Part shown: positions 1 through 64,000 of the stretch, one piece after another | Layout: every line of letters begins with the position of its first letter | How positions within the stretch are numbered: the first letter of the stretch is position 1 | From: Candidatus Omnitrophota bacterium | GTDB lineage: Bacteria > Omnitrophota > Gorgyraeia > Zapsychrales > Fredricksoniimonadaceae | DNA length: 64,000 bases | Direction of reading: 5' to 3' | NCBI GenBank assembly: GCA_028870995.1 | Contig: JAGWOI010000004.1 | Span: 17,578-81,577, forward strand | Notes under the pieces: generated by a model | What the model saw: the letters and a program-made list of their open reading frames with translations, nothing else | Databases searched by the model: none | What the model was told of the DNA's origin: nothing | Position numbers and translations under genes: made by a program

Positions 1-193
1 TGAATGTATCCCAGCAGGTCTTTACCCAAGAAAGCAGCGCCCCCACCAGTTATCAAGACGCCAACCCTCAGCCGGAGACCCAGGTTTACTGGCAGTATAA
101 AAAGAGGTTTTAAACATTTAAATGTTGTACCCTTTGGTCTAATACGTTAGAATGCGTAAAATTATAACCTTTCATCTATAGTAAGGAGCAGTC

Positions 194-691
194 ATGAAAA
201 AATTTTTACTCGGCGTTGGGATGTTATTGACGATAGGGATGTTCAATGGTTACGTTTGCGCCGATGAGGCGGTGGTGGGGCCGGGCAAAAAAGTGACCTT
301 GGATTATACGCTCACGGTGGATAATAAGGAAGTTGAGACGTCGGTGGGTAAAGAGCCGCTGACCTATACGCCAGGCAGCCATGAGATAATTCCTGGTCTT
401 GAGCAACAGTTGAACGGCCTGCATGTCGGTGATAAAAAGACCGTCCATGTGGCGGCCAAGGATGCCTACGGTGAAGTGGACCCCAAAGCCTATAAGGAGT
501 TCCCCGTTTCTTCGCTTCCCAAGGGATTGACGCCCAAGGTGGGCATGGTGCTGCAAGCCACGGCCCCGGATGGCTCTAAGTTTCCTGCCGTCATCTCTGA
601 GGTTAAAGGCGATAAGATGGTTTTGAATTTCAATCATCCTTTGGCCGGCAAAGACCTGACGTTCGACATCAAGATTTTAAAGATTGAATAA
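194..691 (+). CDS. FKBP-type peptidyl-prolyl cis-trans isomerase (SlyD/FkpA-like) with N-terminal signal peptide
   Basis: Hydrophobic N-terminal leader, then an FKBP fold signature (…GKKVTLDYTLTVDNKEVETS… GSHEIIPGLEQQLNGLHVGDKKTVHV…) with an IF-type insert. AAGGAG ribosome-binding site lies before the ATG. Confidence 0.75.
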   Translation: MKKFLLGVGMLLTIGMFNGYVCADEAVVGPGKKVTLDYTLTVDNKEVETSVGKEPLTYTPGSHEIIPGLEQQLNGLHVGDKKTVHVAAKDAYGEVDPKAYKEFPVSSLPKGLTPKVGMVLQATAPDGSKFPAVISEVKGDKMVLNFNHPLAGKDLTFDIKILKIE

Positions 692-715
692 TTAAACTGC
701 TATCAGAGAGTTAAT

Positions 716-1174
716 ATGCCGGTTAAAAAATCGGATATTAAGCAGTTTTTTCTGGAAACCAGGATCGCTGACGTGATGGCCTCGCCGGTCATCACGGTCA
801 AAGAGACTGATGATTTTGCCCTGGTTCAGGAGAAGATCGCTTTATACGATATCAGGCATTTGCCGGTGGTCAATGACGCCGGCACCCTGGCCGGGCTCAT
901 TTCCCAGCGTGACCTCTATCAAATTCATTCCCCGCGGCGCCTTGATGACGGCACCTGGTACTATGACAAGGAAGCGTTGAACCAATTCCTGCTCACCAAG
1001 GTCATGGTCAAGAACCCTTTTACGTTAAAGTCCGACGATACGCTTTATTCCGCCATGGACGCCATGGCGCGCTTTAAATTCGGCTGTATCCCCATTGTGG
1101 ACGACTACCGTAAACCGTGCGGCATCCTCACGCGTGATACCATCCTGAAGTTCTGTATTTCGAAGGAGGCTTAG
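716..1174 (+). CDS. CBS-domain pair protein
   Basis: Two CBS-like motifs (VMASPVITV…HLPVVNDAGTLAGLISQRD; VMVKNPFTL…GCIPIVDD…GILTRDTI). Tightly coupled to the downstream DUF47/PiT genes. Confidence 0.7.
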   Translation: MPVKKSDIKQFFLETRIADVMASPVITVKETDDFALVQEKIALYDIRHLPVVNDAGTLAGLISQRDLYQIHSPRRLDDGTWYYDKEALNQFLLTKVMVKNPFTLKSDDTLYSAMDAMARFKFGCIPIVDDYRKPCGILTRDTILKFCISKEA

Positions 1175-1176
1175 AG

Positions 1177-1809
1177 ATGATCTTGGATTTTTTATTCCCC
1201 AAGGAATTCGATTTCTTTACCCTCTTTGAAGAACAGGTCAATTATGCGGTGCAGGCTGCCGGTAAATTTAAGGAGATAGCTTCAACACCGGGACTGATCG
1301 AAGAGTCCTCCTATCAGGCCATCCAGCACTTCGAACATAAGGGCGATGACGCCACCCATGCGGTCATCGACCAGCTTAACAAGTCCTTTATCACGCCTTT
1401 TGACCGGGAAGATATCCATGCCCTGACCAAGGAGCTGGACAATATCACGGACGTGATCAACACCATGGTGGGGCGTATCAAGGTCTATAAGATCCCCGGC
1501 GGGGACAAGCATCTGATGGAATTCTCCCGTGTCATCGAAGAATCGGTCCTGGCCGTGGCCAAGGCGGTCAAAGGCATGCGCGTGAGAAAGAACGGTACCA
1601 AGGCGGTCCTTGAGCATTGCGTGGAGATCAACCGCCTGGAAAACGTGGGGGACGCCATGCGCGATGCGGTCTTGTTCGAGCTTTTCGAATCCAAAAGCGC
1701 CATCGAGATCATCAAATGGAAGGAAATTTACCAGGACGCGGAAACCGTTCTGGATATATGCGAAGACGTGGCCAACGTGGTTGAATCCATTTTAGTCAAG
1801 CAGGCTTAA
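1177..1809 (+). CDS. DUF47/PhoU-like (YkaA family) phosphate-transport regulator partner of PiT
   Basis: About 210 aa with a helical PhoU-like repeat pattern. Sits immediately upstream of a PiT permease, the canonical gene pairing. Confidence 0.7.
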   Translation: MILDFLFPKEFDFFTLFEEQVNYAVQAAGKFKEIASTPGLIEESSYQAIQHFEHKGDDATHAVIDQLNKSFITPFDREDIHALTKELDNITDVINTMVGRIKVYKIPGGDKHLMEFSRVIEESVLAVAKAVKGMRVRKNGTKAVLEHCVEINRLENVGDAMRDAVLFELFESKSAIEIIKWKEIYQDAETVLDICEDVANVVESILVKQA

Positions 1810-1813
1810 AGTA

Positions 1814-2809
1814 ATGCACGTGTCCCTGGCGATAGTTTTCCTTATATGTCTGGCGTTGGTTTTTGATTTTTTAAACGGTTTCCATGATTCCGCCAACGCC
1901 ATTTCCACCATCGTTTCCACCAGGGTGCTTTCCCCGCGCAAGGCCATCGTCTGGGCCGCCTTTTTCGAATTCATCGCTTTTTTTTTCTTTGGGCTGCACA
2001 TAGCCAATACCATCGGCAAGGGCATTGTGGACATCCACGTGGTGGACAAGACCTTTGTTTTCGGAGCGCTCATCGGCGCCTGCGGCTGGGATCTCATCAC
2101 CTGGTATTTCGGCCTGCCCACCAGTTCTTCGCATGCCCTGATCGGGGGGATGATCGGGGCGGCCCTGGTCAAGGCCGGACCTAAAGCGTTGTTGCTGTCC
2201 GGTATCACCAAGGTGGTGGTATTTATATTTGTTGCGCCCTGCATGGGGCTGGTGCTGGGGCTTTGTTATGGGATCCTGGTGCATTATATCTGTCATCGGT
2301 TTACTCCCCAAAAGGTCGACCATATTTTCCGTAAAGGTCAGCTGCTTTCAACCGCTCTTTATTGCATGGGCCATGGCGGCAACGATTCCCAGAAAACCAT
2401 GGGCATCATCGCCAGCCTGCTTTTCAGCGCCGGGCTCTTGGGGCCTAAGTTTTATATCCCTCTCTGGGTCGTCCTGGCCTGTTACACGACGATGTCGTTC
2501 GGCATTGCCTGCGGCGGCTGGCGCATCGTCAAGACTGTGGGGCAGCGTATCGTCAAATTGCGTCCCGTGGACGGTTTTTGTGCCGAGACAGGTGCGGCCA
2601 GCCTGTTGTATTTTGCCTCCTTTTTGGGGGTCCCGGTCAGCACCACCCACACCATCACCGGCGGCATCATGGGGGTTGGCGCCCTGAAACGCTTCAGCGC
2701 GGTCAAATGGGGGGTGGCCGGCCGCATTGTCTGGGCCTGGATCTTCACCATTCCTTGTTCCGCCGTTATAGCAGCCGGCGCCTATTTGCTGGCGCGTTCC
2801 GTGCTTTAA
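1814..2809 (+). CDS. pit: Inorganic phosphate transporter, PiT family
   Basis: Multi-TM protein with the PiT signature GFHDSANAI at the N-terminus and a duplicated motif (GNDSQKTMGIIA) in the C-terminal half. Confidence 0.85.
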   Translation: MHVSLAIVFLICLALVFDFLNGFHDSANAISTIVSTRVLSPRKAIVWAAFFEFIAFFFFGLHIANTIGKGIVDIHVVDKTFVFGALIGACGWDLITWYFGLPTSSSHALIGGMIGAALVKAGPKALLLSGITKVVVFIFVAPCMGLVLGLCYGILVHYICHRFTPQKVDHIFRKGQLLSTALYCMGHGGNDSQKTMGIIASLLFSAGLLGPKFYIPLWVVLACYTTMSFGIACGGWRIVKTVGQRIVKLRPVDGFCAETGAASLLYFASFLGVPVSTTHTITGGIMGVGALKRFSAVKWGVAGRIVWAWIFTIPCSAVIAAGAYLLARSVL

Positions 2810-2917
2810 AATCTTCCTCAAATTTTACCCGCACTTAACCTGATCTTAACTTCCGTCGAGTATACTTTGGTTATCCCCAGAAAGATTTAGGAATGTAACT
2901 TATTTAACCGGTGATAG

Positions 2918-5900
2918 TTGCTTATTATGCGTCGGCGCCTAATTATTTTATTTCTTATCCTTACCTTTTCCGTTGAAACTTTAGGCGGGGATGCGGCCCG
3001 GGCCTGGTCGCAGTCTCAAGCTGAAAATGCCGTTATGCTTCCGCCGGGGACCTTGATGTCCATTTCTCCGGTTTTTTCTTTGCCCACCTTAAGAGGCATT
3101 GCCATTGACCCCCACGATCCTTTTAAAATCAATTTTGTCGTTGATAAGGCTGACCAGAATGACCAAATTCAAGGCCAGGTCAATTTGCTGGTGAAGTATT
3201 TTTTAAGCTTTTTGACCATCCCGGAAGAAGATCTTTGGGTCAATCTTTCCCCTTATGAAAAAGGCCGCATCATCACTCCGGATTTCGAGAACACCAATGC
3301 CGGCCGTGACATGTTGGTTGAGGATTACACGCTTAAACAGCTGGCATCCTCGTTGACCTACCCAGGCTCTGATTTGGGAAAAATTTTCTGGCAGAAAATC
3401 TTTCGACGTGCCAGGCAAGAGTATGGTTCCACCGCCATCCCGCTCAATACGTTTAATAAGGTTTGGGTTGTTCCTGACCGGGCCGTGGTGTATGAAGGCA
3501 ACGGCTCGGCCTTCATTGCCGAAAGTCATTTAAAGGTTTTGGTGGAAGAGGATTATTTAAGCATGCGCAAGCATGGCCAAATTGTGCCTAAGAATGACGG
3601 GACTGAAAATTTATCGTCCCAAATAATGCGTGAGCTTATCGTTCCTGAACTGGAACGTGAGGTCAATGAAGGGAAATCTTTTGCGCCTTTACGCCAGATG
3701 TTCAATTCCTTGATTCTTGCCATTTGGTTCAAGAAAAGATTAAGGGAAAACTTGATCGATAAAGTCTATGTAGACCAGGACAAAACTTTGGGCATCGCCC
3801 TGAATGAAAAGCAGGTCAAGGAAAGGATCTATGCCCAATATCTTAAAGCCTTCAAGAAAGGTGTCTATAATTTTATCCAGGAGGATTACGATGCCGCTTC
3901 GCACCAGGACGTACCCCGCAAATATTTTTCCGGCGGTTTCTCCTTTACCAATGCCGCTTCATGCATCAGCTACAGGCCGGCTTCCCAGATAGAGGAGTTG
4001 CCGGAAAACCAACGGCGGTTTAAAGGCGATTTTTCCATGTTCTCCATCGTTTTAAATCCGCTGGGCGTCTCCAAGGCAGCTTTGCTTAAGGCCGATGCCG
4101 CCCAGACCTCGTCTTCGGGAAGGATCAACAAGCTTTTGTATTCCTTTGTTTTTGCCGTTGGCGTGGCGGCGGGCGGATGGATGATGATGCCCGTTTCCCC
4201 GACCGCACCGCCTGCTGTCCCAAGTGTGGCTGCACCGGCGGCGACCAACACAGCTTTGCCTGCGGCAGCAGTTCCTATTCAAGTGACTACTGCCGACAAG
4301 GACGGTCAGATCGAATTTCATAATTTTTCGGACGATGTCGTTCCCATACCAGTGGAGGACCAGCTACTGGCTGAGGACGGCGGGGTGATAAGCGGCCTGG
4401 ACCCGGACAAGAAGGATTATAAGGCCGGGGACGTCATGTTTTCCCTTATAGATCCCCAAGTCAAGGGCCGTATTGAGCAATTGACCAAGGAGCTGGCCAT
4501 CCGCCAAGAAAAGCTTCAGGCTTTACAAAAATTGTTTCCCCAGCAGGCTTCCGGTGAGGAGGTAACGGCCGCGGGCCAGGCGGTGGATGAGATTTCGGCT
4601 GAACTGGCCCATGCCAGGCAGGCCTTGATCACCCGTGTCGCTGTCGCCCCGCATGACCTGAGGGTCAAGAATATGCTGGTGGCTAATGACATGTCCGTGG
4701 CCAAGGGAGGCGAGCTTTTGACTTATTTCGACAAGCAAAGGATCCAGGTGAACATCCAGGTCCCGCCTTCGTTGAACTATTTTTATGCGATCAAAGGGCT
4801 TAAAATAAACGGCCGGCCGGTTGAGAGCATGGTCAGTCTTGACTGGTCCCTGGACCCTTTGCAGAAAAACGCTCAACTCAGTATGATCATGGATGTGCCT
4901 TCCTCAATAGTCACCGGTCAGCCGGCCAAGCTGGAGTTTACTTTTTCAGCACCCGACACAGATCATCAACTCCTGGAGACGGTCAGCGGGCTCGACCAGA
5001 CGTTGGCCAAAGTCAACCGGGTGGAGGCCTATGTTTTAAGGGCGCCTACCGACGGCCCTGTGCAATTCCTGGTCCATGAAGGCCAGCAGGTGGCCAAAGG
5101 CCAGATAGTTGCTGTGGTGGAGAACAAGAACTATATTGAGGAATACCAGAACACCCGCTTGGGTCTCCGCAGCCTTGACATCCAGATAGGTTTGGGCAGG
5201 GACATCGACGGTACGCTGTTGATCAAGCGCGATGAACTGGATCGTTTGAAGGAGCAGAGGGCGGTCTTTTTGGAAAAGCTCAAGACCCTCGAGCAGGAAA
5301 TCCAACTCGATTATGTGCGCGCTCCAAACAGCGGCATTGTCATCAGCAGGGCTGCTTATCAATCGAAGGTATTTAAAGGTCAGGATGAGCTTTTGAGGAT
5401 AGGTACCGGTGAGACGATCGTTGGGAACATCAACGGTCCCAGGGATTTGATTTTGTTCCCCAAGGATTTGGATATTAAGGTCGGGGATCCGGTGGTGGTT
5501 GAAACCCCGCAAGGTGTCAGGCTGCCGGGCAAGGTGACAGCGGTCAATAAAAGTCCTTTTGATGCAGCCCGGGATTTAAGCGCCAATCAGGCCGTCGAGG
5601 TCATGGCCTTTGACCGGCAGAATATCCTGCAACCCAACCTGCCCGTAAATATCATTCTTCCCCAGCAAGGACAAAGGCAGCAAGTGCTGGTGGCATGGGA
5701 CACCGTGGCCCATGAAAACACCGCGGCTGTCCCGACACCGCCGGTCGTTGTCAGTCCCCTTGGGGCGCCCACTGTCGTTCTCCCAGCCCCTGCGGCCGCA
5801 ACACTGACTTCGACACCGGACTTTACCAATGGAGTGCCCCTGTTGGATCTGGCCGGCATTGACCGCCTGGTGGCAGGCAATGAGCTGGTCAGCGGCGCGC

Positions 5901-8900
5901 AGTCCCTTGAAGTCCTTCAGAAAAAGGAAGCGGAGGCGTTCCCTTCTGCCAGCCGGTTCAGCCTGACCGGCGGGGTCTTTATGCAAAACGGCAAACTGGT
6001 GGTCAGCGGCGGCGTCCAGGGCATGCTCAAAAACAGCATCAACGGCGGGCTCTCGTCCGGCAATGCCATCGGTTCCGCTGTCCCCCTGGTCTTTGACCTG
6101 GCCGGCAATATCATTGACGCCATCAGCGGCAAGGTGGTCAAGGAGACTGCTCTGGCCAAGAAAATGACGGAGATTGCCTACCACCATATGCAGGAAACCA
6201 TTATTCAGCAGTCCGTGGCAGGCCAGGATTTGTTGATTGATATCGGGGCGGCACGGCAGAAAATAGGGGAGCTTAAAAAATTACAACAGGATATGCGGCA
6301 GGCCAGGAGTGTCATGAAGGCACGCGAAGAAGCAGGCTTCAGTTTGAAAATCCAGCAGGACCAGCTCGATTACGAAATTCAAGATATCACCAACCAGATC
6401 GAGACCCTGGAAACACAACAGGCCGAATGGAAAACCCAGCTGGACGTTTTGATCAGCCGTACCAGGACCGTCCATTTTGACATGGACATTTCTCCGGTCT
6501 TGCCGTGGGGCAAGGGCTTTACGCCCATCGATGCGGCGACCAAGGAGGCCATGGCCAAGCAGCTTCTTGGTCCCGGCAGCCCGAACCCGCGCATGCAAGA
6601 GGTGACGGCAGCGGACCAGGCGGTGGATATGAGCATCAAGCTGCAGAATTTGGGAAGGCTGCCTTTTATTAATCTAGGCGGCGTTTTTATCAATAACGGC
6701 CATGGGCTTAACCCCTTGTATGATGTTTCGGAACCAGTTACGGGCGAACGCACCGGCAATCTGCAGCAGGGGGCCAATCCGGCGGGGCAGATTGAAATTC
6801 CTCTCATTGACACCGTTCAGCATACCAAGGAAGCTATTGTGGCCCTGGAAAAGCAAAAATCGCAATTGAATATCGATACGGCCAAAGCCGAGTTGGGCCG
6901 CCAGCTTGAGCAGGCCGTGGATGATATCAACCGATTAAGCGCCCAAATCCAACAAACCCAGGAGGCCTATCGGAATGCGGTGGCTGTCTGGGAGGCGAAG
7001 ATCCGGCGTCCTGATTTTTACCTGCCGTATCAGCTGGTGTCTGACCGTCTTGAAATTAATAAACTATGGCAGGAGTTGTGTAACCAAAAAGCGCAATATT
7101 TGAAGGCTGAAACTTCATTAAGGGAGTTGCGCGTCTGGGGCCAGGAAACTTCAAAGGTGCAAGCCGGCCCGATGGATGGACTTCCGGCAGCGGTTTCCGC
7201 CGCCGTGGCGGGAGATTTCAGTGTTGAGGCGCCTTCCTTAATAATACCGTCCTTGCCGTCGCTCAATTTAATGGCCTTCAGTCAGGGAGAGGATACGCTG
7301 GCCCCGGGCATCATCAATTATCACATAGGAGAGGATGTTTCGAGTGCCTGGGCGCTGATGCACGGCAATCCCTCGGGCGCTGATACGCCCCTGGATGCCT
7401 TGAAAAATATTTTGATCAAAGAGCCTAACACTTTTGTGCGTGCCGATGCTTTGAAGCATTTCCTGGCTGAGTATCAAGGGGACAGCCGGTTTTTGCCGGC
7501 GCTTAAAGACATAGTCGAGCGTTCAGCCCATCCGGACGTGGTCTGGGAATTGTTGAAATACATGAGCCAGCGCGAGGACCGCGATCCGCGTTTTCTCGTT
7601 GAGGTCATCGATGAAGGCGAGAACAGCCGCGATCATCTGCTTGTCCGCCTGGGCTTTCAGGCGCTCCGGGATGTTTTGACCATGTACCCGCAGGAGATGA
7701 AAAAATTGAGTCCTGCCGATTTTATAACTTCCGCTCATTCGCCGTATCCTCGGGCGACCATCACCGCGGCCAACAAGGTTTTTCTCACCTTCCTGGCCCA
7801 GGAGCCGGACGATTCCATCGCTGCCGAGCGCCTGGTGCAGAGCGATTTTTGGAGCACGGATGATTTAAAGGACATTTACAAAAAGTTGGAGACGGCCAAG
7901 GACGATCATCCCGGCAGTGCACCTCAAATCGAGGCCCTGGCCCAATTCATCCAGGCCGCTGATAAACGGAAGGCCGCGCTCGACAATATTGACCAGGTCT
8001 TTACCCCCGGGCCCTTTGGCGAGCACGGCGGTGCTGTCTTTCAACGGGACATTATTTCCTATATCCAGATCATGGACAATGCCAGGGAGAGCCAGCGCTT
8101 TCTGAACACCTCGCCGCAATGGGAGAAGATGGCAGCCTTCATCCATCCCAAGCTTTATGCCTGCACCTTAAGCGAAGTCCAACGCCCCGGCCCTGCCGCC
8201 GCTGCTGTCCCTGTGGACCCTGTTTATGATCTGATGCCTTCAACCGCACAGCACCCCGAGCTGGAATATTTTCAAAGTCTGGGGCTTAAGGAACAGGAAG
8301 GATATATTGAACAGTCCCAGGACATTTGCGAATTGAACAGGATCTTGGATCTGAATACGCCCCTGCGCACTGTTGTTTTGGACCGGTTAATGGCATCCAG
8401 CCAGGGGCGGGTGCTGGTGTTAAAAACCTACCTTGGGTCGGATGCCCCTGATCTTTTGGGCCTCATCGAATCACGTTCCTGGGACACGGTTCTGCTGGCC
8501 GACATCCCCAACATTGAGGATGCGGCTTCCAATAGAATCGTGCGTTCGGGGCTGGAGAAAATGTATGACCGTACCGGCCAGGAGAAGTATTTAAATCTAA
8601 GGCTGCTGACGTACTCCGATTTTGAATTGCCTGCCCTCGATGATCCGAGAGGCAAGCGTATCCGAGAGGCTGCCATCCGGCGTGCCGCCGCGATCCGGGC
8701 CCTTCAGGCGTATCAAAAGCATATGGAGGTGGAAGTCCTGCCTTGGGCCGGCTATTCCATCCAGGATGCCAGAACTAAGACCGAGATAGCCAACCTGCAG
8801 CGCATCTTTGTCGAAGAGCCCGACCCCGTCAAGGTGGATGAATATATCGACAGCCACACTGTCCTCTCCCGGCAAGTGCCGCGTAGGATTTTTGATCAGA

Positions 8901-11665
8901 TCAACATTTTCGACGGATCCGTCCACTCCATGTTCGATTATATCAGGGGGGCCAGGGCAAAATTCGTCAAGCGATTGGCGGCCAATGACCAAAGCATCCC
9001 GCGGCTTAATATCCCGCAGATGGCCTCCTTTCTTGGATTGAGCGCCTTTCTCTTCCTGACTTCTCTATATAAAAGGACCTACCGATTTTACCGCCGCAAC
9101 ATCCTGCATTCTGATGACCAGATCAAGGGGCTTATGTACGCCTTAAAAGGAGACAAGCTGGATAAAAATCTGGCCGTCAAATGGCTTAAGGCCCACCAGG
9201 AGAATCGCCTTGACCGCAAGGGGCAGATCATCGGGCAAGACCAAGGGGGGCAGGCTGCGGACGATTTCAAAACACTTTCCGTGAACCCGCCGGTCCAGGT
9301 TTACCTGCCTTCACGTGAAGCTTTCCAGACCTGGTATGTGCTTGTCAGTGATTGGAAGACGGCCCCCAAGGTTCCGCCGGAACGCCTCATGGCCGACCTT
9401 AACACCATTCTTAATAATGCCAAAGAGGTCTTGCGTAAAATGCCGTATGAGCCGGATTTGATGTACAGCGGTCACGCCTGGGAATCTTTGGACACGGACA
9501 CCTATCAAAAGACCTACTCTTATTTTATGGGCCTGGCCTTGGAAACTCTTAACGTGATGAACGTGCGGCTTAGCGGCCAAAAGATAGGAGAAAGTCAGAG
9601 GAGATGGATGCAAGCGGAAGCCGGCATCATGAACGATATGGTCAAGTATGTCAACAGGTACCTGCGGGTTTTAACCTACAGAGGAAACATCGAACGGGCC
9701 ATCAGCAAAAAATTCTCCTATCAGCACTGGACTGAGCGGAGCAAGTTGGCACCGCTGGTCCGATGGATTTTGACGGACAGCTACCTCTGGGGCCAATCGC
9801 AAAAGCGGCTTTTTAAAGAACTGCCCCTTTTATTGGATGAGGGCAACGCCTTGATGCCGGATTTTTACCAGGATAAAGACAGCATCATTGAAGATACGCG
9901 GATTGCCTTAAATACGGCGACCAAAAGGGGCGGCAGCCTGAATAACACCCAGGCCAGGGAAGACCGCCATAATTTCAGGCTGGGGGATTTTTGGGGCCGG
10001 GTGGTTTATTTGTCAGCGTTCGGGCTGGGGTTCGCCGGACTGGCGGGCATATTCATTGGGTACAATATGCCTTTTGTCGAATTATCGACGATTGCCTTTT
10101 TTGTGGTCTGGGTCAAAGTTTATCTCAGTTATTGGAGGCCGCATTTGGATTTGTTGAGGATGGAGTGGAACAAGCTGGCCCACAAGATACGGGGCGATTT
10201 AAAGGCCCAATTGGATCAAAAACTCGGGGATTTCACGGAAGGCCCCCGAAAGAAACAGGTGGTCTTTTTTGCGCGCAAGGAAAACCAGGAGCAAACCGCC
10301 GTCGAATTGGACACCAGCCATGCCCCTAATGTGGACATGATCGTGGTGGTGGTGTCCAACGCTAAAAGCACCGCGAACATCGAGAACTATGTCAAGGGCC
10401 TAAGGGGTCAATTGATCCGCAATGACATTCCGGTCATGGTCATTCCTTCGCGCTACCAGGGCAGCGGCAATGCCTATTTGAGCATGTTGTTGCGGGCCAG
10501 AGACAAGTTCCGGTCGCCGGCTTATAAGAATAAAAACAGATATCCTTATTTGAAGTCCTGGGACAAGTCCCGCAAACTGTTCATCTTCATCGGCAAAGAG
10601 ATCGACGGCATGGACGTCGAATATCCTTTGCTGGACTTGTCCCTCCAAACCGGCTACCGCCTGGCCCAAAAGGACCCGGATATGAACGGCAATGCCGTGG
10701 AAGGCGGGCATATCACCATTTATGCCAGGGACGCTTATTACGGCCCGACGCCGTATTTCCCCCAGCAGGGCATTACCTTTCTCACCGCCAGGGCCAACCG
10801 CGATGAATTAAAAGAACGGGGCTTCGTCAATACCAATGACAGGCACGACACTCTGTCCCCGGTTTCCGAAATCCTGGAGAAACTGGATATTGCCGCCCTG
10901 GAGAATGATAAGAGAAGCCGCAAGGGAAGGACCCTGGAATATTTGGAGGAGAAATTTAACCTGCAAAACCATGCCATCAAACAGTTCGATACTTTAAGCG
11001 GGATCGTGGATGTGGCGCCGGACGCAGAAGAATATTTGTTGAAAATTGCCGCTTATGTGGATGAGCACCAGTTGTGGAAGCAATGGAACAGGCATTTGGT
11101 AGGAGACCTTTTTGTCCCCACCTTGATGTGGATGAGCAATTTGGATGAGGAAGACAAGGAAGAAGAGGTGGAGCAGTACATTGACAAACGCAGCCGCTGG
11201 AGCGATGTCAACCCTAACGGCAATGGCCATAAGCAGGGTCATAGTCATAAGAACGGCAACGGTCATCATGAGATACAGGAGAAGCTGAGGCCGTTTTATA
11301 GCTTCATTAAAGGATTACATCCCCAGATAGAGGCCAGGGCTTTTTTACCTTATCCTCTCCTTACCGTGTCCATGCACATCGCGGGAAAGAAGTTCCAAGA
11401 GGAGATGGACCGGTTTAAGTCCATCGATCATGCGCAAATATCCCAGGCGCCGGTCCTTTCGGAGACGAGGATTGACTCCCGTCCCGGCGGTATCGATCTT
11501 TCCCAGACATCGGATAAAATTTTATTTCAAAAAAGCGATGCGGCCCGGGCAGGCGGTTCCTTTCTTGTTTCGCAGGTCCTTAAGTCCTTTAAGGGTTTTG
11601 ATTTCCAAGTCATTGAATACCGTCAGATTTCGAATCCGTTGAGTTCCCTGGAAGGCGGCCTTTAA
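2918..11665 (+). CDS. Giant (2915 aa) multidomain envelope protein. Regions in order: signal peptide, unknown N-domain, Pro/Ala linkers, HlyD/membrane-fusion-protein-like beta/coiled-coil module, long coiled coils, HEAT-like repeats, TM segments, C-terminal unknown domain, His/Asn/Gly-rich tail
   Basis: Single uninterrupted ORF of 8.7 kb. Start may be TTG at 2918 or ATG at 2927. N-terminal hydrophobic leader. MFP-like motifs: VRAPNSGIVISRAAY…, LRAPTDGPVQFLVHEGQQVAKGQIVAVVEN, VGDPVVVETPQGVRLPGKVTAVN. PA-rich linkers: TAPPAVPSVAAPAA; AVPTPPVVVSPLGAPTVVLPAPAA. Predicted TM helices near aa ~2380–2420. HEAT-like repeats around aa 1450–1700. Tail contains NGNGHKQGHSHKNGNGHHE. Confidence 0.7.
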   Translation: MLIMRRRLIILFLILTFSVETLGGDAARAWSQSQAENAVMLPPGTLMSISPVFSLPTLRGIAIDPHDPFKINFVVDKADQNDQIQGQVNLLVKYFLSFLTIPEEDLWVNLSPYEKGRIITPDFENTNAGRDMLVEDYTLKQLASSLTYPGSDLGKIFWQKIFRRARQEYGSTAIPLNTFNKVWVVPDRAVVYEGNGSAFIAESHLKVLVEEDYLSMRKHGQIVPKNDGTENLSSQIMRELIVPELEREVNEGKSFAPLRQMFNSLILAIWFKKRLRENLIDKVYVDQDKTLGIALNEKQVKERIYAQYLKAFKKGVYNFIQEDYDAASHQDVPRKYFSGGFSFTNAASCISYRPASQIEELPENQRRFKGDFSMFSIVLNPLGVSKAALLKADAAQTSSSGRINKLLYSFVFAVGVAAGGWMMMPVSPTAPPAVPSVAAPAATNTALPAAAVPIQVTTADKDGQIEFHNFSDDVVPIPVEDQLLAEDGGVISGLDPDKKDYKAGDVMFSLIDPQVKGRIEQLTKELAIRQEKLQALQKLFPQQASGEEVTAAGQAVDEISAELAHARQALITRVAVAPHDLRVKNMLVANDMSVAKGGELLTYFDKQRIQVNIQVPPSLNYFYAIKGLKINGRPVESMVSLDWSLDPLQKNAQLSMIMDVPSSIVTGQPAKLEFTFSAPDTDHQLLETVSGLDQTLAKVNRVEAYVLRAPTDGPVQFLVHEGQQVAKGQIVAVVENKNYIEEYQNTRLGLRSLDIQIGLGRDIDGTLLIKRDELDRLKEQRAVFLEKLKTLEQEIQLDYVRAPNSGIVISRAAYQSKVFKGQDELLRIGTGETIVGNINGPRDLILFPKDLDIKVGDPVVVETPQGVRLPGKVTAVNKSPFDAARDLSANQAVEVMAFDRQNILQPNLPVNIILPQQGQRQQVLVAWDTVAHENTAAVPTPPVVVSPLGAPTVVLPAPAAATLTSTPDFTNGVPLLDLAGIDRLVAGNELVSGAQSLEVLQKKEAEAFPSASRFSLTGGVFMQNGKLVVSGGVQGMLKNSINGGLSSGNAIGSAVPLVFDLAGNIIDAISGKVVKETALAKKMTEIAYHHMQETIIQQSVAGQDLLIDIGAARQKIGELKKLQQDMRQARSVMKAREEAGFSLKIQQDQLDYEIQDITNQIETLETQQAEWKTQLDVLISRTRTVHFDMDISPVLPWGKGFTPIDAATKEAMAKQLLGPGSPNPRMQEVTAADQAVDMSIKLQNLGRLPFINLGGVFINNGHGLNPLYDVSEPVTGERTGNLQQGANPAGQIEIPLIDTVQHTKEAIVALEKQKSQLNIDTAKAELGRQLEQAVDDINRLSAQIQQTQEAYRNAVAVWEAKIRRPDFYLPYQLVSDRLEINKLWQELCNQKAQYLKAETSLRELRVWGQETSKVQAGPMDGLPAAVSAAVAGDFSVEAPSLIIPSLPSLNLMAFSQGEDTLAPGIINYHIGEDVSSAWALMHGNPSGADTPLDALKNILIKEPNTFVRADALKHFLAEYQGDSRFLPALKDIVERSAHPDVVWELLKYMSQREDRDPRFLVEVIDEGENSRDHLLVRLGFQALRDVLTMYPQEMKKLSPADFITSAHSPYPRATITAANKVFLTFLAQEPDDSIAAERLVQSDFWSTDDLKDIYKKLETAKDDHPGSAPQIEALAQFIQAADKRKAALDNIDQVFTPGPFGEHGGAVFQRDIISYIQIMDNARESQRFLNTSPQWEKMAAFIHPKLYACTLSEVQRPGPAAAAVPVDPVYDLMPSTAQHPELEYFQSLGLKEQEGYIEQSQDICELNRILDLNTPLRTVVLDRLMASSQGRVLVLKTYLGSDAPDLLGLIESRSWDTVLLADIPNIEDAASNRIVRSGLEKMYDRTGQEKYLNLRLLTYSDFELPALDDPRGKRIREAAIRRAAAIRALQAYQKHMEVEVLPWAGYSIQDARTKTEIANLQRIFVEEPDPVKVDEYIDSHTVLSRQVPRRIFDQINIFDGSVHSMFDYIRGARAKFVKRLAANDQSIPRLNIPQMASFLGLSAFLFLTSLYKRTYRFYRRNILHSDDQIKGLMYALKGDKLDKNLAVKWLKAHQENRLDRKGQIIGQDQGGQAADDFKTLSVNPPVQVYLPSREAFQTWYVLVSDWKTAPKVPPERLMADLNTILNNAKEVLRKMPYEPDLMYSGHAWESLDTDTYQKTYSYFMGLALETLNVMNVRLSGQKIGESQRRWMQAEAGIMNDMVKYVNRYLRVLTYRGNIERAISKKFSYQHWTERSKLAPLVRWILTDSYLWGQSQKRLFKELPLLLDEGNALMPDFYQDKDSIIEDTRIALNTATKRGGSLNNTQAREDRHNFRLGDFWGRVVYLSAFGLGFAGLAGIFIGYNMPFVELSTIAFFVVWVKVYLSYWRPHLDLLRMEWNKLAHKIRGDLKAQLDQKLGDFTEGPRKKQVVFFARKENQEQTAVELDTSHAPNVDMIVVVVSNAKSTANIENYVKGLRGQLIRNDIPVMVIPSRYQGSGNAYLSMLLRARDKFRSPAYKNKNRYPYLKSWDKSRKLFIFIGKEIDGMDVEYPLLDLSLQTGYRLAQKDPDMNGNAVEGGHITIYARDAYYGPTPYFPQQGITFLTARANRDELKERGFVNTNDRHDTLSPVSEILEKLDIAALENDKRSRKGRTLEYLEEKFNLQNHAIKQFDTLSGIVDVAPDAEEYLLKIAAYVDEHQLWKQWNRHLVGDLFVPTLMWMSNLDEEDKEEEVEQYIDKRSRWSDVNPNGNGHKQGHSHKNGNGHHEIQEKLRPFYSFIKGLHPQIEARAFLPYPLLTVSMHIAGKKFQEEMDRFKSIDHAQISQAPVLSETRIDSRPGGIDLSQTSDKILFQKSDAARAGGSFLVSQVLKSFKGFDFQVIEYRQISNPLSSLEGGL

Positions 11666-11697
11666 AACTTTACAGCGGCTTTATCTTTTTCTAATAT

Positions 11698-11753
11698 AAA
11701 CAGCGTAGCATGGGGTCATTCGGGAGGATAAAACAATGACCCCAGCGCTGTTT
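11698..11753 (+). terminator. Strong imperfect inverted repeat (17-bp arms with a 5-nt bulge) downstream of the giant gene. Likely transcription terminator.
   Basis: AAACAGCG-TAGCA-TGGGGTCAT … ATGACCCCAGCGCTGTTT, followed by a T-rich tract (ATCTTTATTTT). Confidence 0.5.
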
Positions 11754-11818
11754 ATCTTTATTTTAGAGCTGATTTTTAAACAAAATTTCAATCTAATTGA
11801 GCTCTAACACTTAATTTG

Positions 11819-11853
11819 TCCTTAATATTTCCTTAATATTCAAGCCCTATATT
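11819..11853 (+). promoter_or_regulatory. Pho-box-like element upstream of the porin-pst operon: perfect 11-bp tandem direct repeat TCCTTAATATT x2, followed 7 bp later by a TATATT -10-like hexamer
   Basis: The repeats are read directly from the sequence. PhoB-type activators bind direct repeats with 11-bp periodicity that replace the -35 element. Confidence 0.45.
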
Positions 11854-11899
11854 TAGCGTGTCCCGAAAAGAATATCAATCACCAAAAGCAGGAGGATTC

Positions 11900-13240
11900 A
11901 TGAAAAAAACGGTTCTAACACTCGCAACAATAATGGCTTTTGGTTGGCAAGGCATAAGCTTTGCCGACAGCTCGGTGGATGCGCTGATCCAGAAATTGCA
12001 GGATAAGGGTATCCTGACCTCTCAGGAGGCGAGCCAGCTCAAGGATGAAGTTTCCACCAAGGAAGAAACTACTCAGAAGGCAACTTTCAAAAGCATGTTG
12101 CCCAGCTGGATCAGCGGGATTAAAATCGGTGGAGATTTCCGTCTGCGCGATCAAATTCAGCGTACCAAGAAACCCACCGGCGGTACAGGTAATGATGCCA
12201 GAAACAGGGGCCGTCTGCGCGCCCGGTTGAATCTGGAAGACCAGATCAACGACAAGGTCAAATTCGACGTGACCTTGGCCACTGAAGGCGGAAGCGACAA
12301 TGGCCAATTGAATAACAGCCGTTCCAATAACTGGACCTTCGGCGGTAATGGATCTACTGGTTCCGGATCTTTTTCCAAACCTTACATTGCCCTTGATAAG
12401 GCCTATGTGACGTATACGCCTAACAAGATGGTCACCTTATTGGGCGGTAAAATGGCCAATCCTATTTGGGAACCCGCCAGCCTGCTTTGGGACCCGGATA
12501 TCACTCCTGAAGGCGGCGCTATTTTATTATCCAAGAGATTAAGCGATCTGGTCACCCCTTTCTCGACCAATGCGTTCTTTGTCCTTAAAGATTCGGGGCC
12601 TAGCTCTTCTCAAAGGACAGATCCGTATGTTTTTGTCACCCAAGAGGGTATTAAAGGCAACTTGACGGACAAGGTGTTCTATCAGGCAGCCGCACAGGGG
12701 CATTTCTTCAGCAATGCCGGCCATGTGCCGCTTGATAACGGGGCTGGATCAGTGGGTAATACATTGACCAGCGGCGGTTTATATGCTTATGGTTATAGTT
12801 TGGTTGGCGGCGCCATTAATATCGGCATGAATGATCCGTTCGGCGACATGCTGCCCAATCCCATCTATATTCCTCAAATCGGGATATTCGGAGAATATAA
12901 CCAAAATATGGATGTTTCCAACAAAAATACCTCTTGGGATGCCGGCTGGTACATGGGCAATTCCGCCATCAACGGCTGGGGGACCTGGAAAATTTCCTCC
13001 TTCTATAAGGTACTTGCGGCCGATTCAGTTCCCGATGCCATTCCGTCGGATGACTTCTATTCCGGTGATACGGACACCAGGGGCTGGCAGAATGAAATCG
13101 ATATCGGTTTGGCCAAAAACGTATGGTTTGACATGTTGTATTACCATACCAATGTCTATAAACCCATTGCTTCCATTACGAACTTAAGCAGCAATGCGCC
13201 GGAAGACATCTTCCAAATCGATATGAATTTCAAGTTCTAA
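11900..13240 (+). CDS. Outer-membrane beta-barrel porin (possibly phosphate-selective), first gene of the pst operon
   Basis: Signal peptide (MKKTVLTLATIMAFGWQGISFA). Gly/Asn/Tyr-rich beta-strand-like sequence. C-terminal …NFKF ending in Phe, an outer-membrane-protein signature. GGAGG ribosome-binding site before ATG 11900. Immediately upstream of pstS. Confidence 0.6.
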   Translation: MKKTVLTLATIMAFGWQGISFADSSVDALIQKLQDKGILTSQEASQLKDEVSTKEETTQKATFKSMLPSWISGIKIGGDFRLRDQIQRTKKPTGGTGNDARNRGRLRARLNLEDQINDKVKFDVTLATEGGSDNGQLNNSRSNNWTFGGNGSTGSGSFSKPYIALDKAYVTYTPNKMVTLLGGKMANPIWEPASLLWDPDITPEGGAILLSKRLSDLVTPFSTNAFFVLKDSGPSSSQRTDPYVFVTQEGIKGNLTDKVFYQAAAQGHFFSNAGHVPLDNGAGSVGNTLTSGGLYAYGYSLVGGAINIGMNDPFGDMLPNPIYIPQIGIFGEYNQNMDVSNKNTSWDAGWYMGNSAINGWGTWKISSFYKVLAADSVPDAIPSDDFYSGDTDTRGWQNEIDIGLAKNVWFDMLYYHTNVYKPIASITNLSSNAPEDIFQIDMNFKF

Positions 13241-13271
13241 GCATGATGAATCCATTAAGAAAGGAAAGTTT

Positions 13272-14282
13272 ATGAAAAAGTTATTAGCTTTAGTTGCCGC
13301 CTTGGGCTTTGCCACCTCAGCCTGGGCCGGTCAGATCCAGCTTACAGGGGCAGGCTCGACTTTTATTTATCCTGCCATTACGAAATGGTTTGAAGCCTAT
13401 GACAGTATTGATCCTAACGTCCAATTCAACTACCAGGCCATTGGATCGGGTGCCGGCATCAAGGAAATTACGGATAAGATCGTGGATTTCGGCGGTACCG
13501 ACGGCCCCATGACGGAAGGCCAAATGGCTGCGGCCCCCGGCAAGATCTACCATATTCCGCTGGTCATGGGCGCGGAAGCCATTGCCTACAATATTCCGGG
13601 AGTCGGCCCTGGATTGAAGTTTACCCCTGATGTTTTGGCCGGCATTTGGTTGGGCGAAATCACCAATTGGAATGATCCCAAGATCACGGCCCAAAATCCT
13701 GGCGTCAATCTTCCTAACATGCCCATCATCGTAGCACACCGCTCCGATGGCAGCGGCACCACCTTCATCTTTACGCATTACCTGAGTTCAGTGAGTCCCG
13801 AATGGTCTTCCAAGGTGGGTTTTAGTACGTCCGTTTCGTGGCCGGTGGGCTTGGGCGGCAAAGGCAATCAGGGCGTTTCAGGTATCCTTACGCAAAATCC
13901 TGGTTCCATAGGGTACGTGGAACTGGCTTATGCCATCCAAAATAAGATCCCTTACGGGGTGGTGGAAAATTCCAGCGGTAATTTTGTGGAGCCTACCGTT
14001 GAGGCGACATCCGAAGCCGCTTCAGGAGTGCCTATTCCGGCGGATTTCCGTGCCTCCATCGTCAACAGCTCGAACCCCAAGGCCTACCCCATTTGCGGGT
14101 TCAGCTGGATGCTGATCTACAAGAATATGGCGGGCGAAGGGGCCAAGGGCAAGGCCTTGGTGGATTTCGCCAAATGGGCGGTCACCGATGGGCAAAAGAT
14201 TTCCGCGCAACTCGACTATGCGCCCCTGCCATCGGACTTGATTGCGAAAATCATGAAGACACTGGATAAAATCAGTTATTAA
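13272..14282 (+). CDS. pstS: Phosphate ABC transporter substrate-binding protein PstS
   Basis: Signal peptide. PstS motifs (GAGSTF.YP…W…Y; SDGSGTTFIFT). Followed by pstCAB. Confidence 0.9.
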   Translation: MKKLLALVAALGFATSAWAGQIQLTGAGSTFIYPAITKWFEAYDSIDPNVQFNYQAIGSGAGIKEITDKIVDFGGTDGPMTEGQMAAAPGKIYHIPLVMGAEAIAYNIPGVGPGLKFTPDVLAGIWLGEITNWNDPKITAQNPGVNLPNMPIIVAHRSDGSGTTFIFTHYLSSVSPEWSSKVGFSTSVSWPVGLGGKGNQGVSGILTQNPGSIGYVELAYAIQNKIPYGVVENSSGNFVEPTVEATSEAASGVPIPADFRASIVNSSNPKAYPICGFSWMLIYKNMAGEGAKGKALVDFAKWAVTDGQKISAQLDYAPLPSDLIAKIMKTLDKISY

Positions 14283-14297
14283 GGTAAAATAATCGGC

Positions 14298-15227
14298 ATG
14301 AGTCGCCATGATACCAGCGACTTGATCTTCAGAAGGGTTTTGGCCGCCTTTCCCATCACCGTTCTGATTATCGTCGCTGGTATTTTTTTTGAGCTCGTTT
14401 ATTCTTCCCTGCCGTCTTTGCATAAATTCGGCATAGGATTCCTTTATCATAGTATTTGGAACCCGGTTGAGGAAAATTTCGGCGCCCTGCCGTTTATTTA
14501 CGGCACCTGTGTCACGTCCTTGGTGGCGCTTTTATTGGCCATTCCCATCGGTGTGGGAGCGGCCATTTATTTGGTGGAATATGCTCCAGTCAAGGTGTCA
14601 AGGGTGATATCAACGTTGGTGGACCTTCTGGCCGCCATTCCCAGTGTTATCTATGGGCTTTGGGGCATTTTTGTCCTGGTGCCTTTTATGAGAAATGTTG
14701 TCCAGCCGTTTTTGGGGAAATATTTCGGTTTCCTGCCTTTGTTCCAGGGCCCCAATTACGGCATCGGCATGCTGGCCGCAAGCGTGATGCTGGCCATCAT
14801 CATCGTGCCGTTCATCATTTCCGTTTCGCGCGAGGTGATTGCGGCCGTCCCGTTTGTTTACAAGGAAAGCGCCTATGCCCTGGGCGCTACCCGCTGGGAG
14901 GCTTTGAGTAATATTGTTTTAAGCTACGGCAAGGCCGGTATTTTGGGCGCCGTGATCCTGGCTCTGGGCCGGGCCATCGGCGAGGTCATGGCTGTGACCA
15001 TGATCATCGGCAACGACCCCAAAATCGCTCTGTCCCTGTTCTCGCCGGGGTATACCTTGGCGAGCGTCATTGCCAATGAGTTCGCGGAAGCTGATTTTCC
15101 GATGTATTTGTCGGCCCTCATCGAGATCGCCCTGGTCCTGTTCCTGGTGGCCATCATTGTCAATATCCTGGCCCGGCTGTTGATATGGTCGGTGACCGGG
15201 GCGCAATCCGCGGAGGCTGTCAAATGA
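14298..15227 (+). CDS. pstC: Phosphate ABC transporter permease PstC
   Basis: Six-TM permease with an EAA-like loop, in operon context. Confidence 0.85.
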   Translation: MSRHDTSDLIFRRVLAAFPITVLIIVAGIFFELVYSSLPSLHKFGIGFLYHSIWNPVEENFGALPFIYGTCVTSLVALLLAIPIGVGAAIYLVEYAPVKVSRVISTLVDLLAAIPSVIYGLWGIFVLVPFMRNVVQPFLGKYFGFLPLFQGPNYGIGMLAASVMLAIIIVPFIISVSREVIAAVPFVYKESAYALGATRWEALSNIVLSYGKAGILGAVILALGRAIGEVMAVTMIIGNDPKIALSLFSPGYTLASVIANEFAEADFPMYLSALIEIALVLFLVAIIVNILARLLIWSVTGAQSAEAVK

Positions 15228-16102
15228 AAGACCTGGTCTTGAAATCCTTTGACGCCACCCGCCTGCGCAGAGAAATTTGGGACAAGGTCATGGTGGTCGT
15301 GCTTTTTTTATGCGCGGCGTGCGTGCTTTTTATCCTATTTATTATCTTGTGGCATTTGATCGCACGTGGGCTTTCTTCATTGAACCCGGCCTTTTTCACG
15401 CATCTGCCCAAGGCCGTCGGCGAATCGGGCGGGGGCATGGCCAATGCCATCATCGGCACCTTTGTCCTGCTGCTGCTGGCAGTGGGTGTCGGCGTGCCGC
15501 TCGGGCTTGGCGCAGGCGTCTATTTAAGCGAGTACGCGCATCAGCGTTTTGCCCAGACGGTGCGTTTTATGACCGATGTTCTCAACGGTGTTCCTTCGAT
15601 CGTCTTCGGCATTTTTTCGTATACGGTCTGCGTGCTTCCCATGAAATCGTTCTCAGCGGTCTCCGGCGGCTTCGCGTTGGGGCTCATGATGATCCCCATG
15701 ATCACGCGCACCAGCGAGCAGTTCGTCAAGATGGTCCCTCACCAGTTGAGGGAAGCGGGCCTGGCCTTGGGGCTCCCCAAATGGCGGGTGATCACCGGTA
15801 TTATTTTACCTTCGGCGATAGGCGGCATCATGACCGGCATTATGGTGGCGCTGGCGCGTGTGGCAGGGGAGACAGCTCCATTGCTGTTTACTGCTTTCGG
15901 CAACCTTCATTACACGCAGTCCCTCATGCAGCCCATTGCGGCCATACCGCTGCAGATCTTCAACTACGCTGTTTCGCCTTACAGCGACTGGCACCGTCAG
16001 GCCTGGGCCGGGGCGCTGGTCTTGATCGTTATAGTTTTTATCATTAACATTTGGGCCCAGTATTTTGTGTACAGCCGTAAACGCTGGTCAGCGGGGAAAT
16101 AG
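15224..16102 (+). CDS. pstA: Phosphate ABC transporter permease PstA
   Basis: ATGA start/stop overlap with pstC at 15224. Permease with an EAA motif region (…REAGLALGLPKWRVI…). Confidence 0.85.
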   Translation: MKDLVLKSFDATRLRREIWDKVMVVVLFLCAACVLFILFIILWHLIARGLSSLNPAFFTHLPKAVGESGGGMANAIIGTFVLLLLAVGVGVPLGLGAGVYLSEYAHQRFAQTVRFMTDVLNGVPSIVFGIFSYTVCVLPMKSFSAVSGGFALGLMMIPMITRTSEQFVKMVPHQLREAGLALGLPKWRVITGIILPSAIGGIMTGIMVALARVAGETAPLLFTAFGNLHYTQSLMQPIAAIPLQIFNYAVSPYSDWHRQAWAGALVLIVIVFIINIWAQYFVYSRKRWSAGK

Positions 16103-16105
16103 GAC

Positions 16106-16867
16106 ATGAACACTAACGGACGCATCGAAGTCAAGAATTTGAACTTTTACTACGGCAACTACCAGGCGCTTAAAAACGTCTCGATGACCGTTGAGCCCCA
16201 CCAGATCGTGGCCATGATCGGGCCGTCGGGCTGCGGCAAATCGACCCTGATCCGTATTTTCAACCGTATGTGCGATTTGATCCCCTCCACCCGTGTGGAG
16301 GGCAAAGTTCTTATCGACGGCAAGGACATTTATACTAAAGATACGGATGTGGTCAGCTTAAGGCGCAAGGTGGGCATGGTGTTCCAGAAATCGACGCCGT
16401 TTCCCAAATCCATTTATGATAATGTCGCCTACGGCTTAAAAATTATAGGCATCAAGGACCATCGCGTGTTGAACGAAACCGTTGAAAAATGCCTTCGCCG
16501 ATCGGCCTTGTGGGACGAGGTCAAAGACCATTTGGGCAAGAGCGCGCTGTCGCTGTCCGGCGGCCAGCAGCAGCGCCTGTGCATTGCCCGGGCCATCGCC
16601 GTTGACCCGGAGATCATTTTAATGGATGAGCCCTGCTCGGCCCTGGACCCTATCGCCACGGCCCGCATCGAGGAGTTGATGGCCGCCTTGAAGGATGAAT
16701 ACACGATCGTGATCGTCACCCATAACATGCAGCAGGCGGCTCGCGTTTCGGACAAGACCGCCTTTTTGATGCACGGGCAGCTTATCGAATACAACAAGAC
16801 CACGGATTTCTTCACCAATCCGTCCAATAAGATCACGGAAGACTATATTACCGGCCGGTTCGGGTAA
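16106..16867 (+). CDS. pstB: Phosphate ABC transporter ATP-binding protein PstB
   Basis: Walker [13 protein letters not shown] signature LSGGQQQRL, Walker B ILMDEP. Confidence 0.92.
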
Positions 16868-16868
16868 T

Positions 16869-16895
16869 AAAAAAAAGGGGACTGTCCCCTTTTTA
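16869..16895. terminator. Palindromic element AAAAAAAAGGGGACTGTCCCCTTTTT between pstB and phoU (bidirectional terminator/attenuator-like). Member of a repeated element family.
   Basis: Perfect palindrome GGGGAC-T-GTCCCC flanked by an A-run and a T-run. Related copies at 21751–21796 and 32147–32170. Confidence 0.5.
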
Positions 16896-16905
16896 GGAGA
16901 AAAAT

Positions 16906-17565
16906 ATGCTCAGAGACAAAATCACCGAATTAAAGCACCAGTTGATCCAGGATGCAGGGCTGGTGGAGGACATGATCAGCCGCAGCATGCGGGGTTTATT
17001 AGAGAAGAACGCCGACATGCTCTACCAGGTGGTCAAGCACCAGGAACCGCGGGTCAACGCCTATGACCGCTCCATCGATGAGTTGTGTGTCGAGACCATT
17101 GCCCGTTTCGAGCCTGTGGCCCGCGACTTGCGCATGGTCATCATGATCATCAAGATGAACAAAGATCTGGAGCGCATGGCCGACCATGCGGTGAATATCT
17201 CCGAAAGCGGGCTGTATCTGATCGCCAATCCCTTTATAGGATCTTATACGGACCTGTTTAAAATGGGCGAAGAGGCAGTGGCCATGCTCAAGGACGCCAT
17301 CAATGCCTTTGTCAATGAGGATGTGGCCACCGCTAGGTCCGTCCGTGACAGGGACAATATTGTGGATGAGGCAGGGGACAAGATCTTAAAGGAGCTGACC
17401 GTGGTCATGCGCGGCAAAAAAGACACCATCCCGCGCGCCCTGGCCTTGATGCGCATTGCCCATAACCTGGAGCGTATCGCGGATCTGTCCACCAACATTG
17501 CCGAAGAAGTCGTATATATAGTGGAAGGCCGCGACATCAAGCACCATAAAGACGATAACGCGTAA
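16906..17565 (+). CDS. phoU: Phosphate signalling regulator PhoU
   Basis: About 219 aa with two PhoU repeats (conserved D…R…E/N motifs). Downstream of pstB. Confidence 0.88.
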   Translation: MLRDKITELKHQLIQDAGLVEDMISRSMRGLLEKNADMLYQVVKHQEPRVNAYDRSIDELCVETIARFEPVARDLRMVIMIIKMNKDLERMADHAVNISESGLYLIANPFIGSYTDLFKMGEEAVAMLKDAINAFVNEDVATARSVRDRDNIVDEAGDKILKELTVVMRGKKDTIPRALALMRIAHNLERIADLSTNIAEEVVYIVEGRDIKHHKDDNA

Positions 17566-17845
17566 AAGTCCTTAAAATCCTTTACTTTACACGCCTGCTG
17601 GTTGTTGTATCCTTAGAAACCCCTTTCTAAGATTAAAATTTCCTTAATTTTTCTTGACTCCTCCTTTAGGCCATGGCAGAATAACCGCAGTTTTATTCCA
17701 CCCAGATGATTTTAAGCTTGACCGAGAAAGGAGGGATGCTCTAGAACGGTTAAAAATCATCACCATGGGGTCTATTTAGTTATTTTTCTAGGCCAATAGA
17801 CACCTAGATATATTCATATAAACCCAATATTCTTGGGAGATAGCA

Positions 17846-19258
17846 ATGAAAAAATTATTAGTTGCTGCTTTATTCGTGGTATTAGCCTCACCGGCTTTCG
17901 CGGCTATTCAGAACGTGAAGGTCAGCGGCGATATCACCACCTCGTTTGTTCATCGCAATGATTTTACCTTGGGCACGCCGACAGGTGATCTGTATCTCGA
18001 CGGCCTCAAGAAGCAAAACGTGTTCCTGACCCAAACTCAGGTCCGCATTGACGCTGACTTAAGCGACAATGTGTCCGCCACAGTTGCGTTGCTCAATGAG
18101 CGCGCCTGGAACAACGGCAGCGGTCTTGCTACCCCTACAGATCAAAACGTTGAGATCTACCTGGCCAATGTGACCTTGCGTGAGTTCTTATATTCTCCGC
18201 TCACCTTGACCATCGGTCGTCAGATCTTCACCTACGGTAACGGCTTGGTTCTGGGCAACGGCCCGGCCAACCAGACCAACGGCGGTTTGCAGTTCATCGC
18301 CCAGGATCTAGGCTGGTCAACCGCTGAAGATGGTGTCAAGGCCACCTTGGATTATAAGCCTTTGACCATCGACCTGATCTACTTCAAGAATGATCAGAAG
18401 AACCTCACGGGCGTGATCCAAAATGGCGGTGCCTCAAGCGCCAACCAAAGCTCAGAAGTGTTCGGTTATAATGCCAATTACCAGCTGAGCGATCCCTGGA
18501 ATACGGTTATCGAACAGTATGTGTTCAGCCGTGTTGATGAAGCCGGTTACACGACCAACAACAAGAGCGATAAGCTCTATGTTCCCGGCTTACGTGCCAG
18601 CACCAATCCTATCAAAGGGTTGAACATCCAGGGCGAAATTGCCTGGCAATTGGGTGATAAGGTTGTTACAGCTAATGGTGGTCAGCAAGCCGAAGGCCGT
18701 GATGCCATGGCTATTCAAGCCCTGGCCAGCTATTCGCTGCCGGTGATGGTTAAATACAAACCGACGGTGAATGCTTCTTACACCTACTTCTCTGGTGATA
18801 AGATGTCAGCCACCAACGGCATCTCAGGCAACAAGGATGCCAGGCACTACAGCGCCTGGGATGTGTTCATGGGAGATTTTGGTGCCGGCACCATCTACAG
18901 CGCCATCTATCCCTTGACCAACATGAACATCCTTTCCGCCGGTGCTTCAGTCAGCCCGTTGGAAGATGTGACCACCAGCTTCACGTGGAGCAATCTATGG
19001 GCTGCGGACAGCTACTCTACCAACAATCCTCTGCAGATCTATCAGCCGACTGAGGGTACTGAGCTCAACACCCTGACTACCAAGAACAACGGTGCTAGAG
19101 GCTTGGGTAATGAGTATGATGTGAACCTGAACTATAACTACACTGAAGATGTTACCTTTGGTGTGAGTTTAGGCTGGTATGTTCCCGGTTCCGCGTTGGC
19201 CAATACCAACCGCGACACCGCGAGCCAAGCCATCGCAAGTTTGGGCGTGAAATTCTAA
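17846..19258 (+). CDS. Outer-membrane beta-barrel porin (second porin flanking the pst locus)
   Basis: Signal peptide (MKKLLVAALFVVLASPAFA). Alternating amphipathic beta-strand pattern. C-terminal …LGVKF with terminal Phe. Confidence 0.6.
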   Translation: MKKLLVAALFVVLASPAFAAIQNVKVSGDITTSFVHRNDFTLGTPTGDLYLDGLKKQNVFLTQTQVRIDADLSDNVSATVALLNERAWNNGSGLATPTDQNVEIYLANVTLREFLYSPLTLTIGRQIFTYGNGLVLGNGPANQTNGGLQFIAQDLGWSTAEDGVKATLDYKPLTIDLIYFKNDQKNLTGVIQNGGASSANQSSEVFGYNANYQLSDPWNTVIEQYVFSRVDEAGYTTNNKSDKLYVPGLRASTNPIKGLNIQGEIAWQLGDKVVTANGGQQAEGRDAMAIQALASYSLPVMVKYKPTVNASYTYFSGDKMSATNGISGNKDARHYSAWDVFMGDFGAGTIYSAIYPLTNMNILSAGASVSPLEDVTTSFTWSNLWAADSYSTNNPLQIYQPTEGTELNTLTTKNNGARGLGNEYDVNLNYNYTEDVTFGVSLGWYVPGSALANTNRDTASQAIASLGVKF

Positions 19259-19284
19259 ACTTGTCGATTGCAAGTGGTTGTTTC

Positions 19285-19320
19285 AAAACCCCCGTTCGAT
19301 CCTTGAACGGGGGTTTTTTA
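19285..19320 (+). terminator. Rho-independent terminator
   Basis: AAAACCCCCGTTC-GATCCTT-GAACGGGGGTTTTTT hairpin plus a T-run directly after the porin stop codon. Confidence 0.8.
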
Positions 19321-19487
19321 TTTTCTCGACGAGAAATCGCTTTCCCCCATTTTAAAAACCCTTTAAAATTTTTGACATTATTATTTCCATTTGTGTTTTC
19401 TTTGTTATGATAATTTTAAAGATACATAAGTCATTAAAATTTAAGCCGTTATACGTTGTTTTTCCGTAGAAGAGAGCCAGTCGCCGT

Positions 19488-20066
19488 ATGACCCGTGATG
19501 AGATATATGATCACCTTGCCAAGGTTTATTTAGGCAAGCGCGAAGGTGCATCGCCTAAAAAAAGTAAACCCAAAAAAATCAACCGCTCGCTGTTGGTGAT
19601 CAACGTGGTGATCACCTTGGTCATCGTGATTTCGGCGGTCTACGGGTTTACGGCTTTCCTGACGCGCCGCGGTGATTTGAAGTCGCAGGTTTTTTACGCG
19701 TTGAACAATGAGCCGATCCGCATTGCGTATGACCTTAATGACCCGTATCCGTCGACAAAGACATTTTCGGTCACGCTCCCGACCAAGGATGTGTCCAAAT
19801 ACAGCGCCTTGAACATTTCGCTGCGGGGCTTGGACGGGGCCTATCCGGGGATCGTGAAGGTGGTGGTCACCAACCAGAAGGACGAGCGGGGGACCTATTA
19901 TATCCAGAATGTGGGCTCAACCTGGCAGAAGGCCAGTATCCCCTTTGACAAATTGAATTTGACGGACTGGACGACCGTCACCAAGGTGTCCTTTGTCCTG
20001 GAAGCATGGAATGTGGATTTCCGTCGGGGAACGCTGTTGATCGACGGGGTCAGTTTCTCAAATTAA
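19488..20066 (+). CDS. Single-pass membrane protein with a C-terminal beta-rich extracytoplasmic domain; first gene of an operon with the ParA-like ATPase
   Basis: Basic cytoplasmic N-terminus (…SPKKSKPKKINRS), TM helix (LLVINVVITLVIVISAVYGF), then a ~130-aa domain. Stop codon is 14 nt before the ParA-like start. Confidence 0.5.
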   Translation: MTRDEIYDHLAKVYLGKREGASPKKSKPKKINRSLLVINVVITLVIVISAVYGFTAFLTRRGDLKSQVFYALNNEPIRIAYDLNDPYPSTKTFSVTLPTKDVSKYSALNISLRGLDGAYPGIVKVVVTNQKDERGTYYIQNVGSTWQKASIPFDKLNLTDWTTVTKVSFVLEAWNVDFRRGTLLIDGVSFSN

Positions 20067-20080
20067 GGAGACAGTTGTTT

Positions 20081-21256
20081 ATGAAAATCATTTCCATTGC
20101 CAACCAAAAAGGCGGGTGCGGTAAAACCACGACGGCCATCAACCTGGCCTCGACGCTGTCCTTCAACGGCCAGAAAACGCTTTTGATCGACCTCGATCCC
20201 CAGGCGCACGCGACCCTGGGTCTGAACGTCGAGGACCAGAACAGCCTTTACAACTGCATCTCCAAACTGACCCCGCATAAACTGAAGATCAAGGACATCA
20301 TAAAGCCGGTGGGCAAGAGCTTTGATATCGTGCCTTCCAACGTGTTGGTGGGCACCCTGGAACAGGAACTGGCCGATGAGATCGGCCGGGAACTTAAGCT
20401 GGTGGAGATTATCGATGAAATCAAGGGCCTTTATGACTATATTCTCATCGACTGCCCGCCCTCCCTGGGGTTTCTCACGGTCAACTCCATCCGCGCCAGC
20501 GATGAACTGATCATTCCGGTTGAGACCAGCCGTTTCTCCATGCAGGGGGTCGACCACCTGATGGACATCACCAATTTGATCCGCGAGAGGCTTGGCCATC
20601 CGGTCAAGCCCAAGGTGCTGATCACCATGTTCGACTCCCGCCTGCGGCATTCCTTTACCATGTTAAACAAGATGAAAGAGAAATTCAGCGGCATGCTCTT
20701 CGACACCATCGTGCATGTCAACGTCAAGCTTAAAGAGGCCGCGGTCATGGGCGAGGCGGTCATCCGCTACGACAAATACTGCCGCGGTTCCAAGGACTAT
20801 TTGAGCCTGGCCCGCGAAATCCTCACCGCCGACCGCCAGCCGATCGTGCCGGAAGTCAAGGTGACCAGTATGCCTACCGTGGCGGCGGTCCTGGAAGCCC
20901 TTCAAGAACCCAAGGAGGTCCAGGCGTCGGCGCCTGCCTCATACCAGCCTTCCGAACGCATGCAGGAATTGATCCAAAAGGAAACTCAGGAGCTCTTGAA
21001 GGCCACCACCTTTTCTCTGGCAGCGCCGGAGGCCAAATCGGTGTATGTGACCGGTTCCTTCAATGATTGGTCGCTGGACGAGAACTGCCGGATGGCCGGC
21101 CAGGACGGCCTCTGGACCCTGAAGGTCAGCCTCAAGCCGGGGACCTATAAATATCAGTTCATCGTCGACGGCAAATGGCAGGAGGATCCGGCCAACGCCA
21201 ACATGGAGCGCAATTCCTTCGGCGACATCAATTCCCTGATCGAGGTCAAGGCCTAA
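20081..21256 (+). CDS. ParA/MinD-family P-loop ATPase fused to a C-terminal CBM48 (AMPK-beta glycogen-binding-like) domain
   Basis: AAGGAG ribosome-binding site at 20065–20070 and ATG at 20081. Deviant Walker A KGGCGKTT. The C-terminus (VYVTGSFNDWSLDE…GTYKYQFIVDGKWQEDP) matches the CBM48 consensus (GSFNNW…Y.YKF.VDG.W). Confidence 0.8.
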   Translation: MKIISIANQKGGCGKTTTAINLASTLSFNGQKTLLIDLDPQAHATLGLNVEDQNSLYNCISKLTPHKLKIKDIIKPVGKSFDIVPSNVLVGTLEQELADEIGRELKLVEIIDEIKGLYDYILIDCPPSLGFLTVNSIRASDELIIPVETSRFSMQGVDHLMDITNLIRERLGHPVKPKVLITMFDSRLRHSFTMLNKMKEKFSGMLFDTIVHVNVKLKEAAVMGEAVIRYDKYCRGSKDYLSLAREILTADRQPIVPEVKVTSMPTVAAVLEALQEPKEVQASAPASYQPSERMQELIQKETQELLKATTFSLAAPEAKSVYVTGSFNDWSLDENCRMAGQDGLWTLKVSLKPGTYKYQFIVDGKWQEDPANANMERNSFGDINSLIEVKA

Positions 21257-21265
21257 AAGGGGACT

Positions 21266-21288
21266 GGCTCTTTTGAAGCGCTTCAAGA
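21266..21288 (+). terminator. Hairpin terminator after the ParA-like gene
   Basis: CTCTTTTGAAGCGCTTCAAGAG near-perfect palindrome, preceded by AAAAGGGGACTGGCTC, which is a degenerate copy of the GGGGACTGTCCCC element. Confidence 0.5.
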
Positions 21289-21295
21289 GTTCCTT

Positions 21296-21613
21296 ATGAA
21301 ATCCAATTTTTCAAAAGAGGATGTCAGCGACGGAAAAATGTATGCGGTCCTGGCCTACCTGTCCATCTTTTGCATCATCCCCCTCATCCTTAAGAAAAAC
21401 AATCCTTTTGTTTTAAATCACGGCCGGCAAGGCCTGGTGCTTTTCGTGGCCGAGGTGGCCACCCTGGTCATCAGCATTGTGGTGCCGTGGGCTTTCCGGC
21501 CTTTCCTGTTCATTCTGTTCGCCTTTTCTTTCTGGGGCATGGTCACGGCCATTCGCGGCCAGGTGGTCGAGCTGCCGGTAGTGGCCGGGATCGCCGAGAA
21601 AATTACAATATAG
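21296..21613 (+). CDS. Small integral membrane protein (DUF4870-like)
   Basis: 105 aa with two or three TM helices. N-terminal …MYAVLAYLSIFCIIPLI motif. Confidence 0.5.
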   Translation: MKSNFSKEDVSDGKMYAVLAYLSIFCIIPLILKKNNPFVLNHGRQGLVLFVAEVATLVISIVVPWAFRPFLFILFAFSFWGMVTAIRGQVVELPVVAGIAEKITI

Positions 21614-21615
21614 AT

Positions 21616-22137
21616 ATGTTCCATAAAATCGTTGATGTCCTCAAAGAGGTCTTTTGGATCAAGCCTTCCCGGAAGAAACCCAAGACCGCCCGGCGTAAGA
21701 GCGCCAAAAGGCCTGCTGTTAAAAAAAAGGCGCTCAGGCCAAAACCCAAGAAAAAGGGGACAGTCCCCTTGAAAAAAAGGGGACAGTCCCCTTTTTCTGA
21801 AAAGCCGGCGGCGGCCAAGCCGGTCAAACCCAGGCCGGCGCCTAAAGCTGCCGTCAAAGGTGCCAAGTCTTCTGCCAGGGCCATTGATCCTTCCTTGACC
21901 GAAGTAGGGAACATCACGCATTATTTCGACCGCATTAAGGTTTGTGTGGTCCAGGTGACCTTCGGAACCGTTTTAATAGGGGACAAGTTGACCGTTTTGG
22001 GACCGAAGACAAAGTTCATTCAAAAAGTGTGGTCCATGCAAATTGAAAGTGAAGATGTAAAAGTTGCTAAGAAAGGTCAATTAATAGGGTTGAAGGTTGA
22101 TAAAGTTGTTTCTGTAGGCGACAAGGTTTACAAATGA
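21616..22137 (+). CDS. Lys/Pro/Ala-rich histone-H1-like N-terminal region fused to a C-terminal EF-Tu-domain-2-like beta-barrel. Coding status of the basic region is uncertain because it contains two copies of a palindromic repeat.
   Basis: ATG at 21616. Basic tract: KKPKTARRKSAKRPAVKKKALRPKPKKKGTVPLKKRGQSPFSEKPAAAKPVKPRPAPKAAVKGAK. C-terminus (GNITHYFDRIKVCVVQVTFGTVLIGDKLTVLG…VAKKGQLIGLKVDKVVSVGDKVYK) resembles the translation-factor beta-barrel domain. Confidence 0.45.
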   Translation: MFHKIVDVLKEVFWIKPSRKKPKTARRKSAKRPAVKKKALRPKPKKKGTVPLKKRGQSPFSEKPAAAKPVKPRPAPKAAVKGAKSSARAIDPSLTEVGNITHYFDRIKVCVVQVTFGTVLIGDKLTVLGPKTKFIQKVWSMQIESEDVKVAKKGQLIGLKVDKVVSVGDKVYK

Positions 22138-22158
22138 GATTGCCCCCTTGGGGGGGAT

Positions 22159-22353
22159 ATGATATATTTAATTACGGCTATGAATTCCAAAGGGCAAAAT
22201 ATCATCGAGTATATCCTGATGGTGACCGCAGTCTTGCTGGTTTGTATCTACTTTTTTACAGCCGGCCCCATGAAGCAAAGCGTTAACACCGCCCTCAACA
22301 CCATGGTCAATGAGATCCAAAACATCAACAGCCAGATCAACTTCAGCCCCTAA
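22159..22353 (+). CDS. flp: Flp-family (type IVb / Tad) prepilin
   Basis: 64 aa with a short leader then the G/QNIIEY motif, the Flp G-XXXX-EY prepilin-peptidase processing signature, followed by a hydrophobic helix (ILMVTAVLLVCIYFF). Confidence 0.6.
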   Translation: MIYLITAMNSKGQNIIEYILMVTAVLLVCIYFFTAGPMKQSVNTALNTMVNEIQNINSQINFSP

Positions 22354-22361
22354 TTTCGCTC

Positions 22362-22730
22362 ATGAAGAAACTTAAGGCGCATCATCAACAGCTGGTCCGC
22401 CGTTATTTGCTCTGGGCCTACAAAACCACCAGGGAGGATTTCGAGCGCATCGAGCGCAAGACCACCCAGTTGCTTGTCGACGAATACATTTTGGCGTATT
22501 TGACCACCCAAAAAGCCCGGGTCCCTGAAACATTCAAGGCCTATATCGCCGCCAAGCACAAGGACGAAGTGAAGTTAAAGTCACAGCCGGAGTATCTTCA
22601 TTTGAAGAACCGTCTGGAAGCGGTTGAGGCGGCCATCAGGCACTTTTTGGGCGCCAAAGAATTGGCCGGTATTGAGAAACTTTATGAAGGGGAGTTTACC
22701 AGGCGCATCCTGGAGGCGAGGGAACACTAA
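22362..22730 (+). CDS. Hypothetical protein
   Basis: 122-aa ORF with no recognisable motif. Confidence 0.4.
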   Translation: MKKLKAHHQQLVRRYLLWAYKTTREDFERIERKTTQLLVDEYILAYLTTQKARVPETFKAYIAAKHKDEVKLKSQPEYLHLKNRLEAVEAAIRHFLGAKELAGIEKLYEGEFTRRILEAREH

Positions 22731-22951
22731 AACTTCTGGGATTCCTGGTCTTCTATTTTCTGCTTCATGCTGTCCATCAGTTCCCGCTGTTTTTCTTTAG
22801 TCTGATCAATGCTTTGCTGGGCCTCGGTTTTGACTGCGGAAGAATCAATCGCTGCAGGGGCATGAGAGAAGCTTTTGTTCAGGCCGCCCCAGAGCATGCC
22901 AAGGGCCCACATACCGGCGACAACTATGATAATGATGATTCCAAAGTTCAT
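22727..22951 (-). CDS. Small membrane protein (hypothetical)
   Basis: 74 aa with an N-terminal TM helix (IIIIIVVAGMWALGMLWGG) and a charged C-terminal tail. Confidence 0.4.
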   Translation of the reverse strand: MNFGIIIIIVVAGMWALGMLWGGLNKSFSHAPAAIDSSAVKTEAQQSIDQTKEKQRELMDSMKQKIEDQESQKF

Positions 22952-22976
22952 GTGAATAGTATATAATAAATTTCGT

Positions 22977-23423
22977 ATGCGGGTACTGTTTTTGATTATA
23001 TCTGTTTTTTTGGCTTGGGCCGGGCAAGCAAGGGCCGTGGAAGTTTATGTGGGCGGCCACCGGTATGATTCTTTCCAGGCTTATCGGGCGGCCCAAAAAG
23101 CAGTCCGTACCGCCCTAGTCACCGCGGCCCTGGACGAGCAGCAGGAAGAGTATAAGAACAAGGTCAAAATCACCCGGTTCAATGAGGCCCAGGCGCACCG
23201 GTTGTACGTGTTGGGTGTCGAAAATGGAATGAAAGAGGCCGCGCAGAGGTTTTTCATAAATCCGGGAGCGGCCGGCGCTCCTGCTGCTCAGCATATATCC
23301 TCAGAACAATTGCAAAAGGCCCTTGAGCAGGCAATGGGCAAGTCCAAAGGGCCGAAACTTTTGATCGCCGGTCCCGGCAAGGTGCGCGTCATGGCCCTGG
23401 CGCCCAATGAACAGGCCAAATAG
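22977..23423 (+). CDS. Secreted hypothetical protein
   Basis: Signal peptide (MRVLFLIISVFLAWAGQARA). 148 aa. Confidence 0.45.
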   Translation: MRVLFLIISVFLAWAGQARAVEVYVGGHRYDSFQAYRAAQKAVRTALVTAALDEQQEEYKNKVKITRFNEAQAHRLYVLGVENGMKEAAQRFFINPGAAGAPAAQHISSEQLQKALEQAMGKSKGPKLLIAGPGKVRVMALAPNEQAK

Positions 23424-23452
23424 GGGGCCAGGCGCACGGTTTGAGGTTTTTC

Positions 23453-23481
23453 TTGACTAGGTTGCGCAATCCAGCTATAAT
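23453..23481 (+). promoter_or_regulatory. Sigma70-type promoter for rpsO-pnp (TTGACT-17-TATAAT)
   Basis: Consensus hexamers with a 17-bp spacer, about 70 nt upstream of the rpsO start. Confidence 0.65.
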
Positions 23482-23550
23482 TTGCGCTCTTATATAGGTC
23501 AAATGAATAAGCGCGGGGTCGCGCTAAAAGGAGGAAGTACGTTGGTTCTC

Positions 23551-23811
23551 ATGAAAGAAAAGAAAACAGAAGTCATCAGCCGTTTCAAGACCCACGCCAA
23601 GGACACGGGCTCTGCTCCTGTCCAGATCGCGGTCCTGACGGAACAGATCAATCAGCTCAACGAGCATTTTAAAACCCACAAGAAGGATTTCCATTCCCGC
23701 CGTGGCATGTTGATGCTCATCGGCAAGCGCCGCCGTATGCTGGACTATCTCCAGAAGCAAGATCCCAAAAAATACGAAGAAACCATCAATAAGCTCGATT
23801 TACGCAAGTAA
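23551..23811 (+). CDS. rpsO: 30S ribosomal protein S15
   Basis: Start refined to ATG 23551, with an AAAGGAGG ribosome-binding site. Conserved S15 sequence …[25 protein letters not shown]…. Confidence 0.9.
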
Positions 23812-23848
23812 CCTCACTCGAGCACTTTTTTAAGAAAGGGTCTTTTAT

Positions 23849-25954
23849 ATGGCACAAGCGCGTGTGGAAATTCCTTTTGGATCTTCCAGTCTAGTCATTG
23901 AATCCGGTAAATTGGCCAAGCAGGCCAATGGGGCTGTAACCGTTTCCTGCGGCGGTACCGTTGTTTTGGTCACGGCCTGTATGGCCAAGCAGCCCAGGGA
24001 GGGGATCGATTTCTTCCCCCTGACGGTTGAATACCAGGAAAAAACTTATTCCGCAGGGAAGATCCCCGGCGGCTTTTTCAAGCGTGAAGGCCGTTCGACG
24101 GAACGTGAAATCCTCGTCTCCCGCCTGATCGACCGTTCCATCCGCCCCTTGTTCCCCGAAGGCTGCCTGAACGAAGTGCAGGTCATTGCCTCCGTCCTGA
24201 GCCATGACGGCGAAAATGATCCCGACATCCTGGCCATGATCGGCGCCTCCGCGGCGCTTATGGTTTCGGATATCCCTTTTGACGGCCCCATCGGTGCTTC
24301 AAGAGTCTGTCTTATCGACGGTACTCTCACGGCCAACCCCACCTTTGCCCAGCGCAAAGAAAAGAACACCATGGATTTGGTAGTGGCAGGTTGGGGCAGC
24401 GGCATTGTCATGATCGAAGGCGAGTCCATTGAAGTTCCCGAACCGCAAGTGCTGGAAGGCCTGAAAATGGCATTGGACACCTTACAGGCTGCCAAGAACG
24501 CCCAGGTGCAGTTGGCCAAGCAGGCGGGGAAGGCCAGGGTTGAAATACCTTTACGCCACGTGAATCCGGATTTTGCCGCCTACGTGCGTCAGCAGGCCAT
24601 CGGGCCCTTGAATGACGCCTACACCAAAATTGCCGACAAGCAAAAGCGCGAAGAGGCGGTCAATGCGGTATTTGCCAAACTGACCGAGAACATGGACGCC
24701 TATGCCCAATTCAACAGCAAGGAGCATGAGATCGGCAAGGGCGATATCGCCGCTCAATTTGAAATTTTGCAGTACGAGGTCATCCGCAACAACGTCTTTG
24801 ACAAAGGCATCCGTGCCGACGGCCGCGGCTTGAAGGACATCCGAGACATCAGCTGCGAGGCAGGCGTACTGCCACGCACGCACGGATCGGCCCTGTTCAC
24901 CCGCGGGCAGACCCAGAGCTTAGGGGTGATCACGCTGGGCACCAAGGATGACGAGCAGCTCATCGAAGGCCTGGAAGAAACCAGTTACAGGACCTTTATG
25001 CTTCATTACAATTTTCCGTCTTTCAGCGTGGGTGAAACCAAGCCCATGCGCGGGCCTGGCCGCCGCGAGATCGGCCATGGGGCCCTTGCAGCCAAGGCCG
25101 TCAAGGCCATGCTGCCGTCGAAGGATGAGTTTCCCTATACGATCCGTGTCGTTTCCGAGATCCTGGAATCCAACGGTTCGTCATCCATGGCCTCGGTGTG
25201 TTCCGCCTCCCTGGCTTTAATGGACGCCGGTGTGCCCATCAAGGCGCCGGTGGCCGGTATTTCCATCGGCCTTATTTCCGATGAGAAACGCAAGGTGCTC
25301 ATCACCGACATCATGGGCCTGGAAGATCATTTCGGCGACATGGATTTCAAGGTGGCCGGTACCTCCAAGGGCGTCAACGCCATCCAGCTGGACCTGAAGA
25401 TCAGAGAGCTTTCCATCGAACTTTTGGAAAAGGCCATCGCCCAGTCCAAGGAAGCGCGCACGATCATTTTAGACAAGATGCATGCCGCGATCTCCTCACC
25501 CCGCGCAGACCTTTCACCGTACGCGCCGCGCATCGTGACCCTGCAGATTCCTCAAGACAAGATCGGCGAGGTCATAGGGCCGGGCGGCAAAACCATCCGC
25601 AAGATGATCGAAGAAAGCGGTGTCACTTCCATCGACATCGAAGAGGACGGCAAGGTCATCGTGGCTTCCCCTGACAAGGAAGCGCTCGACCGCGCCGTTG
25701 GGATGATAAAATCTTTGACCGAAGAGCCTGAGATTGGTAAAATCTACGAAGCAACCGTGAAACGCATCATGAATTTCGGCGCCTTCGTGGAATTCTTACC
25801 TGGCCGCGAAGGGTTGGTCCACGTTTCCGAGATGGCCAATAAATTTGTCAAGGACGTCAACGAGGTAGTCAAGGTCGGCGACAAATTCAAGGTCAAGCTC
25901 GTGGAAAAAGATGAGATGGGCCGGTTTAACCTGAGCAAAAAGCAGGCCGACTAA
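23849..25954 (+). CDS. pnp: Polyribonucleotide nucleotidyltransferase (PNPase)
   Basis: 701 aa with two RNase PH domains, a KH domain (…IGEVIGPGGKTIRKM…) and an S1 domain (…GKIYEATVKRIMNFGAFVEF…). Downstream of rpsO. Confidence 0.92.
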   Translation: MAQARVEIPFGSSSLVIESGKLAKQANGAVTVSCGGTVVLVTACMAKQPREGIDFFPLTVEYQEKTYSAGKIPGGFFKREGRSTEREILVSRLIDRSIRPLFPEGCLNEVQVIASVLSHDGENDPDILAMIGASAALMVSDIPFDGPIGASRVCLIDGTLTANPTFAQRKEKNTMDLVVAGWGSGIVMIEGESIEVPEPQVLEGLKMALDTLQAAKNAQVQLAKQAGKARVEIPLRHVNPDFAAYVRQQAIGPLNDAYTKIADKQKREEAVNAVFAKLTENMDAYAQFNSKEHEIGKGDIAAQFEILQYEVIRNNVFDKGIRADGRGLKDIRDISCEAGVLPRTHGSALFTRGQTQSLGVITLGTKDDEQLIEGLEETSYRTFMLHYNFPSFSVGETKPMRGPGRREIGHGALAAKAVKAMLPSKDEFPYTIRVVSEILESNGSSSMASVCSASLALMDAGVPIKAPVAGISIGLISDEKRKVLITDIMGLEDHFGDMDFKVAGTSKGVNAIQLDLKIRELSIELLEKAIAQSKEARTIILDKMHAAISSPRADLSPYAPRIVTLQIPQDKIGEVIGPGGKTIRKMIEESGVTSIDIEEDGKVIVASPDKEALDRAVGMIKSLTEEPEIGKIYEATVKRIMNFGAFVEFLPGREGLVHVSEMANKFVKDVNEVVKVGDKFKVKLVEKDEMGRFNLSKKQAD

Positions 25955-25976
25955 AAAGATTTGGCCTCATCAGCTA

Positions 25977-28247
25977 ATGAAGCTTGAACACCTCAATGAG
26001 ATCAAGGGCATTGTGATCTTGGGCTTTAGCCTTATTTTGCTGGCTAGCCTGGTGTCCTTCACTCCGATAGACCTTTCCTGGTTTACTTCAAGACCTAACG
26101 ACCCTGTCCACAACTGGATCGGCATTGCCGGCGCTTACGCTGCCGGCATCTTTTTTTTCATGGTCGGTTACAGCGCCTATTTTCTGGTGGGCATCGGCAT
26201 CTTTTTCAGCTGGAACAAATTCACCTCGCGCGATCTGCCTTTTAATTTCTTTAAGTTCTTAAGCATCCTGATCCTGTTCATTGTGGCCGCCGGCCTGTTC
26301 AGTTTTTTTGCAGGCGGCAATGCCGGCGCCGGTTTTATCAACGGAGGGGTCATCGGCGACGTGTTCAGCGGTTTTCTGGTGAAGTATTTCCAGCCGCTGG
26401 GCGCCTTGATCATCCTGTTTACGCTGGGTGCGCTGGCCCTGGTCGTGGCGGGGGAATTCCTGGTGTCACCGTTCTTTGTTTGGCTGGGCAGAAGTGTTTG
26501 GGGCTTCATCCAGCGGGCTTCTAAATTGGTGCCTGCTTCTGCCGTGCCCTCCGCCAACAAGCCGGCGGCTAAAATGGCCAGAAAACCGGTGCAGGAAGCC
26601 GATGAGGACGATGCGCCTGCGGGGCTCAATGAGGAAATAAAAGAAAAATTATTCAGAAGCACGGTGCAGCCTACGCCATTGGCCCAGCAGCCCGCAGCGT
26701 CTAAACCGGCCCCTGCGGCGGCCGCCAAGCCAAATATCCATATCGTCGCACCGCCTAAAACCGAAGTTCCGGCCGATGCCCCCAAACCCGAGCCGAAAGT
26801 GGTCGGGGAATATCATTTGCCCGCGGTCGACCTGCTCAATGATCCGCCGCCGGTTTCCAATACTAAGGTACAGGAAAACCTGATGAACGGTGCCAAGATC
26901 CTGGAAGAGACGCTGGCCGATTTCGGGGTCAATGTCAAGGTGGTGGACATCGAGCGCGGTCCGGTGATCACCCGTTATGAATTACAGCCCGCCCCCGGCG
27001 TCAAGATCCAGAGCATCGCCAGTTTGTCTGATGACCTGGCCCTGGCCTTAAGCGCGCAGGCGGTGCGTATTTTAGCGCCCATCCCCGGCAAGAATCGGGT
27101 GGGTATCGAAGTGCCCAACGGCGCTTCCGCCGCCGTTTTCTTAAAAGATGTGCTGACCCAAGGCCGGGCGCGCCACAGCGATTCGAAACTGGACCTGGCC
27201 ATCGGCAAGGACACCTCCGGCCATCCGGTCATTTCGGACTTGTCGGACATGCCGCATCTTTTGGTTGCAGGGACCACGGGCAGCGGTAAAACCGTTTGCT
27301 TAAACAGCCTGATCATGTCCATTTTGTTTAAGGCCTCACCGTCCGAGGTCAAGTTTATCATGATTGACCCCAAGATGGTGGAGATGATCCCTTATAATGA
27401 CCTGCCGCATTTACTCTGCCCGGTCGTCACGGACGCCAAGAAAGTCCCGGCCGCCCTGAATTGGGTGGTGATGGAGATGGAGAACCGCTATAAGACCTTA
27501 AGCAAGGAAGCGGTGCGCAATATCAAAGGCTATCACGCCAAAGGCCTGCAGATGCCTTATATTATCGTTGTCGTCGATGAATTGGCGGACCTGATGCAGA
27601 CCTCGGCCAAGGCCGTGGAAGGGGCGATCACCCGTCTGGCCCAGTTGGCCCGCGCTGTGGGCATCCATTTGATCCTGGCCACGCAGCGCCCGTCGGTGGA
27701 TGTTATTACCGGTGTCATCAAGGCCAATTTCCCGTCGAGAATTTCATTTAAAGTGGCCTCCAAGGTGGATTCCCGCACGGTCCTCGACACCAACGGCGCC
27801 GAAACTCTGCTCGGCAAGGGAGACTTCCTTTTTATGAGGACCGGTGATCCCAAGCCGCTGCGCGGCCAGTGCTGCTATGTGTCGGACGAAGAGATCAACC
27901 GGGTCATAGATTTTATTAAAAAACAGGGGCAGCCGGAGTATAATGAGAGCGTTCTTAAACCTCAGCCGGCCGCCGGCGGCGGCTCCATGGAAGAGAAGGA
28001 TGAAATGTATGACGAGGCCGTGCGGGTGGTGATCGAGACCAACCAGGCTTCGGTGACGATTTTGCAGCGACGCCTGCGCCTGGGCTACGGCCGCGCGGCG
28101 CGGTTGGTCGACATGATGGAACAAAACGGCATTGTGGGCCCGTATGCCGGCAGCAAGGCCAGGGACATCCTGGTGGACCGCGAAAAATGGCTTTTAGAAA
28201 ACATGGGGGAAGCAAAGACCGATGTCGTCGATGGACAGCAACAATAG
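25977..28247 (+). CDS. ftsK: DNA translocase FtsK
   Basis: N-terminal TM domain, PA-rich linker, motor domain with Walker A GTTGSGKT and an FtsK gamma-like C-terminus. Confidence 0.9.
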   Translation: MKLEHLNEIKGIVILGFSLILLASLVSFTPIDLSWFTSRPNDPVHNWIGIAGAYAAGIFFFMVGYSAYFLVGIGIFFSWNKFTSRDLPFNFFKFLSILILFIVAAGLFSFFAGGNAGAGFINGGVIGDVFSGFLVKYFQPLGALIILFTLGALALVVAGEFLVSPFFVWLGRSVWGFIQRASKLVPASAVPSANKPAAKMARKPVQEADEDDAPAGLNEEIKEKLFRSTVQPTPLAQQPAASKPAPAAAAKPNIHIVAPPKTEVPADAPKPEPKVVGEYHLPAVDLLNDPPPVSNTKVQENLMNGAKILEETLADFGVNVKVVDIERGPVITRYELQPAPGVKIQSIASLSDDLALALSAQAVRILAPIPGKNRVGIEVPNGASAAVFLKDVLTQGRARHSDSKLDLAIGKDTSGHPVISDLSDMPHLLVAGTTGSGKTVCLNSLIMSILFKASPSEVKFIMIDPKMVEMIPYNDLPHLLCPVVTDAKKVPAALNWVVMEMENRYKTLSKEAVRNIKGYHAKGLQMPYIIVVVDELADLMQTSAKAVEGAITRLAQLARAVGIHLILATQRPSVDVITGVIKANFPSRISFKVASKVDSRTVLDTNGAETLLGKGDFLFMRTGDPKPLRGQCCYVSDEEINRVIDFIKKQGQPEYNESVLKPQPAAGGGSMEEKDEMYDEAVRVVIETNQASVTILQRRLRLGYGRAARLVDMMEQNGIVGPYAGSKARDILVDREKWLLENMGEAKTDVVDGQQQ

Positions 28248-29058
28248 CGTCAAGCCTTCTGTTTTAAAGGACACCCGGGAATCCAAGGGCCTGACCCTGG
28301 AGATCGTGCATGAAGCCACCAAGATCCCCCTGGATGCCTTGAAGGCGATTGAGGAAGGCTATTCCTCGCGCATTTTGTCGCCCTTTTATTACCGGGGCTT
28401 CATTAAAATTTATTCCGAGTTTTTAGGCTTGGATGTTAAGGAGATATACCGGCAGTACGGCGTTGACCAGCCGGCCAATCAGCCGGCCGCCACACCGACT
28501 TCACGCAAACCGGCTGCCGGAGGGGCCCAGCCCAACCTTTTTCTCGAACAAACGCAGGATTGGATAGGCGTCTTGTTGAAACCCAAAAATCTCCAGGCGG
28601 CCGGCAAGGTTATCGCATTTTTAGTGTTGTTCTTTCTGCTTTTTAAGGCGGGTGGTTGGGTGGCCGGACACCTGCACCAAAAAGCCGCGGCCAAAAGGGT
28701 GATTGTCCATAAGAATGCCCGTGAAACTCTGCCGTTGAGGGCAACGGCCGCGCCGGTTGCGGCCAGGCACACGATGGTGGCCGCTCCCAGCCGCAATCGA
28801 AAGGCGGAAGTGGCGGTCAGGGCCTCGAGGAATGTCTGGCTTCGCGTCAAGACCGACGGTACGGTCGTTTTTGAGACGGTTTTGCGCAAGGGGTCGCTGG
28901 AAACCTGGACAGCCAAGGACAAGATCGAGATGTCGGGCAGGGACTTGCAGCGCCTGGATATGGAGATCAACGGTAAGCATGTGGGCTTTTTGGGCGGCGG
29001 CGGCCGCCGGATCAGCTGGGTGGTCATTACGCCCGAAGGATTGACGGTTAAAAAATAA
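28222..29058 (+). CDS. HTH (XRE-like) domain membrane protein, RodZ-like
   Basis: N-terminal HTH (…KGLTLEIVHEATKIPLDALKAIEEG…), a TM segment (VIAFLVLFFLLF) and a C-terminal DUF4115-like domain. Confidence 0.55.
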   Translation: MSSMDSNNSVKPSVLKDTRESKGLTLEIVHEATKIPLDALKAIEEGYSSRILSPFYYRGFIKIYSEFLGLDVKEIYRQYGVDQPANQPAATPTSRKPAAGGAQPNLFLEQTQDWIGVLLKPKNLQAAGKVIAFLVLFFLLFKAGGWVAGHLHQKAAAKRVIVHKNARETLPLRATAAPVAARHTMVAAPSRNRKAEVAVRASRNVWLRVKTDGTVVFETVLRKGSLETWTAKDKIEMSGRDLQRLDMEINGKHVGFLGGGGRRISWVVITPEGLTVKK

Positions 29059-29059
29059 G

Positions 29060-30361
29060 ATGATGAGGACAACTAAGGATTTCCAAAAGGAACGCCTTAG
29101 CGCCGGCCAAAAGGTCGGCGTTATTAATTTAGGCTGCGCCCGCAATCTCGTGGACGCCCAGATGATGCTGGGCCGTCTCAAGAAGAACGGGCACCGCATT
29201 GTCGAAGCAGACCAGGCCCAGACGGTCATCGTCAACACCTGTTCTTTTATCGAGGAGGCGCGGCGGGAGTCCGTTGACACCATCCTCGATTTGATCGAAT
29301 TGAAAAAAAACGGCAAGATCAAAAAGGTGATCGTGGCCGGCTGCCTGAGCCAGCGCTACGGCAAGGATTTGGCCAAGGAATTCCCCGAAGTTGATGCCTT
29401 TGTGGGCACGCCAACCTTGAACCGCCAGGAAAACCCCCAGCAGGTGCAGCTTACTCCTAAACATTTCGCCTATGTCAAAATATGCGAGAGCTGTTTTAAT
29501 GCCTGCTCGTTTTGCGCCATCCCCAAGATCAAGGGGAAATTCGTCTCGCGTACCATCGAATCCGTTGTCAAGGAAGTCCAGGCCCTAGATGCCCAGGGCG
29601 TCAAGGAAATCAATATCATCGGCCAGGACATCACGGCTTACGGCATGGATATTTACCGCGAGAAATCGCTGGCCAGGCTGCTCAAAGAGCTGGTCAAGGT
29701 GACCCGGAACATCGAGTGGATCCGGCTGCTGTATGCCTTTCCCGCCCATGTCACCGATGAGCTTATCGAGACCATGGCCCGGGAGCCTAAGATCTGCAAA
29801 TACATCGACATGCCCCTGCAGCACATCAGCGATCATATCCTTGAGGAGCAGAACCGCAATATCACCGCTCAAGGGACCATGGAACTCATCCGCAAGATCC
29901 GCCAGGCCATGCCGCAGGGCTTTTTGCGCACCACCTTTATTACCGGGCTGCCGGGTGAAAGCGAGAAGGATTTTGGGCAGCTGCGCTCTTTTGTGAAAGA
30001 TTTCCGTTTTGAACGGGTCGGCGTTTTCGTTTATTCCCGGGAAGAGGGTACTGGGGCTGCGCAAATGAAGGAGCAGGTGCCCGAAAAAACCAAAAAAGCC
30101 CGTCTGGATGTCCTCATGCAGGACCAGCAGGTCATTTCGGCCGGGATCCAACAGTCCTTTGTGGGGCGTACTTTAAAGGTGCTTATCGAAGAGAAGGAAA
30201 ATGGCAGCCTGGAAACCTATATCGGCCGCAGCGAGTATGACGCGCCGGATGTGGACGGGGTGGTCTATGTGCGTTCGAACAAAGAGCTTAAGGCCGGCGA
30301 CTTTGTATCCGTTAAGATCACCGATGCCTATGAATATGATTTAGCCGGAGTAGTGGCATGA
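29060..30361 (+). CDS. rimO: Radical-SAM methylthiotransferase, MiaB/RimO family (RimO-like, ribosomal protein S12 methylthiotransferase)
   Basis: MTTase N-domain (VNTCSFIEEA), radical-SAM CxxxCxxC motif (CFNACSFC) and a C-terminal TRAM-like region. Confidence 0.8.
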   Translation: MMRTTKDFQKERLSAGQKVGVINLGCARNLVDAQMMLGRLKKNGHRIVEADQAQTVIVNTCSFIEEARRESVDTILDLIELKKNGKIKKVIVAGCLSQRYGKDLAKEFPEVDAFVGTPTLNRQENPQQVQLTPKHFAYVKICESCFNACSFCAIPKIKGKFVSRTIESVVKEVQALDAQGVKEINIIGQDITAYGMDIYREKSLARLLKELVKVTRNIEWIRLLYAFPAHVTDELIETMAREPKICKYIDMPLQHISDHILEEQNRNITAQGTMELIRKIRQAMPQGFLRTTFITGLPGESEKDFGQLRSFVKDFRFERVGVFVYSREEGTGAAQMKEQVPEKTKKARLDVLMQDQQVISAGIQQSFVGRTLKVLIEEKENGSLETYIGRSEYDAPDVDGVVYVRSNKELKAGDFVSVKITDAYEYDLAGVVA

Positions 30362-30897
30362 ATTTACCCAATACCCTGACCCTTTCACGCATTGTTTTGG
30401 CGGCCGTGCTGGTCTTGCTTTTGCACGAGCGTTCCTTGACCGGCAATATCTGGGCGGTCATTGTCTTTGTGATCGCCTCATTGACGGATTTCTTTGACGG
30501 CCACCTGGCCAAGACCAGGGGTGTCATCAGCGACTTCGGCAAGATCATGGACCCTATCGCCGACAAGGTGCTGATGTTGTCCGTATTTGCGGTCCTGGCC
30601 CATCTGGGCCAGATCGCCGCCTGGATGTTCATCGTGATTGCCGTGCGCGAAGTGGGAGTTACTCTCTACAGGCTCCAAGCCATGCGTCAGGGCTTGGTAT
30701 TGCCTGCCGAGAAGGCCGGTAAAATGAAGACCGTGGCCCAAATGATCGCGGTTTCGTCCTTGCTGTTATATCTCGTGGCCAGGCAGTTTGAAGGTGTCTT
30801 GAACTGGTGGGCTCAAATCAATTACATTTTGATGCTGGCAGCCGTTGTATTAACTGTTTATTCAGGCATAGAGTGCTTGCGCCGCAAGAAGATATGA
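30358..30897 (+). CDS. pgsA: CDP-diacylglycerol--glycerol-3-phosphate 3-phosphatidyltransferase
   Basis: CDP-alcohol phosphatidyltransferase motif D-x2-DG-x2-AR…G-x3-D-x3-D (DFFDGHLAKTRGVISDFGKIMDPIADKV). Confidence 0.85.
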   Translation: MNLPNTLTLSRIVLAAVLVLLLHERSLTGNIWAVIVFVIASLTDFFDGHLAKTRGVISDFGKIMDPIADKVLMLSVFAVLAHLGQIAAWMFIVIAVREVGVTLYRLQAMRQGLVLPAEKAGKMKTVAQMIAVSSLLLYLVARQFEGVLNWWAQINYILMLAAVVLTVYSGIECLRRKKI

Positions 30898-31349
30898 AAA
30901 ATTCATTGATGAAGGCTTTTGCAACCGTGTTGGGGGTCGGTTTCCTGCCGGCAGCTCCCGGCACCTGGGCCACGGCTGTGGGGATCGTGATTGCTTATTA
31001 TTCCAGCGCTAATGTGGTCATTTATACCGTCCTTCTTTTGGTCTTACTGGCTTTGGGCATTGTGGCCACAGGCCGGGTAGCCAAACAAATGGGACAGAAG
31101 GATCCGGGGTGCCTGTGCATTGACGAGGTGGTTGGGATCATGATCGCCTTATGGGGCCTGCCGCTTATGTGGTCCATTATGATCTGCGGATTTTTCTTGT
31201 TTAGGGCTTTTGATATGTTTAAAATATATCCCATTAACAGGCTTGAGGGCCTGCACGGCGGTTGGGGTATTATGCTTGATGACTGTATGGCAGGGGTATA
31301 TACTAATATTCTCTTGCGTATTGCCCTGCGATGCGCGGGTATCTTTTAA
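30894..31349 (+). CDS. pgpA: Phosphatidylglycerophosphatase A
   Basis: ATGA overlap with pgsA. PgpA N-terminal motif (GVGFLPAAPGTWAT). Confidence 0.8.
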   Translation: MKNSLMKAFATVLGVGFLPAAPGTWATAVGIVIAYYSSANVVIYTVLLLVLLALGIVATGRVAKQMGQKDPGCLCIDEVVGIMIALWGLPLMWSIMICGFFLFRAFDMFKIYPINRLEGLHGGWGIMLDDCMAGVYTNILLRIALRCAGIF

Positions 31350-31386
31350 GCAAGGATGACAAACACCAGTTGGGAGGGAAGTTACG

Positions 31387-32133
31387 ATGGAAAGCAGCAA
31401 TCCGACGTTAAATGAAAGAGCTTTTGGTGCCGCACGCGTAGGCATTGGCGAGCCGGCCATGACCATCCAGGGGACGGTTAATAAGACCTTGATTCTCCTA
31501 GGGATTTTGATGGCCTGCGCCATGTGGACTTGGAGTCAGGCTTATAATCCGGCCAGCCAGGGCCTGTTAAGCGGGGTATTTTTCGTGTCCATGATCGGCG
31601 GTCTTATATTGGCCGTGGCCACTTCTTTTAAACCCAAATGGTCGCCTATCACCGCTCCTTTGTATGCGGCATGCGAAGGCCTGCTTTTAGGGGTGCTTTC
31701 AGCTTATTTCGAAGCGCGTTATCCAGGCATTGTTATGCAGGCCGTGGGCCTGACCTTTGCCGTGACCTTAGCCATGCTCATGGGCTATAAATCAGGATGG
31801 CTTCAGGCCACACCTGGTTTGCGCAAGGGGTTGTTTATCGCCATGGGCGGTTTGATGATCTTTTATGTGGTCGTCTGGATCGCCTCCTTTTTCGGCATCC
31901 ACCCGCCGGGCTTCATCAATGGCGGCGGTCCCTTGGGCATCGCCTTCAGCTTGTTCGTGGTGGGCATTGCGGCTTTGTCCCTGGTTCTGGATTTCGATCT
32001 TATCGAGTCCGCCTGCCGCGAAGGCCTGGAAAGGTACATGGAATGGTATGGTGCCTTTGCCCTGATGGTGACCTTGATCTGGCTTTACATGGAAATCCTG
32101 CGCCTTTTGTCCAAACTCAACCGCAGGGATTAA
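31387..32133 (+). CDS. Bax-inhibitor-1/YccA family membrane protein
   Basis: Seven predicted TM helices. BI-1-like layout with a cytoplasmic N-terminus. Confidence 0.55.
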   Translation: MESSNPTLNERAFGAARVGIGEPAMTIQGTVNKTLILLGILMACAMWTWSQAYNPASQGLLSGVFFVSMIGGLILAVATSFKPKWSPITAPLYAACEGLLLGVLSAYFEARYPGIVMQAVGLTFAVTLAMLMGYKSGWLQATPGLRKGLFIAMGGLMIFYVVVWIASFFGIHPPGFINGGGPLGIAFSLFVVGIAALSLVLDFDLIESACREGLERYMEWYGAFALMVTLIWLYMEILRLLSKLNRRD

Positions 32134-32146
32134 GAATCGCACAGTC

Positions 32147-32170
32147 AAAAAAGGGGACTGTCCCTTTTTT
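32147..32170. terminator. Bidirectional terminator between convergent genes; copy of the GGGGACTGTCCC palindromic element
   Basis: AAAAAAGGGGACTGTCCCTTTTTT. Confidence 0.6.
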
Positions 32171-32180
32171 GTTCCTATTT

Positions 32181-32846
32181 TTAGAGTTTCTTTTTGTTTA
32201 ATTCGTAGATGACATCGAGGATGATAAGCCCCGCGGCAATGAGGATCAAGGTCCAGGCATTATCATTGAGGGCTTTATGCTCGATGAACAGGCGGGTCTT
32301 CAGGTAAAAAACCACCAGCAGGATAAAAACCCAGAAAGCAGGTTTATGCTCCTTGCTTTTAAGCAGCCTGTTCAGGCTGAAAGGCCACTTTTCCCCCTTG
32401 GTATAAGGGATGAGGCTGGGAAGCATGGCCGGCACATGCCGGCAATAGTCGATATAGGCGTCCTTGAATTTGGCGGCGAGCATACCTTGTTCACCGTTGA
32501 TGGTGCGGTAGTATTGAAAGCTTAAGGCTAATAAAAGAAGGAGGCCCGCCGCGTGCTCGATCACCGGCGGGTTGCTTTTAAGGACCAGCATAAATCCAGC
32601 GGCGATCAGGAAGGTGCCGACATACAAGGGGTTGCGTACGAACGCGTAAGGTCCTGACGTGGTCAGCTTGTCGTTCTTGATGGCATAACCGTTGGACCAC
32701 AGGCGCAGCACGGTACCGGCGATGATAAAGCCTATGCCTGTTTTAAGGGAGGCTTCATCCAGCCAGCAGAAAAACAGAAAGAAAAAACCAAAAGGATAAA
32801 TAACGGCAAAACGGGGTTTTAGCCAGCGTTCCATGCGTTGATTCAT
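32181..32846 (-). CDS. Isoprenylcysteine carboxyl methyltransferase / phospholipid methyltransferase family membrane protein
   Basis: Multi-TM protein with the …GPYAFVRNPLYVG… motif typical of ICMT/PEMT-family methyltransferases. Confidence 0.65.
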   Translation of the reverse strand: MNQRMERWLKPRFAVIYPFGFFFLFFCWLDEASLKTGIGFIIAGTVLRLWSNGYAIKNDKLTTSGPYAFVRNPLYVGTFLIAAGFMLVLKSNPPVIEHAAGLLLLLALSFQYYRTINGEQGMLAAKFKDAYIDYCRHVPAMLPSLIPYTKGEKWPFSLNRLLKSKEHKPAFWVFILLVVFYLKTRLFIEHKALNDNAWTLILIAAGLIILDVIYELNKKKL

Positions 32847-32865
32847 AAGCGGTCATTATACCTGA

Positions 32866-33330
32866 TTAAACGGACTTGGCCAGTATTTTTAAAGCGGTTT
32901 GGGCGGCTTGCTTTTTAACGGCGAGGCGGCTTCCTTTAAAAAGACACCTTTTGACAGTCGTTTTTTTGCCGGTACTTTGGGCGATAAACACAAGACCGAC
33001 AGGTTTGGCCGCGCTGCCGCCTCCGGGGCCGGCAATGCCGGTCACGCCTAATCCCACATCTGTTTTCAATATTTTACGTACCCCTTCAGCCATAGCTGCG
33101 GCCACCGCTGCGCTGACAGCGCCGTGTTTTACAAGCAAGCTGGAAGGGACCCGCAATGTTTTGGTTTTGGCGGCATTATCATAAGCGACCACCCCTAACA
33201 AGAAGAAGGCAGAAGCGCCCGCCGCATTGGTCAGGTTGTCGGCTATAAGGCCTCCGGTACAGGATTCGGCAATGGATAGGGTTTTACCGGTCTTCAGGAA
33301 TCGCCTCAGGATTTTTTGTTCGAGACCCAT
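32866..33330 (-). CDS. CinA C-terminal domain protein (nicotinamide-nucleotide amidohydrolase PncC-like)
   Basis: …LSIAESCTGGLIADNLTNAAGAS… motif. Start set at the internal Met (33330) because the longer 5' extension would overlap the rib promoter. Confidence 0.7.
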   Translation of the reverse strand: MGLEQKILRRFLKTGKTLSIAESCTGGLIADNLTNAAGASAFFLLGVVAYDNAAKTKTLRVPSSLLVKHGAVSAAVAAAMAEGVRKILKTDVGLGVTGIAGPGGGSAAKPVGLVFIAQSTGKKTTVKRCLFKGSRLAVKKQAAQTALKILAKSV

Positions 33331-33389
33331 ATTATTTATAGTATTGGGGTTAGAGATATTTACTACCATTATAGGGACGGGGAATTCGG

Positions 33390-33418
33390 TTGACAAGCCC
33401 TATATTAGAGCATATACT
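33390..33418 (+). promoter_or_regulatory. Sigma70-type promoter for the rib operon (TTGACA-17-TATACT)
   Basis: Read directly from the sequence. Two Shine-Dalgarno-like motifs follow before ribBA ATG 33469. Confidence 0.55.
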
Positions 33419-33468
33419 TTACTTCTTTAAGGAGGCTGCTTATTTAATTTTTAAGGAAGAGATAACCC

Positions 33469-34671
33469 ATGTTTAATTCCATTTCTGAAATTGTACAAGA
33501 TCTTAGAGCCGGCCGCATGGTCATCGTCATGGATGACGAAGGCCGGGAAAACGAAGGCGATCTGCTGATTGCCGCCCAATTTGTCACGCCCGAGGCCGTC
33601 AATTTTATGGCCAGGGAAGCCCGCGGTCTTATCTGCGTTCCCATGGAGGACGGCCGCCTCACGGACCTGGATCTGCATCCCATGAAGGAAGATATCCATT
33701 CCAAACACCAGCGCTGCAATACGGCGTGGACCGTGTCCGTGGATGCGGCATACGGCGTGACCACGGGGATCTCAGCCGCGGACCGCGCCAAGACCGTCAA
33801 AGTTCTTATCGATCCCAAGTCCACTCCGGCTGATCTGGTGACACCCGGCCATTTGTTTCCCTTGCGCGCCCGCCGGGGTGGGGTCCTGGTGCGTGCCGGA
33901 CATACGGAGGCGTCTGTTGATTTAATGCGCCTGGCGGATCTGTACCCGGCCGGGGTCATTTGCGAGATCATGAACGATGACGGGACCATGGCCCGAACCC
34001 AGGATTTGATCAAGTTTGCCCAGAAACATAAAATAAAGATTTGCACCATCGACAGCCTGATCGAGCACCGCCGCAAGACAGAAAAACTCGTCCAGCGGGT
34101 GGAAGAGGCCGCCTTGCCCACCGAATATGGGGATTTCAAGATGGTGGCGTATGAATCGCTGGTCGACGGGGTCATCCATGTCGCCCTGGTGAAGGGAACC
34201 ATCGACAGCGCCCAGCCGATCCTGGTGCGGGCCCAGTCGGAATGCCTGACCGGGGACGTGTTCGGCTCCCTGCGCTGCGATTGCAACAGCCAGCTTAAGG
34301 CTGCCATGAAGGCCATCAACGAGGCGGGCCAGGGTGTCGTGCTCTACATTCGCCAGCATGAAGGCCGCGGGATAGGCCTGGTCAACAAGCTAAAAGCCTA
34401 TAATTTGCAGGATGACGGCATGGATACCGTCGAGGCCAACCAGGCCCTGGGATTCGCGGCGGACTTGCGCGATTACGGCATCGGCGCGCAGATCCTGGTG
34501 GATTTGGGGGTCAAGCAGATCCAACTGCTGACCAACAATCCCCGTAAGATCGTCGGACTGGAAGGCTATGGCTTGACCGTCATCGAGCGCGTGCCCATTA
34601 AAATCCCTCATAATACGACCAACGAAAATTATTTAAAAGCTAAGAAGAACAAGCTGGGCCACATCCTTTAA
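33469..34671 (+). CDS. ribBA: Bifunctional 3,4-dihydroxy-2-butanone-4-phosphate synthase / GTP cyclohydrolase II
   Basis: DHBP synthase motifs (RENEGDL) and the GTP cyclohydrolase II zinc motif ([14 protein letters not shown]). Confidence 0.92.
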
Positions 34672-34676
34672 GCCTT

Positions 34677-35135
34677 ATGGCTGCCGTCAAGAAAAATAAA
34701 AGCAACAAGCCTCCCCGCATCGGCATCGTGGCCTCAAGCTTCAACGATTTCATCACCAAGAGGCTGCTCCAAGCGTGTTTGTTGGAATTAAAGCTGGCGG
34801 GCGTCAACCAGGTCACCACGGTCTGGGTCCCCGGTGCCTTTGAGGCGCCCCTGGCCGCCCTGGCCCTGGCCCGGCGCAAGGATATCGACGGGGTCATTTG
34901 TTTGGGGGCCGTGCTGAGGGGGGAAACCTACCATTTCGATGTGGTGGCCAATGAAGCAGGGCGCGGGATCATGGAAGTGTCCCTGCGCACAGGCAAGCCG
35001 GTGATGATGGGGATATTGACCGCCGATACCGGTTCCCAGGCTGAGGGGCGTTCCAAACCTAAAGGCGGCAGCAATAAGGGGCGCGATTGCGCCCGTGCGG
35101 TCCTGGAAATGATTGCTCTTTTGAAAAATCTATGA
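34677..35135 (+). CDS. ribH: 6,7-dimethyl-8-ribityllumazine synthase
   Basis: About 152 aa with lumazine synthase motifs (…VWVPGAFE…; [12 protein letters not shown]). Confidence 0.9.
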
Positions 35136-35554
35136 GACGTCGCACCCTGGCGCGGGAACACGCCTTGAAAATCCTTTACCAGTTCGACATCACCAAGCGT
35201 CCGGTGGACGCGGTGGTTGATTCTTATTGGAAGGCGGAAGAGACCAAGGACGGGGAGATCATCACCTATGCCAACCTTTTGGTCCGCGGCGTCAATGGCC
35301 ATATTCAGGACATCGACCACAAGATTTCCGATTATGCCACCAATTGGCAGATCAAGCGCATGGCGATCATTGACCGCAATATCATGCGCATCGGTTTGTA
35401 CGAACTGCAGCACACCCAGGACATTCCCCCGAAGGTGGCCATCAATGAAGCGGTGGAACTGGCCAAAAAATACGGTGACCTTGAATCAAGCAAGTTCGTC
35501 AACGGCATCCTGGACAAGATCCACAAAAAAGAGATCGTCGAACGGCAGAATTAA
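35132..35554 (+). CDS. nusB: Transcription antitermination factor NusB
   Basis: ATGA overlap with ribH. NusB-like helical sequence (…[16 protein letters not shown]…). Confidence 0.85.
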
Positions 35555-35563
35555 TTCCCTTCG

Positions 35564-36406
35564 TTGCAAATTCTGGAGGACGGCATGCCCGGCAACGCAG
35601 ATCTTCATATCCACACGTATTTCTCCGACAGCACTGCATCGCCGCAGGAGGTGGCCGATGAGGCGAAGGCTGCCGGACTTTCCTGCATCGCCATCACCGA
35701 CCACGACATCATTGAAGGCGTAGCACCCGCCATTGAGGCGGCCGGGCCCCATGGGATCGAAGTTGTCCCGGGCATCGAACTTTCGTCGGAGTTCGAAAAC
35801 TGCGATATCCATATCCTCGGTTATTTCATCGATTATCAGAAGGGGCCGATGCTGGAAAGGATCGACACCTTTTTGAATGCCCGCATGGACCGCATGAAGC
35901 GGATGATCATGAATCTAAAGGGCGTCGGCGTCAATAATATCGAATTCGAAGAGGTCTGCGCCCTGACGCATTCCAGGGCGGTGGGCCGCTCCCATCTGGC
36001 CATGCTGCTGCAGCAAAAGGGCTGGGTCAATAACATCAAGGCCGCCTTTGAAAAATACCTGGGCCCCGGCTGTCCCGGCTATGCGCCCAAATACAAGCAA
36101 ACTCCTTTTGAAGCCATCGAGCTTATCCGCCGATCCGGCGGGGTGGCGGTGATGGCCCATCCGATGCTCACCCAAAAAGACGAATTGATCCCGCGCTTTG
36201 TAGCGGCAGGATTAAAAGGCCTGGAGGTCTATTATCCCAATACCATGGATGCGGTGGTGCAATTTTATGAACGCATCGCCCGGAAAAACGGTCTCATCGC
36301 TACCGGCGGTTCGGATGCGCACGGCAAGGCCAAGCCTTATACTTATATCGGCAAAAGAACCATACCAATGGAAGTTGTTGAGCAATTGCGGCAGGCCAAG
36401 GGATGA
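35564..36406 (+). CDS. PHP-family (polymerase/histidinol-phosphatase) metal-dependent phosphoesterase
   Basis: PHP motifs: DLHIHTYFSD; AITDHD; HILGYF; MAHP; GGSDAHG. Embedded in the rib operon between nusB and ribD. Confidence 0.8.
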   Translation: MQILEDGMPGNADLHIHTYFSDSTASPQEVADEAKAAGLSCIAITDHDIIEGVAPAIEAAGPHGIEVVPGIELSSEFENCDIHILGYFIDYQKGPMLERIDTFLNARMDRMKRMIMNLKGVGVNNIEFEEVCALTHSRAVGRSHLAMLLQQKGWVNNIKAAFEKYLGPGCPGYAPKYKQTPFEAIELIRRSGGVAVMAHPMLTQKDELIPRFVAAGLKGLEVYYPNTMDAVVQFYERIARKNGLIATGGSDAHGKAKPYTYIGKRTIPMEVVEQLRQAKG

Positions 36407-37476
36407 ATAATGATATCATCTATATGAACCGGGCTTGGGAATTGGCCCTGCAAGGTTGGGGCAGGACATCGCCCAATCCCATGGTGGGCGCGGTGATTGT
36501 CAAGTCGGGCAGGATCATTGCCGAAGGCTATCATCATTATTGTGGCGCAGACCATGCCGAAGTGGATGCCTTTAAAAAAGCCGGTACAGCGGCACGCGGG
36601 GCAGCGCTGTATGTGACCTTGGAGCCTTGCGGCCATTGGGGACGCACGCCGCCGTGTACTGAGGCCATTGTGAAGGCCGGCATCCGCAAGGTCGTGGTCG
36701 GCGCGCTTGATCCCAATAAACTTAATAACGGCCAATCCCTGAAGTTCCTGAGACGCAACGGGATCAAGGTGGAGCAGGGCCTGTTATCGGAAGAATTGAC
36801 GCGCCTCAACGAAGCGTTCAACTGCTGGATCACCAAGAAGCGGCCCATGGTCACGGTCAAGATCGCCCAAACTCTCGACGGCAAGATCGCCACCCTTAAC
36901 GGGCGCTCCCAATGGATCACCGCAGCCTTTGCGCGTAATTATGCGCATCGCCTGAGATTCGGTTTTGATGCCATCATGGTGGGCATCAATACCGTTCTTA
37001 AAGACGGCCCGCGGTTAAACACCGTGCCGGCCAAACCCATCAAGAAAATTATTTTGGATACCCATGGCCGTTTCCCCGCGCGCGCCAGGTTATGCGAAGG
37101 CACCCGCCCGCAGGACGTACTGGTCTTTACGGGAAAAGCCGCTATGAAGCGGGCCGACGTGCAGGTGATCGAGGCCCCCTTATATGAAGGGAAAATTGAT
37201 TTAAAATGGGTCCTGTCATTTTTGGGGAAAATGGACATTACCAGCGTGCTTATTGAGGGCGGCGGGTTAATGGCAGGTGAGGCGCTCAGGCGTAATCTGG
37301 CCGATAAAATGATGATTTATATGGCGCCCAAGATCATGGGGGAGGGGCTTGGCAGTGTGCGCGGCTTTGTCCCCAAGGCCTTGGGAGAAATAGCCTATCT
37401 AAAAGAGATGAGTATTGATAAAATAGGGGAAGATATTTTAATCCAGGGTTATCCGCATGTTTACAGGCATCGTTGA
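36403..37476 (+). CDS. ribD: Bifunctional diaminohydroxyphosphoribosylaminopyrimidine deaminase / 5-amino-6-(5-phosphoribosylamino)uracil reductase
   Basis: CMP/dCMP deaminase zinc motif (HAEV…PCGHWGRTPPC) plus a C-terminal reductase domain. Confidence 0.9.
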   Translation: MNNDIIYMNRAWELALQGWGRTSPNPMVGAVIVKSGRIIAEGYHHYCGADHAEVDAFKKAGTAARGAALYVTLEPCGHWGRTPPCTEAIVKAGIRKVVVGALDPNKLNNGQSLKFLRRNGIKVEQGLLSEELTRLNEAFNCWITKKRPMVTVKIAQTLDGKIATLNGRSQWITAAFARNYAHRLRFGFDAIMVGINTVLKDGPRLNTVPAKPIKKIILDTHGRFPARARLCEGTRPQDVLVFTGKAAMKRADVQVIEAPLYEGKIDLKWVLSFLGKMDITSVLIEGGGLMAGEALRRNLADKMMIYMAPKIMGEGLGSVRGFVPKALGEIAYLKEMSIDKIGEDILIQGYPHVYRHR

Positions 37477-38044
37477 ACATCAAGGCATAGTCAAAAAGAT
37501 CGAGACCAAAAAGAACCTGCTGGTTTTTAGCATTGACCTGGGGCCGCTGGCCCCCAAGGTCCGTCTGGGCGACAGTGTGGCCATTGACGGGGTCTGCCTG
37601 ACCGCAAGGTCCAAAAAAGCCAAGACGGCTGCCTTTGACCTTATGAAGGAGACCATTGAGAAAACGGCGCTGCGGGATCTAAAGGCAGGGGACTCGGTGA
37701 ACCTGGAGCTGGCCTTGCGGGCCGACCAGCGCTTGGGCGGCCATTTTGTGACGGGCCATGTGGATGAGGTGGCTGTCATTAAGCGTATTGATGAGGAACT
37801 CAACTGGGTGGCCGTGACCCTTAGCGTCAGCCGGGCCAACCGTAAATATATCGTGCCCAAGGGGTCGGTGACGGTCAACGGCGTGAGTCTCACCGTGGGC
37901 TGGGTCGGTAAGGACCGCTTTCAAGTGTACCTGATCCCTTACACGCTGCAAGTCACCAATTTGGGCGAAAAAAAAGCAGGGGATTGCGTCAATATCGAGA
38001 CGGATATTTTAGCCAAGTATCTTTTTAACAAAAAGGGGGGTTAA
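37457..38044 (+). CDS. ribE: Riboflavin synthase alpha subunit
   Basis: MFTGIVEHQG… N-terminus and an internally duplicated lumazine-binding repeat. Confidence 0.9.
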   Translation: MFTGIVEHQGIVKKIETKKNLLVFSIDLGPLAPKVRLGDSVAIDGVCLTARSKKAKTAAFDLMKETIEKTALRDLKAGDSVNLELALRADQRLGGHFVTGHVDEVAVIKRIDEELNWVAVTLSVSRANRKYIVPKGSVTVNGVSLTVGWVGKDRFQVYLIPYTLQVTNLGEKKAGDCVNIETDILAKYLFNKKGG

Positions 38045-38046
38045 CT

Positions 38047-38490
38047 ATGCGCTTGGAAATCGACGATATACAAAAGATCATCCCGCACCGTTTTCCTTTC
38101 CTGCTCATCGACCGCGTGTTGGAATGCAAGCCCAATGAAAAGCTGGTGGCGGTCAAGAATGTTTCCATCAACGAGCAGTTCTTCGTCGGGCATTTCCCCC
38201 ATGAGCAGGTGATGCCCGGTGTCTTGATCGTCGAAGCCATGGCCCAGGCCGGATGCATTTACGTGTACTACAGCAAAAACCTGCAGGGTAAACACCTGAC
38301 CTATTACCTGGCCAAGACCGAGGCGCGTTTCCTTCATCCGGTTGTTCCCGGGGACCAGCTCAAGATCGAAATCACCACCGTCAAACTGCTGCCCAAGGCG
38401 GGCTTTGTCAGGGCCAAGGCGTTTGTGGGCGAGAAACTCGCGGCCGAAGCCGACATAGGTTTTGGCATCAAGGACATCCGGGATAAGTAA
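38047..38490 (+). CDS. fabZ: 3-hydroxyacyl-[ACP] dehydratase FabZ
   Basis: Hotdog fold with FabZ motifs (IQKIIPHRFPFLLIDRV…; HFP..PVMPGVLIVEAMAQ). Confidence 0.9.
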   Translation: MRLEIDDIQKIIPHRFPFLLIDRVLECKPNEKLVAVKNVSINEQFFVGHFPHEQVMPGVLIVEAMAQAGCIYVYYSKNLQGKHLTYYLAKTEARFLHPVVPGDQLKIEITTVKLLPKAGFVRAKAFVGEKLAAEADIGFGIKDIRDK

Positions 38491-38505
38491 TCCGTAGGGC
38501 TGGCA

Positions 38506-39021
38506 TTGATCGTGATCCAAACCAACCGAAAATATACCTTTGCTTTCGGCGAACGCAAGCTGGTCATCAATAAGCTTTCCCATGAATCGGAATTCCAGCC
38601 CTTTGCCAAGGCGCTGGTTTTCGCGCTGTTTCATAAGCAATACCGTTCCCTGCGCCTGGAGCCCCAGCTGCCCGAAGAGCGCTTCCAGCCGGACCTGTGC
38701 GCCTTTGACTTCGACGGCAGCACCATGCTGTTCTGGTCGGAGGTGGGCAATGTCTCCCTGGCCAAAATCGAAAAGCTGTTCAAGAAATACCGCAAAGCCC
38801 ATTTCGTTTTTGTCAAAGAAGAGCAGGACGTACCGGCATTTGACAAGCATCTGCACAAACTGTCCAAGGACATGCTCAGTCTTCCTTTGATCGACATCGT
38901 GGTCTATCCGCCGCATTTTCAGGAATGGAACGTCAGCCCCGAAGGCGATGTTTTTATCCGTAAAGAAGATGTGCAGATCATCCGCTGGCACCAGCCCAAA
39001 GGGCACAAGGAACATTTTTAA
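38506..39021 (+). CDS. YaeQ-family protein
   Basis: Similar in length and motifs to E. coli YaeQ (ALVFALFH…; PDLCAFDFDGSTMLFWSEVG). Confidence 0.55.
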   Translation: MIVIQTNRKYTFAFGERKLVINKLSHESEFQPFAKALVFALFHKQYRSLRLEPQLPEERFQPDLCAFDFDGSTMLFWSEVGNVSLAKIEKLFKKYRKAHFVFVKEEQDVPAFDKHLHKLSKDMLSLPLIDIVVYPPHFQEWNVSPEGDVFIRKEDVQIIRWHQPKGHKEHF

Positions 39022-39099
39022 ATAAAGGTCATAGTGATTTTATTTGGCCTGGCCTTCTTGACATGGGGTATACTTGAATCAAGGAAAGGAGGGCGGTCC

Positions 39100-39252
39100 A
39101 TGAAAAAAACCGTTATCATACTTTTCGTATTCATGGTTTTGGCAGTGCAAAGCGGCTTTGCCCTGGTAGTGGTAGGCGGCGGCAGTTCGGGCAGTCCCGG
39201 TAACTCCGGGAATCCGCATCATCACCATCATCACCACCACCCTAAAAAGTGA
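39100..39252 (+). CDS. Small secreted poly-histidine peptide (signal peptide + Gly/Ser linker + His8)
   Basis: Strong ribosome-binding site (AAGGAAAGGAGGG) before ATG 39100. Encodes MKKTVIILFVFMVLAVQSGFALVVVGGGSSGSPGNSGNPHHHHHHHHPKK. Followed by a terminator hairpin. Confidence 0.55.
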   Translation: MKKTVIILFVFMVLAVQSGFALVVVGGGSSGSPGNSGNPHHHHHHHHPKK

Positions 39253-39265
39253 GAGATGTGCAGGG

Positions 39266-39297
39266 AAAAAGGGAATCCGAAAGGGTTCCCTTTTTTT
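39266..39297 (+). terminator. Rho-independent terminator after the poly-His peptide gene
   Basis: AAAAAGGGAA-TCCGAAAGGG-TTCCC followed by a T7 run. Confidence 0.7.
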
Positions 39298-39315
39298 ATT
39301 GCGCTTTCACGGCTG

Positions 39316-39344
39316 TTGACGCCGGCTCGCGGGACTGATAGAAT
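39316..39344 (+). promoter_or_regulatory. Sigma70-type promoter for tRNA-Pro (TTGACG-17-TAGAAT)
   Basis: Hexamers with a 17-bp spacer, about 30 nt upstream of the tRNA 5' end. Confidence 0.55.
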
Positions 39345-39373
39345 AGCGCCCTTAAAAGTATTGTTGTGATTTC

Positions 39374-39449
39374 GGGAAGTAGCGCAGTTGGCTAGCGCGC
39401 AACGTTCGGGACGTTGAGGTCGCGGGTTCAAGTCCCGCCTTCCCGACCA
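39374..39449 (+). tRNA. tRNA-Pro (anticodon CGG)
   Basis: Cloverleaf: acceptor GGGAAGT/ACTTCCC(G); D-arm GCGC/GCGC; anticodon stem CAACG/CGTTG with loop TTCGGGA; T-arm GCGGG-TTCAAGT-CCCGC; encoded CCA end. Confidence 0.85.
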
Positions 39450-39477
39450 TCTATAGCAGCATCTTTACGTCCAGTTT

Positions 39478-39747
39478 ATGGTTCGAGCCCATATTCACTT
39501 CTTCGGCACCGTCCAAGGTGTCGGCTTCCGCTACACCACGTTAAATCTTGCCAAGCCTTTGCATCTCACCGGTTGGGTGCGCAATCTCTCCGATGGCAGT
39601 GTGGAGGCCGTGGCCGAAGGTTCCCGGGAAAAGATTGAAGAGCTCGTTGCCCTATTAAAACAGGAATTTGGCCAGTTTATCCGGGATATCAAGATCGAAT
39701 GGCCGCCGGCCAGGGGTGAATTTGCCGAGTTCAAGATCGTTCATTAG
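39478..39747 (+). CDS. acyP: Acylphosphatase
   Basis: About 89 aa with acylphosphatase signatures (VQGVGFR…; [12 protein letters not shown]). Confidence 0.85.
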
Positions 39748-39750
39748 ATT

Positions 39751-41748
39751 ATGAATCAAACGGAAGCTAGAAAAGAGATCCGGTATCTGACCAAGGCTAT
39801 CGAGGAGCACAACCGCCGTTATTATGTGCTCCATGATCCTGCCATTTCCGATGAGGAATATGACCGCCTGCTTCAAAGGCTCGTGCAGCTGGAAGAGGAG
39901 TTCCCTCAGTTGAGGTCGCCGGATTCGCCGACTCACCGGGTCGGCGCCAAGGTGGAGGGGAATCTGCCCACGGTCAGGCATTCCCAGGGCATGCTTTCCT
40001 TGGATAATACCTATTCCTTGGATGAGCTTAAAGCCTGGTATCAGCGCGTGGTCAAGGGATTGGGCGGGCAGGAGCCGGTCATGACCGCCGAGGTCAAAAT
40101 TGACGGCCTAAGCTGTGCCTTGACCTATAAAGAAGGCCGCCTGGACCTGGCCGCCACCCGCGGGGACGGTACGACCGGTGAGGACGTCACGCATAATGCC
40201 AGGACCATCCACGACATTCCTTTGGCATTGAAATCATCCGCCCCTGAACTTTTGGAAATCAGGGGAGAAGTTTACATGGATAAAAAAGATTTTGCCAGGA
40301 TTAACCAGCAGCGCAAGGACAAAGGCGAGATTTTGTTCGCCAACCCCCGCAACGCCGCGGCCGGCTCGTTGAAATTGCTGGATGCCCGGCTGACCGCCCA
40401 GCGGCACTTGAAATTCTTTGTGCATTCGCCGGGCCGTCTTGAAAAGGAAAACCCTCCGTCCAGCCAATGGGGGTTTTTGAAGCGTTCTGAAGAATACGGT
40501 TTTGTCATCAATCCGCACATCCATCTTTGCCATAAGCTGGATGAGGTCATTCAATTTTGTCATGAGATGGAAAACACGCGTAATGAGATCGGCTTTGAAG
40601 TTGACGGGGTGGTGGTGAAGGTCGATGATTTCAAACAGCAGGCAATACTTGGGCGTACCCTTAAAAGCCCGCGCTGGGCCGTGGCCTTCAAATTTCAGGC
40701 CCACCAGGCCACCACAACGGTTAAAGATATTGTCGTTCAGGTCGGCCGCACCGGCGTTTTGACGCCCGTGGCGGAATTAGAGCCGGTGGCCTGCGCCGGT
40801 GTGGTCATCCAACGTGCCACCCTGCATAATTTCGATGAGATCAGACGTTTAGGCGTCAACGCCGGAGACCGGATCCTGCTGGAACGCGCCGGGGACGTGA
40901 TCCCTAAAGTCGTCAAGGTCACCCAAAAGCATGCCCAAGGCGATTTCGTGCCGCCTAAAACCTGCCCCTCATGCGGCGCCCGGATCCAGAAGGTCAAGGA
41001 AGCGGACGTGGCTTACCGCTGCTTGAATCCGTCCTGTCCCAAGCAACTGGAACGCCTTCTTATCCATTTCGCCTCGCGTCGGGCCATGGATATCGAAGGC
41101 CTGGGTGAATCCCTGGTGGATCAGCTGCTTAAGAAGGGAATGATCAAAGACCTGGCCGATATTTATTCGCTAAAGAAGGAGCGGCTGCTTGACTTGGAAT
41201 TATTTGCCGAAAAGAAGGCCGAGAATGTGCTCAAGGCCATCGATGAAAGCAAAACCCGGCCTTTATCCAAATTCCTTTATGCGTTAGGCATACCCAACGT
41301 CGGTGTCAAGGCTGCCGCAAATTTAGCTGGGCATTTCGGTTCCTTGGATGCTATTATAAAGAGTTCAATCTCACAATTGCAGGCCATCGCGGAAGTGGGG
41401 CCGGTGATGGCGGAATCAGTGGTTGAGTATTTCAAGCAGCCGCAGGTCAAAAACCTTTTGACCAAATTCCAGGCAGCGGGCCTGCATTTGACCGGAGCCA
41501 AGCGTCAGCCTTCAGGCCATCGCCTGGATGGCAAGAAATTCGTCTTTACCGGCGAGCTGGACGGGATGACCCGTGAGGCAGCCGGCGGGTTAGTGGAAGA
41601 ACAGGGCGGCAAGGTGGTCGACAGTATCAGCAAAAGTTTGGATTACCTGGTGGTTGGCCGGGCGCCGGGATCAAAGCTGGCCACGGCAAGGCAGTTGGGC
41701 ATACCCATATTAAATCAAAAGGAATTTAAGGAGATGCTGCATGGTTAA
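39751..41748 (+). CDS. ligA: NAD-dependent DNA ligase LigA
   Basis: Adenylation motif KxDG (EVKIDGLS), OB fold, Zn finger (CPSCG…C..C), HhH and a C-terminal BRCT domain. Confidence 0.92.
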   Translation: MNQTEARKEIRYLTKAIEEHNRRYYVLHDPAISDEEYDRLLQRLVQLEEEFPQLRSPDSPTHRVGAKVEGNLPTVRHSQGMLSLDNTYSLDELKAWYQRVVKGLGGQEPVMTAEVKIDGLSCALTYKEGRLDLAATRGDGTTGEDVTHNARTIHDIPLALKSSAPELLEIRGEVYMDKKDFARINQQRKDKGEILFANPRNAAAGSLKLLDARLTAQRHLKFFVHSPGRLEKENPPSSQWGFLKRSEEYGFVINPHIHLCHKLDEVIQFCHEMENTRNEIGFEVDGVVVKVDDFKQQAILGRTLKSPRWAVAFKFQAHQATTTVKDIVVQVGRTGVLTPVAELEPVACAGVVIQRATLHNFDEIRRLGVNAGDRILLERAGDVIPKVVKVTQKHAQGDFVPPKTCPSCGARIQKVKEADVAYRCLNPSCPKQLERLLIHFASRRAMDIEGLGESLVDQLLKKGMIKDLADIYSLKKERLLDLELFAEKKAENVLKAIDESKTRPLSKFLYALGIPNVGVKAAANLAGHFGSLDAIIKSSISQLQAIAEVGPVMAESVVEYFKQPQVKNLLTKFQAAGLHLTGAKRQPSGHRLDGKKFVFTGELDGMTREAAGGLVEEQGGKVVDSISKSLDYLVVGRAPGSKLATARQLGIPILNQKEFKEMLHG

Positions 41749-42298
41749 TTTTAATCCGGGCAAAAAATTGGTGGTTCTGGCGGCCGGTCTTCTGGTCATG
41801 GCCCTTTCTTTGAGCTCTTGCGATACGCTTAAAGAGAAATTCATTCGCAAGCCCAAGCATGAGGTGCAGAGTTTCACGCCGGTGCTTGAACCGGAAGAAT
41901 ATCCTTCACCCGAATTGGACCCGAAACATAATTACCAGCAGCATTACGACCTCATCAAGGCCTGGTACAGGGACCTGTGGTCTGCCATCGATGAAAAGGA
42001 CACTTCGAAGTATGTGCACTATATTATCAGGGAGGTCGACCATCACATCGATCAGATGAAGGCGCTGGTGGACGAGCCGACCCGGCTCAAATTGATCAAA
42101 TTGTCCTCGTATTTGGATTATTACCAAAGTTCTTTGGAGTACTCCTGGCAGGTGCGTAATGTTTCGCGGATCCAAAGCGATTTGCGCGGTTTTGACCGTT
42201 ATTTGCGGGACAACCTGCGCATAGACAGGATCCAAGGCCATTTTATTAAAATAATGCCTGCTGCGATGCCCGCAAAGCCGGCCATCAGGACAGAATGA
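41741..42298 (+). CDS. Lipoprotein, hypothetical
   Basis: Lipobox LSLSSC after a hydrophobic leader. 185 aa. Confidence 0.5.
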   Translation: MVNFNPGKKLVVLAAGLLVMALSLSSCDTLKEKFIRKPKHEVQSFTPVLEPEEYPSPELDPKHNYQQHYDLIKAWYRDLWSAIDEKDTSKYVHYIIREVDHHIDQMKALVDEPTRLKLIKLSSYLDYYQSSLEYSWQVRNVSRIQSDLRGFDRYLRDNLRIDRIQGHFIKIMPAAMPAKPAIRTE

Positions 42299-43182
42299 AG
42301 GAATTTATCGATGATTTCCTGGACTACATTACCGTCGAGCGCGGGCTGTCCAAGAACACCGGCCTGGCCTACCGCCGGGATTTAACCAAATACATCGGGT
42401 ATCTGTCGCAAAAGGGGATCGGCAGCGCCGACGCAGTCAGGCGGGAGCATGTTTCCGATTTCATGTTCGATCTCAAGAAGCACGGCATGTCCCCGTCCAG
42501 CATCTGCCGGCATCTGGCGGCGGTCAAAATGTTCCATCGTTTCCTGTTGCGGGAAAACCTTTCCAAGGAAGACCCCACGACACTGGTGGACACTCCGAAA
42601 CTTTGGAAGAGGATACCCGCGGTATTGACCCAGGCCGAGATCGAGTCCATGATCGCGGCAGCGGCCGGCCGCAAGACCCAGCAGGTCAGGGATGCGGCCA
42701 TCCTGGAAATTTTCTATGCCAGCGGTTTGCGCGTCTCGGAATTAGCGGATTTGAAAACGACCAGCATCAATTTCGAGGTCGGCTTTGTGCGGGCAGTGGG
42801 CAAGGGCAGCAAGGAGCGGATCATCCCTTTGGGGCAGAAGGCGGCCCAAGCCGTGCAAAAATATTTGGAGAAAGCCAGGCCGCAGCTTTTAAAGAACCAG
42901 GCGAATGATTATCTGTTCTTGAGCAAGCTGGGCAAAAGGATCAGCCGGGTCAGCTTATGGTCATTGATCCAGTCATATGCCCGTAAGGCCAATATCAAAA
43001 AACCGATCAAGCCGCATACCTTGCGGCACACTTTCGCGACCCATTTGCTGGAACATGGCGCGGATCTGCGCTCGGTTCAGGAAATGCTGGGGCATGCGGA
43101 CATTTCCACGACCCAGATTTACACGCACGTGGACAAGGAACGCTTGAGAAGCGTGCATAAACAATTTCACCCGCGGGGTTAA
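42295..43182 (+). CDS. xerD: Tyrosine recombinase XerC/XerD
   Basis: C-terminal catalytic region with the R…HxxR…Y signature (HTLRHTFATHLLEHGADLRSVQEMLGHADISTTQIYTHV). Confidence 0.85.
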   Translation: MKEFIDDFLDYITVERGLSKNTGLAYRRDLTKYIGYLSQKGIGSADAVRREHVSDFMFDLKKHGMSPSSICRHLAAVKMFHRFLLRENLSKEDPTTLVDTPKLWKRIPAVLTQAEIESMIAAAAGRKTQQVRDAAILEIFYASGLRVSELADLKTTSINFEVGFVRAVGKGSKERIIPLGQKAAQAVQKYLEKARPQLLKNQANDYLFLSKLGKRISRVSLWSLIQSYARKANIKKPIKPHTLRHTFATHLLEHGADLRSVQEMLGHADISTTQIYTHVDKERLRSVHKQFHPRG

Positions 43183-43185
43183 ATC

Positions 43186-43911
43186 TTGAACGATCTGCTG
43201 GCCCGTTTAAATAAAGATTCCTTGAGCCTGGTGCGTTCCATCGGTGAATTGGCCGAAGTCCTGGGCATGAGGGCTTATCTGGTCGGCGGCCCGGTCAGGG
43301 ACCTGGTCTTGAAATGCGCTAATGTCGACCTGGATATTGCCGTGGAGGGCGCGGCCCCGCGTCTGGCGGATGGGTTCGCCCGACAGCAGTCCGGTGCTGC
43401 CGTGACCCATTACCCGGCCTTCAAGACCGCCACCGTGCGTTTGGCGGACGGCCGGCTGGTGGATTTTGCCACGGCCCGCAAGGAAACCTATGCACGCGGC
43501 GGCGCTTTCCCGGCGGTGGTGCCATCGGATATCAAGCATGACCTTTTCCGCCGGGATTTTACGGTCAATGCCATGGCGGTGGCCGTCAACCCCAAGGCCT
43601 GGGGCAAGGTGGTCGATCCTTTCGGCGGCATGAAAGACCTCAAGGCCCAAAGGATCCGGGTGCTGCATGATAAAAGTTTTTGGGATGATCCAACCCGTAT
43701 TTTGCGGGCGGCCAGGTTCAAGGCCAGGTTCGGCTTTAAAATGGAAGCCAAAACATTAAGGCTTTTGAAGCAGGCCGTTGGGATGAAAGTACTTGATACA
43801 ATCAGGCCGCAGAGGTATCTTAAAGACTTTAATAAAATCCTCCAGGAGCCCCAATCCCTGGAAGCTGTCAGGTGCTTGAAGGTGTGGGGCGCTTATAAAG
43901 AAGGAAGGTAG
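43186..43911 (+). CDS. Short (241 aa) tRNA nucleotidyltransferase / poly(A) polymerase head-domain protein. TTG start.
   Basis: PolyA_pol head motifs (YLVGGPVRDLVL…DLDIAV…; RRDFTVNAMAV). It lacks the usual C-terminal body domains. Confidence 0.55.
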   Translation: MNDLLARLNKDSLSLVRSIGELAEVLGMRAYLVGGPVRDLVLKCANVDLDIAVEGAAPRLADGFARQQSGAAVTHYPAFKTATVRLADGRLVDFATARKETYARGGAFPAVVPSDIKHDLFRRDFTVNAMAVAVNPKAWGKVVDPFGGMKDLKAQRIRVLHDKSFWDDPTRILRAARFKARFGFKMEAKTLRLLKQAVGMKVLDTIRPQRYLKDFNKILQEPQSLEAVRCLKVWGAYKEGR

Positions 43912-43921
43912 GTAGTGCCGT

Positions 43922-44284
43922 ATGCGTATCGAAAAAGTCAACTCAACCATTAAACGTGAACTGGGCATGATCCTCCAGTACGGAGAGCTCAGCGACCCCA
44001 GGATTTCTTTTGTCACCATCATGAGCGTGGATACCAGCAAGGACCTCCAGCATGCTCGGGTCAAATTCAGCGTGCTGTCGGATGATCCCAGGGACATCGA
44101 GGCCGCCACCCAGGCCTTCGTCGACTGCCGCGGGCTTATCCGCAAGCTCATCGGCCAGCGCATATCCCTGCGCTATACGCCGCAGTTCCAGTTTGTTTAT
44201 GATAAAAGCATCAAATACGCCGCCGATATCGATAAGGCCCTGGAAGATATTAAGAAGTTGAAATCAGCGCCGGAGGGGGCATGA
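43922..44284 (+). CDS. rbfA: Ribosome-binding factor A
   Basis: About 120 aa with an RbfA KH-like motif (…RVKFSVLSDD…). Confidence 0.8.
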   Translation: MRIEKVNSTIKRELGMILQYGELSDPRISFVTIMSVDTSKDLQHARVKFSVLSDDPRDIEAATQAFVDCRGLIRKLIGQRISLRYTPQFQFVYDKSIKYAADIDKALEDIKKLKSAPEGA

Positions 44285-45255
44285 CTTATAAAAATATCCT
44301 AGAGACGATCCGCCGCCACAGGCGGTTTTTGGTGGTATCCCATCATAACCCCGATGCGGATGCCCTTGCTTCGACGCTGGTCATGGCCCTTTATCTTAAA
44401 GGCCTGGGCAAAACGGTGTACGCCCTAAATGAGGACGCCTGCCCCCAGTGGCTGGAATTTTTACCGGCCACAAGCATGCTCAAGAAGGCGGGCGATGTTA
44501 AAAAGTTCGATTATGATGCGGCCGTCGTGCTCGATTGCGGCGATCTCAAGCGCATCGGTGGGGTTAATGCCTTTCTTTGCAAGGGCAAGCCTCTTATCAA
44601 CATCGACCACCATGTGACCAATGAGCGGTTCGGCACTCTCAATGTGGTCAAACCGGATGCGTCTTCCACCTGTGAACTGGTCTTCGATCTTCTTAAGGAA
44701 GCAGGATGTCCGCTTAATAAAAAGACGGCGATCCTGCTTTATGCCGGCATCATGACGGACACCGGCTCCTTCCGTTTCGACAACACCACGGCGTATAGCC
44801 ATGAGGTGGTGCGCGAACTGATGGCTTTTAAATTTTCTCCGCCCGATATGTACGGGCACCTTTATGTGGGCATTCCCGTGGCGGACATGAAGAGGTTTAC
44901 GGACCTCATTCATAAGGCCAGGCTCACAGACAACAACAGGGTCTTTTGCATATCGTTGTCTCAGGTGGTGGTCAAGAGCTTTTCTCCCAGTTTTGATCTG
45001 AAAGAGAAACTTTTTGCCTTCTTGCGTTCTATCGAAGGCATTGAAGTGGTGGTGATCCTCACTGAATTAAACCCCAAGGAGATCAGGGTGAATTTGCGCA
45101 GCCAGAATCATTTCGACGTGGCACGATTGGCCAAAACCTTTGACGGGGGAGGCCATCGCAAAGCCGCAGGCTGCAAGATTTACGGGACGCTCGCCCAAGC
45201 GCAAAAGATCATTGGCCAGGCCATCCATCAACGTTTACGGACGGAGGGCGCATGA
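44281..45255 (+). CDS. nrnA: DHH/DHHA1 phosphoesterase (NrnA-like nanoRNase / pAp phosphatase)
   Basis: DHH motifs (VVSHHNPDADALAS; IDHH) and a C-terminal DHHA1 motif (GGGHRKAAG). Confidence 0.8.
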   Translation: MTYKNILETIRRHRRFLVVSHHNPDADALASTLVMALYLKGLGKTVYALNEDACPQWLEFLPATSMLKKAGDVKKFDYDAAVVLDCGDLKRIGGVNAFLCKGKPLINIDHHVTNERFGTLNVVKPDASSTCELVFDLLKEAGCPLNKKTAILLYAGIMTDTGSFRFDNTTAYSHEVVRELMAFKFSPPDMYGHLYVGIPVADMKRFTDLIHKARLTDNNRVFCISLSQVVVKSFSPSFDLKEKLFAFLRSIEGIEVVVILTELNPKEIRVNLRSQNHFDVARLAKTFDGGGHRKAAGCKIYGTLAQAQKIIGQAIHQRLRTEGA

Positions 45256-45938
45256 AAGCGGCGGTACAACCATCCCTGCAAGGCATTGTATTGGTCAATA
45301 AGCCCGCCGGCCTGACGTCCCACGATGTGGTCGGTTTTGTACGCCGCACCTTCAAAATGCGGCGGGTGGGTCATGCCGGAACGCTTGATCCCATGGCCAC
45401 CGGTGTTTTGGTCATTTTACTTGGGAACTCCACCAAGCTATTCGACAAATTCTCCAGTTTTGACAAGACCTACCGGGCCACCTTGCGCCTCGGGTTGAAG
45501 ACAACCACGGCGGATATCACCGGCGATACCCTGCTGGAAAGGCCTTGTGAGGCCATCACCGAGGAGCAGGTGCGGCGCACCTTCGTGCAATTTACAGGAG
45601 ACATCGATCAGATGCCGCCGATGGTCTCCGCGGTCAAGCACCAAGGGGAGCGTTTGTACAAGATCGCCCGCCAGGGCAAGCAGGTCGAGCGGCAGGCCCG
45701 CCGGGTGCGCATCGACGAATTGAAGGTGCTGAAGTTCAGCCTGCCTGAGGTGGAATTTTTGATGAGCTGCTCCAAAGGCACCTACGTGCGGCAGTTGGCC
45801 GAGGATGTCGGCGAGGTCTTAGGATGCGGAGCCTGCATTTCACAAATCGAGCGGACCAAGGTGGGGCCCTTTGACATCAAGGACGCGGTGACGCTGGAAC
45901 ATTTGAATGAAGATCATATCCTTAAGTGGTCATTCTAA
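45252..45938 (+). CDS. truB: tRNA pseudouridine(55) synthase TruB
   Basis: Catalytic motif …GHAGTLDPMATGVL…. ATGA overlap with nrnA. Confidence 0.88.
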   Translation: MKAAVQPSLQGIVLVNKPAGLTSHDVVGFVRRTFKMRRVGHAGTLDPMATGVLVILLGNSTKLFDKFSSFDKTYRATLRLGLKTTTADITGDTLLERPCEAITEEQVRRTFVQFTGDIDQMPPMVSAVKHQGERLYKIARQGKQVERQARRVRIDELKVLKFSLPEVEFLMSCSKGTYVRQLAEDVGEVLGCGACISQIERTKVGPFDIKDAVTLEHLNEDHILKWSF

Positions 45939-46836
45939 ACTGTCCTTAAAAAGGACCTGTGCGGCCATCGGCATTTTTGATGGGGTGCACCGCGGGCACC
46001 AATACCTTGTCAAACAGATGCTGGCCACGGCCCGGCGTTTGAAACTCAAGCCCATCGTCATCACTTTTTTCCCCCATCCGGCCCACGTGCTCCGTCCGGA
46101 CATCTCCTTGGGCTATATCATCTCCTTGGAAGAACGGTTTGCGATGCTTAAAGCATTAGGGGTTGACACCTGCCTGGTTGTCAAATTCAACCGTGCCTTT
46201 GCCAAGATTTCGCCGGAGCAATTCGTCCGTGATATCCTGATCAGAAAACTTGATGTCAAAGCTGTCTTTGTCGGCGAGAATTTCCGGTTCGGCAAGGACA
46301 GGAGCGGCGGTGTCGCCACCTTCGAGCGGTCGGCCCAAGAGTACGGCTATGAAATGTACGCGGTGCGCGCCTTAAAACAAGGGCCTCACATCATCAGCTC
46401 CACCCTGATCCGGCAATTGATCGGTGAGGGGAAAATCGCGCAGGCCGCAAGGCTTTTGGGCCGCGGGGTCAGCGCTTCCGGCCCGGTGGTCAAAGGCGCG
46501 GGCCGCGGCCGCCTCCTGGGCTTTCCGACGGCCAACGTGGCTTATGAAGCGGACATTCTGCCGCCGCAAGGGGTGTATATCGTCGGTGTTCGTCTGGGTT
46601 CCAAAGACTACCCGGCCATGGCCAATATCGGCACGCGCCCTTCGTTTGAGGACAGATCCAAGCTTCATTTGGAGATCCATATCCTCGATTTCTCAGCAAG
46701 TCTTTACGGCAAACATTTGAAGGTGGAATTCCTCAAAAAGATCCGCAATGAAAAGAAGTTTCACAACCCTAAAGCCCTCGTCCGGCAGATCCAAAAGGAC
46801 GAAATCACCGCACGAAAGTATTTCAATATTATTTAA
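45907..46836 (+). CDS. ribF: Bifunctional riboflavin kinase / FMN adenylyltransferase
   Basis: N-terminal (G.FDGVHRGHQ) and C-terminal riboflavin kinase motifs (…GFPTAN…; PSFEDRSKLHLEIHILDF). Confidence 0.88.
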   Translation: MKIISLSGHSKLSLKRTCAAIGIFDGVHRGHQYLVKQMLATARRLKLKPIVITFFPHPAHVLRPDISLGYIISLEERFAMLKALGVDTCLVVKFNRAFAKISPEQFVRDILIRKLDVKAVFVGENFRFGKDRSGGVATFERSAQEYGYEMYAVRALKQGPHIISSTLIRQLIGEGKIAQAARLLGRGVSASGPVVKGAGRGRLLGFPTANVAYEADILPPQGVYIVGVRLGSKDYPAMANIGTRPSFEDRSKLHLEIHILDFSASLYGKHLKVEFLKKIRNEKKFHNPKALVRQIQKDEITARKYFNII

Positions 46837-46897
46837 GTTTTTTAAATTTTGTCCTTTAGAGGCGCCTAAAACCTGTCAAAAGTAGCTATTTTGTGTG

Positions 46898-46926
46898 TTG
46901 ACAAGGCCATGGCGCAGGTCTATACT
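46898..46926 (+). promoter_or_regulatory. Sigma70-type promoter of the dcw cluster (TTGACA-17-TATACT)
   Basis: Read directly from the sequence, about 40 nt upstream of the mraZ ATG. Confidence 0.6.
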
Positions 46927-46937
46927 TTGGTTGTATA

Positions 46938-46962
46938 TGGAGTGAAGTGGAGGGAAGTGGAG
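46938..46962 (+). promoter_or_regulatory. Putative MraZ operator: three TGGAG direct repeats with exact 10-bp periodicity between the -10 element and the mraZ start
   Basis: TGGAGtgaag TGGAGggaag TGGAGcc. MraZ proteins are known to bind arrays of short direct repeats at 10-bp spacing in their own promoter. Confidence 0.45.
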
Positions 46963-46965
46963 CCA

Positions 46966-47406
46966 ATGTTTTACGGTGAATACAGCCACGGTATCGATAC
47001 CAAGGGCCGTTTGATCCTGCCTGCGCGTTTCCGGATCGTTGCCAAGGAGAACGGGATCGACAAGTTTTTTGTCACCCGCGGCCTTGATAAATGCATTTTC
47101 ATGTTCGCGGAGAATGAATGGCGCTTGCAGGAAGCACGGTTCAAGAACCTCTCCTTTACCAAGGGCGAGGCGCGTGCTTTTAACCGCATGTTCTTCTCCG
47201 GTGCCGTTGAAGTGGAGCCTGACAAACAGGGGCGCTTCATCATTCCCCAATACCTTAAGGATTTTGCCGGCATCAAGAAGGATGCCGTGGTGATAGGTCT
47301 TTCCAACCGTATCGAAATTTGGGAAACCGCCGCATGGCGGGAGTTCTTTAACAAAACCAGCGGTGAGTTCGAAAAGACCGCGGAGCACATGCTGGATATG
47401 GGTTGA
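46966..47406 (+). CDS. mraZ: Transcriptional regulator MraZ
   Basis: Start refined to ATG 46966. Two SpoVT/AbrB-like repeats with the DTKGRLILP / DKQGRFIIPQ motifs. Confidence 0.88.
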   Translation: MFYGEYSHGIDTKGRLILPARFRIVAKENGIDKFFVTRGLDKCIFMFAENEWRLQEARFKNLSFTKGEARAFNRMFFSGAVEVEPDKQGRFIIPQYLKDFAGIKKDAVVIGLSNRIEIWETAAWREFFNKTSGEFEKTAEHMLDMG

Positions 47407-48308
47407 TGGAGCCTCAGAGCCCCGTCCATATATCCGTGATGCCTCAAGAGGCGCTTGATCTGCTGCGCCTTCCGCCCGGCGGCATTGCCGTTGACGGCAC
47501 CTTGGGGATGGGAGGGCATGCCCTCCTGATGGCCCGGGTTTTGGGGAACAGCGGACATTTGATCGGCATTGATCGCGACAACGCTTCTTTAAGGCAGGCT
47601 GAAAAGAAGCTTTCTTCTCTTGAGTTAAAGATTGATTTGTTGCAGGGAAGTTTCAGCAGGCTCGATATAATTTTAGCCGGCCTTAAAGTAAGCGCTGTCG
47701 ACGGTATTTTGCTGGACTTAGGCATCTCGAGTTTTCAGCTGGACGATTCGGCCCGTGGTTTTGCTTTCAGCAGCGAAGGGCCGTTGGATATGCGGATGGA
47801 TGCGGCGCAGACGACCACCGCGGCGGACCTGGTCAACACGCTCAAAGAGGTCCAGCTAGAAAGAATAATAGCGGAATTCGGCGAAGAACGCTTCGCCCGG
47901 CGGATCGCGGCGGCCGTGGTGATGAGCCGCTCCAAGGCCAGGATCGCCACGACCAGGGAATTGGCTGATATCATTTTGCGCGCCTTGCCCAGGGGTTACA
48001 CCCGCGGGCGTATCCATCCGGCCACCAGGACTTTCCAGGCCCTGCGCATCGCGGTCAATGGGGAATTGGACGAGCTGGCCTTGGGGCTGGATGTGTGCTT
48101 CAGGATGTTGAAGAAGGGCGGCCGGTTGTGCGTGATATCGTTTCATTCATTGGAAGACCGGCTGGTGAAGAATAAATTTAAAACGTGGGGGGCGGGGGAC
48201 GAAGGTCTGGTATTGACCAAAAAGCCTTTGACGGCAGCGGAAGCGGAGTGTGAAGGCAATCCCCGCAGCCGCAGCGCCAAATTAAGAGCGATTGAAAGGT
48301 TAAAATGA
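47403..48308 (+). CDS. rsmH: 16S rRNA (cytosine1402-N4)-methyltransferase RsmH (MraW)
   Basis: SAM-binding motif (VDGTLGMGGH) and the conserved C-terminal region. Confidence 0.9.
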   Translation: MMEPQSPVHISVMPQEALDLLRLPPGGIAVDGTLGMGGHALLMARVLGNSGHLIGIDRDNASLRQAEKKLSSLELKIDLLQGSFSRLDIILAGLKVSAVDGILLDLGISSFQLDDSARGFAFSSEGPLDMRMDAAQTTTAADLVNTLKEVQLERIIAEFGEERFARRIAAAVVMSRSKARIATTRELADIILRALPRGYTRGRIHPATRTFQALRIAVNGELDELALGLDVCFRMLKKGGRLCVISFHSLEDRLVKNKFKTWGAGDEGLVLTKKPLTAAEAECEGNPRSRSAKLRAIERLK

Positions 48309-48676
48309 GTTTAAAAGTCTATTTTAAAATAGCCATGTTCGTCACTATAATATCTTTGTTGTATATCCATATGCAGATGAAGATTTTTGAGTTATCCTAT
48401 AGGGACAAGGATAAAGAAAAGATCATCCATGAATTGAATGACAGCAATGGCTCCTTGAACCACCAGATTTTGACCATGGAATCCGCCAACAGTCTGGGCA
48501 ACCGGCTGCTGGACCATGACAGCAATTTCCAATTTATGGACAATCAACGGGTCATGACCGTGGTGGCCTCGGCCCAAGGCATGCCGCATATCAGCCAGCC
48601 CAGACCGAAGCCCGTTGGTCCTGCCTGGGGTTTGTTCTCGTTTTTAGGCGCTCAGGAAGCCAAGGCCTGGGAATAG
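48305..48676 (+). CDS. ftsL: Cell division protein FtsL-like
   Basis: Small bitopic protein (TM helix FVTIISLLYI, then a coiled-coil region). Position between rsmH and ftsI. Confidence 0.6.
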   Translation: MSLKVYFKIAMFVTIISLLYIHMQMKIFELSYRDKDKEKIIHELNDSNGSLNHQILTMESANSLGNRLLDHDSNFQFMDNQRVMTVVASAQGMPHISQPRPKPVGPAWGLFSFLGAQEAKAWE

Positions 48677-48700
48677 ACACAAGACTAGCTAGAGGTTAAA

Positions 48701-50392
48701 TTGTTCCTTCGTAAGTATCCGCTCCGTTTCGCCGTAGTGTGCCTATTTTTATTTGCAGGTTTTGCTTACTCCGTCGGATTTCTCGTTTTTATCCAGATCT
48801 TCCGCTCCGATTATTTAAGCAATCTCGCCAAGCGCCAGCACGAGCATTCCATAGTCCTGGAGCCCCGGCGGGGGACCATTTATGACCGCAACATGAGGCC
48901 GCTGGCGATCAACCTGCCGGTTTATTCCATTTATGCCAATCCCAAGATCATGCGCCGGCCGCATGATGTGGATGTGGCGGTGGCAAAATTGTCCGTGATT
49001 TTGAAGACGGATCCCCGGTTGATCCGTGAAAAACTTGAAAAGGATAAATATTTTGTTTGGATTCAGCGCAAGGTGCCGCAGGATGTCTTCCTGCAGGTCA
49101 ATGCGTTAAAGCTTGTCGGCATCGGGTTTATTAAGGAAAGCAAACGTTATTACCCCAACCAAACCCTGGCCGCGCATTTGATCGGATTTGTCGGTATTGA
49201 CAATAACGGCCTGGACGGCCTGGAGCGCGATTATGACAAGTACCTGCGGGGAAAGCCCGGGCATGCCATCATCCTGCGCGATGCCCGTTCCAGGGAATTG
49301 ATGTTCAACAAAGGGTATGTGCCGGCCGAGGATGGCTATAATATTGTCCTGACCATCGATGAAACGATCCAGTTTATCGCGGAGCGGGCCCTCGACGCCA
49401 TGTATAGAAAGTACAATTGCAAGGGCGCCAGTATCATCGTCATGGACCCGCGCACCGGTGAGATCCTGGCCTTTGCCAACCGCCCCACCTATAACCTGGA
49501 GCAGGTTTCCAAGAGCACGCCGGAATCACGTACCGACCGCGCCATTGTTTTTACCTATGAGCCCGGTTCGGTGTTCAAGATCATCACGGCTTCGGCAGCG
49601 CTGCAGGAGGGCGTCGTCAGGGAAGGGGACATGATCAATTGCGAGCACGGCGCCTGGCGCGTGGCCGGCCATGTCCTGCATGATGCCGAAAAGTTCGGCG
49701 TGCTGACCTTTAAACAGGTCATTGAGCAGTCGAGCAACATCGGTACCACCAAGGTGGCCATGCGCCTGGGACCGAAGCGCATTTATGATTATGCCCGCCG
49801 TTTCCGTATTGGGATGAAGACCGGCATCGACCTGCCCGGCGAAGCGTCAGGGATATTGAAACCCGTGAGCCGCTGGTCAAAAACCTCCATCAGCGCGGTG
49901 CCGATAGGCCAGGAGGTGACGGTGACCCCGATCCAGCTCGTCTGCGCCATGTCCGCCATCGCCAATGGCGGTGTTTATATGAGGCCGTACGTCGTCAAGT
50001 CCATCGTTGACAGCCAGGGTCATGTTCTTTATGAGCATAAACCTCAAATCCTGGACAAGGTCATAACAACGACAACGGCCAGACGGATGAAAGCCATTTT
50101 AGAGGGAGTTGTCAAGGAGGGCACCGGTGTCAAAGCCGCCATCCCCGGTGTTGTCGTCGCGGGCAAGACAGGGACGGCCCAAAAGGTGGTCAACGGCGCT
50201 TATTCCCATTCGCATTTTTATGCGACGTTCGACGGTTTCGCCCCGGCGGACCATCCCCGCCTGGCCGCGGTGGTGGTCTTCGACGACCCGCACCCGGCTT
50301 ATTACGGCGGTTCAGTGTCAGCGCCGGTCTTTTCCCAAGTCATTGGGGATTCCCTGAAATACCTGGCCTCGAGAGGCCCAAGCGGCGGTTAG
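48701..50392 (+). CDS. ftsI: Peptidoglycan D,D-transpeptidase FtsI (PBP3 family)
   Basis: TTG start. Transpeptidase motifs SVFK (STFK-type), SSN and KTGT. Confidence 0.88.
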   Translation: MFLRKYPLRFAVVCLFLFAGFAYSVGFLVFIQIFRSDYLSNLAKRQHEHSIVLEPRRGTIYDRNMRPLAINLPVYSIYANPKIMRRPHDVDVAVAKLSVILKTDPRLIREKLEKDKYFVWIQRKVPQDVFLQVNALKLVGIGFIKESKRYYPNQTLAAHLIGFVGIDNNGLDGLERDYDKYLRGKPGHAIILRDARSRELMFNKGYVPAEDGYNIVLTIDETIQFIAERALDAMYRKYNCKGASIIVMDPRTGEILAFANRPTYNLEQVSKSTPESRTDRAIVFTYEPGSVFKIITASAALQEGVVREGDMINCEHGAWRVAGHVLHDAEKFGVLTFKQVIEQSSNIGTTKVAMRLGPKRIYDYARRFRIGMKTGIDLPGEASGILKPVSRWSKTSISAVPIGQEVTVTPIQLVCAMSAIANGGVYMRPYVVKSIVDSQGHVLYEHKPQILDKVITTTTARRMKAILEGVVKEGTGVKAAIPGVVVAGKTGTAQKVVNGAYSHSHFYATFDGFAPADHPRLAAVVVFDDPHPAYYGGSVSAPVFSQVIGDSLKYLASRGPSGG

Positions 50393-50393
50393 C

Positions 50394-51869
50394 ATGCGTT
50401 TAAGCGAATTACTCGACGGACTCTATACCAAACCCATTGCCTTGCCATGGCAGGCTTTCGATGTCGCCGCCATTTCCTGCGATTCGCGTGAGGAACAAAA
50501 GGGCGGGCTGTTCGTGGCCCTGCCCGGGTTCAAATTCGACGGACGGGAGTTTATCGATGATGCCGTCAAGCACGGGGCAAGGATCGTTGCCGTCAAAGGG
50601 TGCCCCCCCAAAGGGGACAATATCCTTTCGGGGGACAGGACGCTTTATCTTGATGTCGAGGACCCGAAGCATTTCCTGCGCTGCCTTGCCCGACGGTTTT
50701 ACGGCACTCCTTCCGCGCGGGTCAAGTGTGTGGGCGTCACCGGCACCAACGGCAAGACAACCATCACGTACCTCATCGAATCCATTATCCGGGCCGCGGG
50801 CTCGCGCTGCGGCGTTATCGGCACCATCAACCACCGCATCGGCGATAAAATAATCCCGTCGAAAAACACCACTCCCGGCTTCCTGGACAATCAGCGCTAC
50901 CTGGCCCAATTGGCGGACGCCGGCGCCGATTATTGCGTGATGGAGGCCTCCAGCCATGCCCTGGACCAGGGGCGGCTTGAAGACATCCATTTTTCCGCGG
51001 GCATTTTTACCAATTTGACGCAGGACCATCTGGATTATCACAAGGACATGGAGGATTATTTCAGGGCCAAATCGCTCTTGTTCAGCAAATTGAGTTCATC
51101 ATCGACGGCGATCATCAACATCGATGACCCGTACGGCCAAAAACTCTTGACCCTGACCGGGTGCCCGGTCATTCCTTATGCCGTCGATACGCCGGCGAAG
51201 GTCCATGCCGCCAATATCCGCTACGATCTGGACGGCAGCCGCTTTGACATTATTTTTCCTGACGGCACCATCAACATCCATACCCGGTTTATCGGCCGCC
51301 ACAATGTGTACAATATCCTGGCCGCCTTTGCCTGGGGCATGAGCCAGGGGTTCGGTCCTCAAATCATCCGGCAGGGGATCGAGAAACTGCAGGCCGTTCC
51401 TGGCCGGCTTGAAGGGGTGGATAACGATCAAGGCATTTTCATATTCATCGATTACGCGCATACCGAGGACGGGCTGGTCAATGTGCTTAAGGCCTTAAGG
51501 GCCGTGACCAGTGAAAGGATCATTCTTGTCTTCGGCTGCGGGGGCGACCGGGACAGGAGCAAACGGCCCCAAATGGGCCAGGCCGCCTGCCGGCTGGCCG
51601 ATTATTCGATCGTCACCAGCGACAATCCCCGCAGCGAGGATCCTGCGGCCATCATCAGCGAAATCGTTGTCGGTTTTACCAAAAAGAATTTTGAAACCTG
51701 TATCGACCGTACCCAAGCCATCAGTCTGGCCCTTGAGATGGCGCAGCCGGGCCAGGTGGTCTTGATCGCGGGCAAGGGGCATGAGAATTACCAGATTTTC
51801 AAAGACCGTACCATCACCTTCGACGAACGGGACGTCGTCAGTCAATGTTTACAATCCAGGAAATCCTGA
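50394..51869 (+). CDS. murE: UDP-N-acetylmuramoyl-L-alanyl-D-glutamate--2,6-diaminopimelate ligase
   Basis: Mur ligase P-loop GVTGTNGKTT and a DNPR motif near the C-terminus. Confidence 0.9.
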   Translation: MRLSELLDGLYTKPIALPWQAFDVAAISCDSREEQKGGLFVALPGFKFDGREFIDDAVKHGARIVAVKGCPPKGDNILSGDRTLYLDVEDPKHFLRCLARRFYGTPSARVKCVGVTGTNGKTTITYLIESIIRAAGSRCGVIGTINHRIGDKIIPSKNTTPGFLDNQRYLAQLADAGADYCVMEASSHALDQGRLEDIHFSAGIFTNLTQDHLDYHKDMEDYFRAKSLLFSKLSSSSTAIINIDDPYGQKLLTLTGCPVIPYAVDTPAKVHAANIRYDLDGSRFDIIFPDGTINIHTRFIGRHNVYNILAAFAWGMSQGFGPQIIRQGIEKLQAVPGRLEGVDNDQGIFIFIDYAHTEDGLVNVLKALRAVTSERIILVFGCGGDRDRSKRPQMGQAACRLADYSIVTSDNPRSEDPAAIISEIVVGFTKKNFETCIDRTQAISLALEMAQPGQVVLIAGKGHENYQIFKDRTITFDERDVVSQCLQSRKS

Positions 51870-53224
51870 AAGCCGTTAAAGGGGACTTGCTGCAGGGGCC
51901 TGCCCGCGGCAGATGCGTTTCTGTCTCCATCGATTCGCGGCATGTCAAGAAGGGCCAACTATTCATCGCCATCAAAGGCGAAGTCTTCGACGGGCATGAT
52001 TTTATCGATCAGGTGACGGCCAGGGGCGTGCAGACCTTGGTCGTCCATAGGCCCATTGAGGTCAAGGACCCAAGGGCCAGCGTTATCCTGGTCAAGGATA
52101 CAGCCCATGCCCTTGGAGATGTGGCGCGCTATCACCGTCTCAGGTTTAAGATACCAGTCATTGCCCTGACCGGATCCGCCGGCAAGACAACGACCAAGGA
52201 GATGGTCGCGGCGGTGCTGGGATGCCGCTACAAGGTCTTAAAGAACGAAGGCACCCAAAATAATCATATCGGCGTGCCCCTGACCCTGCTTAAATTAAGA
52301 CCTTCGCACCGTATCGTTGTCCTGGAATGCGGCACCAACCAGCCAGGCGATATTGCCTGGCTGGCGGATGTGGCGCGTCCCACCGTCGCTGTTTTTACAA
52401 ACATCGGTGCCTCCCACCTGGAAAAATTGAAGACAACAGCCGGAGTTTTAAGGGAGAAATGGCGTTTGACGACCTTTTTGGGCCGCAAAGATAAGGTCAT
52501 TCTTAATGCGGATGATGTTCTTTTATCAAAACAGCAGAAGCGTCTAAGGCATCCTTTCAAGATCATGACTTTCGGGATCAACGCCAAAGCGGATTGGACC
52601 GCCCATGCTATTCATGTCCATGCCGGCCGGTATTTAAAATTCCGGATGGGGGACCGAAGCTTTGAGTTAAACTCCTGCGGGATAAACCATGTCTACAATG
52701 CTCTGGCCGCTTTTGCCTGCGGCCGCTTGTTTAAAGTACCGTCCCGGGATATCGCCCGCGCGCTTAGTCTTTTTGAATTTCCCCAGGGGAGAGGGCAGAT
52801 CCTGCGCCTGGGGAAAGGATGGATGATCAATGACACGTATAACGCCAATCCGGTTTCTATGAATTCGGCCCTGCAGACCCTGCAGGCCATTGAAACCCGG
52901 GGCCAAAGGATCTTTGTCGCCGCGGACATGCTGGAGCTGGGCGGGAAGTCCAGGCTGCTGCACCAGGCCCTGGGCAAGAGTGTGGTGAAGGCCGGGGTCG
53001 ATGTTTTAATCACCGTCGGAACCATGGCCCGGCTGGCGGCCCGAAAAGCCAGGCAGCTCGATAAAAAAATAAAGGTATTTGCTTGCGCCGACGCCCACTC
53101 CGCGCAAAAATACTTAGCAAAAATATTTCATAACGGGGACGCGGTCCTGGTCAAGGGTTCCCGTCGCATGAAGATGGAAGAGGTGGCTGAGTTTTTGCTG
53201 GCCTCTCCCAAAGGATCGGGTTAA
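51845..53224 (+). CDS. murF: UDP-N-acetylmuramoyl-tripeptide--D-alanyl-D-alanine ligase
   Basis: Mur ligase P-loop TGSAGKTTTKE. Gene order. Confidence 0.9.
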   Translation: MFTIQEILKAVKGDLLQGPARGRCVSVSIDSRHVKKGQLFIAIKGEVFDGHDFIDQVTARGVQTLVVHRPIEVKDPRASVILVKDTAHALGDVARYHRLRFKIPVIALTGSAGKTTTKEMVAAVLGCRYKVLKNEGTQNNHIGVPLTLLKLRPSHRIVVLECGTNQPGDIAWLADVARPTVAVFTNIGASHLEKLKTTAGVLREKWRLTTFLGRKDKVILNADDVLLSKQQKRLRHPFKIMTFGINAKADWTAHAIHVHAGRYLKFRMGDRSFELNSCGINHVYNALAAFACGRLFKVPSRDIARALSLFEFPQGRGQILRLGKGWMINDTYNANPVSMNSALQTLQAIETRGQRIFVAADMLELGGKSRLLHQALGKSVVKAGVDVLITVGTMARLAARKARQLDKKIKVFACADAHSAQKYLAKIFHNGDAVLVKGSRRMKMEEVAEFLLASPKGSG

Positions 53225-54312
53225 TGTTTTACTTTTTATCGCAGTATTTTTATAATTCCACCCATTTTAATATTTTTCGTTACATCACCTTCCGCGCCGG
53301 TATGGCCGGGGTCACGGCATTTTTGCTGTGCATGATCTTCGGGCCGGTGTTTATCAAGTTGACCAGACGGCGCCGCATCGGTGAGTCGGCCAAGCGCCAG
53401 GACGCCCCGGGCCTTGACCAATTCCAGGTCAAAAAGGACGGTACGCCCACCATGGGCGGAATCTTTATCGTGGGCAGTATCCTGGCGTCCGTCATTTTAT
53501 GGGGCAATTGGTCCAACAGCTTCACGGTCATGACCGCCTGGGTCTGTGTTTCCTTCGCCCTGCTGGGCGGCTGGGATGATTATATAAAGCTCAAAGGGAT
53601 CGGTCCCCATCGCGGGATTTCCGCCAGAGTCAAGTCTTTTTGGCAGGTGACGATCGCCTTTATCGTCGGTGTTTTCGTTTATCTATACCCCTATATCACC
53701 ACCAACCTGGATGTGCCCTTCTTCAAGCATTTGATCATCAACCTGGGGCCGTTCTTCGTCTTCTGGGTGGTCCTGGTGGTCGTGGGTTCGTGCAATGCGG
53801 TCAACCTGACCGACGGGCTTGACGGCCTGGCTATCGGCTGCACCTTGATGGTGGCTTTCACCCTGGCCATTTTGAGTTACGTCACCGGCAACGTCGAGAT
53901 GAGCGGTTACCTGTACGTCACCTATGTGCCGGGCGCCGGGGAGCTGACCGTATTTTGTATGGCCATCGTCGGTGCAAGCCTCGGGTTTCTCTGGTTTAAT
54001 TCCTATCCCGCCACTGTTTTTATGGGGGACGTTGGTTCCCTGGCCCTGGGCGGGAGCCTGGGGATGATCGCGGTCCTGATAAAGAAGGAAGTATGGCTGG
54101 TGGTTTTGGGCGGTGTTTTCGTCATTGAGGCCGGTTCCGTGATTTTGCAGGTTTTTTCTTTTAAATTGACGGGAAAGCGCATTTTCAAAATGTCGCCTTT
54201 CCATCATCATTTGCAGTTGTCCGGTTGGAACGAGAACAAGATCATCGTCAGATTCTGGATTGTGGCCATTATCCTGGCCATGTTGACCATCACCACCTTA
54301 AAGATCCGGTAA
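53224..54312 (+). CDS. mraY: Phospho-N-acetylmuramoyl-pentapeptide transferase
   Basis: Ten-TM protein with MraY motifs (NAVNLTDGLDGLA; HHH). Confidence 0.92.
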   Translation: MFYFLSQYFYNSTHFNIFRYITFRAGMAGVTAFLLCMIFGPVFIKLTRRRRIGESAKRQDAPGLDQFQVKKDGTPTMGGIFIVGSILASVILWGNWSNSFTVMTAWVCVSFALLGGWDDYIKLKGIGPHRGISARVKSFWQVTIAFIVGVFVYLYPYITTNLDVPFFKHLIINLGPFFVFWVVLVVVGSCNAVNLTDGLDGLAIGCTLMVAFTLAILSYVTGNVEMSGYLYVTYVPGAGELTVFCMAIVGASLGFLWFNSYPATVFMGDVGSLALGGSLGMIAVLIKKEVWLVVLGGVFVIEAGSVILQVFSFKLTGKRIFKMSPFHHHLQLSGWNENKIIVRFWIVAIILAMLTITTLKIR

Positions 54313-54321
54313 GCGTTCGAC

Positions 54322-55584
54322 ATGTCATTTGTTAAAGGTAAAACAGTAACAGTCATCGGCGCTGCCAGGAGCGGGATTGCGGTCGCCAACGCGGTTTTGC
54401 GTCTGGGCGGGGCGGCCAAGATTTCCGAGAGCAAGCCGCTGGATGAGTTCAGCGGCCGGCTTAAAGAGTTGTCCGACCCCGTAGGCGTGCGCATTGAACA
54501 TGGGGGGCACACCAAAGCCTTTATTCAGGACAGCGACTATGTGGTCCTTAGTCCAGGCGTGCGCCAGGACGCCCAGCCGGCGGCATGGGCAAGGCAGCAC
54601 GGCCTGGAAGTGATGGGCGAGGTTGAATTTGCCTTTCGTTTGTGCCCTTGCCCGATCGTAGCGGTCACGGGCAGCAACGGCAAGACCACCACTTCGACGG
54701 TGATCGCCGAGATCATCAAGGCCGCCGGCCGTACGGTCGTCTTGTGCGGCAATATCGGCAGCCCTTTTTCCAAACATGTGCTGGACTTGAGACCCTCGGA
54801 TACTGTTGTTTTGGAAATCAGTTCATTCCAATTGGAAAGCACCATCCGTTTCAAGCCCTTTGTCGCCGTGTGGACGAATTTCAGCCAGAACCATCTGGAC
54901 CGTCATAAGGACCTGAAGGAGTATTTTGACGCCAAGACCAGGATTTTTGCCAACCAGGATGAGCATGATTTCGCCGTGCTTAATTTTCAGACCCCGGAAC
55001 ACCGGAAATTGGTAACGAAGTTGAAAGCTAATTTGCTTTTTTTTAACATACCTGATAAGCCGGTGGGCACGGACAACCCCAACTATATGGCCGCCATGCA
55101 GGCCGCGCACGCCTTGGGAATCAGCGGCGAAACCTGCCTCAAGGTGTTTAGCGAGTTCAAGGGGGTTGAACACCGGTTGGAATTCGTGCGGCAGCTGGAG
55201 GGGGTCGATTATATCAATGATTCCAAATCCACGACGGTGGAAGCCGGGCGCTGGGCCCTGGAGAGGATGAACAAGCCCATCATGATGATCTGTGGGGGGC
55301 TGGACAAGCATTTGGATTATGCACCTTTAAAGGCGCTGGTGGCCCGGAAGGTCAAACGCATGGAGGCCATCGGCCAGGCCCGCGAGATCATGAAGGCCAC
55401 CTTCAGCGATGTGGTTGCAGTGGACACCTTTATGTCCCTGGAAGAGGCGGTCAAGGCCGCCCGTGCTGCTGCCAGGCCAGGGGAGTGCGTTCTGCTTTCG
55501 CCCATGTGTGCCAGCTTCGACATGTTCACCGACTATGAGCACCGGGGAGCTTGTTTTAAAGAAATCGTTAACGGGTTGACCTAA
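54322..55584 (+). CDS. murD: UDP-N-acetylmuramoylalanine--D-glutamate ligase
   Basis: Mur ligase P-loop GSNGKTTT and the MurD N-terminal Rossmann fold (VIGAARSG). Confidence 0.9.
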   Translation: MSFVKGKTVTVIGAARSGIAVANAVLRLGGAAKISESKPLDEFSGRLKELSDPVGVRIEHGGHTKAFIQDSDYVVLSPGVRQDAQPAAWARQHGLEVMGEVEFAFRLCPCPIVAVTGSNGKTTTSTVIAEIIKAAGRTVVLCGNIGSPFSKHVLDLRPSDTVVLEISSFQLESTIRFKPFVAVWTNFSQNHLDRHKDLKEYFDAKTRIFANQDEHDFAVLNFQTPEHRKLVTKLKANLLFFNIPDKPVGTDNPNYMAAMQAAHALGISGETCLKVFSEFKGVEHRLEFVRQLEGVDYINDSKSTTVEAGRWALERMNKPIMMICGGLDKHLDYAPLKALVARKVKRMEAIGQAREIMKATFSDVVAVDTFMSLEEAVKAARAAARPGECVLLSPMCASFDMFTDYEHRGACFKEIVNGLT

Positions 55585-55630
55585 GACGGGGACACTTCTG
55601 TCGTAAGTTAATACATTGCAATACGATACT

Positions 55631-55668
55631 TAGAAACGGTCCAATACATTAGAAACGGTCCAATACAT
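55631..55668 (+). repeat. Perfect 19-bp tandem direct repeat (TAGAAACGGTCCAATACAT x2) immediately upstream of the ftsW start codon, with a third partial copy (AATACAT) about 20 nt upstream
   Basis: Read directly from the sequence in the 85-nt murD-ftsW gap. Confidence 0.6.
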
Positions 55669-55669
55669 T

Positions 55670-56758
55670 ATGCGCCAGGAGAGAATCAATTTATCCATCA
55701 CTGTTTTGACCTTGATTTGCTTTGGCATCATCATGATTTATTCGGCCAGTTGTGTCAATGCCATGCAGACCTTCGGCGACAGCATGTATTTCCTTAAACG
55801 CCATCTGTTGTTTTTGACCCTGGGGCTGGTGGCGTCGTTTTTTATCATGCGCATGGATTACCGCCGGATACAACCTTTCGCCCGTCCTTTGATAGGCTTG
55901 TGCGTCCTTCTTTTGATTTTTGTCTTGATCCCCCATATCGGCAACGAAAGTTACGGCGCCCGCCGGTGGTTCAAGCTGGGCGTCTTCCATTTTCAGCCCT
56001 CGGAGCTCGCCAAACTGGCGCTGATCATCTATACGGCGGATTTCCTGCACCGTAAACAACACCTCGTCAGAAGTTTTAGGTATGGGTTCCTGCCGCCACT
56101 GATCGTCATGGGCATCTTATGCGCCTTGACCGTCAAGCAGCCGGATTTGGGCACGACTGTCGAAATGGCGGTCGTGACCCTCACGATGCTGTTCTTGGGT
56201 GGGGCAAGGCTTTGGCACTTGGGCCTGGTCTTCGGCTCCGCGGTGCCGGTATTGGTTTACCTTATCGTTAAAGAGCCCTACCGCATGGCACGCATCATTG
56301 CCTTTCTCGATCCCTGGCAGGACAGCCAGGGGATCGGCTTTCAATTGACCCAATCGCAGATCGCCCTGGGTTCCGGCGGCCTCTTCGGCGTGGGGCTGGG
56401 CCACAGCAAGCAGAAACTTTTTTACCTGCCGGCGGCACATACGGATTTCATCCTCTCCATCATCGGTGAAGAGCTGGGGCTTATCGGGACGCTGACCGTC
56501 ATCACCCTGTTTTGCCTTTTTATCTGGCAGGGTACCCGTATTGTGCGCCAGACCAACAATGCCTTCGGCTATTTTCTGGGGATGGGTATCGTCATGATGC
56601 TGGGCTTGCAGGCCATGGTTAATGTTGGCGTCAGTATCGGCGCCTTTCCCACCAAGGGCTTGCCGCTGCCGTTTATCAGCTACGGCGGCAGCGCTTTGAT
56701 CTTTCATTTGGCGGCCATTGCCTTGCTGTTGAACATTTCCAAGGTTGAGGACTACTGA
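55670..56758 (+). CDS. ftsW: Peptidoglycan glycosyltransferase FtsW (SEDS family)
   Basis: Ten-TM SEDS protein with conserved motifs (…IMIYSAS…; GGSAL). Confidence 0.9.
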   Translation: MRQERINLSITVLTLICFGIIMIYSASCVNAMQTFGDSMYFLKRHLLFLTLGLVASFFIMRMDYRRIQPFARPLIGLCVLLLIFVLIPHIGNESYGARRWFKLGVFHFQPSELAKLALIIYTADFLHRKQHLVRSFRYGFLPPLIVMGILCALTVKQPDLGTTVEMAVVTLTMLFLGGARLWHLGLVFGSAVPVLVYLIVKEPYRMARIIAFLDPWQDSQGIGFQLTQSQIALGSGGLFGVGLGHSKQKLFYLPAAHTDFILSIIGEELGLIGTLTVITLFCLFIWQGTRIVRQTNNAFGYFLGMGIVMMLGLQAMVNVGVSIGAFPTKGLPLPFISYGGSALIFHLAAIALLLNISKVEDY

Positions 56759-57822
56759 TGAAGGTTTTAATCGCCACCGGCGGCACAGGCGGCCACATTT
56801 TTCCCGCCATCGAGACGGCCAAGGCCTTGAGGACCAGGGGCCATCAGGTGAGTTTTGCCGGTGTTTTGGGAAGCAACGAGGCCAAGATCAGGGAACTGGA
56901 TTTTCCGGTATTTGCGTTAAGTGCCCAGGGCCTGACCGATGTCACCTTCAAGGGCTGGCTTAAATTCGCCGGCATCATGGGCCAGGCGGTGTTCCGTTCC
57001 TTTAGCGTGGTGCGTAAATGCGCGCCGGACAAGATCATGGGTTTTGGCAGTTACGGCGCGTTTCCCGTCGTCATGGCCGGCGCCCTGATGCGCTATCCGG
57101 TGGTGATCCATGAGCAGAATGTGGTGCCCGGGCGCGCCAATGCCTTCCTGGCCAATATCGTGAGAAAGGTGGCGATCAGTTTTGAGAGCAGCAGGCAGTT
57201 TTTCGCGCCGGGTAAGGCCATTTGGACTGGGTGCCCTTGCCATTACAAGTCCCTGCCGTCGAAGGCCGAAGGGCTGCTGGCCTTTGACCTGAAGGAAAAT
57301 AAAAACACGCTTGTGCTGGTGGGGGGATCCCAGGGCAGCCAAAAGCTCAATGAGGTGTTCTTCGAAATGATGAAGGACATGCCGCCGGCCGATTTCCAGG
57401 CCATCCATATGACCGGCGTCAAGGAATTCGCCAAGTATGAGGCTCTTTATCATCAGGAGAGCCTGCCTGTCAAGGTTTGCGCCTTTATCGACAACATCAC
57501 CCATGCCTATGCCGCCGCGGACCTTGTCATCGCCCGGGCCGGGGCGGCCACCATCAACGAATTGGGGCTCCTGGGCATTGCCGCCGTGCTGGTACCGTAC
57601 CCCTTTGCCGGCAATCATCAAAAATACAATGCCCGCATCCTGGCGATGGCCGGCGCCGCGGCGCTCATCGAGCAGAGAGATTTGACCAAGGCTTCCCTGA
57701 AAGAAGCGGTGGCCCGCATGTTGTTTTCCAATTTCACGAGGGAGGATATCCTAAAAAAGACCAAAGGCTTGTTTCAGGCGGACGCGGCGCTGCAATTGGC
57801 GCTGGTGACAGAAGGGCTATGA
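56758..57822 (+). CDS. murG: UDP-N-acetylglucosamine--N-acetylmuramyl-(pentapeptide) pyrophosphoryl-undecaprenol N-acetylglucosamine transferase
   Basis: N-terminal GGTGGH motif and a GT-B fold. Confidence 0.9.
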   Translation: MKVLIATGGTGGHIFPAIETAKALRTRGHQVSFAGVLGSNEAKIRELDFPVFALSAQGLTDVTFKGWLKFAGIMGQAVFRSFSVVRKCAPDKIMGFGSYGAFPVVMAGALMRYPVVIHEQNVVPGRANAFLANIVRKVAISFESSRQFFAPGKAIWTGCPCHYKSLPSKAEGLLAFDLKENKNTLVLVGGSQGSQKLNEVFFEMMKDMPPADFQAIHMTGVKEFAKYEALYHQESLPVKVCAFIDNITHAYAAADLVIARAGAATINELGLLGIAAVLVPYPFAGNHQKYNARILAMAGAAALIEQRDLTKASLKEAVARMLFSNFTREDILKKTKGLFQADAALQLALVTEGL

Positions 57823-57841
57823 AGAGCGGCAGAGGAGATCT

Positions 57842-58621
57842 GTGAAAATTATTCTTTTAACCGCGCTGGCCGTTTTGCTGGCCGACGTCTCATTTGCCGG
57901 TACGCCCCAGAGCGGCTGGCAGGTGATGAAGGGGCAGGATTTTGTCATTTATTACCGACAGGACGTGCCCAATGATTTTATCCAGACCACCATGGACACC
58001 GCCGAAGACGAATTAAGGGACGTGACGGACGACATGGGCATTATTGACGAGTCGCAGTGGGGGGACAAGCCGGTCAAGATTTACATTTATAGCAACCAGA
58101 GGGACTTTGTACAAAACGGCGGCCAGGCAGGCTGGTCGCACGGGGCGGCCTTTGCCAGGGCGCGTACCATCAAGGCCTACCCGGAAGCGTCGGGCTTTTT
58201 TGACAGCATCCTGCCGCATGAACTGGGGCATATTGTTTTCCGGGATGATATCGGATATACGGCGCAGGTGCCTTTGTGGTTCGAGGAGGGGGTGGCCATT
58301 TATCAGGAGAAGGCCAAGCGGCTGGGGTCGGATACGCTTGTGCGGGAGGCGTTAAAAAATGGCCAATTTATTCCTTTATCACAGCTGACAGGTATGCGAT
58401 TATATAAAAATACGGCCAACCAGGTGGTGGATGTCTTCTATACCGAATCGGCCAGTGTGGTCCATTATATGATCGAAGAATTGGGCCGGCGGGAATTTCT
58501 TATGCTTTGCGATGAGCTTAAGTCAGGCACGCCTTTCCAGACGGCCCTGCATAAAGTCTATCTAACATTCAGGACCATCGATGACTTAAACCAGGCATGG
58601 GTGGATTATTTACAAGGGTAA
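57842..58621 (+). CDS. Secreted peptidase-MA-like (HExxH) zinc-metallopeptidase-family protein inserted between murG and murC
   Basis: Signal peptide (MKIILLTALAVLLADVSFAG), an HELGH zinc-binding motif and a downstream Glu (EEGVAIY). Confidence 0.55.
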   Translation: MKIILLTALAVLLADVSFAGTPQSGWQVMKGQDFVIYYRQDVPNDFIQTTMDTAEDELRDVTDDMGIIDESQWGDKPVKIYIYSNQRDFVQNGGQAGWSHGAAFARARTIKAYPEASGFFDSILPHELGHIVFRDDIGYTAQVPLWFEEGVAIYQEKAKRLGSDTLVREALKNGQFIPLSQLTGMRLYKNTANQVVDVFYTESASVVHYMIEELGRREFLMLCDELKSGTPFQTALHKVYLTFRTIDDLNQAWVDYLQG

Positions 58622-58623
58622 TT

Positions 58624-60021
58624 ATGAGTAAACATTATCATTTGATCGGTATCGGCGGGATCGGGATGGGGACACTGGCGTCCTTGCTGTTGGACCAAGG
58701 GCATACCATCAGTGGTTCAGATGTGAAAGACAATGAAATGACCTCGGGGCTGCGCAAAAAGGGCGTGACCGTCGCCATAGGCCACAGTGCCGGCAATATC
58801 GCCAAGACCGTTGATTATGTGGTTTACTCATCGGCCATCCGTGTCACCAATCCTGAACTTTTCGAGGCGCATAGCCGTAATCTCCCCGTGCTGCAGCGCG
58901 CACAGGTGCTGGCCCAGCTGGCCAACCAGCAGCTGCCCATCACCATCGCCGGCGCACATGGGAAAACAACGACGACCTCCATGGTCTCGAGCCTCCTTAT
59001 CAACGCGGGCCTCAAACCCACCACGGCCATCGGCGGCATCATCAACGGCACGACCGCCTACAATGCCAACCTGGGGGAAGGCAAATATTTCGTGGCGGAA
59101 GTGGACGAAAGCGACGGCACCTTTCTTTATTTCAACCCGCAATATTCCATCATCACCAACATGGATTTCGAGCACGTCGATTTTTATAAAAACTGGGATG
59201 GGATCACTCAGGCCTATGGCCGGTTCATCAGCGGCACCCGGCCGCAGGGCTGCCTGATCGTTTGCGGGGAAGACAAACGGCTGACCGAGCTGGCCCGCGG
59301 GCAGAAGGCCGGCCTTATCACCTATGGCTTGAGCAGCGATTATGATGTTTTCGCCACGGACATGGTTTCCGACGGATTTCAATCCTCTTTTTGCGCTCAT
59401 GCCCGTCAGGCCCCAGTGGGCGCCTTCGAACTGAATGTCCCTGGCCGGCATAATATTTTGAATGCCCTGGCGTGTATCAGCTTAGGGCTGGAGCTTGGTG
59501 TCCCTTATGAGGTCATGTTCAGGACGCTGAAGAATTTCACCGGCGTCAAGCGCCGCTTTCAATTAAAGGGCAAAGCGGACGGGATCATGGTGATTGATGA
59601 TTATGGCCATCATCCCACGGAAATCGCCGCAACGTTGAATGCCGCCAGGCTGTTTGCGCCCAAGCGCCTTATCACCGTGTTCCAGCCCCACCGGTATTCA
59701 AGGACAAAGTTCCTGCTGAATGAATTTGCCGCCGCCTTGGGGCTTACGGATGAGCTGGTCCTGACCGATGTTTATGCGGCCAGCGAGAAAATCGGCGAGG
59801 GGGTAGGCACCGGCGCCCTGCTCGAGAAGCTGCAAGGTGCTCTGGGGGAGAGGGTCATTTACTTAAAAAAGGAAGATATTGTAAAACATGTGCAGGATCA
59901 TGTCCGTCCCGGTGATCTGGTGATTTTCTTGGGGGCGGGGGATATTTATCATCTTTCGGATGAATTGGTTAAAAACTTGGAAACCCCGCGCAAAGCTGGG
60001 GCGGTGGAAAGGGTTTTATGA
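58624..60021 (+). CDS. murC: UDP-N-acetylmuramate--L-alanine ligase
   Basis: Start refined to ATG 58624. MurC N-terminal motif (HLIGIGGIGM) and P-loop GAHGKTTTTS. Confidence 0.9.
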   Translation: MSKHYHLIGIGGIGMGTLASLLLDQGHTISGSDVKDNEMTSGLRKKGVTVAIGHSAGNIAKTVDYVVYSSAIRVTNPELFEAHSRNLPVLQRAQVLAQLANQQLPITIAGAHGKTTTTSMVSSLLINAGLKPTTAIGGIINGTTAYNANLGEGKYFVAEVDESDGTFLYFNPQYSIITNMDFEHVDFYKNWDGITQAYGRFISGTRPQGCLIVCGEDKRLTELARGQKAGLITYGLSSDYDVFATDMVSDGFQSSFCAHARQAPVGAFELNVPGRHNILNALACISLGLELGVPYEVMFRTLKNFTGVKRRFQLKGKADGIMVIDDYGHHPTEIAATLNAARLFAPKRLITVFQPHRYSRTKFLLNEFAAALGLTDELVLTDVYAASEKIGEGVGTGALLEKLQGALGERVIYLKKEDIVKHVQDHVRPGDLVIFLGAGDIYHLSDELVKNLETPRKAGAVERVL

Positions 60022-60968
60022 GTTCTCGTCAGTTCGGCAATATAGGTGTATTGATGGGCGGTTATTCCTCAGAACGGGAAATTTCCCTGCGTTCGGGCCA
60101 GGCTGTGGCTGAAGCGTTGTCCCAGGAAGGTTACCGGGTGGTGCCGCTGGACATCACCGCCAACGATAGCCCCAAGATCATCCAGCAAATCCAGAAAGCG
60201 CCTTTGGATGTGGCATTTATCGCCCTGCACGGCCGTCTGGGGGAAGACGGTACCATCCAGGACATCCTGGAAAAATTGGATATCCCTTATACCGGCTGCG
60301 GGGTGAAGGCCAGCCAAACGGCTTTTAATAAAATCCTTACCCAGAAGGCGCTGGCTGCCGCGGGCCTGCCGGTGCCGGTGCATTATTGCATCACCGATGG
60401 TAAAGTGGTGGATTTCAAGGGCGCCTGGAACCATATTAAATCAACACCCATGGTGGTCAAGCCGGCCTGCGAAGGCTCGAGCATCGGCGTGCATATGGTG
60501 CGCCATCCTTCCGAGTGGGAACCGGCTTTCAAGAACGCCTTGAATTACGGGCCGCAGATCATTATCGAGCAATTCATCAGGGGCCGGGAATTCACCGCCG
60601 GCATTTTCGACCGGGAATGCCTGCCGCTGGTGGAGATCTGCCCCAATGCCACTTTTTTTAATTTTACCGCCAAATACCAAAAGGGCGCCACCCAGTATGT
60701 ATGCCCTGCGGTCATCGATGAGGGGCTGGCAGGTAAAATCAAGGCGATGTCCCTGGCCGCCGCCGAGGTGCTGGGGTGCCAGGAGTTTTGCCGGGTGGAC
60801 CTGCGGGTGGACGATAACCGGCAGCCTTTCATCCTTGAGATCAATACCATTCCGGGGTTTACGGGAACAAGCCTTTTTCCCAAGGCGGCCAAGGAAGCCG
60901 GGTATAGTTTTGTGCAGGTCTGCGAGAAACTTCTGGATTTGGCCTATGGCAAAAAAGTCAAGCGTTAA
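60018..60968 (+). CDS. ddl: D-alanine--D-alanine ligase
   Basis: ATP-grasp fold with Ddl motifs (…ALHGRLGEDGT…; EINTIPGFT). Confidence 0.88.
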   Translation: MSSRQFGNIGVLMGGYSSEREISLRSGQAVAEALSQEGYRVVPLDITANDSPKIIQQIQKAPLDVAFIALHGRLGEDGTIQDILEKLDIPYTGCGVKASQTAFNKILTQKALAAAGLPVPVHYCITDGKVVDFKGAWNHIKSTPMVVKPACEGSSIGVHMVRHPSEWEPAFKNALNYGPQIIIEQFIRGREFTAGIFDRECLPLVEICPNATFFNFTAKYQKGATQYVCPAVIDEGLAGKIKAMSLAAAEVLGCQEFCRVDLRVDDNRQPFILEINTIPGFTGTSLFPKAAKEAGYSFVQVCEKLLDLAYGKKVKR

Positions 60969-61713
60969 TATCTCACCCATCGCGATCATCCGCGTTATTG
61001 TCTTTTTATTTATCGGTTTCGTTGTATTCACCGGCTATGTCAACGCCGTTGATTTTCTCACCAGCTCTCCCTTGTTTTCCGTTAAGGACGTGCTTATCGA
61101 CCGTTCCATCCAGTTTATCGACCTGCGGACGCTCAGGGAGATCCCCGGCACCAATATATTCGAGGTGGATATCAATAAGCTTGACCGTCAGATACGCCGC
61201 CGCTATCCTTATATCGCCGAGTTAAGGGTGGTGCGCCAGCTGCCGGACCGCATCCTGGTCCTGGCCAAGCAACGTGAGGCGCTGATGCAGATTTATTATA
61301 AGAAAAAGTATTTGCAGCTGGACACCGAGGGGGTGGCTTTATATTATACCCTGCAGCCGGCCGAGGTGCCCTTGGTTTTCGGGGTTCCTGTCGATAATTC
61401 ACTGTTCTTGGGCGGGACCGTTCGCGGGGCGAGCTTAAAAAAAGTAGTGAAGATTCTCAACATCTTCAAGCGTTCTCCCTACCTGAAACGCTGGCGCATT
61501 CACGCCGTCCAGGCGGGTAACCTGGCGAAAATAGACCTTTCTGTAGGAGAGAGCATGCATGTGATCCTTGATCAGGACAATACCGAGGAAAAGATCGGGC
61601 TGCTGCAGATGCTGGTGGCCTCGAACAAGCTCGATTTGAACAAGGTCAAATACATTGATTTGAGGTTTCATGAGCCCATCATCGCCAACAACGAGGAAGG
61701 CAAGGAAAAATAA
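60946..61713 (+). CDS. ftsQ: Cell division protein FtsQ/DivIB
   Basis: Start placed at ATG 60946; the longer ORF 60646..61713 overlaps ddl out of frame. TM helix (IIRVIVFLFIGFVVF) followed by POTRA-like and beta domains. Confidence 0.7.
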   Translation: MAKKSSVNISPIAIIRVIVFLFIGFVVFTGYVNAVDFLTSSPLFSVKDVLIDRSIQFIDLRTLREIPGTNIFEVDINKLDRQIRRRYPYIAELRVVRQLPDRILVLAKQREALMQIYYKKKYLQLDTEGVALYYTLQPAEVPLVFGVPVDNSLFLGGTVRGASLKKVVKILNIFKRSPYLKRWRIHAVQAGNLAKIDLSVGESMHVILDQDNTEEKIGLLQMLVASNKLDLNKVKYIDLRFHEPIIANNEEGKEK

Positions 61714-61715
61714 GG

Positions 61716-62948
61716 ATGTTTAGGAAAATGGCACAGACACAATATTTTTGCGGATTGGATTTGGGCACCCATACCCTGAAGGCTGGCATCATCTGCGCCA
61801 AGGACGAGGAGAATCTGGACCTGATGGGCGTCTTCGAGACCAGGGCCACGGGTTTCAAAGAAGCCTCCATCAGCGATATCGCCGAGCTGTCGGATTGTAT
61901 CCAGCATGTCATGCAGGGGGTGATGCAGAAGACCGGCATCAAGGTTCACGCCGTCCAGCTGGGGATCAGCGGCAGCTTTCTGGCTGTCCGGCGCAGTTCG
62001 GCCATCATTCCGCTGATCGACAGCGGCACCAAGGTGGTCTCCGCCTTTGATTTGCGCAAGGTGGATCACCAGGCCAAATTGCTGGGCGTCAACCTGGACG
62101 AGGACATTATCCATGATTTTCCGCAGTGGTACAGGGTCGATGACGTCAATACGTCCGCCAATCCGGCCGGGTTGGTGGGCCGGAAGATTGAATCCAGCCT
62201 TTTATTGTTGACGGCGCAAGCCTTGCGCCTGCGCAACTTGACCAAGGCCGTGCACCAGGCGGGCTTCGAGGTCAACAGTGTCGCCTTTAGCGGGTTTGCC
62301 GCGGGCGACGTTGCCGTTGACAAGGAAGATAAGACACAGGGCTGTGCCCTGGTGGATATCGGCGCCAACATCACCTCGGTGATTTTCTTCAAGAACGGCA
62401 TCGTGGGCGATGTGCAATTCATTCCCTGGGGCGGCAACTACATCACCCAAACGATCGCTGAGCGCTTAAGCCTTACTGTTGATTTGGCCGAGGAGATCAA
62501 AAAGACACAAGGCCAGGCCAGCCAGTCCGATCCCAAGGAGGTTTCCGGAGAAATCCTGGTTAAGCGTGAAAAGGGTTATATGCCCATCCGCCGGGAGGCT
62601 GTTTGCGAGGCGGTCAACTGGGAGATCGAAAATTTCCTGACCCATTTGGAGGCCGTGGTGAAGGGGTCGAATCTTTATTACCAATTGAACAAGGGGATCG
62701 TGATGGTGGGCGGGGGCTCGTTATTGACGGGTGCCATTGAGCGCATCGAAGAGCGGGTCAACCGTCCGGTGCGCATGGGGGCCTCGACACCGGGCTTGAA
62801 CAACGCGCCGGTCTATGCGGCGGCCATAGGCCTCGGCCGGATGCATTATTTGAAAAAGAAGCAGGAGTCTTTGAACATCAAGACCCCCGCGGCGTTCAAG
62901 GACAAGATCGTCAACAGCGTCAGAGAATTGTGCCAGGAATATTTTTAA
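61716..62948 (+). CDS. ftsA: Cell division protein FtsA
   Basis: Actin/ASKHA fold (GLDLGTHTLK; …VMVGGGSLL…). Confidence 0.88.
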   Translation: MFRKMAQTQYFCGLDLGTHTLKAGIICAKDEENLDLMGVFETRATGFKEASISDIAELSDCIQHVMQGVMQKTGIKVHAVQLGISGSFLAVRRSSAIIPLIDSGTKVVSAFDLRKVDHQAKLLGVNLDEDIIHDFPQWYRVDDVNTSANPAGLVGRKIESSLLLLTAQALRLRNLTKAVHQAGFEVNSVAFSGFAAGDVAVDKEDKTQGCALVDIGANITSVIFFKNGIVGDVQFIPWGGNYITQTIAERLSLTVDLAEEIKKTQGQASQSDPKEVSGEILVKREKGYMPIRREAVCEAVNWEIENFLTHLEAVVKGSNLYYQLNKGIVMVGGGSLLTGAIERIEERVNRPVRMGASTPGLNNAPVYAAAIGLGRMHYLKKKQESLNIKTPAAFKDKIVNSVRELCQEYF

Positions 62949-63316
62949 TAATCCTTGTCTTCGCGGGCGGGTTTTTGGTCGAAGCGGCGTTTGCTTAAGT
63001 TAAATTCGATGTTCCTGATGGCGCTGCGGATCCTGGAATTATGGCTGATGAGGTTTAAGACGCCAAGGGCTATCAATATCAGGAGCATGACGGTGAGGAT
63101 CATGGCGTAGCTTTGGATCAGCAGCAGTTGGGCGATGACATCGTTTTTGGGGACATCGAAGCTGGAATAGATCGTTTTAAGGCCGATGCCGAAGCCCAGG
63201 ATGAAAATAATGATGAGGATGACCTGGAAGAAAATGATGTAAAAATGCCGTCCCATCCACTGGCCGGCGCGGTTGTCCCATTGCCTTATCTTGGAAAGCA
63301 ACTCATTTTGTCCCAT
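62945..63316 (-). CDS. Small membrane protein (hypothetical), convergent with ftsA
   Basis: 123 aa with two TM helices (IIFFQVILIIIFILGFGIGL; ILTVMLLILIALGVLNLI). Confidence 0.4.
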   Translation of the reverse strand: MGQNELLSKIRQWDNRAGQWMGRHFYIIFFQVILIIIFILGFGIGLKTIYSSFDVPKNDVIAQLLLIQSYAMILTVMLLILIALGVLNLISHNSRIRSAIRNIEFNLSKRRFDQKPAREDKDY

Positions 63317-63366
63317 AGGATTCTTTTATTTTAGGGAGACAGAAGGCTGTTGCCAAGGGTTTTTTT

Positions 63367-63876
63367 ATGAATATGGCCCGTATTTTTTATTGGCTCTTCT
63401 TAAGTTTGTCCCTCTTTTCCGGATGCATCACGGCGCCTGGCGTCAACGGCACCCTCGGTTACAGCCAGGAAAGGCGGGTGGTGATCGTCGGAGAAAAAGT
63501 TTCCCCCAGCATCGCCGCCTTTTATCAGCGCAAGTACAACGCGCCGGTCTGGTTTACGCCCACCCGGGGCTTGCTCAAGGATTCCGCCGAGGTTGTCCTT
63601 AAAGGCTTCGGGCCTTCCCAGGCCATGCGTTCCCTGATCAATGAGCTGGAAAGCATTAATTATACCACCGGACGCTGGGAGATCATTGTGCCGGGCCTGG
63701 CCGAGGGGTATTTCCTGGATACGCTGAAGAACATGGGCGACGGGGCCTTGGCACATGCCCGCGGCGACTTCGTGCTGATCGACTCCAACGGCAACAAGGA
63801 GGTCGAGGCCCAGGTGGCGCGGGTGACCAACGAGAGTTTTTTTGTGACGTACGAATTCCGCAAGTATGACATTTAG
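63367..63876 (+). CDS. Lipoprotein, hypothetical
   Basis: Lipobox LFSGC after a hydrophobic leader. 169 aa. Confidence 0.45.
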   Translation: MNMARIFYWLFLSLSLFSGCITAPGVNGTLGYSQERRVVIVGEKVSPSIAAFYQRKYNAPVWFTPTRGLLKDSAEVVLKGFGPSQAMRSLINELESINYTTGRWEIIVPGLAEGYFLDTLKNMGDGALAHARGDFVLIDSNGNKEVEAQVARVTNESFFVTYEFRKYDI

Positions 63877-63913
63877 CGGAAGACCTCTGAAAATCATTTC
63901 TCAACCATGTCAC

Positions 63914-63937
63914 ACCAGCCGTTGGCTGGTTTTTTTA
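63914..63937 (+). terminator. Rho-independent terminator
   Basis: CCAGCC-GTTG-GCTGG followed by a T7 run. Confidence 0.7.
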
Positions 63938-64000
63938 ATTTATGGTAATATAGTCTCAATTCTGATTGGTTTATGGAAAATCTGCGCCTGTAGCTCAACT

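Follow-up and report, generated by a model that had tools for sequence, protein, structure and literature searches.

In tripartite envelope machines, a TolC/OEP channel is joined by adaptors built from lipoyl, hairpin and barrel domains, in an adaptor-to-channel ratio of 6:3 (reviewed in PMC8277102). A related arrangement is found in TriABC-OpmH, where the paired, non-identical adaptors TriA and TriB lie side by side. In AcrA/TolC, MacA/TolC and HlyD/TolC, the 3:6 ratio is reached with separate genes. Another set of systems (Alg44/AlgK/AlgE, BcsC, PgaA and DevBCA-HgdD) is generally known to combine an MFP-like module, a helical scaffold and an outer-membrane channel with cytoplasmic sugar-nucleotide chemistry: Alg44 has an MFP-like periplasmic domain, in AlgK, BcsC and PgaA helical repeats go together with an outer-membrane barrel, and DevBCA-HgdD uses a TolC-type channel to export glycolipid. 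Giant proteins of the phylum Omnitrophota, which in the studies of West-Roberts et al. (2023; bioRxiv 10.1101/2023.11.21.568195) and Nielsen and Lui (2026; bioRxiv 10.64898/2026.06.07.730766) are at least 10,000 aa long, are multi-domain chains with a signal peptide and/or TM segments and mixed enzyme cargo.

The giant protein described here, from the same phylum, is encoded in a 64-kb stretch of DNA, referred to as the window. Like the tripartite machines (PMC8277102), it has a TolC/OEP-type factor, as judged from profile matches, and two adaptor units per channel unit. Unlike them, it carries all of its parts on one polypeptide, has no ABC, RND or MFS transporter in or beside it, and adds an N-domain, a ~575-aa region, three TM helices and a presumably cytoplasmic nucleotidyltransferase-fold domain. 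Its family profile matches PDB 6vej, an engineered TriA-TriB fusion, whereas the tandem in the giant protein is natural and runs straight into the channel subunit. It also differs from the synthase-dependent systems in having no synthase, glycosyltransferase or ABC, and in a channel that appears to be TolC-type and not an AlgE/BcsC-type barrel. No natural fusion of an outer-membrane factor (OMF) to an adaptor was found in the literature searched, nor any work linking Omnitrophota with TolC; in term searches, TolC, HlyD and "membrane fusion" were absent from the main texts of both giant-protein reports, and efflux from that of bioRxiv 10.64898/2026.06.07.730766.

The giant gene and its relatives

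The gene and the modules of its product are arranged as follows.

2918..11665 (+): giant ORF; likely start ATG 2927, giving 2912 aa
2927..3007 (+): Sec-type signal peptide, aa 1-27
3008..3967 (+): Omnitrophota giant-protein N-domain, aa 28-347, with motifs WVNLSP and PRKYFSGG
4133..4192 (+): internal hydrophobic segment, aa 403-422, resembling a relic second signal peptide
4319..4996 (+): MFP/periplasmic-adaptor unit 1, aa 465-690
4997..5716 (+): MFP/periplasmic-adaptor unit 2, aa 691-930
5822..7156 (+): putative TolC/OEP-type outer-membrane-factor module, aa 966-1410
7244..8971 (+): ~575-aa family-specific region, aa 1440-2015, presumed periplasmic
9011..9070 (+): TM2, aa 2029-2048
9071..9997 (+): helical-bundle domain, aa 2049-2357, presumed cytoplasmic
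9998..10132 (+): TM3-TM4 hairpin, aa 2358-2402
10319..11431 (+): nucleotidyltransferase-fold domain, aa ~2465-2835
11216-11272 (+): NG/H-rich insert, aa 2764-2782, inside the preceding domain
11474..11662 (+): C-terminal bracket, GGIDL (aa 2854-2858) followed by FKGFDFQVIEYRQISNP

The single 8.7-kb reading frame recognized in the first-pass annotation does exist, and its 2912-aa product is 100% the same as NCBI MDE2221820.1, a "hypothetical protein" from a Candidatus Omnitrophica/Omnitrophota MAG on a 110,887-bp contig. Some 30 collinear relatives of ~3000 aa each align with it at 27-47% alignment identity; they are uninterrupted ORFs of 2780-3570 aa from ~30 independent assemblies, and every module is kept across the full length, down to ~27% alignment identity. 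The fusion of an adaptor fold into a megaprotein has been borne out, and the megaprotein is conserved among the relatives. It is hardly conceivable that the ORF is an assembly chimera of several ordinary genes, or else an ordinary adhesin or autotransporter. Orthologues are indeed split in two related loci (2 ORFs in L006 and 4 in L059), but pstB and phoU are also split in L059, a sign of indel errors in the L059 assembly, and the identical protein is deposited as a single 2912-aa product. A chimera is ruled out because the ~30 relatives align collinearly. Adhesin or autotransporter domains (beta-helix passenger, barrel, adhesin repeats) had no match in Pfam or NCBIfam at E<=1, and such an identity is rejected.

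Domain organization

The N-terminal signal segment noted earlier is of the Sec type (MRRR, a hydrophobic core and ARA|W), and the same kind of N-terminus is present in 107 of the 120 best hits. The N-domain that follows is without a match in Pfam, NCBIfam or PDB, and its family profile likewise has no PDB relative by sequence. At the opposite end of the chain, the motif GG[IVL]D[LFVI] lies inside the last 160 aa of 99 of the 120 best hits, at a median of 68 aa from the end. The two ends, ~350 aa at the N-terminus and GGIDL near the C-terminus, form a bracket that is common to most of the other best hits, which are large Omnitrophota proteins with unrelated cargo. Its sharing across the phylum had gone unnoticed at first pass. 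No relevant description of GGIDL, or of the N-domain and motif as a shared bracket, was found in the literature searched, and the "N-terminal" passages of bioRxiv 10.1101/2023.11.21.568195 and 10.64898/2026.06.07.730766 do not describe a shared N-domain.

Pro/Ala-rich linkers are present, as first reported, at aa 423-464 and 931-965. The MFP-like module was also correctly identified (TIGR01730, E 3e-10, at 39.5 bits below the curated cut-off of 94.9; family profile against PDB, MacA at 1.8e-12), but it is not single. Unit 1 (profile 4l8j at E 1e-5, LipC, EmrA) and unit 2 (MacA at 8.4e-8, MexA at 4e-6, EmrA, HlyD) align with each other by hhalign across the lipoyl/hairpin core, with a probability of 87.6% and E 3.5e-6; the adaptor has been duplicated in tandem. 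Residues 27-152 of MacA align with unit 2 in the order lipoyl, hairpin, lipoyl, so that the lipoyl domain is split around an alpha-helical hairpin. Profile searches also returned Biotin_lipoyl in the giant protein and its relatives, and HlyD_D23, which at 17.8 bits falls below its curated cut-off of 30 in the giant protein, is present in 11/16 relatives and reaches E 2.6e-7 among them.

Downstream of the adaptors, what had been read as long coiled coils matches a TolC/OEP module (Pfam OEP, PF02321), with OEP found in 14/16 relatives (best 4e-11) and in 9/9 in a further scan (best E overall 7.6e-12). In the giant protein itself, the segment scanned alone reaches 22.6 bits (gathering cut-off 22), and the match covers the second half only, aa 1228-1351. 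By eye, the first half has an LxL...P...SLTGG pattern. The two halves align in register by hhalign at E 0.052, which is not significant, and the family profile of the region found no TolC in PDB. On the strength of the OEP matches, the module after the adaptors is probably an outer-membrane factor of the TolC/OEP type. The ~575-aa region beyond it, described as HEAT-like at first pass, is kept in relatives; it has no HEAT/ARM family at E<=1 or any other match in Pfam, and its family profile is without a PDB sequence match.

The C-terminal TM helices reported earlier correspond to three segments (aa 2029-2048, 2358-2378 and 2381-2402). The intervening helical bundle is predicted by AF2 mostly at pLDDT 80-95, and fold comparison gave generic helical matches only. 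In the AF2 model of aa 2015-2912 (pLDDT 75, pTM 0.73), the C-terminal domain, once considered unclassifiable, adopts a nucleotidyltransferase alpha/beta fold of the sugar-1-phosphate kind, most similar to that of the GDP-fucose pyrophosphorylase portion of FKP. A His/Asn/Gly-rich tract does occur here, but as an insertion ~130 aa before the C-terminus and not as a tail. In 12 relatives, Pfam matched nothing within the last 900 aa, and the family profile of this region has no PDB relative by sequence.

The domain is only 11% identical to FKP/GFPP (L-fucose-1-phosphate guanylyltransferase; PDB 9iis, 9iit; PMC11982464), from which it also differs in having no Pfam match, in being membrane-tethered and in lacking a kinase domain. 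The catalytic residues of FKP are Ser78/Arg79/Arg80, Lys89, Asp136, Lys187 and His272, with pyrophosphate bound by Arg residues in the Arg79/Arg80/Lys89 region (PMC11982464). That region has no obvious counterpart in the giant protein, whose only Gly-rich loop, the conserved GSGNAY, is without Arg or Lys. R2498, D2500, D2727 and R2755 are invariant or nearly so. Because GSGNAY lacks the pyrophosphate-binding Arg of FKP, the domain may be catalytically dead. One distant relative of this C-terminal module occurs in fusion with GDE_C, a glycogen-debranching domain.

Promoters and genomic context

Three regulatory features lie beside the gene.

2834..2866 (+): Pho-box-like promoter of the giant gene, CTTAAC-N5-CTTAAC (11-bp period), 10 nt, -10 hexamer TATACT (2861-2866)
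11696..11755 (+): intrinsic-terminator-like hairpin with U-rich tail, -29.5 kcal/mol, z -5.28
11810..11853 (+): porin-pstSCAB-phoU promoter, three tandem CTTAAT units at 11-bp spacing, 10 nt, TATATT

The Pho-box-like repeat that had been noted downstream of the giant gene is a genuine direct repeat, but it is not confined to that site, since a second copy lies upstream of the gene. Both boxes occupy the -35 position, 10 nt upstream of the -10 hexamer. The pattern CTTAA-N6-CTTAA, defined after these two sites had been inspected, has 3 matches in the 64 kb against 0.07 expected, all within the giant-gene and porin-pst promoters. The orthologues in L006 and L059 are preceded by the same box at the same spacing; in L059, a different block of ~41 nt with TTCACA repeats is also shared by the giant-gene and porin-pst promoters, at 85% identity as counted from the sequences. 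As far as sequence can tell, this is the pattern of Pho regulon promoters, in which direct repeats with an 11-bp period replace the -35 element 10 bp from the -10 and are shared with pst. Because its box is the same as that of porin-pstSCAB-phoU, the giant gene is likely co-induced with the phosphate regulon, most likely by an OmpR/PhoB-type regulator that would switch it on in phosphate starvation. With its own promoter box and terminator, the gene is a monocistronic unit, in agreement with the first reading, and the strong hairpin proposed there is present.

The giant gene is flanked upstream by FKBP, CBS, DUF47 and Pit, and downstream by Porin_5, PstS, PstC, PstA, PstB and PhoU. Porin_5-pst-phoU follows directly in 4/12 loci (the window, L006, L059 and L008) and pst does not adjoin in the other 8/12, so the association with pst that had been raised as a question is partly kept and that with pit is not. 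An obligatory link to pit/DUF47 is rejected: it is absent at E<=1e-10 in all of the related loci compared first, and no PHO4/PhoU_div neighbour is annotated in the later ones. One relative is located within a kdp operon, a sucCD-nuo neighbourhood also occurs in the family (about 80-140 clusters), and OmpR-type regulator or histidine-kinase genes adjoin some relatives. The statement that no pump is adjacent holds for the annotated part of the window, and 0/12 loci have an adjacent ABC, RND or MFS transporter. One locus (L089) has a separate OEP-ACR_tran pair ~6 kb away. Overall, the first-pass annotation stands in part: the adaptor fusion, the missing pump and the phosphate locus are upheld, and several of the module assignments are revised.

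A proposed envelope-spanning assembly and its alternatives

Our preferred reading, with a probability of about 0.5, is that the product of the giant gene is a subunit of an assembly that spans the envelope and is complete in itself, akin to tripartite pumps or type-I secretion systems, serving as a Pho-regulated conduit or scaffold. Sec export of the first ~2000 residues would place the N-domain, the two MFP units, the TolC-type unit and the ~575-aa region outside the cytoplasm. TM2, which by its charge bias (C-flank KRTYRFYRR) appears to run out-to-in, would then cross the inner membrane and leave the helical bundle, the TM hairpin and the nucleotidyltransferase-fold domain in the cytoplasm. 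As a homotrimer, the protein could form a single TolC-like duct within a sheath of six adaptor units, standing on nine TM helices; since each chain has two MFP units and one OEP unit, one gene would suffice for the ratio of 6 adaptors to 3 channel subunits. For the cytoplasmic domain, our first guess is binding or synthesis of a nucleotide-sugar or a nucleotide; it could then feed or gate export of a phosphate-free envelope glycoconjugate, or sense nucleotide status. Several points count against this reading. The assembly has no energising transporter domain, in the protein or adjacent, and nine TM helices correspond to no known pump; the MFP and OEP scores of the giant protein itself stay under, or barely reach, the curated thresholds; pst does not adjoin in 8/12 loci; and GGIDL would be cytoplasmic here, while it would be extracytoplasmic in many superfamily members that have only a signal peptide.

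The opposite topology is highly improbable. Here aa 403-422 would act as a genuine stop-transfer helix, MFP, TolC and the region after them would form a cytoplasmic coiled-coil scaffold, and the domains beyond TM2 would be extracytoplasmic. The segment reaches a KD of 1.72 over 19 residues and could be a real TM helix in the giant protein, with the MFP and TolC modules then on the cytoplasmic side; the N-domain and GGIDL would also both lie outside, like those of superfamily members that carry a signal peptide alone. Against this, the charge bias at aa 403-422 and at TM2 is opposite to expectation, the equivalent segment is too weakly hydrophobic for a TM helix in P0001, P0002 and P0005, and in P0034, P0006, P0010 and P0031 it has the n-region, h-region and AxA sites of a relic signal peptide. 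No TolC or MFP fold is known in the cytoplasm, and an extracellular nucleotidyltransferase fold would be without NTP. A wider reading, which is improbable, takes the N-domain and GGIDL as marks of a sorting or assembly system, not yet described, that would serve giant multi-enzyme proteins throughout Omnitrophota, with the TolC-adaptor megaprotein as its conduit or membrane docking station, on under nutrient limitation. In such a system it would be the sole member with an envelope-spanning duct as cargo.

Two further readings concern what the assembly would do. Export of a glycan or glycolipid in the manner of synthase-dependent systems is credible, if unlikely: the cytoplasmic domain would make an activated sugar, and the adaptor, helical and TolC modules would conduct a polymer or lipid free of phosphate to the surface of phosphate-starved cells. 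It amounts to the preferred reading in narrower form. It is favored by the GDP-fucose-pyrophosphorylase-like fold, the GDE_C fusion, the Pho-type promoter and the parallels with Alg44, AlgK/BcsC/PgaA and DevBCA-HgdD. However, no glycosyltransferase, synthase or flippase domain occurs in the protein or adjacent to it in the 12 loci, a nucleotidyltransferase catalytic signature is not evident (GSGNAY loop; no Pfam), and no TolC-type duct is known to carry polysaccharide in synthase-dependent systems. Loss of transport altogether is rather unlikely; the MFP and TolC modules would then survive as a rigid periplasmic strut, a structural tether or spacer between inner and outer membrane in very small cells. 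The lack of a pump or ATPase, the high divergence of the MFP and OEP modules and the occurrence of a single gene among varying neighbours would suit such a role, as would the membrane anchoring that is reported for many other giant Omnitrophota proteins (bioRxiv 10.64898/2026.06.07.730766). Yet every module is kept full-length even among the most divergent relatives, the 2:1 adaptor-to-channel layout is that of working ducts, and regulated, nutrient-linked promoters and placement in a kdp operon fit a transport role better than a constitutive strut.

Implications

If the proposed assembly is correct, the 6:3 adaptor-to-channel ratio of tripartite pumps would be written into a single gene, without a recognisable pump. 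Such a protein would be a minimal and genetically simple object for the study of how adaptors open TolC-type ducts and how these may otherwise be energised or gated. The bracket formed by the N-domain and GGIDL bears on where giant proteins end up in the cell, many of which carry cytoplasm-type enzymes behind a signal peptide. Omnitrophota are an almost uncultured phylum of ultra-small, host-dependent bacteria, and a megaprotein specific to them that is linked to the phosphate-starvation response would offer a testable entry into their physiology.

A giant open reading frame and its relatives

The giant gene reported in the first-pass annotation is confirmed as an uninterrupted ORF at 2918-11665 on the plus strand of the window. 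Its first in-frame ATG (2927) gives a product of 2912 residues, and exactly this protein is already deposited (MDE2221820.1, "hypothetical protein"; Candidatus Omnitrophica/Omnitrophota MAG, 110,887-bp contig). The G+C content of the gene (0.46-0.56) is similar to that of its neighbors. A homology search returned 1436 matches, and the query was aligned with 30 full-length relatives (2783-3568 aa; 27-47% identity in the alignment), one of which, P0001, is 41% identical over at least ~1470 aligned residues with 85% query coverage. Such conserved full-length relatives exclude an assembly accident or chimera as the origin of the ORF. Orthologous genes are split at two related loci, into two ORFs at L006 (2199-10561) and four at L059 (9917-19034); because pstB and phoU of L059 are likewise broken, these interruptions probably stem from indel errors made in assembly and not from pseudogenization. 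Where a taxon is named, the relatives derive from Candidatus Omnitrophica or Omnitrophota, and a few are labeled "TolC family protein". Among 1.84 billion cluster representatives, a profile of the C-terminal 900 residues retrieved no more than 185 proteins at E≤1e-3, 79 of them reaching E≤1e-30, which marks the family as narrow and rare.

Domain architecture

The architecture of the giant protein is well supported, and it bears out the earlier interpretation in part while extending it considerably. Its elements, all on the plus strand and numbered from the ATG at 2927, are:

aa 1-27, signal peptide (MRRR, hydrophobic core, ARA/W)
aa 28-347 (window 3008-3967), N-domain, ~320 aa, with motifs WVNLSP and PRKYFSGG
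aa 403-422 (window 4133-4192), internal hydrophobic segment behind the N-domain
aa 465-690, membrane-fusion/periplasmic adaptor (MFP) unit 1, by profile against the PDB
aa 691-930, MFP unit 2, by profile against the PDB
aa 966-1410, TolC/OEP (outer-membrane factor) module, by Pfam OEP
aa 1440-2015, region conserved across the family
aa 2029-2048, TM2, followed by KRTYRFYRR
aa 2049-2357, helical bundle
aa 2358-2402, TM3-TM4 hairpin
aa ~2465-2835, alpha/beta domain (nucleotidyltransferase fold)
aa 2764-2782, NG/H-rich tract, a low-confidence insertion in the alpha/beta domain
last 60 aa (window 11474-11662), C-terminal motif, GGIDL + FKGFDFQVIEYRQISNP

Either MFP unit alone matches solved adaptors, unit 1 recovering 4l8j (1e-5), LipC and EmrA, and unit 2 recovering MacA (8.4e-8), MexA (4e-6), EmrA and HlyD; the lipoyl-hairpin-lipoyl cores of the two align with each other (hhalign probability 87.6%, E 3.5e-6). 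The adaptor similarity recognized previously is therefore real, but it belongs to a tandem pair rather than a single module, with the motifs originally quoted falling in unit 2. The Pfam OEP model is matched in 14 of 16 and in 9 of 9 relatives (best E 7.6e-12), and by the query at 22.6 bits (gathering cut-off 22), where only the second half of the segment matches. A family profile of this region found no TolC in the PDB, and the module is, as judged by sequence, a divergent one. The region at aa 1440-2015, previously termed HEAT-like, has no match in Pfam or, by family profile, in the PDB.

No Pfam model matches the alpha/beta domain (C-terminal 900 aa of 12 relatives). Its sequence identity to FKP, an enzyme with a GDP-fucose pyrophosphorylase part, is about 11%. 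In FKP, Arg residues hold pyrophosphate (PMC11982464), whereas the conserved loop of the giant protein, GSGNAY, lacks them, which places the catalytic competence of the putative nucleotidyltransferase domain in doubt. NG-rich inserts similar to that of the query occur at other positions in relatives. Helical bundle, TM hairpin and nucleotidyltransferase-like module are found together again, with lower similarity (E ~1e-11 to 1e-62), in P0146, P0157, P0183, P0189, P0204, P0234 and other proteins of 1200-5200 aa, at varying positions and mostly without the N-domain; one of these carries a glycogen-debranching GDE_C domain, and several terminate in ...L.S.A.

Membrane topology

The counterpart of aa 403-422 has the full appearance of a signal peptide in several relatives, with a K/R n-region, an h-region and AxA sites (...GGVAQA/A in P0034, GLAQA/Q in P0006, GLASA/A in P0010), and in others is too weakly hydrophobic for a TM helix (P0001, 1.02; P0005, 0.95). 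These sequence features suggest that the segment is a relic, once the signal peptide of a stand-alone ancestor that later received a new signal peptide and N-domain. In addition, its positive charges are placed opposite to those of a stop-transfer helix, and charge bias assigns to the cytoplasmic side both the C-flank of TM2 and the stretch that follows TM4. From these charges and the exporting N-terminal signal peptide, we infer that the N-domain, the adaptor pair, the TolC unit and aa 1440-2015 lie outside the cytoplasm, and the helical bundle and nucleotidyltransferase-fold domain inside. This arrangement fits the known placement of adaptors and TolC and the NTP need of a nucleotidyltransferase, and leaves unexplained the fair hydrophobicity (1.72) of aa 403-422 in the query.

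A proposed single-chain conduit

TolC-type factors assemble as trimers, each accompanied in tripartite machines by six adaptors (PMC8277102). By analogy, a chain that carries a pair of adaptor units and a single channel unit would, on trimerizing, supply exactly six adaptors to a TolC trimer, the presumed stoichiometry. With lengths of 42 and 35 residues, the Pro/Ala linkers suffice for the units to fold back along the periplasm, and the base of the assembly would comprise nine TM helices and three cytoplasmic helical/nucleotidyltransferase-like modules. The giant protein lacks a pump domain, and none of 12 loci has a pump gene beside the giant gene; the lack of an adjacent pump noted earlier holds for the window, whose annotated ORFs include no ABC, RND or MFS efflux pump. 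Conceivably, the cytoplasmic module supplies or gates cargo. Alternatively, the duct could dock on a transporter encoded elsewhere, or could act as a passive or structural bridge.

The adaptor, the TolC-type factor and the nucleotidyltransferase fold are individually known kinds of module. Literature searches found no description of a natural single-chain 2:1 adaptor-channel fusion, nor of an adaptor-channel fusion joined, without a pump, to membrane anchors and a cytoplasmic nucleotidyltransferase-like domain. Two papers on giant proteins of at least 10 kAA (bioRxiv 10.1101/2023.11.21.568195, 2023; bioRxiv 10.64898/2026.06.07.730766, 2026) do not mention TolC, HlyD or "membrane fusion" in their main texts, and efflux is absent from the main text of the latter.

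Gene neighborhood and promoters

The flanking genes were correctly identified at the outset: FKBP, CBS, DUF47/PhoU_div and PHO4 (pit) upstream, and Porin_5, PstS, PstC, PstA, PstB and PhoU downstream. Beyond phoU are genes for an AlgE-like porin, a ParA-like ATPase with CBM48, PNPase, FtsK, RodZ, MiaB and RibBA. The ATPase gene (20006-21256) encodes an unusual combination, a ParA/MinD-type ATPase fused to a C-terminal glycogen-binding CBM48/AMPK1_CBM domain. The question of co-localization with pst or pit has a divided answer: Porin_5-pstS/C/A/B-phoU lies directly downstream on the same strand in 4 of 12 loci (the window, L006, L059 and L008; best-segment identities of the last three, 52%, 34% and 25%), but the upstream pit/DUF47 pair is unconserved. 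At L006, a PAS-HisKA-HATPase sensor kinase gene (925-2124) ends ~75 nt upstream of the giant-gene orthologue. The pst operon is not beside the gene in the eight other loci, whose contexts are:

hflX-[gene]-hsp20-clpB
thrS-[gene]-infC
sucCD-parA-[gene]-cbiA/DRTGG(-nuo), three times
L004, OmpR/PhoB-type response regulator (19780-20511) overlapping the 3′ end of the P0005 orthologue
one locus, HTH and ECF-sigma genes behind the giant gene
L089 (P0034), 3353-20634, kdpFABC-[gene]-kdpDE, the member lying between kdpC and kdpD of a potassium-uptake operon

The 64 kb of the window contain three matches to the pattern CTTAA-N6-CTTAA, where 0.07 would be expected, a statistic weakened by the definition of the pattern after the sites were seen. 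These matches fall only in the first two of the following boxes, and the last is another copy of the 11-bp-periodic repeat:

2834-2849, giant gene, second CTTAAC, exactly 10 nt, TATACT
11810-11837, porin-pst operon, triple CTTAAT repeat, 10 nt, TATATT
17632-17653, spacer between phoU and the next gene, ATTAAAATTTC CTTAATTTTTC, 11-bp-periodic

PhoB-dependent promoters carry a direct-repeat box in place of the -35 element, and the first two boxes display this architecture at the sequence level. The third precedes the gene for an Alginate_exp (AlgE-like) outer-membrane porin (17846-19258), which may belong to the same regulon. At L006, the giant gene is preceded by GTTAATACAATCTTAAT, 10 nt and TATACT, and the porin gene by CTTAACCGAATCTTAAC. 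At L059, CTTAACCATAACTTAAC precedes the giant gene, and both upstream regions share a different ~41-nt block, AAATTCACAA.AA.TTCACA...TAAGGATT.TGTCAC, 85% identical between them by hand count of the printed sequences. Weaker evidence comes from L008, where TCATTTTGACA and TCACATGGA are common to the two regions. Since the box differs between genomes yet stays common to the same two promoters, there is good evidence that the giant gene and the porin-pst operon have a common regulator, and the giant gene would probably be under Pho control. As originally proposed, the gene appears to be monocistronic, a strong hairpin terminator directly behind it making it its own transcription unit.

A superfamily bracketed by shared termini

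The N-domain has no match in Pfam, NCBIfam or the PDB by sequence, and none by fold search. Most other best matches (P0037-P0120 and loci L007-L085), which are large Omnitrophota proteins of 1600-4160 aa, have an N-terminus ~50% identical to it. Pfam assigns their remaining domains to unrelated families, among them triose-phosphate isomerase, malate synthase, M48 peptidase together with ABC1 kinase, response regulators and HATPase. Among the best 120 of the 1436 matches, WVNLSP lies within the first 250 residues in 118, and GG[IVL]D[LFVI] within the last 160 in 99 (median 68 aa before the end). Behind GG[IVL]D[LF] comes a strand-like motif of the form GF.F.I..F.P or GF.PVI.NI.P...L..LLG. Together, the N-domain and C-terminal motif enclose diverse cargo domains. 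Paralogues of the N-domain are many per genome, one MAG contributing at least seven loci among the 80 best. One N-domain locus, L034 (DYOU01000064.1, 6353 bp), is labeled Candidatus Elulimicrobium sp. (Patescibacteria group) and would be a mis-binned contig or, alternatively, a rare case outside Omnitrophota; many others are auto-labeled "uncultured Planctomycetales".

The C-terminal motif would be cytoplasmic in the giant protein as against extracytoplasmic in many superfamily members with only a signal peptide, a difference that the proposed topology leaves unexplained. A full-text term search found no description of this motif, and literature searches found none of the bracket; in the two giant-protein papers, the "N-terminal" passages of the main text describe no shared N-domain. 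The bracket superfamily is a more open-ended lead than the single-chain fusion itself.

Follow-up and report, generated by a model that had tools for sequence, protein, structure and literature searches.

Organization of the locus

The window analysed here, a stretch of 64,000 nucleotides from a Candidatus Omnitrophota bacterium (contig JAGWOI010000004.1), contains an operon of four genes conserved in Omnitrophota, which encode TM192, ParA-CBM48, TM105 and KP173 in that order (Table 1). A preliminary description of the locus, giving its span as 19488-21288, had included only TM192 and ParA-CBM48; both open reading frames are present as described, but the end coordinate lies 32 nt beyond the stop codon, and the two conserved genes further downstream were missed. 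Direct reading of the sequence bears out the 14-nt gap and ribosome-binding site then proposed between TM192 and ParA-CBM48. As called mechanically, the open reading frame of ParA-CBM48 opens at 20006, whereas the start sites of its homologues favour 20081.

Table 1. Coordinates of the features discussed, numbered from the first letter of the window
Feature	Position	Strand	Details
Alginate_exp-like outer-membrane beta-barrel, 470 aa	17846-19258	+	Pfam PF13372, E 2.3e-14
Intrinsic-terminator-like hairpin	19285-19317	+	15-bp stem then T-run; closes the porin transcription unit
Sigma-70-like promoter candidate	19384-19411	+	TTTCCA-16-TATGAT, TG upstream; consensus match alone
TM192 gene, bitopic inner-membrane partner	19488-20066	+	192 aa; TAA stop 20064-20066
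TM192 N-terminal helix MTRDEIYDHLAKVYLGKR, putative ParA-interaction motif	19488-19541	+	Residues 1-18; cytoplasmic, conserved
TM192 transmembrane helix	19584-19673	+	Residues 33-62; N-terminus inside; AF2 model and positive-inside count
TM192 periplasmic beta-sandwich, CBM-like fold	19689-20060	+	Residues 68-191; AF2 pLDDT ~90
AAGGAG ribosome-binding site	20065-20070	+	Overlaps TM192 stop, 10 nt 5' of ATG 20081; direct sequence reading
ParA-CBM48 gene	20081-21256	+	391 aa; homologues start at MKIIS
ParA/Soj-type ATPase domain	20081-20830	+	Residues 1-250; deviant Walker A K10-GGCGK15-TT, D37/D39, Walker B D124
Flexible linker	20831-21004	+	Residues 251-308; 259-287 disordered (AF2 pLDDT <50), short helix 292-304
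CBM48/AMPK-beta-type glycogen-binding module and stop codon	21005-21256	+	Residues 309-391; AF2 pLDDT 91-96
TM105 gene, small polytopic membrane protein, DUF4870/MamF_MmsF-like	21296-21613	+	105 aa; at +1 in 15 loci
KP173 gene	21616-22137	+	Start codon 2 nt past TM105 stop; at +1 or +2 in 21 loci

The Alginate_exp-type porin family is a conserved upstream neighbour, being present at position -2 or -3 in 17 loci; in the window the porin gene is a transcription unit of its own, split from the operon by a strong terminator. This terminator and the promoter-like site 5' of TM192 are consistent with the co-transcription of TM192 and ParA-CBM48 suggested earlier. An Rfam scan of positions 17000-24000 gave sub-threshold matches only, on a palindrome within a coding region. 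Only the closest relatives (the window, L001 and L008-L010) have the pst-phoU genes upstream; because these genes are missing from loci of the Omnitrophota clade that are more distant, their adjacency was judged incidental and a link to phosphate rejected. A reading of the locus as a defence system was likewise set aside, PADLOC having given no meaningful match.

The ATPase domain

The AF2 model of ParA-CBM48 (pLDDT 88) comprises two confident domains with the disordered linker segment between them. The N-terminal domain was correctly taken for a ParA-type ATPase at the outset: a Pfam scan returned AAA_31 (PF13614, residues 1-171, E 6.2e-52) and CbiA (E 4e-16), and the best PDB match in a sequence search is Myxococcus xanthus ParA (8RAY, E 1.8e-48), the other closest solved structures being the chromosomal ParA/Soj proteins 6IUB and 1WCV. 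The sequence of the domain holds every catalytic motif of a deviant-Walker-A ParA. The Walker A motif reads N8-Q-K10-G-G-C-G-K15-T-T, signature lysine included, and no variation is seen at K10, G11, G12, K15, T16, D37, D39 or D124 across 122 diverse fusions. The MinD subfamily model scored far lower than required (TIGR01968, 52 bits vs 212.9), and the C terminus is a CBM beta-sandwich, not an amphipathic helix.

Mutation of Soj residues R189 and R218 abolishes nucleoid binding, with residue roles as given in PMC6393308 and PMC12462528. The position of BsSoj R189 is R187 in the window protein (K/R in 110/122 fusions) and that of BsSoj R218, equivalent to MxParA R238, is K216 (K/R in 94/122); two more residues of the DNA-binding patch are less conserved across the fusions. 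In fold, catalytic motifs and basic DNA-binding positions ParA-CBM48 is thus like the chromosomal ParA/Soj proteins of known structure, i.e. M. xanthus 8RAY and the Soj proteins of H. pylori and T. thermophilus.

These closest structures, the retained non-specific DNA-binding residues, and the source annotations of the relatives, which are all generic, e.g. 'chromosome partitioning protein' or 'Soj', could be taken to mean that ParA-CBM48 is simply the chromosome-segregation ParA (Soj) of these bacteria with an accessory C-terminal domain. Such an identity is the least probable of the readings considered, and the genomic evidence speaks against it. No ParB is encoded within 10 kb at any of 88 loci; the ParB box II motif (GERRxRA) was absent from every open reading frame of the 88 loci, with flanks of up to 10 kb per side, and none of the window neighbours of ParA-CBM48 is a ParB. 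The family has dedicated partners that are not ParB proteins, as well as a signature of its own (KGGCGKTT and DPQ(G/A)H), with C13 of Walker A and H43 of DPQGH each present in >90% of members. ParABS is the norm in Desulfobacterota and Gammaproteobacteria. The occurrence of ParA-CBM48 in these groups and in Myxococcota implies that it is a paralogue; in the Myxococcota the canonical ParABS of M. xanthus is well characterised (PMC12462528).

The C-terminal CBM48 module

The linker that precedes the C-terminal module has ~50 residues in the window protein and ranges from ~0 to 349 residues across the family. The glycogen-binding assignment made in the preliminary description for the module itself proved correct, AMPK1_CBM (PF16561, residues 317-390, E 1.7e-16) matching at 60.6 bits against a curated cut-off of 26.8 and CBM_48 (PF02922) at 29.4 bits against 22.4. 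Searched by sequence against the PDB, the C terminus matches the AMPK beta1 CBM best (1Z0N, E 1.6e-9).

The match to the glycogen-binding consensus that had been pointed out is also upheld, both in the window protein, where W330, W366 and N384 correspond to W100, W133 and N150 of AMPK beta1, and in a comparison of 122 fusions with 32-66% identity to it. Among the latter, W100 is conserved in 122/122, W133 in 118/122 and G147 in 117/122; the position of K126 is K/R in 117/122, that of L146 is F/Y/L in 96/122, and that of N150 is N/D in 114/122. The module thus resembles that of AMPK beta in keeping W100, W133, G147 and N150, with L146 replaced (by F380 in the window protein). By contrast with AMPK beta, it is carried on a P-loop ATPase, not on a kinase scaffold, and has Q359 in place of K126, a substitution that is counted against a role on glycogen.

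That substitution would also fit a C-terminal E-set domain that acts as a module for protein-protein interaction or for some other ligand, not for glycans, with a cargo of another kind. Related beta-sandwiches have non-glycan roles, and a sub-cut-off match to a T9SS plug model (NF052315, 33 bits) covers residues 308-378. It is very unlikely, however, that the module does not bind glycans, given that the sugar-stacking Trp pair and Asn150 scarcely vary across the 122 proteins at such divergence and that several alpha-glucan enzyme families recur close by (see below).

The membrane partner TM192 and its N-terminal motif

TM192 begins in the cytoplasm with an N-terminal helix, EIYDHLAKVYLG, crosses the membrane once and continues in the periplasm as a beta-sandwich resembling CBM11. 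Its description as a single-pass membrane protein with a basic N-terminal tail stands: the 15 residues flanking the transmembrane helix contain a mean of 5.9 K/R before it vs 2.1 after it (119/120 homologues). In the AF2 model, for which the alignment was assembled from database matches, the N-terminal helix spans residues 3-18. Its residues Y7, H9, L10, A11, Y14 and L15 show no variation among 120 homologues, and neither do E133, W146, W161, E172, W174 and N175 of the periplasmic domain. The CBM-like fold of the latter was recognised via the predicted structure only, the top Foldseek PDB matches being CBM11 (1V0A, E 7e-7), CBM30, CBM8 and CBM4; sequence searches with TM192 were silent, with no significant match in Pfam (CIA30 at E 0.026 only), NCBIfam or the PDB. 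The family has 1404 clusters, and all of the named ones are Omnitrophota entries annotated 'hypothetical protein' without a Pfam domain.

The suggestion that the upstream membrane protein is the partner of the ATPase is borne out by its conserved position, TM192 being at -1 on the same strand in 23/23 loci of the Omnitrophota clade where it was detected, and by reverse look-ups starting from TM192, which placed it at -1 to ParA-CBM48 in 2/2 loci. Neither the periplasmic CBM-like domain nor the putative ParB-like N-terminal ParA-interaction motif had been noticed in the initial work. A motif of the TM192 type heads the adjacent gene in 47/86 loci vs 3/1014 distant genes. Its form in other phyla, KLGRGLEDVSHLFLS, resembles the ParB peptide that activates ParA, and there it is found on quite different partners of ParA-CBM48, namely FleN-like (pseudo-ATPase) and NucS-like proteins. 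Since HMMs of the FleN-like and NucS-like partners found no match in a six-frame translation of the window, the Omnitrophota clade has a different partner set. From these sequence comparisons, the ParB-type ParA-activating peptide appears to be a portable module carried on unrelated partner scaffolds, a property that helps to predict the partners of other orphan ParAs.

With respect to ParABS there is thus a likeness, in that the N terminus of the ParA-CBM48 partner bears a short helical motif, which in other phyla has the form LGRGL...FLS and closely resembles the N-terminal peptide of ParB, and there are clear differences, in that an adjacent ParB is lacking (88 loci), an extra C-terminal CBM48 is present together with the signature KGGCGKTT and DPQ(G/A)H, and the partners are a membrane protein or FleN-like/NucS-like proteins, not a CTPase clamp.

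Two features, the CBM-like domain in the periplasm and the conserved porin of the outer membrane, point to the envelope, away from a cytoplasmic granule. One way to accommodate them would be for the ATPase to position or assemble a trans-envelope complex of the porin, TM192 and TM105, as an organiser, like BcsQ, of envelope-polysaccharide or glucan-transport machinery, with CBM48 binding, on its cytoplasmic face, a glucan that is imported or nascent. In common with BcsQ, ParA-CBM48 is a ParA/MinD-family ATPase tied to polysaccharide and to membrane proteins, of which the operon has two, and the CBP_BcsQ model (PF06564) matched over its full length (36.9 bits vs a cut-off of 21.3); porins of the Alginate_exp type are conserved upstream in the 17 loci noted above, and sugar-nucleotide genes lie upstream in several loci of other phyla. 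BcsQ has no CBM, however, and ParA-CBM48 falls far under the BcsQ equivalog cut-off (TIGR03371, 68.3 bits vs 157.85); there are no bcs genes in the window, where the strong terminator parts the porin from the operon, and the conserved block is without a glycosyltransferase, synthase or ABC/Wzx exporter. CBM48 modules have alpha-glucans as ligands, and the GH57 enzymes linked to ParA-CBM48 belong to the cytoplasm; an envelope role of this type is improbable.

TM105 and KP173

TM105 homologues give a weak PF09685 match. The N-terminal half of KP173 is Lys/Pro/Ala-rich and disordered, and residues 97-173 form an EF-Tu-domain-II-like beta-barrel, the profile of which matches domain II of eEFSec and eIF5B (E 1e-3) and, weakly, Pfam GTP_EFTU_D2/D4. 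PhaF and PhaM on PHA/PHB granules and AlgP on polyphosphate granules are nucleoid tethers that have Lys/Ala/Pro-rich tails and no ATPase. KP173 is like them in its tail and in being encoded beside a storage-polymer-binding protein, and by analogy this combination suggests a storage granule that would segregate piggy-back with the nucleoid. By contrast with these proteins, to which it is unrelated in sequence, the globular part of KP173 is the EF-Tu-domain-II-like barrel.

Distribution and association with alpha-glucan metabolism

A database survey revealed the architecture not to be rare: the fusion is found in at least 130 clusters at 50% identity, and the family is very large, extends over more than 10 phyla and has relatives encoded by ~590 species representatives, the best 80 of which span Omnitrophota, Planctomycetota, Myxococcota, Desulfobacterota and others. 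It does appear, as was supposed, that no system with this architecture has been characterised, the literature on ParA fused to CBM48 or AMPK1_CBM, or on ParA with glycogen granules, having yielded nothing relevant.

The proposed connection with alpha-glucan metabolism gains comparative support. Genes for cytoplasmic GH57 or GH77 alpha-glucan enzymes, of several subfamilies, are near 17/86 loci, and these neighbouring enzymes are without a signal peptide. An amylopullulanase-like GH57 is encoded directly 5' of TM192 in 11/23 loci of the Omnitrophota clade and also occurs in L088, a GH57 branching enzyme with DUF4912 is near L002, L005, L006, L052 and L056, and a GH57-DUF3536 protein with a GH77 enzyme is near L079. 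Outside the Omnitrophota clade, glycogen genes are lacking in the vicinity of most loci, and no glycogen enzyme is among the ~30 window proteins scanned. Omnitrophota MAGs encode glycogen synthesis (PMC8542988).

A further explanation is that ParA-CBM48 is a sensor of glycogen or energy state, the CBM48 acting as a sensor or sink that ties the activity or availability of the ParA to the amount of glycogen, and the cargo being a TM192 complex or a division or envelope machine. By ParA logic TM192 would be the cargo, since it carries the activator peptide; the nearest counterpart of the CBM is that of AMPK beta, a regulatory module, and the CBM is constant while the types of partner differ widely between phyla. 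Glycan binding is nonetheless still required for sensing, the adjacency of GH57 fits a direct role on glycogen equally well, and nothing independent indicates what the TM192 complex would be; a sensing role is considered unlikely, if worth keeping in mind.

A proposed role in glycogen positioning

The best explanation of the available evidence, to which a probability of roughly one half is assigned, is that the operon encodes a ParA-type, ATP-driven module that tethers or partitions intracellular glycogen, with the ATPase binding alpha-glucan directly. The glycogen-granule positioning proposed in the preliminary description fares well as regards the domains, the partner and the alpha-glucan neighbours, but the location of the putative activator motif on a membrane protein does not fit a standard ParA ratchet; since the cargo-binding domain is on the ATPase itself and the putative activator is membrane-anchored, the standard diffusion-ratchet mechanism does not follow.

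In the proposed mechanism, ATP-bound dimers of ParA-CBM48 on the nucleoid would hold glycogen particles via two CBMs per dimer, with avidity arising from the many dimers per particle. The cytoplasmic N-terminal helix of TM192 may dock at the ParA dimer interface, like the ParB peptide, so stimulating ATP hydrolysis or capturing the dimer at the inner membrane, and the periplasmic CBM-like domain of TM192 probably anchors the activator to an envelope glycan. The Lys-rich tail of KP173 probably binds DNA, as do the tails of PhaF, PhaM and AlgP for other storage granules. Glycogen would thus be spread along the nucleoid and inherited by both daughter cells, or may be passed to defined sites on the envelope.

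For the placement of division sites, and of chromosomes, plasmids, carboxysomes and chemoreceptor arrays, ParA/MinD ATPases are the general solution of bacteria. Like McdA/McdB, PpfA-TlpT, ParC-ParP and PomZ-PomXY, ParA-CBM48 would be an orphan ParA for a non-DNA cytoplasmic cargo, with a small dedicated partner encoded adjacently and presumably with the nucleoid as the matrix. In those systems a cargo-borne adaptor both recognises the cargo and activates the ATPase; by contrast, in ParA-CBM48 cargo recognition would reside in the CBM48 on the ATPase, and the putative activator motif is on a membrane protein. ParA-CBM48 has little sequence similarity to McdA, matching 6NOO at E 8.5e-14 over the N-terminal part only; it has TM192, TM105 and KP173 as neighbours, and no carboxysome protein is among the window proteins scanned.

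More tentatively, and with a likelihood that falls short of even, ParA-CBM48 may represent a class of ATP-driven systems, widespread but so far unrecognised, that actively position and partition glycogen and in which a ParB-like activating peptide has been grafted onto varied partners. No carbon store is more common in bacteria than glycogen, for which, to our knowledge, no positioning machinery has been described. In E. coli, a link has been made between the uneven inheritance of glycogen and an ageing-like asymmetry (PMC4836754). If the proposal is correct, ParA-CBM48 would be the first known machinery devoted to segregating a storage polysaccharide, with cargo recognition built into the ATPase, and would couple cytoplasmic glycogen depots to the nucleoid and to fixed sites on the envelope. 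We know of no cultured, genetically tractable members of the Omnitrophota, for which the assignments made here offer an initial clue to the function of a conserved operon of four genes. That a large, unstudied family in more than 10 phyla carries a glycogen module on its ATPase suggests that the organisation of glycogen stores may be an active process in bacteria, and renders this possibility directly testable.

Domain composition of ParA-CBM

The preliminary description expected CbiA/ParA and AMPK1_CBM/CBM_48 domains in the 391-aa protein ParA-CBM, and Pfam finds all of these, with AAA_31 (E 6.2e-52) and CbiA at residues 1-221, and AMPK1_CBM (E 1.7e-16; 60.6 bits, cut-off 26.8) and CBM_48 (29.4 bits, cut-off 22.4) at residues 307-390. 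The nearest PDB sequence to the N-domain is the M. xanthus chromosomal ParA (8RAY, E 1.8e-48), followed by the H. pylori and T. thermophilus Soj proteins; that to the C-domain is the AMPK beta1 CBM (1Z0N, E 1.6e-9). The AlphaFold2 model (pLDDT 88; alignment of 145 homologues) comprises a ParA domain (residues 1-250), a disordered linker (259-287), a short helix and a beta-sandwich (309-389). The gene and that of the upstream 192-aa membrane protein, TM192, lie where they had first been placed, 14 nt apart, with an AAGGAG overlapping the TM192 stop codon; the end originally assigned, 21288, is 32 nt past the ParA-CBM stop.

Features of the window
Feature	Coordinates	Strand	Basis
Phosphate-acquisition block (PhoU_div, PHO4 transporter, Porin_5, pstS-pstC-pstA-pstB, phoU)	1177-17565		
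2915-aa ORF, TTG start, within phosphate-uptake block	2918-11665	+	
Strong terminator, between porin gene and operon	19285-19317		sequence scan
Promoter-like site, between porin gene and operon	19384-19411		sequence scan
TM192	19488-20066	+	ORF read from sequence
ParA-CBM	20081-21256	+	ORF read from sequence
Palindromic hairpin in Lys-rich coding part of KP173	21748-21797		
64-aa ORF	22159-22353	+	
FtsK and RodZ	25977-29058		
Division/cell-wall cluster	47403-62948		ORF order
MraW/RsmH	47403-48305		scanned
FtsA	61716-62945		scanned

Across 122 diverse fusions K10, G11, G12, K15, T16, D37, D39 and D124 are invariant, and Cys13 (KGGCGKTT) and His43 (DPQ-G/A-H), each in >90% of members, constitute a family signature. 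Nucleoid binding by B. subtilis Soj needs two arginines, R189 and R218, the latter corresponding to M. xanthus R238 (PMC6393308, PMC12462528). They align with R187 and K216 of ParA-CBM, and are Lys or Arg in 110 and 94 of the 122 fusions, respectively. The conservation of catalytic and Soj DNA-binding positions makes ATP-dependent dimerisation and non-specific DNA binding plausible, as judged from sequence. The likeness to chromosomal ParA proteins bears on the alternative that ParA-CBM is a decorated chromosomal Soj, which is very improbable; a ParB box II motif occurs in no ORF within 10 kb at any of 88 loci, and no ParB is present among the window proteins scanned. The fusions thus form an orphan clade of ParA proteins with a Soj-type origin. 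By the defining features tested, ParA-CBM belongs both to the ParA/MinD superfamily and to CBM48; assignment to ParABS, MinD, BcsQ or McdAB was rejected because features defining each are absent.

The CBM was aligned with that of rat AMPK beta1, in which W100, K126, W133, L146 and N150 were reportedly identified as carbohydrate contacts by Polekhina et al. in 2005. The W100 position is Trp in all 122 fusions and that of W133 in 118; K126 is represented by Lys/Arg in 117, N150 by Asn/Asp in 114 and L146 by Phe/Tyr/Leu in 96. The window protein has W330, Q359 (replacing K126), W366, F380 and N384. Because the contact residues are kept in proteins with just 32-66% identity to it, the alignment argues for a retained glycan site; an E-set domain with a non-glycan role is, in our estimate, quite improbable.

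Distribution of the fusion

The ParA-CBM48 architecture is far from unique. An identical protein, named 'AAA family ATPase', is on record from a Candidatus Omnitrophica MAG. When 1.84 billion cluster representatives were searched, the best 150 clusters (50% identity) included 130 that combine ParA with one C-terminal CBM48, via linkers of about 0 to about 350 residues. Profile searching gave thousands of matches, those named being from Omnitrophota, Planctomycetota (Phycisphaerales, Tepidisphaeraceae) and the 'PVC group'. When one genome per species was scanned, relatives were encoded in 593 species representatives; the best 80 match end to end or nearly so, except two (loci L032 and L054, only through about residue 300-320), and include Myxococcota, Desulfobacterota, Eisenbacteria, Zixibacteria, Margulisbacteria, Auribacterota, Rokubacteria, Thiohalobacter/Thiogranum and a spirochaete. 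All names attached to relatives in database entries are generic, and full-text literature searches found no paper on the fusion. Four database proteins (P0122, P0132, P0137 and P0206) consist of CBM48-like repeats in tandem, 4 to 18 per protein, with 18 in the 1812 aa of P0122 (WP_305767917.1, Candidatus Epulopiscium viviparus); these could be polyvalent glycogen scaffolds.

Partner proteins

ParA-CBM is accompanied by an obligatory partner, whose N-terminal motif is shared between partner types. The TM192 family numbers 1404 clusters; all named members are Omnitrophota 'hypothetical protein' entries, none with a Pfam domain. Conservation is highest at the extreme N-terminus (Y7, H9, L10, A11, Y14 and L15 invariant) and at a number of Glu, Trp and Asn residues in the C-terminal domain. 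The AlphaFold2 model (pLDDT 81.5) has a helix (3-18), a disordered Lys-rich segment, a transmembrane helix (33-62) and a beta-sandwich (68-191), for which nearly all top Foldseek matches in the PDB are carbohydrate-binding modules (CBM11 1V0A, E 7e-7, then CBM30, CBM8 and CBM4). By the positive-inside rule, 119/120 homologues are N-in, C-out.

Loci from other phyla have, immediately downstream of ParA-CBM, a gene for a FleN/FlhG/MinD-like protein whose P-loop is degenerate (5J1J, E 6e-33). A weakly NucS-like domain often comes after this protein or is fused to it, and the pair is a second, uncharacterised partner architecture. Examples lie in L002 (9107-10704), L005 (9185-10873) and L006 (9285-10889), with fused forms of 521-540 aa in L003, L004 and L007. 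The FleN-like N-terminus, K-LGRGL-(E/S)D(V/I)SH(L/I)FLS, closely resembles the ParA-interaction motif at the N-terminus of ParB; the peptide opening these proteins in L002-L007 is KLGRGLEDISYLFLS. Partners of a third type are membrane proteins of 250-300 aa that have QLADVYF near the N-terminus. A loose pattern common to all types, [LIVMF][SA]x[LIVFMT][FY][LFIM][SGTDAPE] within the first 85 residues, is present in an adjacent same-strand gene in 47/86 loci versus 3/1014 genes at least 3 positions away, and TM192 is at -1 in 23/23 Omnitrophota-clade loci where detected. Thus the early suggestion that the membrane protein is a partner or anchor is well supported. The M. xanthus ParB motif is a short helix, and we infer that the TM192 N-helix acts likewise.

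Genomic neighbourhood

Neighbouring genes were clustered for 86 loci. In the Omnitrophota clade (the window, L001 and L008-L030; ParA identity 46-81%) the order is [Alginate_exp porin]-[GH57]-TM192-ParA-CBM-TM105-KP173, with KP173 in 21 loci, the porin in 17, TM105 in 15, and GH57 directly upstream of TM192 in 11; two loci reached through remote homologues of TM192 (25% and 53% identical) have the same order. That the recurrent porin and TM192 mark an envelope glycan machine with ParA-CBM as its BcsQ-like organiser is improbable; linkage to cytoplasmic alpha-glucan enzymes is recurrent. The clade's GH57 has no signal peptide, begins at its catalytic 'HQP' motif and matches the amylopullulanase 8ZYI (E about 1e-91). 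Other lineages (L002, L005, L006, L052, L056) have a nearby GH57 branching enzyme ('HLP' motif, BE_C domain), often adjoining DUF4912, and L079 has a third type, GH57-DUF3536, beside a GH77 4-alpha-glucanotransferase. Overall, alpha-glucan enzymes of several independent subfamilies lie within about six genes in 17/86 loci, far above the chance expectation for a single-copy gene; outside the Omnitrophota clade, such enzymes are missing from the vicinity of most loci. Glycogen synthesis is reported as encoded in Omnitrophota MAGs (PMC8542988), and no glycogen gene is among the about 30 window proteins scanned.

TM105 (105 aa) is a small DUF4870/MamF_MmsF-like membrane protein. KP173 (173 aa) combines a disordered Lys/Pro/Ala-rich half with a beta-barrel like domain II of translation GTPases. 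Lys-rich N-terminal tails are also present on the DUF4912 proteins beside the branching enzyme in L002 (11601-12647), L005 (11850-13280) and L006 (11915-12943), which makes such tails a recurrent trait of glycogen-linked proteins. PhaF, PhaM and AlgP have DNA-binding tails by which storage granules of other kinds are attached to the nucleoid; the KP173 tail recalls these, a resemblance that may serve as a lead. The hairpin in KP173 has sub-threshold Rfam matches only (36 bits, gathering score 53), and is probably a coding-sequence coincidence. The 64-aa ORF has a Flp/class-III-signal-like N-terminus (KGQNIIEYILMV; PF04021 21 bits, slightly under cut-off) and recurs at +2 to +4 in 5 Omnitrophota-clade loci.

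The phosphate block is directly upstream of the porin/ParA-CBM block in the closest relatives only, so its adjacency looks incidental. The 2915-aa ORF, in which no Pfam domain exceeds threshold, may belong to the 'giant genes' reported from Omnitrophota (bioRxiv 10.1101/2023.11.21.568195). The division/cell-wall cluster, in which only MraW/RsmH and FtsA were scanned, together with FtsK and RodZ, shows the peptidoglycan division apparatus of this organism to be conventional.

Proposed mechanism

The reading we prefer, with a probability of about 0.5, is that ATP-bound ParA-CBM dimers would sit on the nucleoid, holding glycogen through two tethered CBMs. At the membrane the dimer would meet the cytoplasmic helix of TM192, which would either stimulate hydrolysis or capture the dimer; the periplasmic CBM-like domain would fix this activator on an envelope glycan. 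Glycogen would then stay distributed and be inherited, or pass to envelope sites. The main difficulty is that the classical ratchet is not directly applicable because the activator is off the cargo. An alternative in which glycogen sensing controls placement of the TM192 complex is unlikely.

In its working, ParA-CBM would be closest to orphan ParA cargo systems. Three features set it apart: the fusion of the cargo-binding module to the ATPase, a Walker-A and switch signature peculiar to the family, and the use of a portable ParB-like peptide that is carried by unrelated partners. The ParA-CBM48 family is uncharacterised, widespread and experimentally tractable.

Follow-up and report, generated by a model that had tools for sequence, protein, structure and literature searches.

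The open reading frame at positions 21616-22137 of the 64,000-nucleotide stretch of Omnitrophota DNA analysed here (the window) is best explained as a translated gene that carries, within its basic linker, a REP-type palindrome doublet that is read in frame and tolerated, and the product of which would act in connection with a ParA-like ATPase encoded nearby. We consider this explanation as a whole to be probable (approximately 0.65). An ORF combining basic low-complexity sequence, a beta-barrel and two palindrome copies had been noticed at the same positions in an original prediction, and as an observation this holds.

The gene, its product and its neighbourhood

The gene is complete, lies on the forward strand and encodes a protein identical to the NCBI MAG entry KGK03_02045 (Candidatus Omnitrophica bacterium). 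It begins with an ATG at 21616, located only 2 nt past the stop codon of the upstream membrane-protein gene, and ends with the stop codon at 22135-22137. The 173-residue product is composed of three parts: an N-terminal segment (residues 1-16), a linker (residues 17-89) and a beta-barrel (residues 90-173).

Comparison with homologous sequences indicates that the ORF is almost certainly a real gene, translated from ATG 21616 and possessing this three-part architecture. Among the 120 best homologues, which range in length from 123 to 175 residues, 118 cover the full query (100%) within one ORF. The linker differs widely in length from one homologue to another, with the reading frame always kept, and 138 of the 150 best family representatives exhibit an N-terminal extension of at least 30 residues. 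Moreover, the differences between orthologues respect codons. The original prediction had also offered an alternative, namely that the first ~90 codons lie outside the translated region; they would then represent leader or intergenic sequence, translation of the barrel alone would begin at TTG 21896, which is in frame, and the palindromes would serve the upstream operon as ordinary terminators. The palindromes do resemble intrinsic terminators, the other two copies in the window occupy terminator positions, and barrel-only proteins of 80-105 residues exist (9 of the 150 best representatives). Nevertheless, the N-terminal segment is nearly invariant, the frame is maintained over variable linkers, codons are respected and the ATG directly follows the upstream stop codon, all of which argue against such a leader. 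Orthologue alignment, by which the basic region might have been exposed as an untranslated 5' leader, gave the opposite picture, such that we regard this alternative as refuted, with a residual probability of a few percent at most.

We also considered, and rejected as unsupported, a programmed -1 frameshift on the sequence G AAA AAA AGG (21771-21780) with termination at the TGA at 21797-21799: the heptamer does not conform to X XXY YYZ, there is no spacer before the hairpin, and the site is missing in most homologues.

The conserved N-terminal segment, MFHKIVDVLKEVFWIK (21616-21663, forward strand), contains seven residues (M1, L9, K10, E11, F13, W14 and K16) that are invariant in the 29 aligned homologues, and a helix is predicted over residues 2-12 (pLDDT about 81). 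Distant family members show the same N-terminal pattern, M.(L/F).K.(L/I)..(L/F)KK.F. For residues 2-16 a hydrophobic moment of 0.385 was obtained, a value equalled by 20% of shuffles and hence not significant; a membrane-targeting amphipathic helix is therefore not claimed.

The segment is followed by a hypervariable, polybasic Lys/Arg/Pro/Ala linker (21664-21882, forward strand), which is predicted to be disordered and varies in both sequence and length among the homologues. Its composition (20 K, 8 R, 12 P, 13 A, 1 E and no D) amounts to 38% K+R and 73% K+R+P+A, with a net charge of +27 and a pI of 12. It has no predicted secondary structure, and its pLDDT per 10 residues descends from ~73 to 46, with most values between 52 and 68. 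The N-terminal extensions of the 138 family representatives contain on average 36% K+R and 3% D+E; the linkers of distant members are rich in Arg, Ser and Lys, not in Pro and Ala.

The protein is one of a large, uncharacterised family of 1,558 clusters at 50% identity, and all members that bear an organism name are from the Omnitrophota; for distant members, look-ups of the clusters yielded no taxonomy. A search of NCBIfam with the 173-residue protein returned a single, spurious match, and no match for this protein or its small neighbours was found in PADLOC and PHROGs.

Judging from gene order, this gene closes a conserved cassette, all on the forward strand. The cassette opens with a gene for an Alginate_exp-type outer-membrane barrel (17846-19258; assigned by family match and synteny), followed by a 192-residue protein recognised by synteny (19488-20066), which has no family match and one membrane-spanning segment by eye. 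The third gene codes for a ParA/Soj-type ATPase with a C-terminal AMPK1_CBM/CBM48 glycogen-binding module (20081-21256; domain matches and synteny), characterised by a deviant Walker A motif (KGGCGKT) and by matches to AAA_31 (E 6e-52) and AMPK1_CBM (E 2e-16). One gene intervenes between the latter and the gene for the basic-linker barrel protein, namely that of a 105-residue membrane protein (21296-21613), the conserved upstream neighbour assigned by synteny, the orthologues of which give weak MamF_MmsF (PF09685) matches. The ParA-CBM gene and the small membrane-protein gene are situated immediately upstream in nine of nine loci, including those of members whose barrels are merely about 55-62% identical to the present one. 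Downstream of the cassette are rpsO, with its own promoter-like site at 23453, and pnp; this adjacency is absent in the distant members L127, L128 and L005.

The palindrome doublet and its mobility

The doublet, which is REPIN-like in its arrangement, occupies positions 21749-21798, i.e., 133-182 nt within the conserved ORF. It consists of two exact copies of the 20-mer AAAAAGGGGACAGTCCCCTT, at 21751-21770 and 21774-21793, with 13-nt cores at 21756-21768 and 21779-21791; the palindrome unit can be written as (A)nGGGGACWGTCCCC(T)n. The two adjacent copies originally described are thus found, the second having been delimited as 21772-21796, which equals the copy at 21774-21793 plus A and T runs. 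They were also correctly described as being in different reading frames, since the first is read as AAG GGG ACA GTC CCC TTG (KGTVPL) and the second as AGG GGA CAG TCC CCT TTT (RGQSPF). The tryptic peptides expected from the palindrome-encoded stretch are GTVPLK and GQSPFSEKPAAAK. Together with its A and T runs, the core can be read through in all six frames without meeting a stop codon and encodes K-G-(T/Q/D)-(V/S)-P-(L/F); an in-frame copy would therefore suit a Lys/Pro-rich disordered linker and survive selection.

The core is strongly over-represented in the window. At no more than one mismatch, four sites (seven strand matches) occur in the 64 kb versus 0.13 expected, a count equalled in none of 100 shuffles, and a search of the window at two mismatches disclosed no extra copies. 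Two of the four are those inside the gene and two are intergenic. One of the latter is a single copy at 16868-16895 (core at 16877), in the spacer that separates the pstB stop codon from the ribosome-binding site of phoU, where it represents a clean insertion of ~27 nt relative to L136 and L001, two related Omnitrophota loci. The other, with one mismatch, is at 32147-32171 (core at 32153), in terminator position between the convergent genes 31387-32133 (forward) and 32181-32846 (reverse). In the related Omnitrophota loci that were read, the majority of copies fall within long open frames; in L001, identical 27-mers are present in two different genes. The element is likewise found within unrelated coding sequences, such as MiaB and the linker of the ParA-CBM protein. 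The MiaB gene of another Omnitrophota genome (L035) contains three in-frame doublets, which constitute insertions relative to the solved MiaB structure 7mjz. Similar doublets are present in L035, L051, L003 and many more loci, and among the matches listed, doublets and arrays with the same core extend across many phyla.

A connection with RAYT transposases is suggested by RAYT genes in four MAGs of two phyla, Planctomycetota and Nitrospira (L082, L123, L010 and L017), which carry GGGGACWGTCCCC on both flanks. The products of these genes match Y1_Tnp (E 3e-15) and NCBIfam REP_Tyr_transpos (E 1e-18 to 2e-22). Three further RAYT genes, picked independently of the palindrome, have the GGGGAC head just upstream, preceded by an A run. 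Within the 64-kb window there is no RAYT gene, and none of the best 120 RAYT homologues is named as belonging to the Omnitrophota. The only Omnitrophota RAYT seen (L129) is accompanied by different REPs, and an Omnitrophota RAYT with this palindrome was not found. The GTAG and CGTC tags of the described REP superfamilies (PMC3733652) are absent from the element, and a full-text search for the palindrome sequence retrieved unrelated eukaryotic primers only.

On this sequence evidence, the view that the palindromes form one REP-type doublet that behaves as small mobile DNA is strongly supported, and a REP-type insertion in frame is a likely origin for the copies in the gene. The competing view is that the palindrome was not mobilised here by a RAYT and is a terminator hairpin that multiplied by some other route, for instance through template switching, gene conversion or an element of another kind, the RAYT link in other phyla having no relevance for this lineage. 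It draws on the absence of a RAYT gene from the window, on the search for an Omnitrophota RAYT with this palindrome, which found none, and on the appearance of a GC-rich palindrome between A and T runs, which is that of a two-way terminator. On the other hand, the exact 13-mer flanks RAYT genes on both sides in the four MAGs, the element varies between presence and absence and recurs as identical 27-mers at different sites, and same-core doublets and arrays occur in many phyla among the matches listed. We consider a spread without RAYT involvement rather unlikely.

The comparison of orthologues called for originally shows that the doublet is common to those in L001 and L136. In L136, the closest relative, a decayed in-frame doublet is located at the same place, and both palindromes have been lost through 6 substitutions in 26 core bases, compared to a general divergence of 17-22%. 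Palindrome-encoded peptides were found in 6 of the 270 family proteins fetched. The doublet looks tolerated rather than recruited, because its decay in L136 approximates the general divergence and so few of the proteins contain the peptide. In comparison with the distant L001, however, 25 of the 26 core bases in the window are identical, whereas the same codon is used at only 55 of 117 identical residues (47%). This conservation might reflect selection on the RNA or the DNA, or recurrent renewal, instead of neutral tolerance.

The RNA properties of the doublet are relevant in this regard. Its two copies can pair with one another through 22-nt arms that are 95% complementary and 6 nt apart, the minimum free energy of the doublet RNA is -38 kcal/mol (z = -6.4), and the hairpin is followed by UUUUUCU. 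No Rfam family scored above its gathering threshold, and generic hairpin matches alone were obtained, at 21748-21798. If the doublet is kept for a function in mRNA or DNA, it might act as an in-gene terminator under poor translation, as a 22-bp double-stranded target of RNase III, or as a ribosome pause that tunes barrel output. The very stable hairpin with its U-rich tail and the identity of the cores in L001 despite diverged synonymous sites are in keeping with such a role, as is the matching aligned position of the first core in four of five orthologues; the shared position is, however, weak evidence, because the low-complexity alignment is guided by the motif itself. Decay in L136 at about the background rate, the rarity of the peptides in the family, and the occurrence of the same element in unrelated genes and at intergenic sites all speak against it, and a retained nucleic-acid function seems unlikely.

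The preferred reading, that of a tolerated REP-type doublet, would run as follows. The doublet entered the common ancestor of this genome, L136 and L001, and would now be ordinary linker sequence, intact here and decaying in the nearest relative; in-frame copies would persist in a Lys/Pro-rich disordered linker since they are free of stop codons in every frame. The original proposal of an element domesticated twice was right in placing a mobile, terminator-like palindrome within translated sequence, but the two palindromes are better read as one doublet, shared with L001 and L136, than as two separate events. The term "domesticated" is also too strong for a doublet that has decayed in L136 and the peptide of which is so sparsely distributed. 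Comparable in-frame insertions are known from other bacteria, and the assertion that either outcome would be unusual was overstated, given that intragenic REPs have been reported before (PMC3733652).

The barrel fold and a putative ParA-linked function

The C-terminal beta-barrel (residues 90-173; 21883-22134, forward strand) was assigned to the translation-protein/U32 C-terminal fold by AF2, Foldseek and sub-threshold Pfam matches. With 29 close homologues as input, AF2 gave a barrel pLDDT below 50, compared to 95.8 with a diverse alignment of 92 sequences. The best Foldseek match of the modelled barrel is the C-terminal domain of U32 peptidase (4he5/4he6; TM 0.86-0.90, rmsd 1.0), with 20% identity and TM 0.86/0.90 to 4he5, and the next matches are IF2, Pbp11, EF-Tu and SelB. 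The Foldseek probability is 1.00 for the IF2, EF-Tu, SelB and eIF5B barrels (TMq 0.54-0.79), and a profile search against solved structures gave weak matches to the barrels of eEFSec and eIF5B. The Pfam families for the translation-protein beta-barrel/EF-Tu domain 2 (PF03144 and PF14578) are matched below threshold, GTP_EFTU_D4 with E 0.0023 (18.3 bits versus a cut-off of 23.8) and GTP_EFTU_D2 with E 0.0047 (17.8 bits versus 30.3). The 173-residue protein has no Pfam match to Peptidase_U32_C (PF16325), while double-barrel relatives (P0271 and P0136) are above the threshold of that family. The gene of an archaeal double-barrel relative adjoins radA.

According to the model, the barrel is of the translation-protein fold and closest to the U32 peptidase C-terminal domain. 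The original suggestion of an EF-Tu-domain-2-like barrel was hence correct with respect to the type of fold, as the structure search confirms, but the closest fold is not EF-Tu domain 2. Similarly, its likening of the linker to histone H1 and chlamydial Hc1/Hc2 holds for the H1-like Lys/Pro/Ala composition only: in Pfam (E up to 0.1) the sole matches were the two EF-Tu barrel families, and neither linker histone nor Hc1 was among the results.

The gene neighbourhood suggests, tentatively, a function linked to the ParA-like ATPase. The protein would probably be a partner or adaptor of this ATPase: its conserved N-terminal peptide would contact the ATPase or the membrane protein, non-specific binding of a polyanion (nucleoid DNA, RNA or polyphosphate) would be the task of the polybasic linker, and the barrel would bind cargo or an RNA. 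Analogous cases come from the literature: ParA-type ATPases act with partner proteins, among them McdB, whose N-terminus is disordered and carries positive charge (PMC13052382); storage granules are tethered or spaced by H1-like tails (PMC9239181); and tRNA is bound by Pbp11, a barrel of the same fold that occurs on its own (PMC9540759).

Two other functions were weighed, both with less confidence. The protein may be a nucleoid protein in the manner of histone H1 or chlamydial Hc1, which compacts or coats DNA independently of the neighbouring ATPase. Its linker composition and charge are indeed like those of the AlgP, PhaF and PhaM tails (PMC9239181, PMC13052382), but this likeness is compositional, and the linkers of distant members depart from the Pro/Ala-rich type. 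A more specific role is suggested by the conservation of the N-terminal segment, the high conservation of the barrel and the constancy of the neighbourhood (9/9 loci), and we judge a general nucleoid function to be rather improbable. Still less probable is an accessory role in translation or RNA metabolism, with tRNA or rRNA bound through the barrel and the basic tail. The JGI automatic name for the protein is "translation initiation factor IF-2", the fold matches the barrels of IF2, EF-Tu, SelB and the tRNA-binding Pbp11 (PMC9540759), and rpsO and pnp are downstream. However, the protein is without a GTPase domain, its Pfam scores are below threshold, and its best structural match is the U32 domain. 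In addition, the rpsO-pnp adjacency is not conserved in distant members, and rpsO has a promoter-like site of its own.

Wider reading and comparison with known systems

In its broadest form, which we put forward as speculation of low probability, the present analysis would reveal a missing ParB/McdB-like partner in a phylum-wide positioning system of the Omnitrophota, linker growth by REP capture and, possibly, an undescribed REP family with a GGGGAC head. In such a system the glycogen-binding module would be built into the ParA-type ATPase, anchorage to the nucleoid or another polyanion would fall to the polybasic linker, and mobile palindromes would supply raw material for disordered protein segments via the in-frame capture of doublets. 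The GGGGAC-head REP family and its RAYT clade, seen from Planctomycetota to Nitrospira, may be undescribed. The gene illustrates a route by which a small mobile palindrome may become part of a protein and then decay into ordinary linker. Since the element is present in frame three times in a housekeeping gene, MiaB, of another Omnitrophota genome, in-frame REPs may be common in this phylum, where they would confuse gene calling and terminator prediction. The family beside the ParA-CBM ATPase also offers a specific candidate, open to experiment, for a positioning system in uncultivated bacteria.

Like REPs and REPINs (PMC3116915, PMC3337134, PMC3733652), the element is a short repeated palindrome that is found for the most part downstream of genes, often forms longer hairpins as doublets, varies in presence between relatives and has a core that flanks RAYT genes, here in other phyla. 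Unlike them, it has the head GGGGAC in place of GTAG or CGTC and a low copy number (four in 64 kb), and its RAYT link is known from other phyla. Intragenic REPs are already on record (PMC3733652); most of the Omnitrophota copies read lie within long open frames. In this latter respect the element recalls the Rickettsia palindromic elements (RPE; PMC10969869), selfish palindromes that have entered protein-coding genes without breaking the frame. These are also found in housekeeping genes and are tolerated since the added peptide occupies permissive regions (PMC10969869). The RPE are about 150 bp in length and specific to Rickettsia, in contrast to ~25 nt per copy (~50 nt per doublet) and a core distributed over many phyla in the present case.

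The barrel shares its small fold with the U32 C-terminal domain (4he5/4he6; PF16325) and the EF-Tu domain 2-type barrels (Pbp11, IF2 and SelB), but here it is a solitary domain preceded by a basic tail, with neither a U32 catalytic domain nor a GTPase domain, and the 173-residue protein is below the Pfam thresholds of these families. The histone H1-like tail proteins (AlgP, PhaF and PhaM; chlamydial Hc1/Hc2) similarly combine a long Lys/Pro/Ala-rich, basic, disordered segment with a second module, and in bacteria tails of this type bind to DNA or polyphosphate and determine where granules are placed (PMC9239181, PMC13052382). The present protein shares neither sequence homology nor a common module with them, and its tail, for which binding is conjectured, is placed between a conserved N-terminal segment and a beta-barrel.

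As for the partners of ParA/MinD ATPases (the ParB N-terminal peptide, McdB and MinE; PMC13052382, PMC7333895), one gene separates the present gene from that of the ATPase, the protein has no sequence similarity to known partners, and the ATPase itself already bears a putative cargo module (CBM48); the partnership is a putative one. The protein nevertheless resembles these partners in being small, in being encoded in the same conserved cluster as the ATPase, and in having an N-terminal region that is conserved and positively charged, with disorder after it.

Translation of the basic linker

The barrel-protein gene extends on the forward strand from the ATG at 21616, 2 nt past the stop codon of its neighbour (21296-21613), to a stop codon at 22135-22137; its product is 173 aa long. 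Upon re-reading of the ORF, its composition and the palindrome copies, the original prediction of a basic ORF with two palindromes in different frames was confirmed in every detail. The linker (residues 17-89) comprises 20 K, 8 R, 12 P and 13 A, with no D and one E (K+R 38%, K+R+P+A 73%, net charge +27, pI 12). The coding sequence also includes A runs of 8 (21721-21728) and 7 (21772-21778) nt, which are potential transcriptional or translational slippage sites; a -1 shift at the second would terminate at the TGA at 21797-21799.

A search of 5.8 billion proteins yielded 292 homologues, of which those named by organism all belong to Candidatus Omnitrophica/Omnitrophota. Among the 120 best of them, 118 cover the whole query (100%) in a single ORF, with lengths of 123-175 aa. 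Alignment of 29 homologues shows a pattern wherein M1, L9, K10, E11, F13, W14 and K16 are invariant, the linker is freely variable in length and sequence, and the C-terminal 84 residues are nearly invariant. In the codon alignment of five orthologous genes, every length difference is in frame. The barrel alone, used as query against 1.84 billion cluster representatives (E up to 0.001), retrieved 1,558 clusters, and in 138 of the 150 best representatives the barrel is preceded by an N-terminal extension of 30 aa or more (median 96 aa). These 138 extensions average 36% K+R and 3% D+E, and most begin with the motif M.(L/F).K.(L/I)..(L/F)KK.F or one of the same kind. Since neither a kept frame nor a conserved start peptide would be expected of an untranslated leader, the alternative proposal that the first ~90 codons are such a leader is refuted; judged from these sequence comparisons, the basic region is translated.

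Fold of the barrel and its conserved gene neighbourhood

The barrel (residues 90-173) was modelled with a pLDDT of 95.8 from an alignment of 92 diverse sequences. The top structural matches in the PDB according to Foldseek, 4he5 and 4he6 (TM 0.86-0.90, rmsd 1.0 Å, ~20% identity), represent the C-terminal domain of a Geobacillus U32 peptidase, followed by IF2, Pyrococcus Pbp11, EF-Tu domain 2, SelB and eIF5B. The proposed likeness to EF-Tu domain 2 therefore holds at the superfamily level, whereas the nearest structure is the U32 C-terminal domain. By sequence, the profile search of solved structures matched the eEFSec and eIF5B barrels weakly, and the only Pfam matches, both sub-threshold, were GTP_EFTU_D4 (E 0.0023) and GTP_EFTU_D2 (E 0.0047). 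No family in Pfam, NCBIfam, PHROGs or PADLOC describes the barrel protein, and its family is uncharacterised. Tail-less relatives with two barrels exceed the Peptidase_U32_C threshold, and one double-barrel relative occurs in a genome with archaeal-type neighbours, e.g., RadA. In three family representatives (P0141, P0266 and P0204), two such barrels lie behind an N-terminal TIR_2 domain, such that the barrel is reused as a module beside an immune-type signalling domain. Pbp11, a stand-alone barrel of the same fold, binds tRNA (PMC9540759).

The gene neighbourhood was compared at nine loci including the window, among them members (P0265 and P0150) with barrels only ~55-62% identical to that of the window. 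In all nine, the gene directly upstream encodes a membrane protein of 105-108 aa with weak MamF_MmsF matches; it is preceded by a gene for a ParA/Soj-type ATPase with a C-terminal AMPK1_CBM/CBM48 glycogen-binding module (20081-21256, forward strand, in the window), and this in turn by a gene for a 190-192-aa protein with no family match. An Alginate_exp outer-membrane barrel heads the cassette at all loci reaching far enough upstream (all but L006). The ATPase gene keeps the same four neighbours across divergent Omnitrophota, and the genes downstream of the barrel-protein gene differ among the nine loci. In the window, a strong terminator hairpin (19285-19317; 15 pairs, -22.9 kcal/mol), unrelated to the palindrome, lies 3' of the Alginate_exp gene, and a near-consensus promoter-like site (TTGACT-17-TATAAT, 23453-23481) lies upstream of rpsO. 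Representative P0267 joins the barrel to a C-terminal segment resembling, by eye, the small Class-III-signal/Flp-pilin-like protein whose gene lies just downstream in the window (22159-22353), either as a true fusion or through read-through or assembly error.

The fixed neighbourhood is the sole functional evidence for the barrel protein. Given the glycogen-binding module on the ParA-type ATPase of the cassette, our most economical guess makes the barrel protein the partner or adaptor of this ATPase, and the cassette may form a granule- or envelope-positioning system. As a strong polycation, the linker would have affinity for DNA, RNA, polyphosphate or acidic lipids. The N-terminus bears what we take to be a resemblance to MinE-type membrane-targeting peptides; its hydrophobic moment is not significant. 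Partner proteins are known to serve ParA-type ATPases, and the N-terminus of one of them, McdB, is positively charged and disordered (PMC13052382); storage granules are tethered or spaced by AlgP, PhaF and PhaM, bacterial proteins with an H1-like tail (PMC9239181, PMC13052382). As far as we can tell, neither such a positioning system nor the fixed association of the barrel protein with a ParA-CBM48 ATPase is yet described.

Palindrome copies in the window and history of the in-gene doublet

Two exact copies of the 20-mer AAAAAGGGGACAGTCCCCTT, at 21751-21770 and 21774-21793, are read in different frames, as KGTVPL and RGQSPF. The 13-nt core of the 20-mer, GGGGAC(A/T)GTCCCC, is found with at most one mismatch at four sites in the window, 16877, 21756, 21779 and 32153 (7 strand matches compared to 0.13 expected, a count reached in none of 100 shuffles), and two mismatches add no copies in the window. 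The two in-gene palindromes are one unit, which pairs as 22-nt arms in a hairpin of -38 kcal/mol (z = -6.4). Both other copies are intergenic, that at 32153 between convergent genes and that at 16877 after the stop codon of pstB and before the start of phoU. The latter is a clean insertion of ~27 nt, absent from L136 and L001, the corresponding loci of two other genomes, in which the pstB stop codon directly abuts the ribosome-binding site. Just past the stop codon of the ATPase gene, TAAAAGGGGACTGGCTCTTT (21254-21273) shows 75% identity to the 20-mer; it could represent a decayed palindrome or act as a weak terminator. By inspection, the core together with its flanking A and T runs is stop-free in all six frames; it encodes Lys, Gly, Thr/Gln/Asp, Val/Ser, Pro and Leu/Phe, residues which fit a Lys/Pro-rich disordered linker.

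Orthologues were compared for palindrome insertions, as the original prediction had proposed. The window, L001 and L136 have the doublet with spacer TTGAAAA(A/G)(A/C)A in common, in the same place and frames. In L136, the closest relative (78-83% nucleotide identity over the region), both cores have decayed to GGGGGCGGTCCCT and GGGGACGGCCCGC (6 changes in 26 bases), and the doublet now encodes KGAVPLKSRGRPA with the frame kept. L003 and L005 carry a different doublet (spacer AAAAT, second copy decayed), which in L003 is duplicated 66 bp downstream, and the L006 orthologue contains no doublet. Among 270 family proteins compared, only 6 contain a peptide of the G(T/D/Q/L)(V/S/C)P type.

In the simplest account, the doublet would have been inserted into the gene, would have survived by being in frame and harmless, and would since be decaying slowly. 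The idea of a palindrome domesticated into coding sequence is supported in modified form, as an insertion tolerated and decaying. The rival explanation, that the doublet is a functional RNA hairpin, draws on the distant L001, which retains 25 of the 26 core bases even though, at identical residues, the same codon is used in only 55 of 117 cases. This retention sits awkwardly with insertion and decay, and might be due to renewal by other active copies of the L001 genome or to a selected function. In L136, however, both cores have decayed at about the general rate of divergence, such that the doublet is unconstrained in that lineage, and we consider a functional hairpin unlikely.

The palindrome in other genomes and its link to RAYT genes

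Most palindrome copies in the Omnitrophota loci read are inside long open frames. In L001, an identical 27-mer, TGAAAAGCAGGGGACAGTCCCCTTCAA, occurs in both the ParA-CBM linker and the barrel-protein orthologue. A single in-frame palindrome lies between the ATPase and CBM48 modules of the ParA-like gene in L001 (4264) and L003 (4286); the corresponding linker in the window contains none. The gene for the tRNA methylthiotransferase MiaB in the Omnitrophota MAG JAUSED01 (L035, 4052-5380, forward strand) bears three in-frame doublets, encoding KMGTVPKRRGQSPFF (twice) and KRGQSPKKGDSPLFF (once), and each doublet is an insertion when compared with 7mjz, the solved Bacteroides MiaB structure.

When one genome per species was scanned, AGGGGACAGTCCCCT was matched at no fewer than 120 loci, among them loci of Coriobacteriia, Planctomycetota, Myxococcota, Acidobacteriota, Gammaproteobacteria, Nitrospira, Patescibacteria, Omnitrophota and others. 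Nearly every listed match forms the tip of a longer palindrome with site-variable outer arms, and doublets and arrays are frequent. Among the matches listed (L007-L126), GGGGAC(A/T)GTCCCC tips longer palindromes in at least 10 phyla, and the planctomycete locus L082 holds 10 copies within 3 kb.

Four reverse-strand genes carry the 13-mer on both flanks, three from Planctomycetota (L082, 3118-3750; L123, 455-1075; L010, 3309-3839) and one from Nitrospira (L017, 2056-2649). For each, the best NCBIfam match is the REP-associated tyrosine transposase, RAYT (E 1e-18 to 2e-22), and that of L082 also matches Pfam Y1_Tnp (E 3e-15). A RAYT gene flanked by its repeat is the defining REP-RAYT arrangement (PMC3116915, PMC3337134). 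In Patescibacteria (L055), the 13-mer is on one flank only, of a gene identified solely by tblastn. Three RAYT homologues picked independently of the palindrome (L133-L135) have a GGGGAC head after an A run just upstream, beyond which their sequences differ; this sample partially backs the link. Together, the both-flank genes and these homologues suggest GGGGAC as the REP head conserved in this RAYT clade. On the strength of the flanking arrangement and the independent sample, we read the element as a putative REP family with a GGGGAC head, a link that only partly accounts for the recurrence of the same apex across phyla. The 64-kb window contains no RAYT gene, and the sole Omnitrophota RAYT seen, in another MAG (L129), has REPs other than the GGGGAC palindrome (GGTAGCACCTGCCTTCT...). 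That gene (2237-2836) is inserted within the conserved cassette, between the outer-membrane barrel and 190-aa genes.

The overall finding is real, and parts of it have precedents: REPs and REPINs are known, REPs inside genes included (PMC3733652), as are in-frame palindromic elements in Rickettsia (PMC10969869). Unlike the described REP superfamilies, the GGGGAC element bears neither GTAG nor CGTC tags (PMC3733652). Three aspects may be new: a family headed by GGGGAC that is spread over many phyla, the frequency with which its copies lie in frame in Omnitrophota, and the use of the element as linker material.
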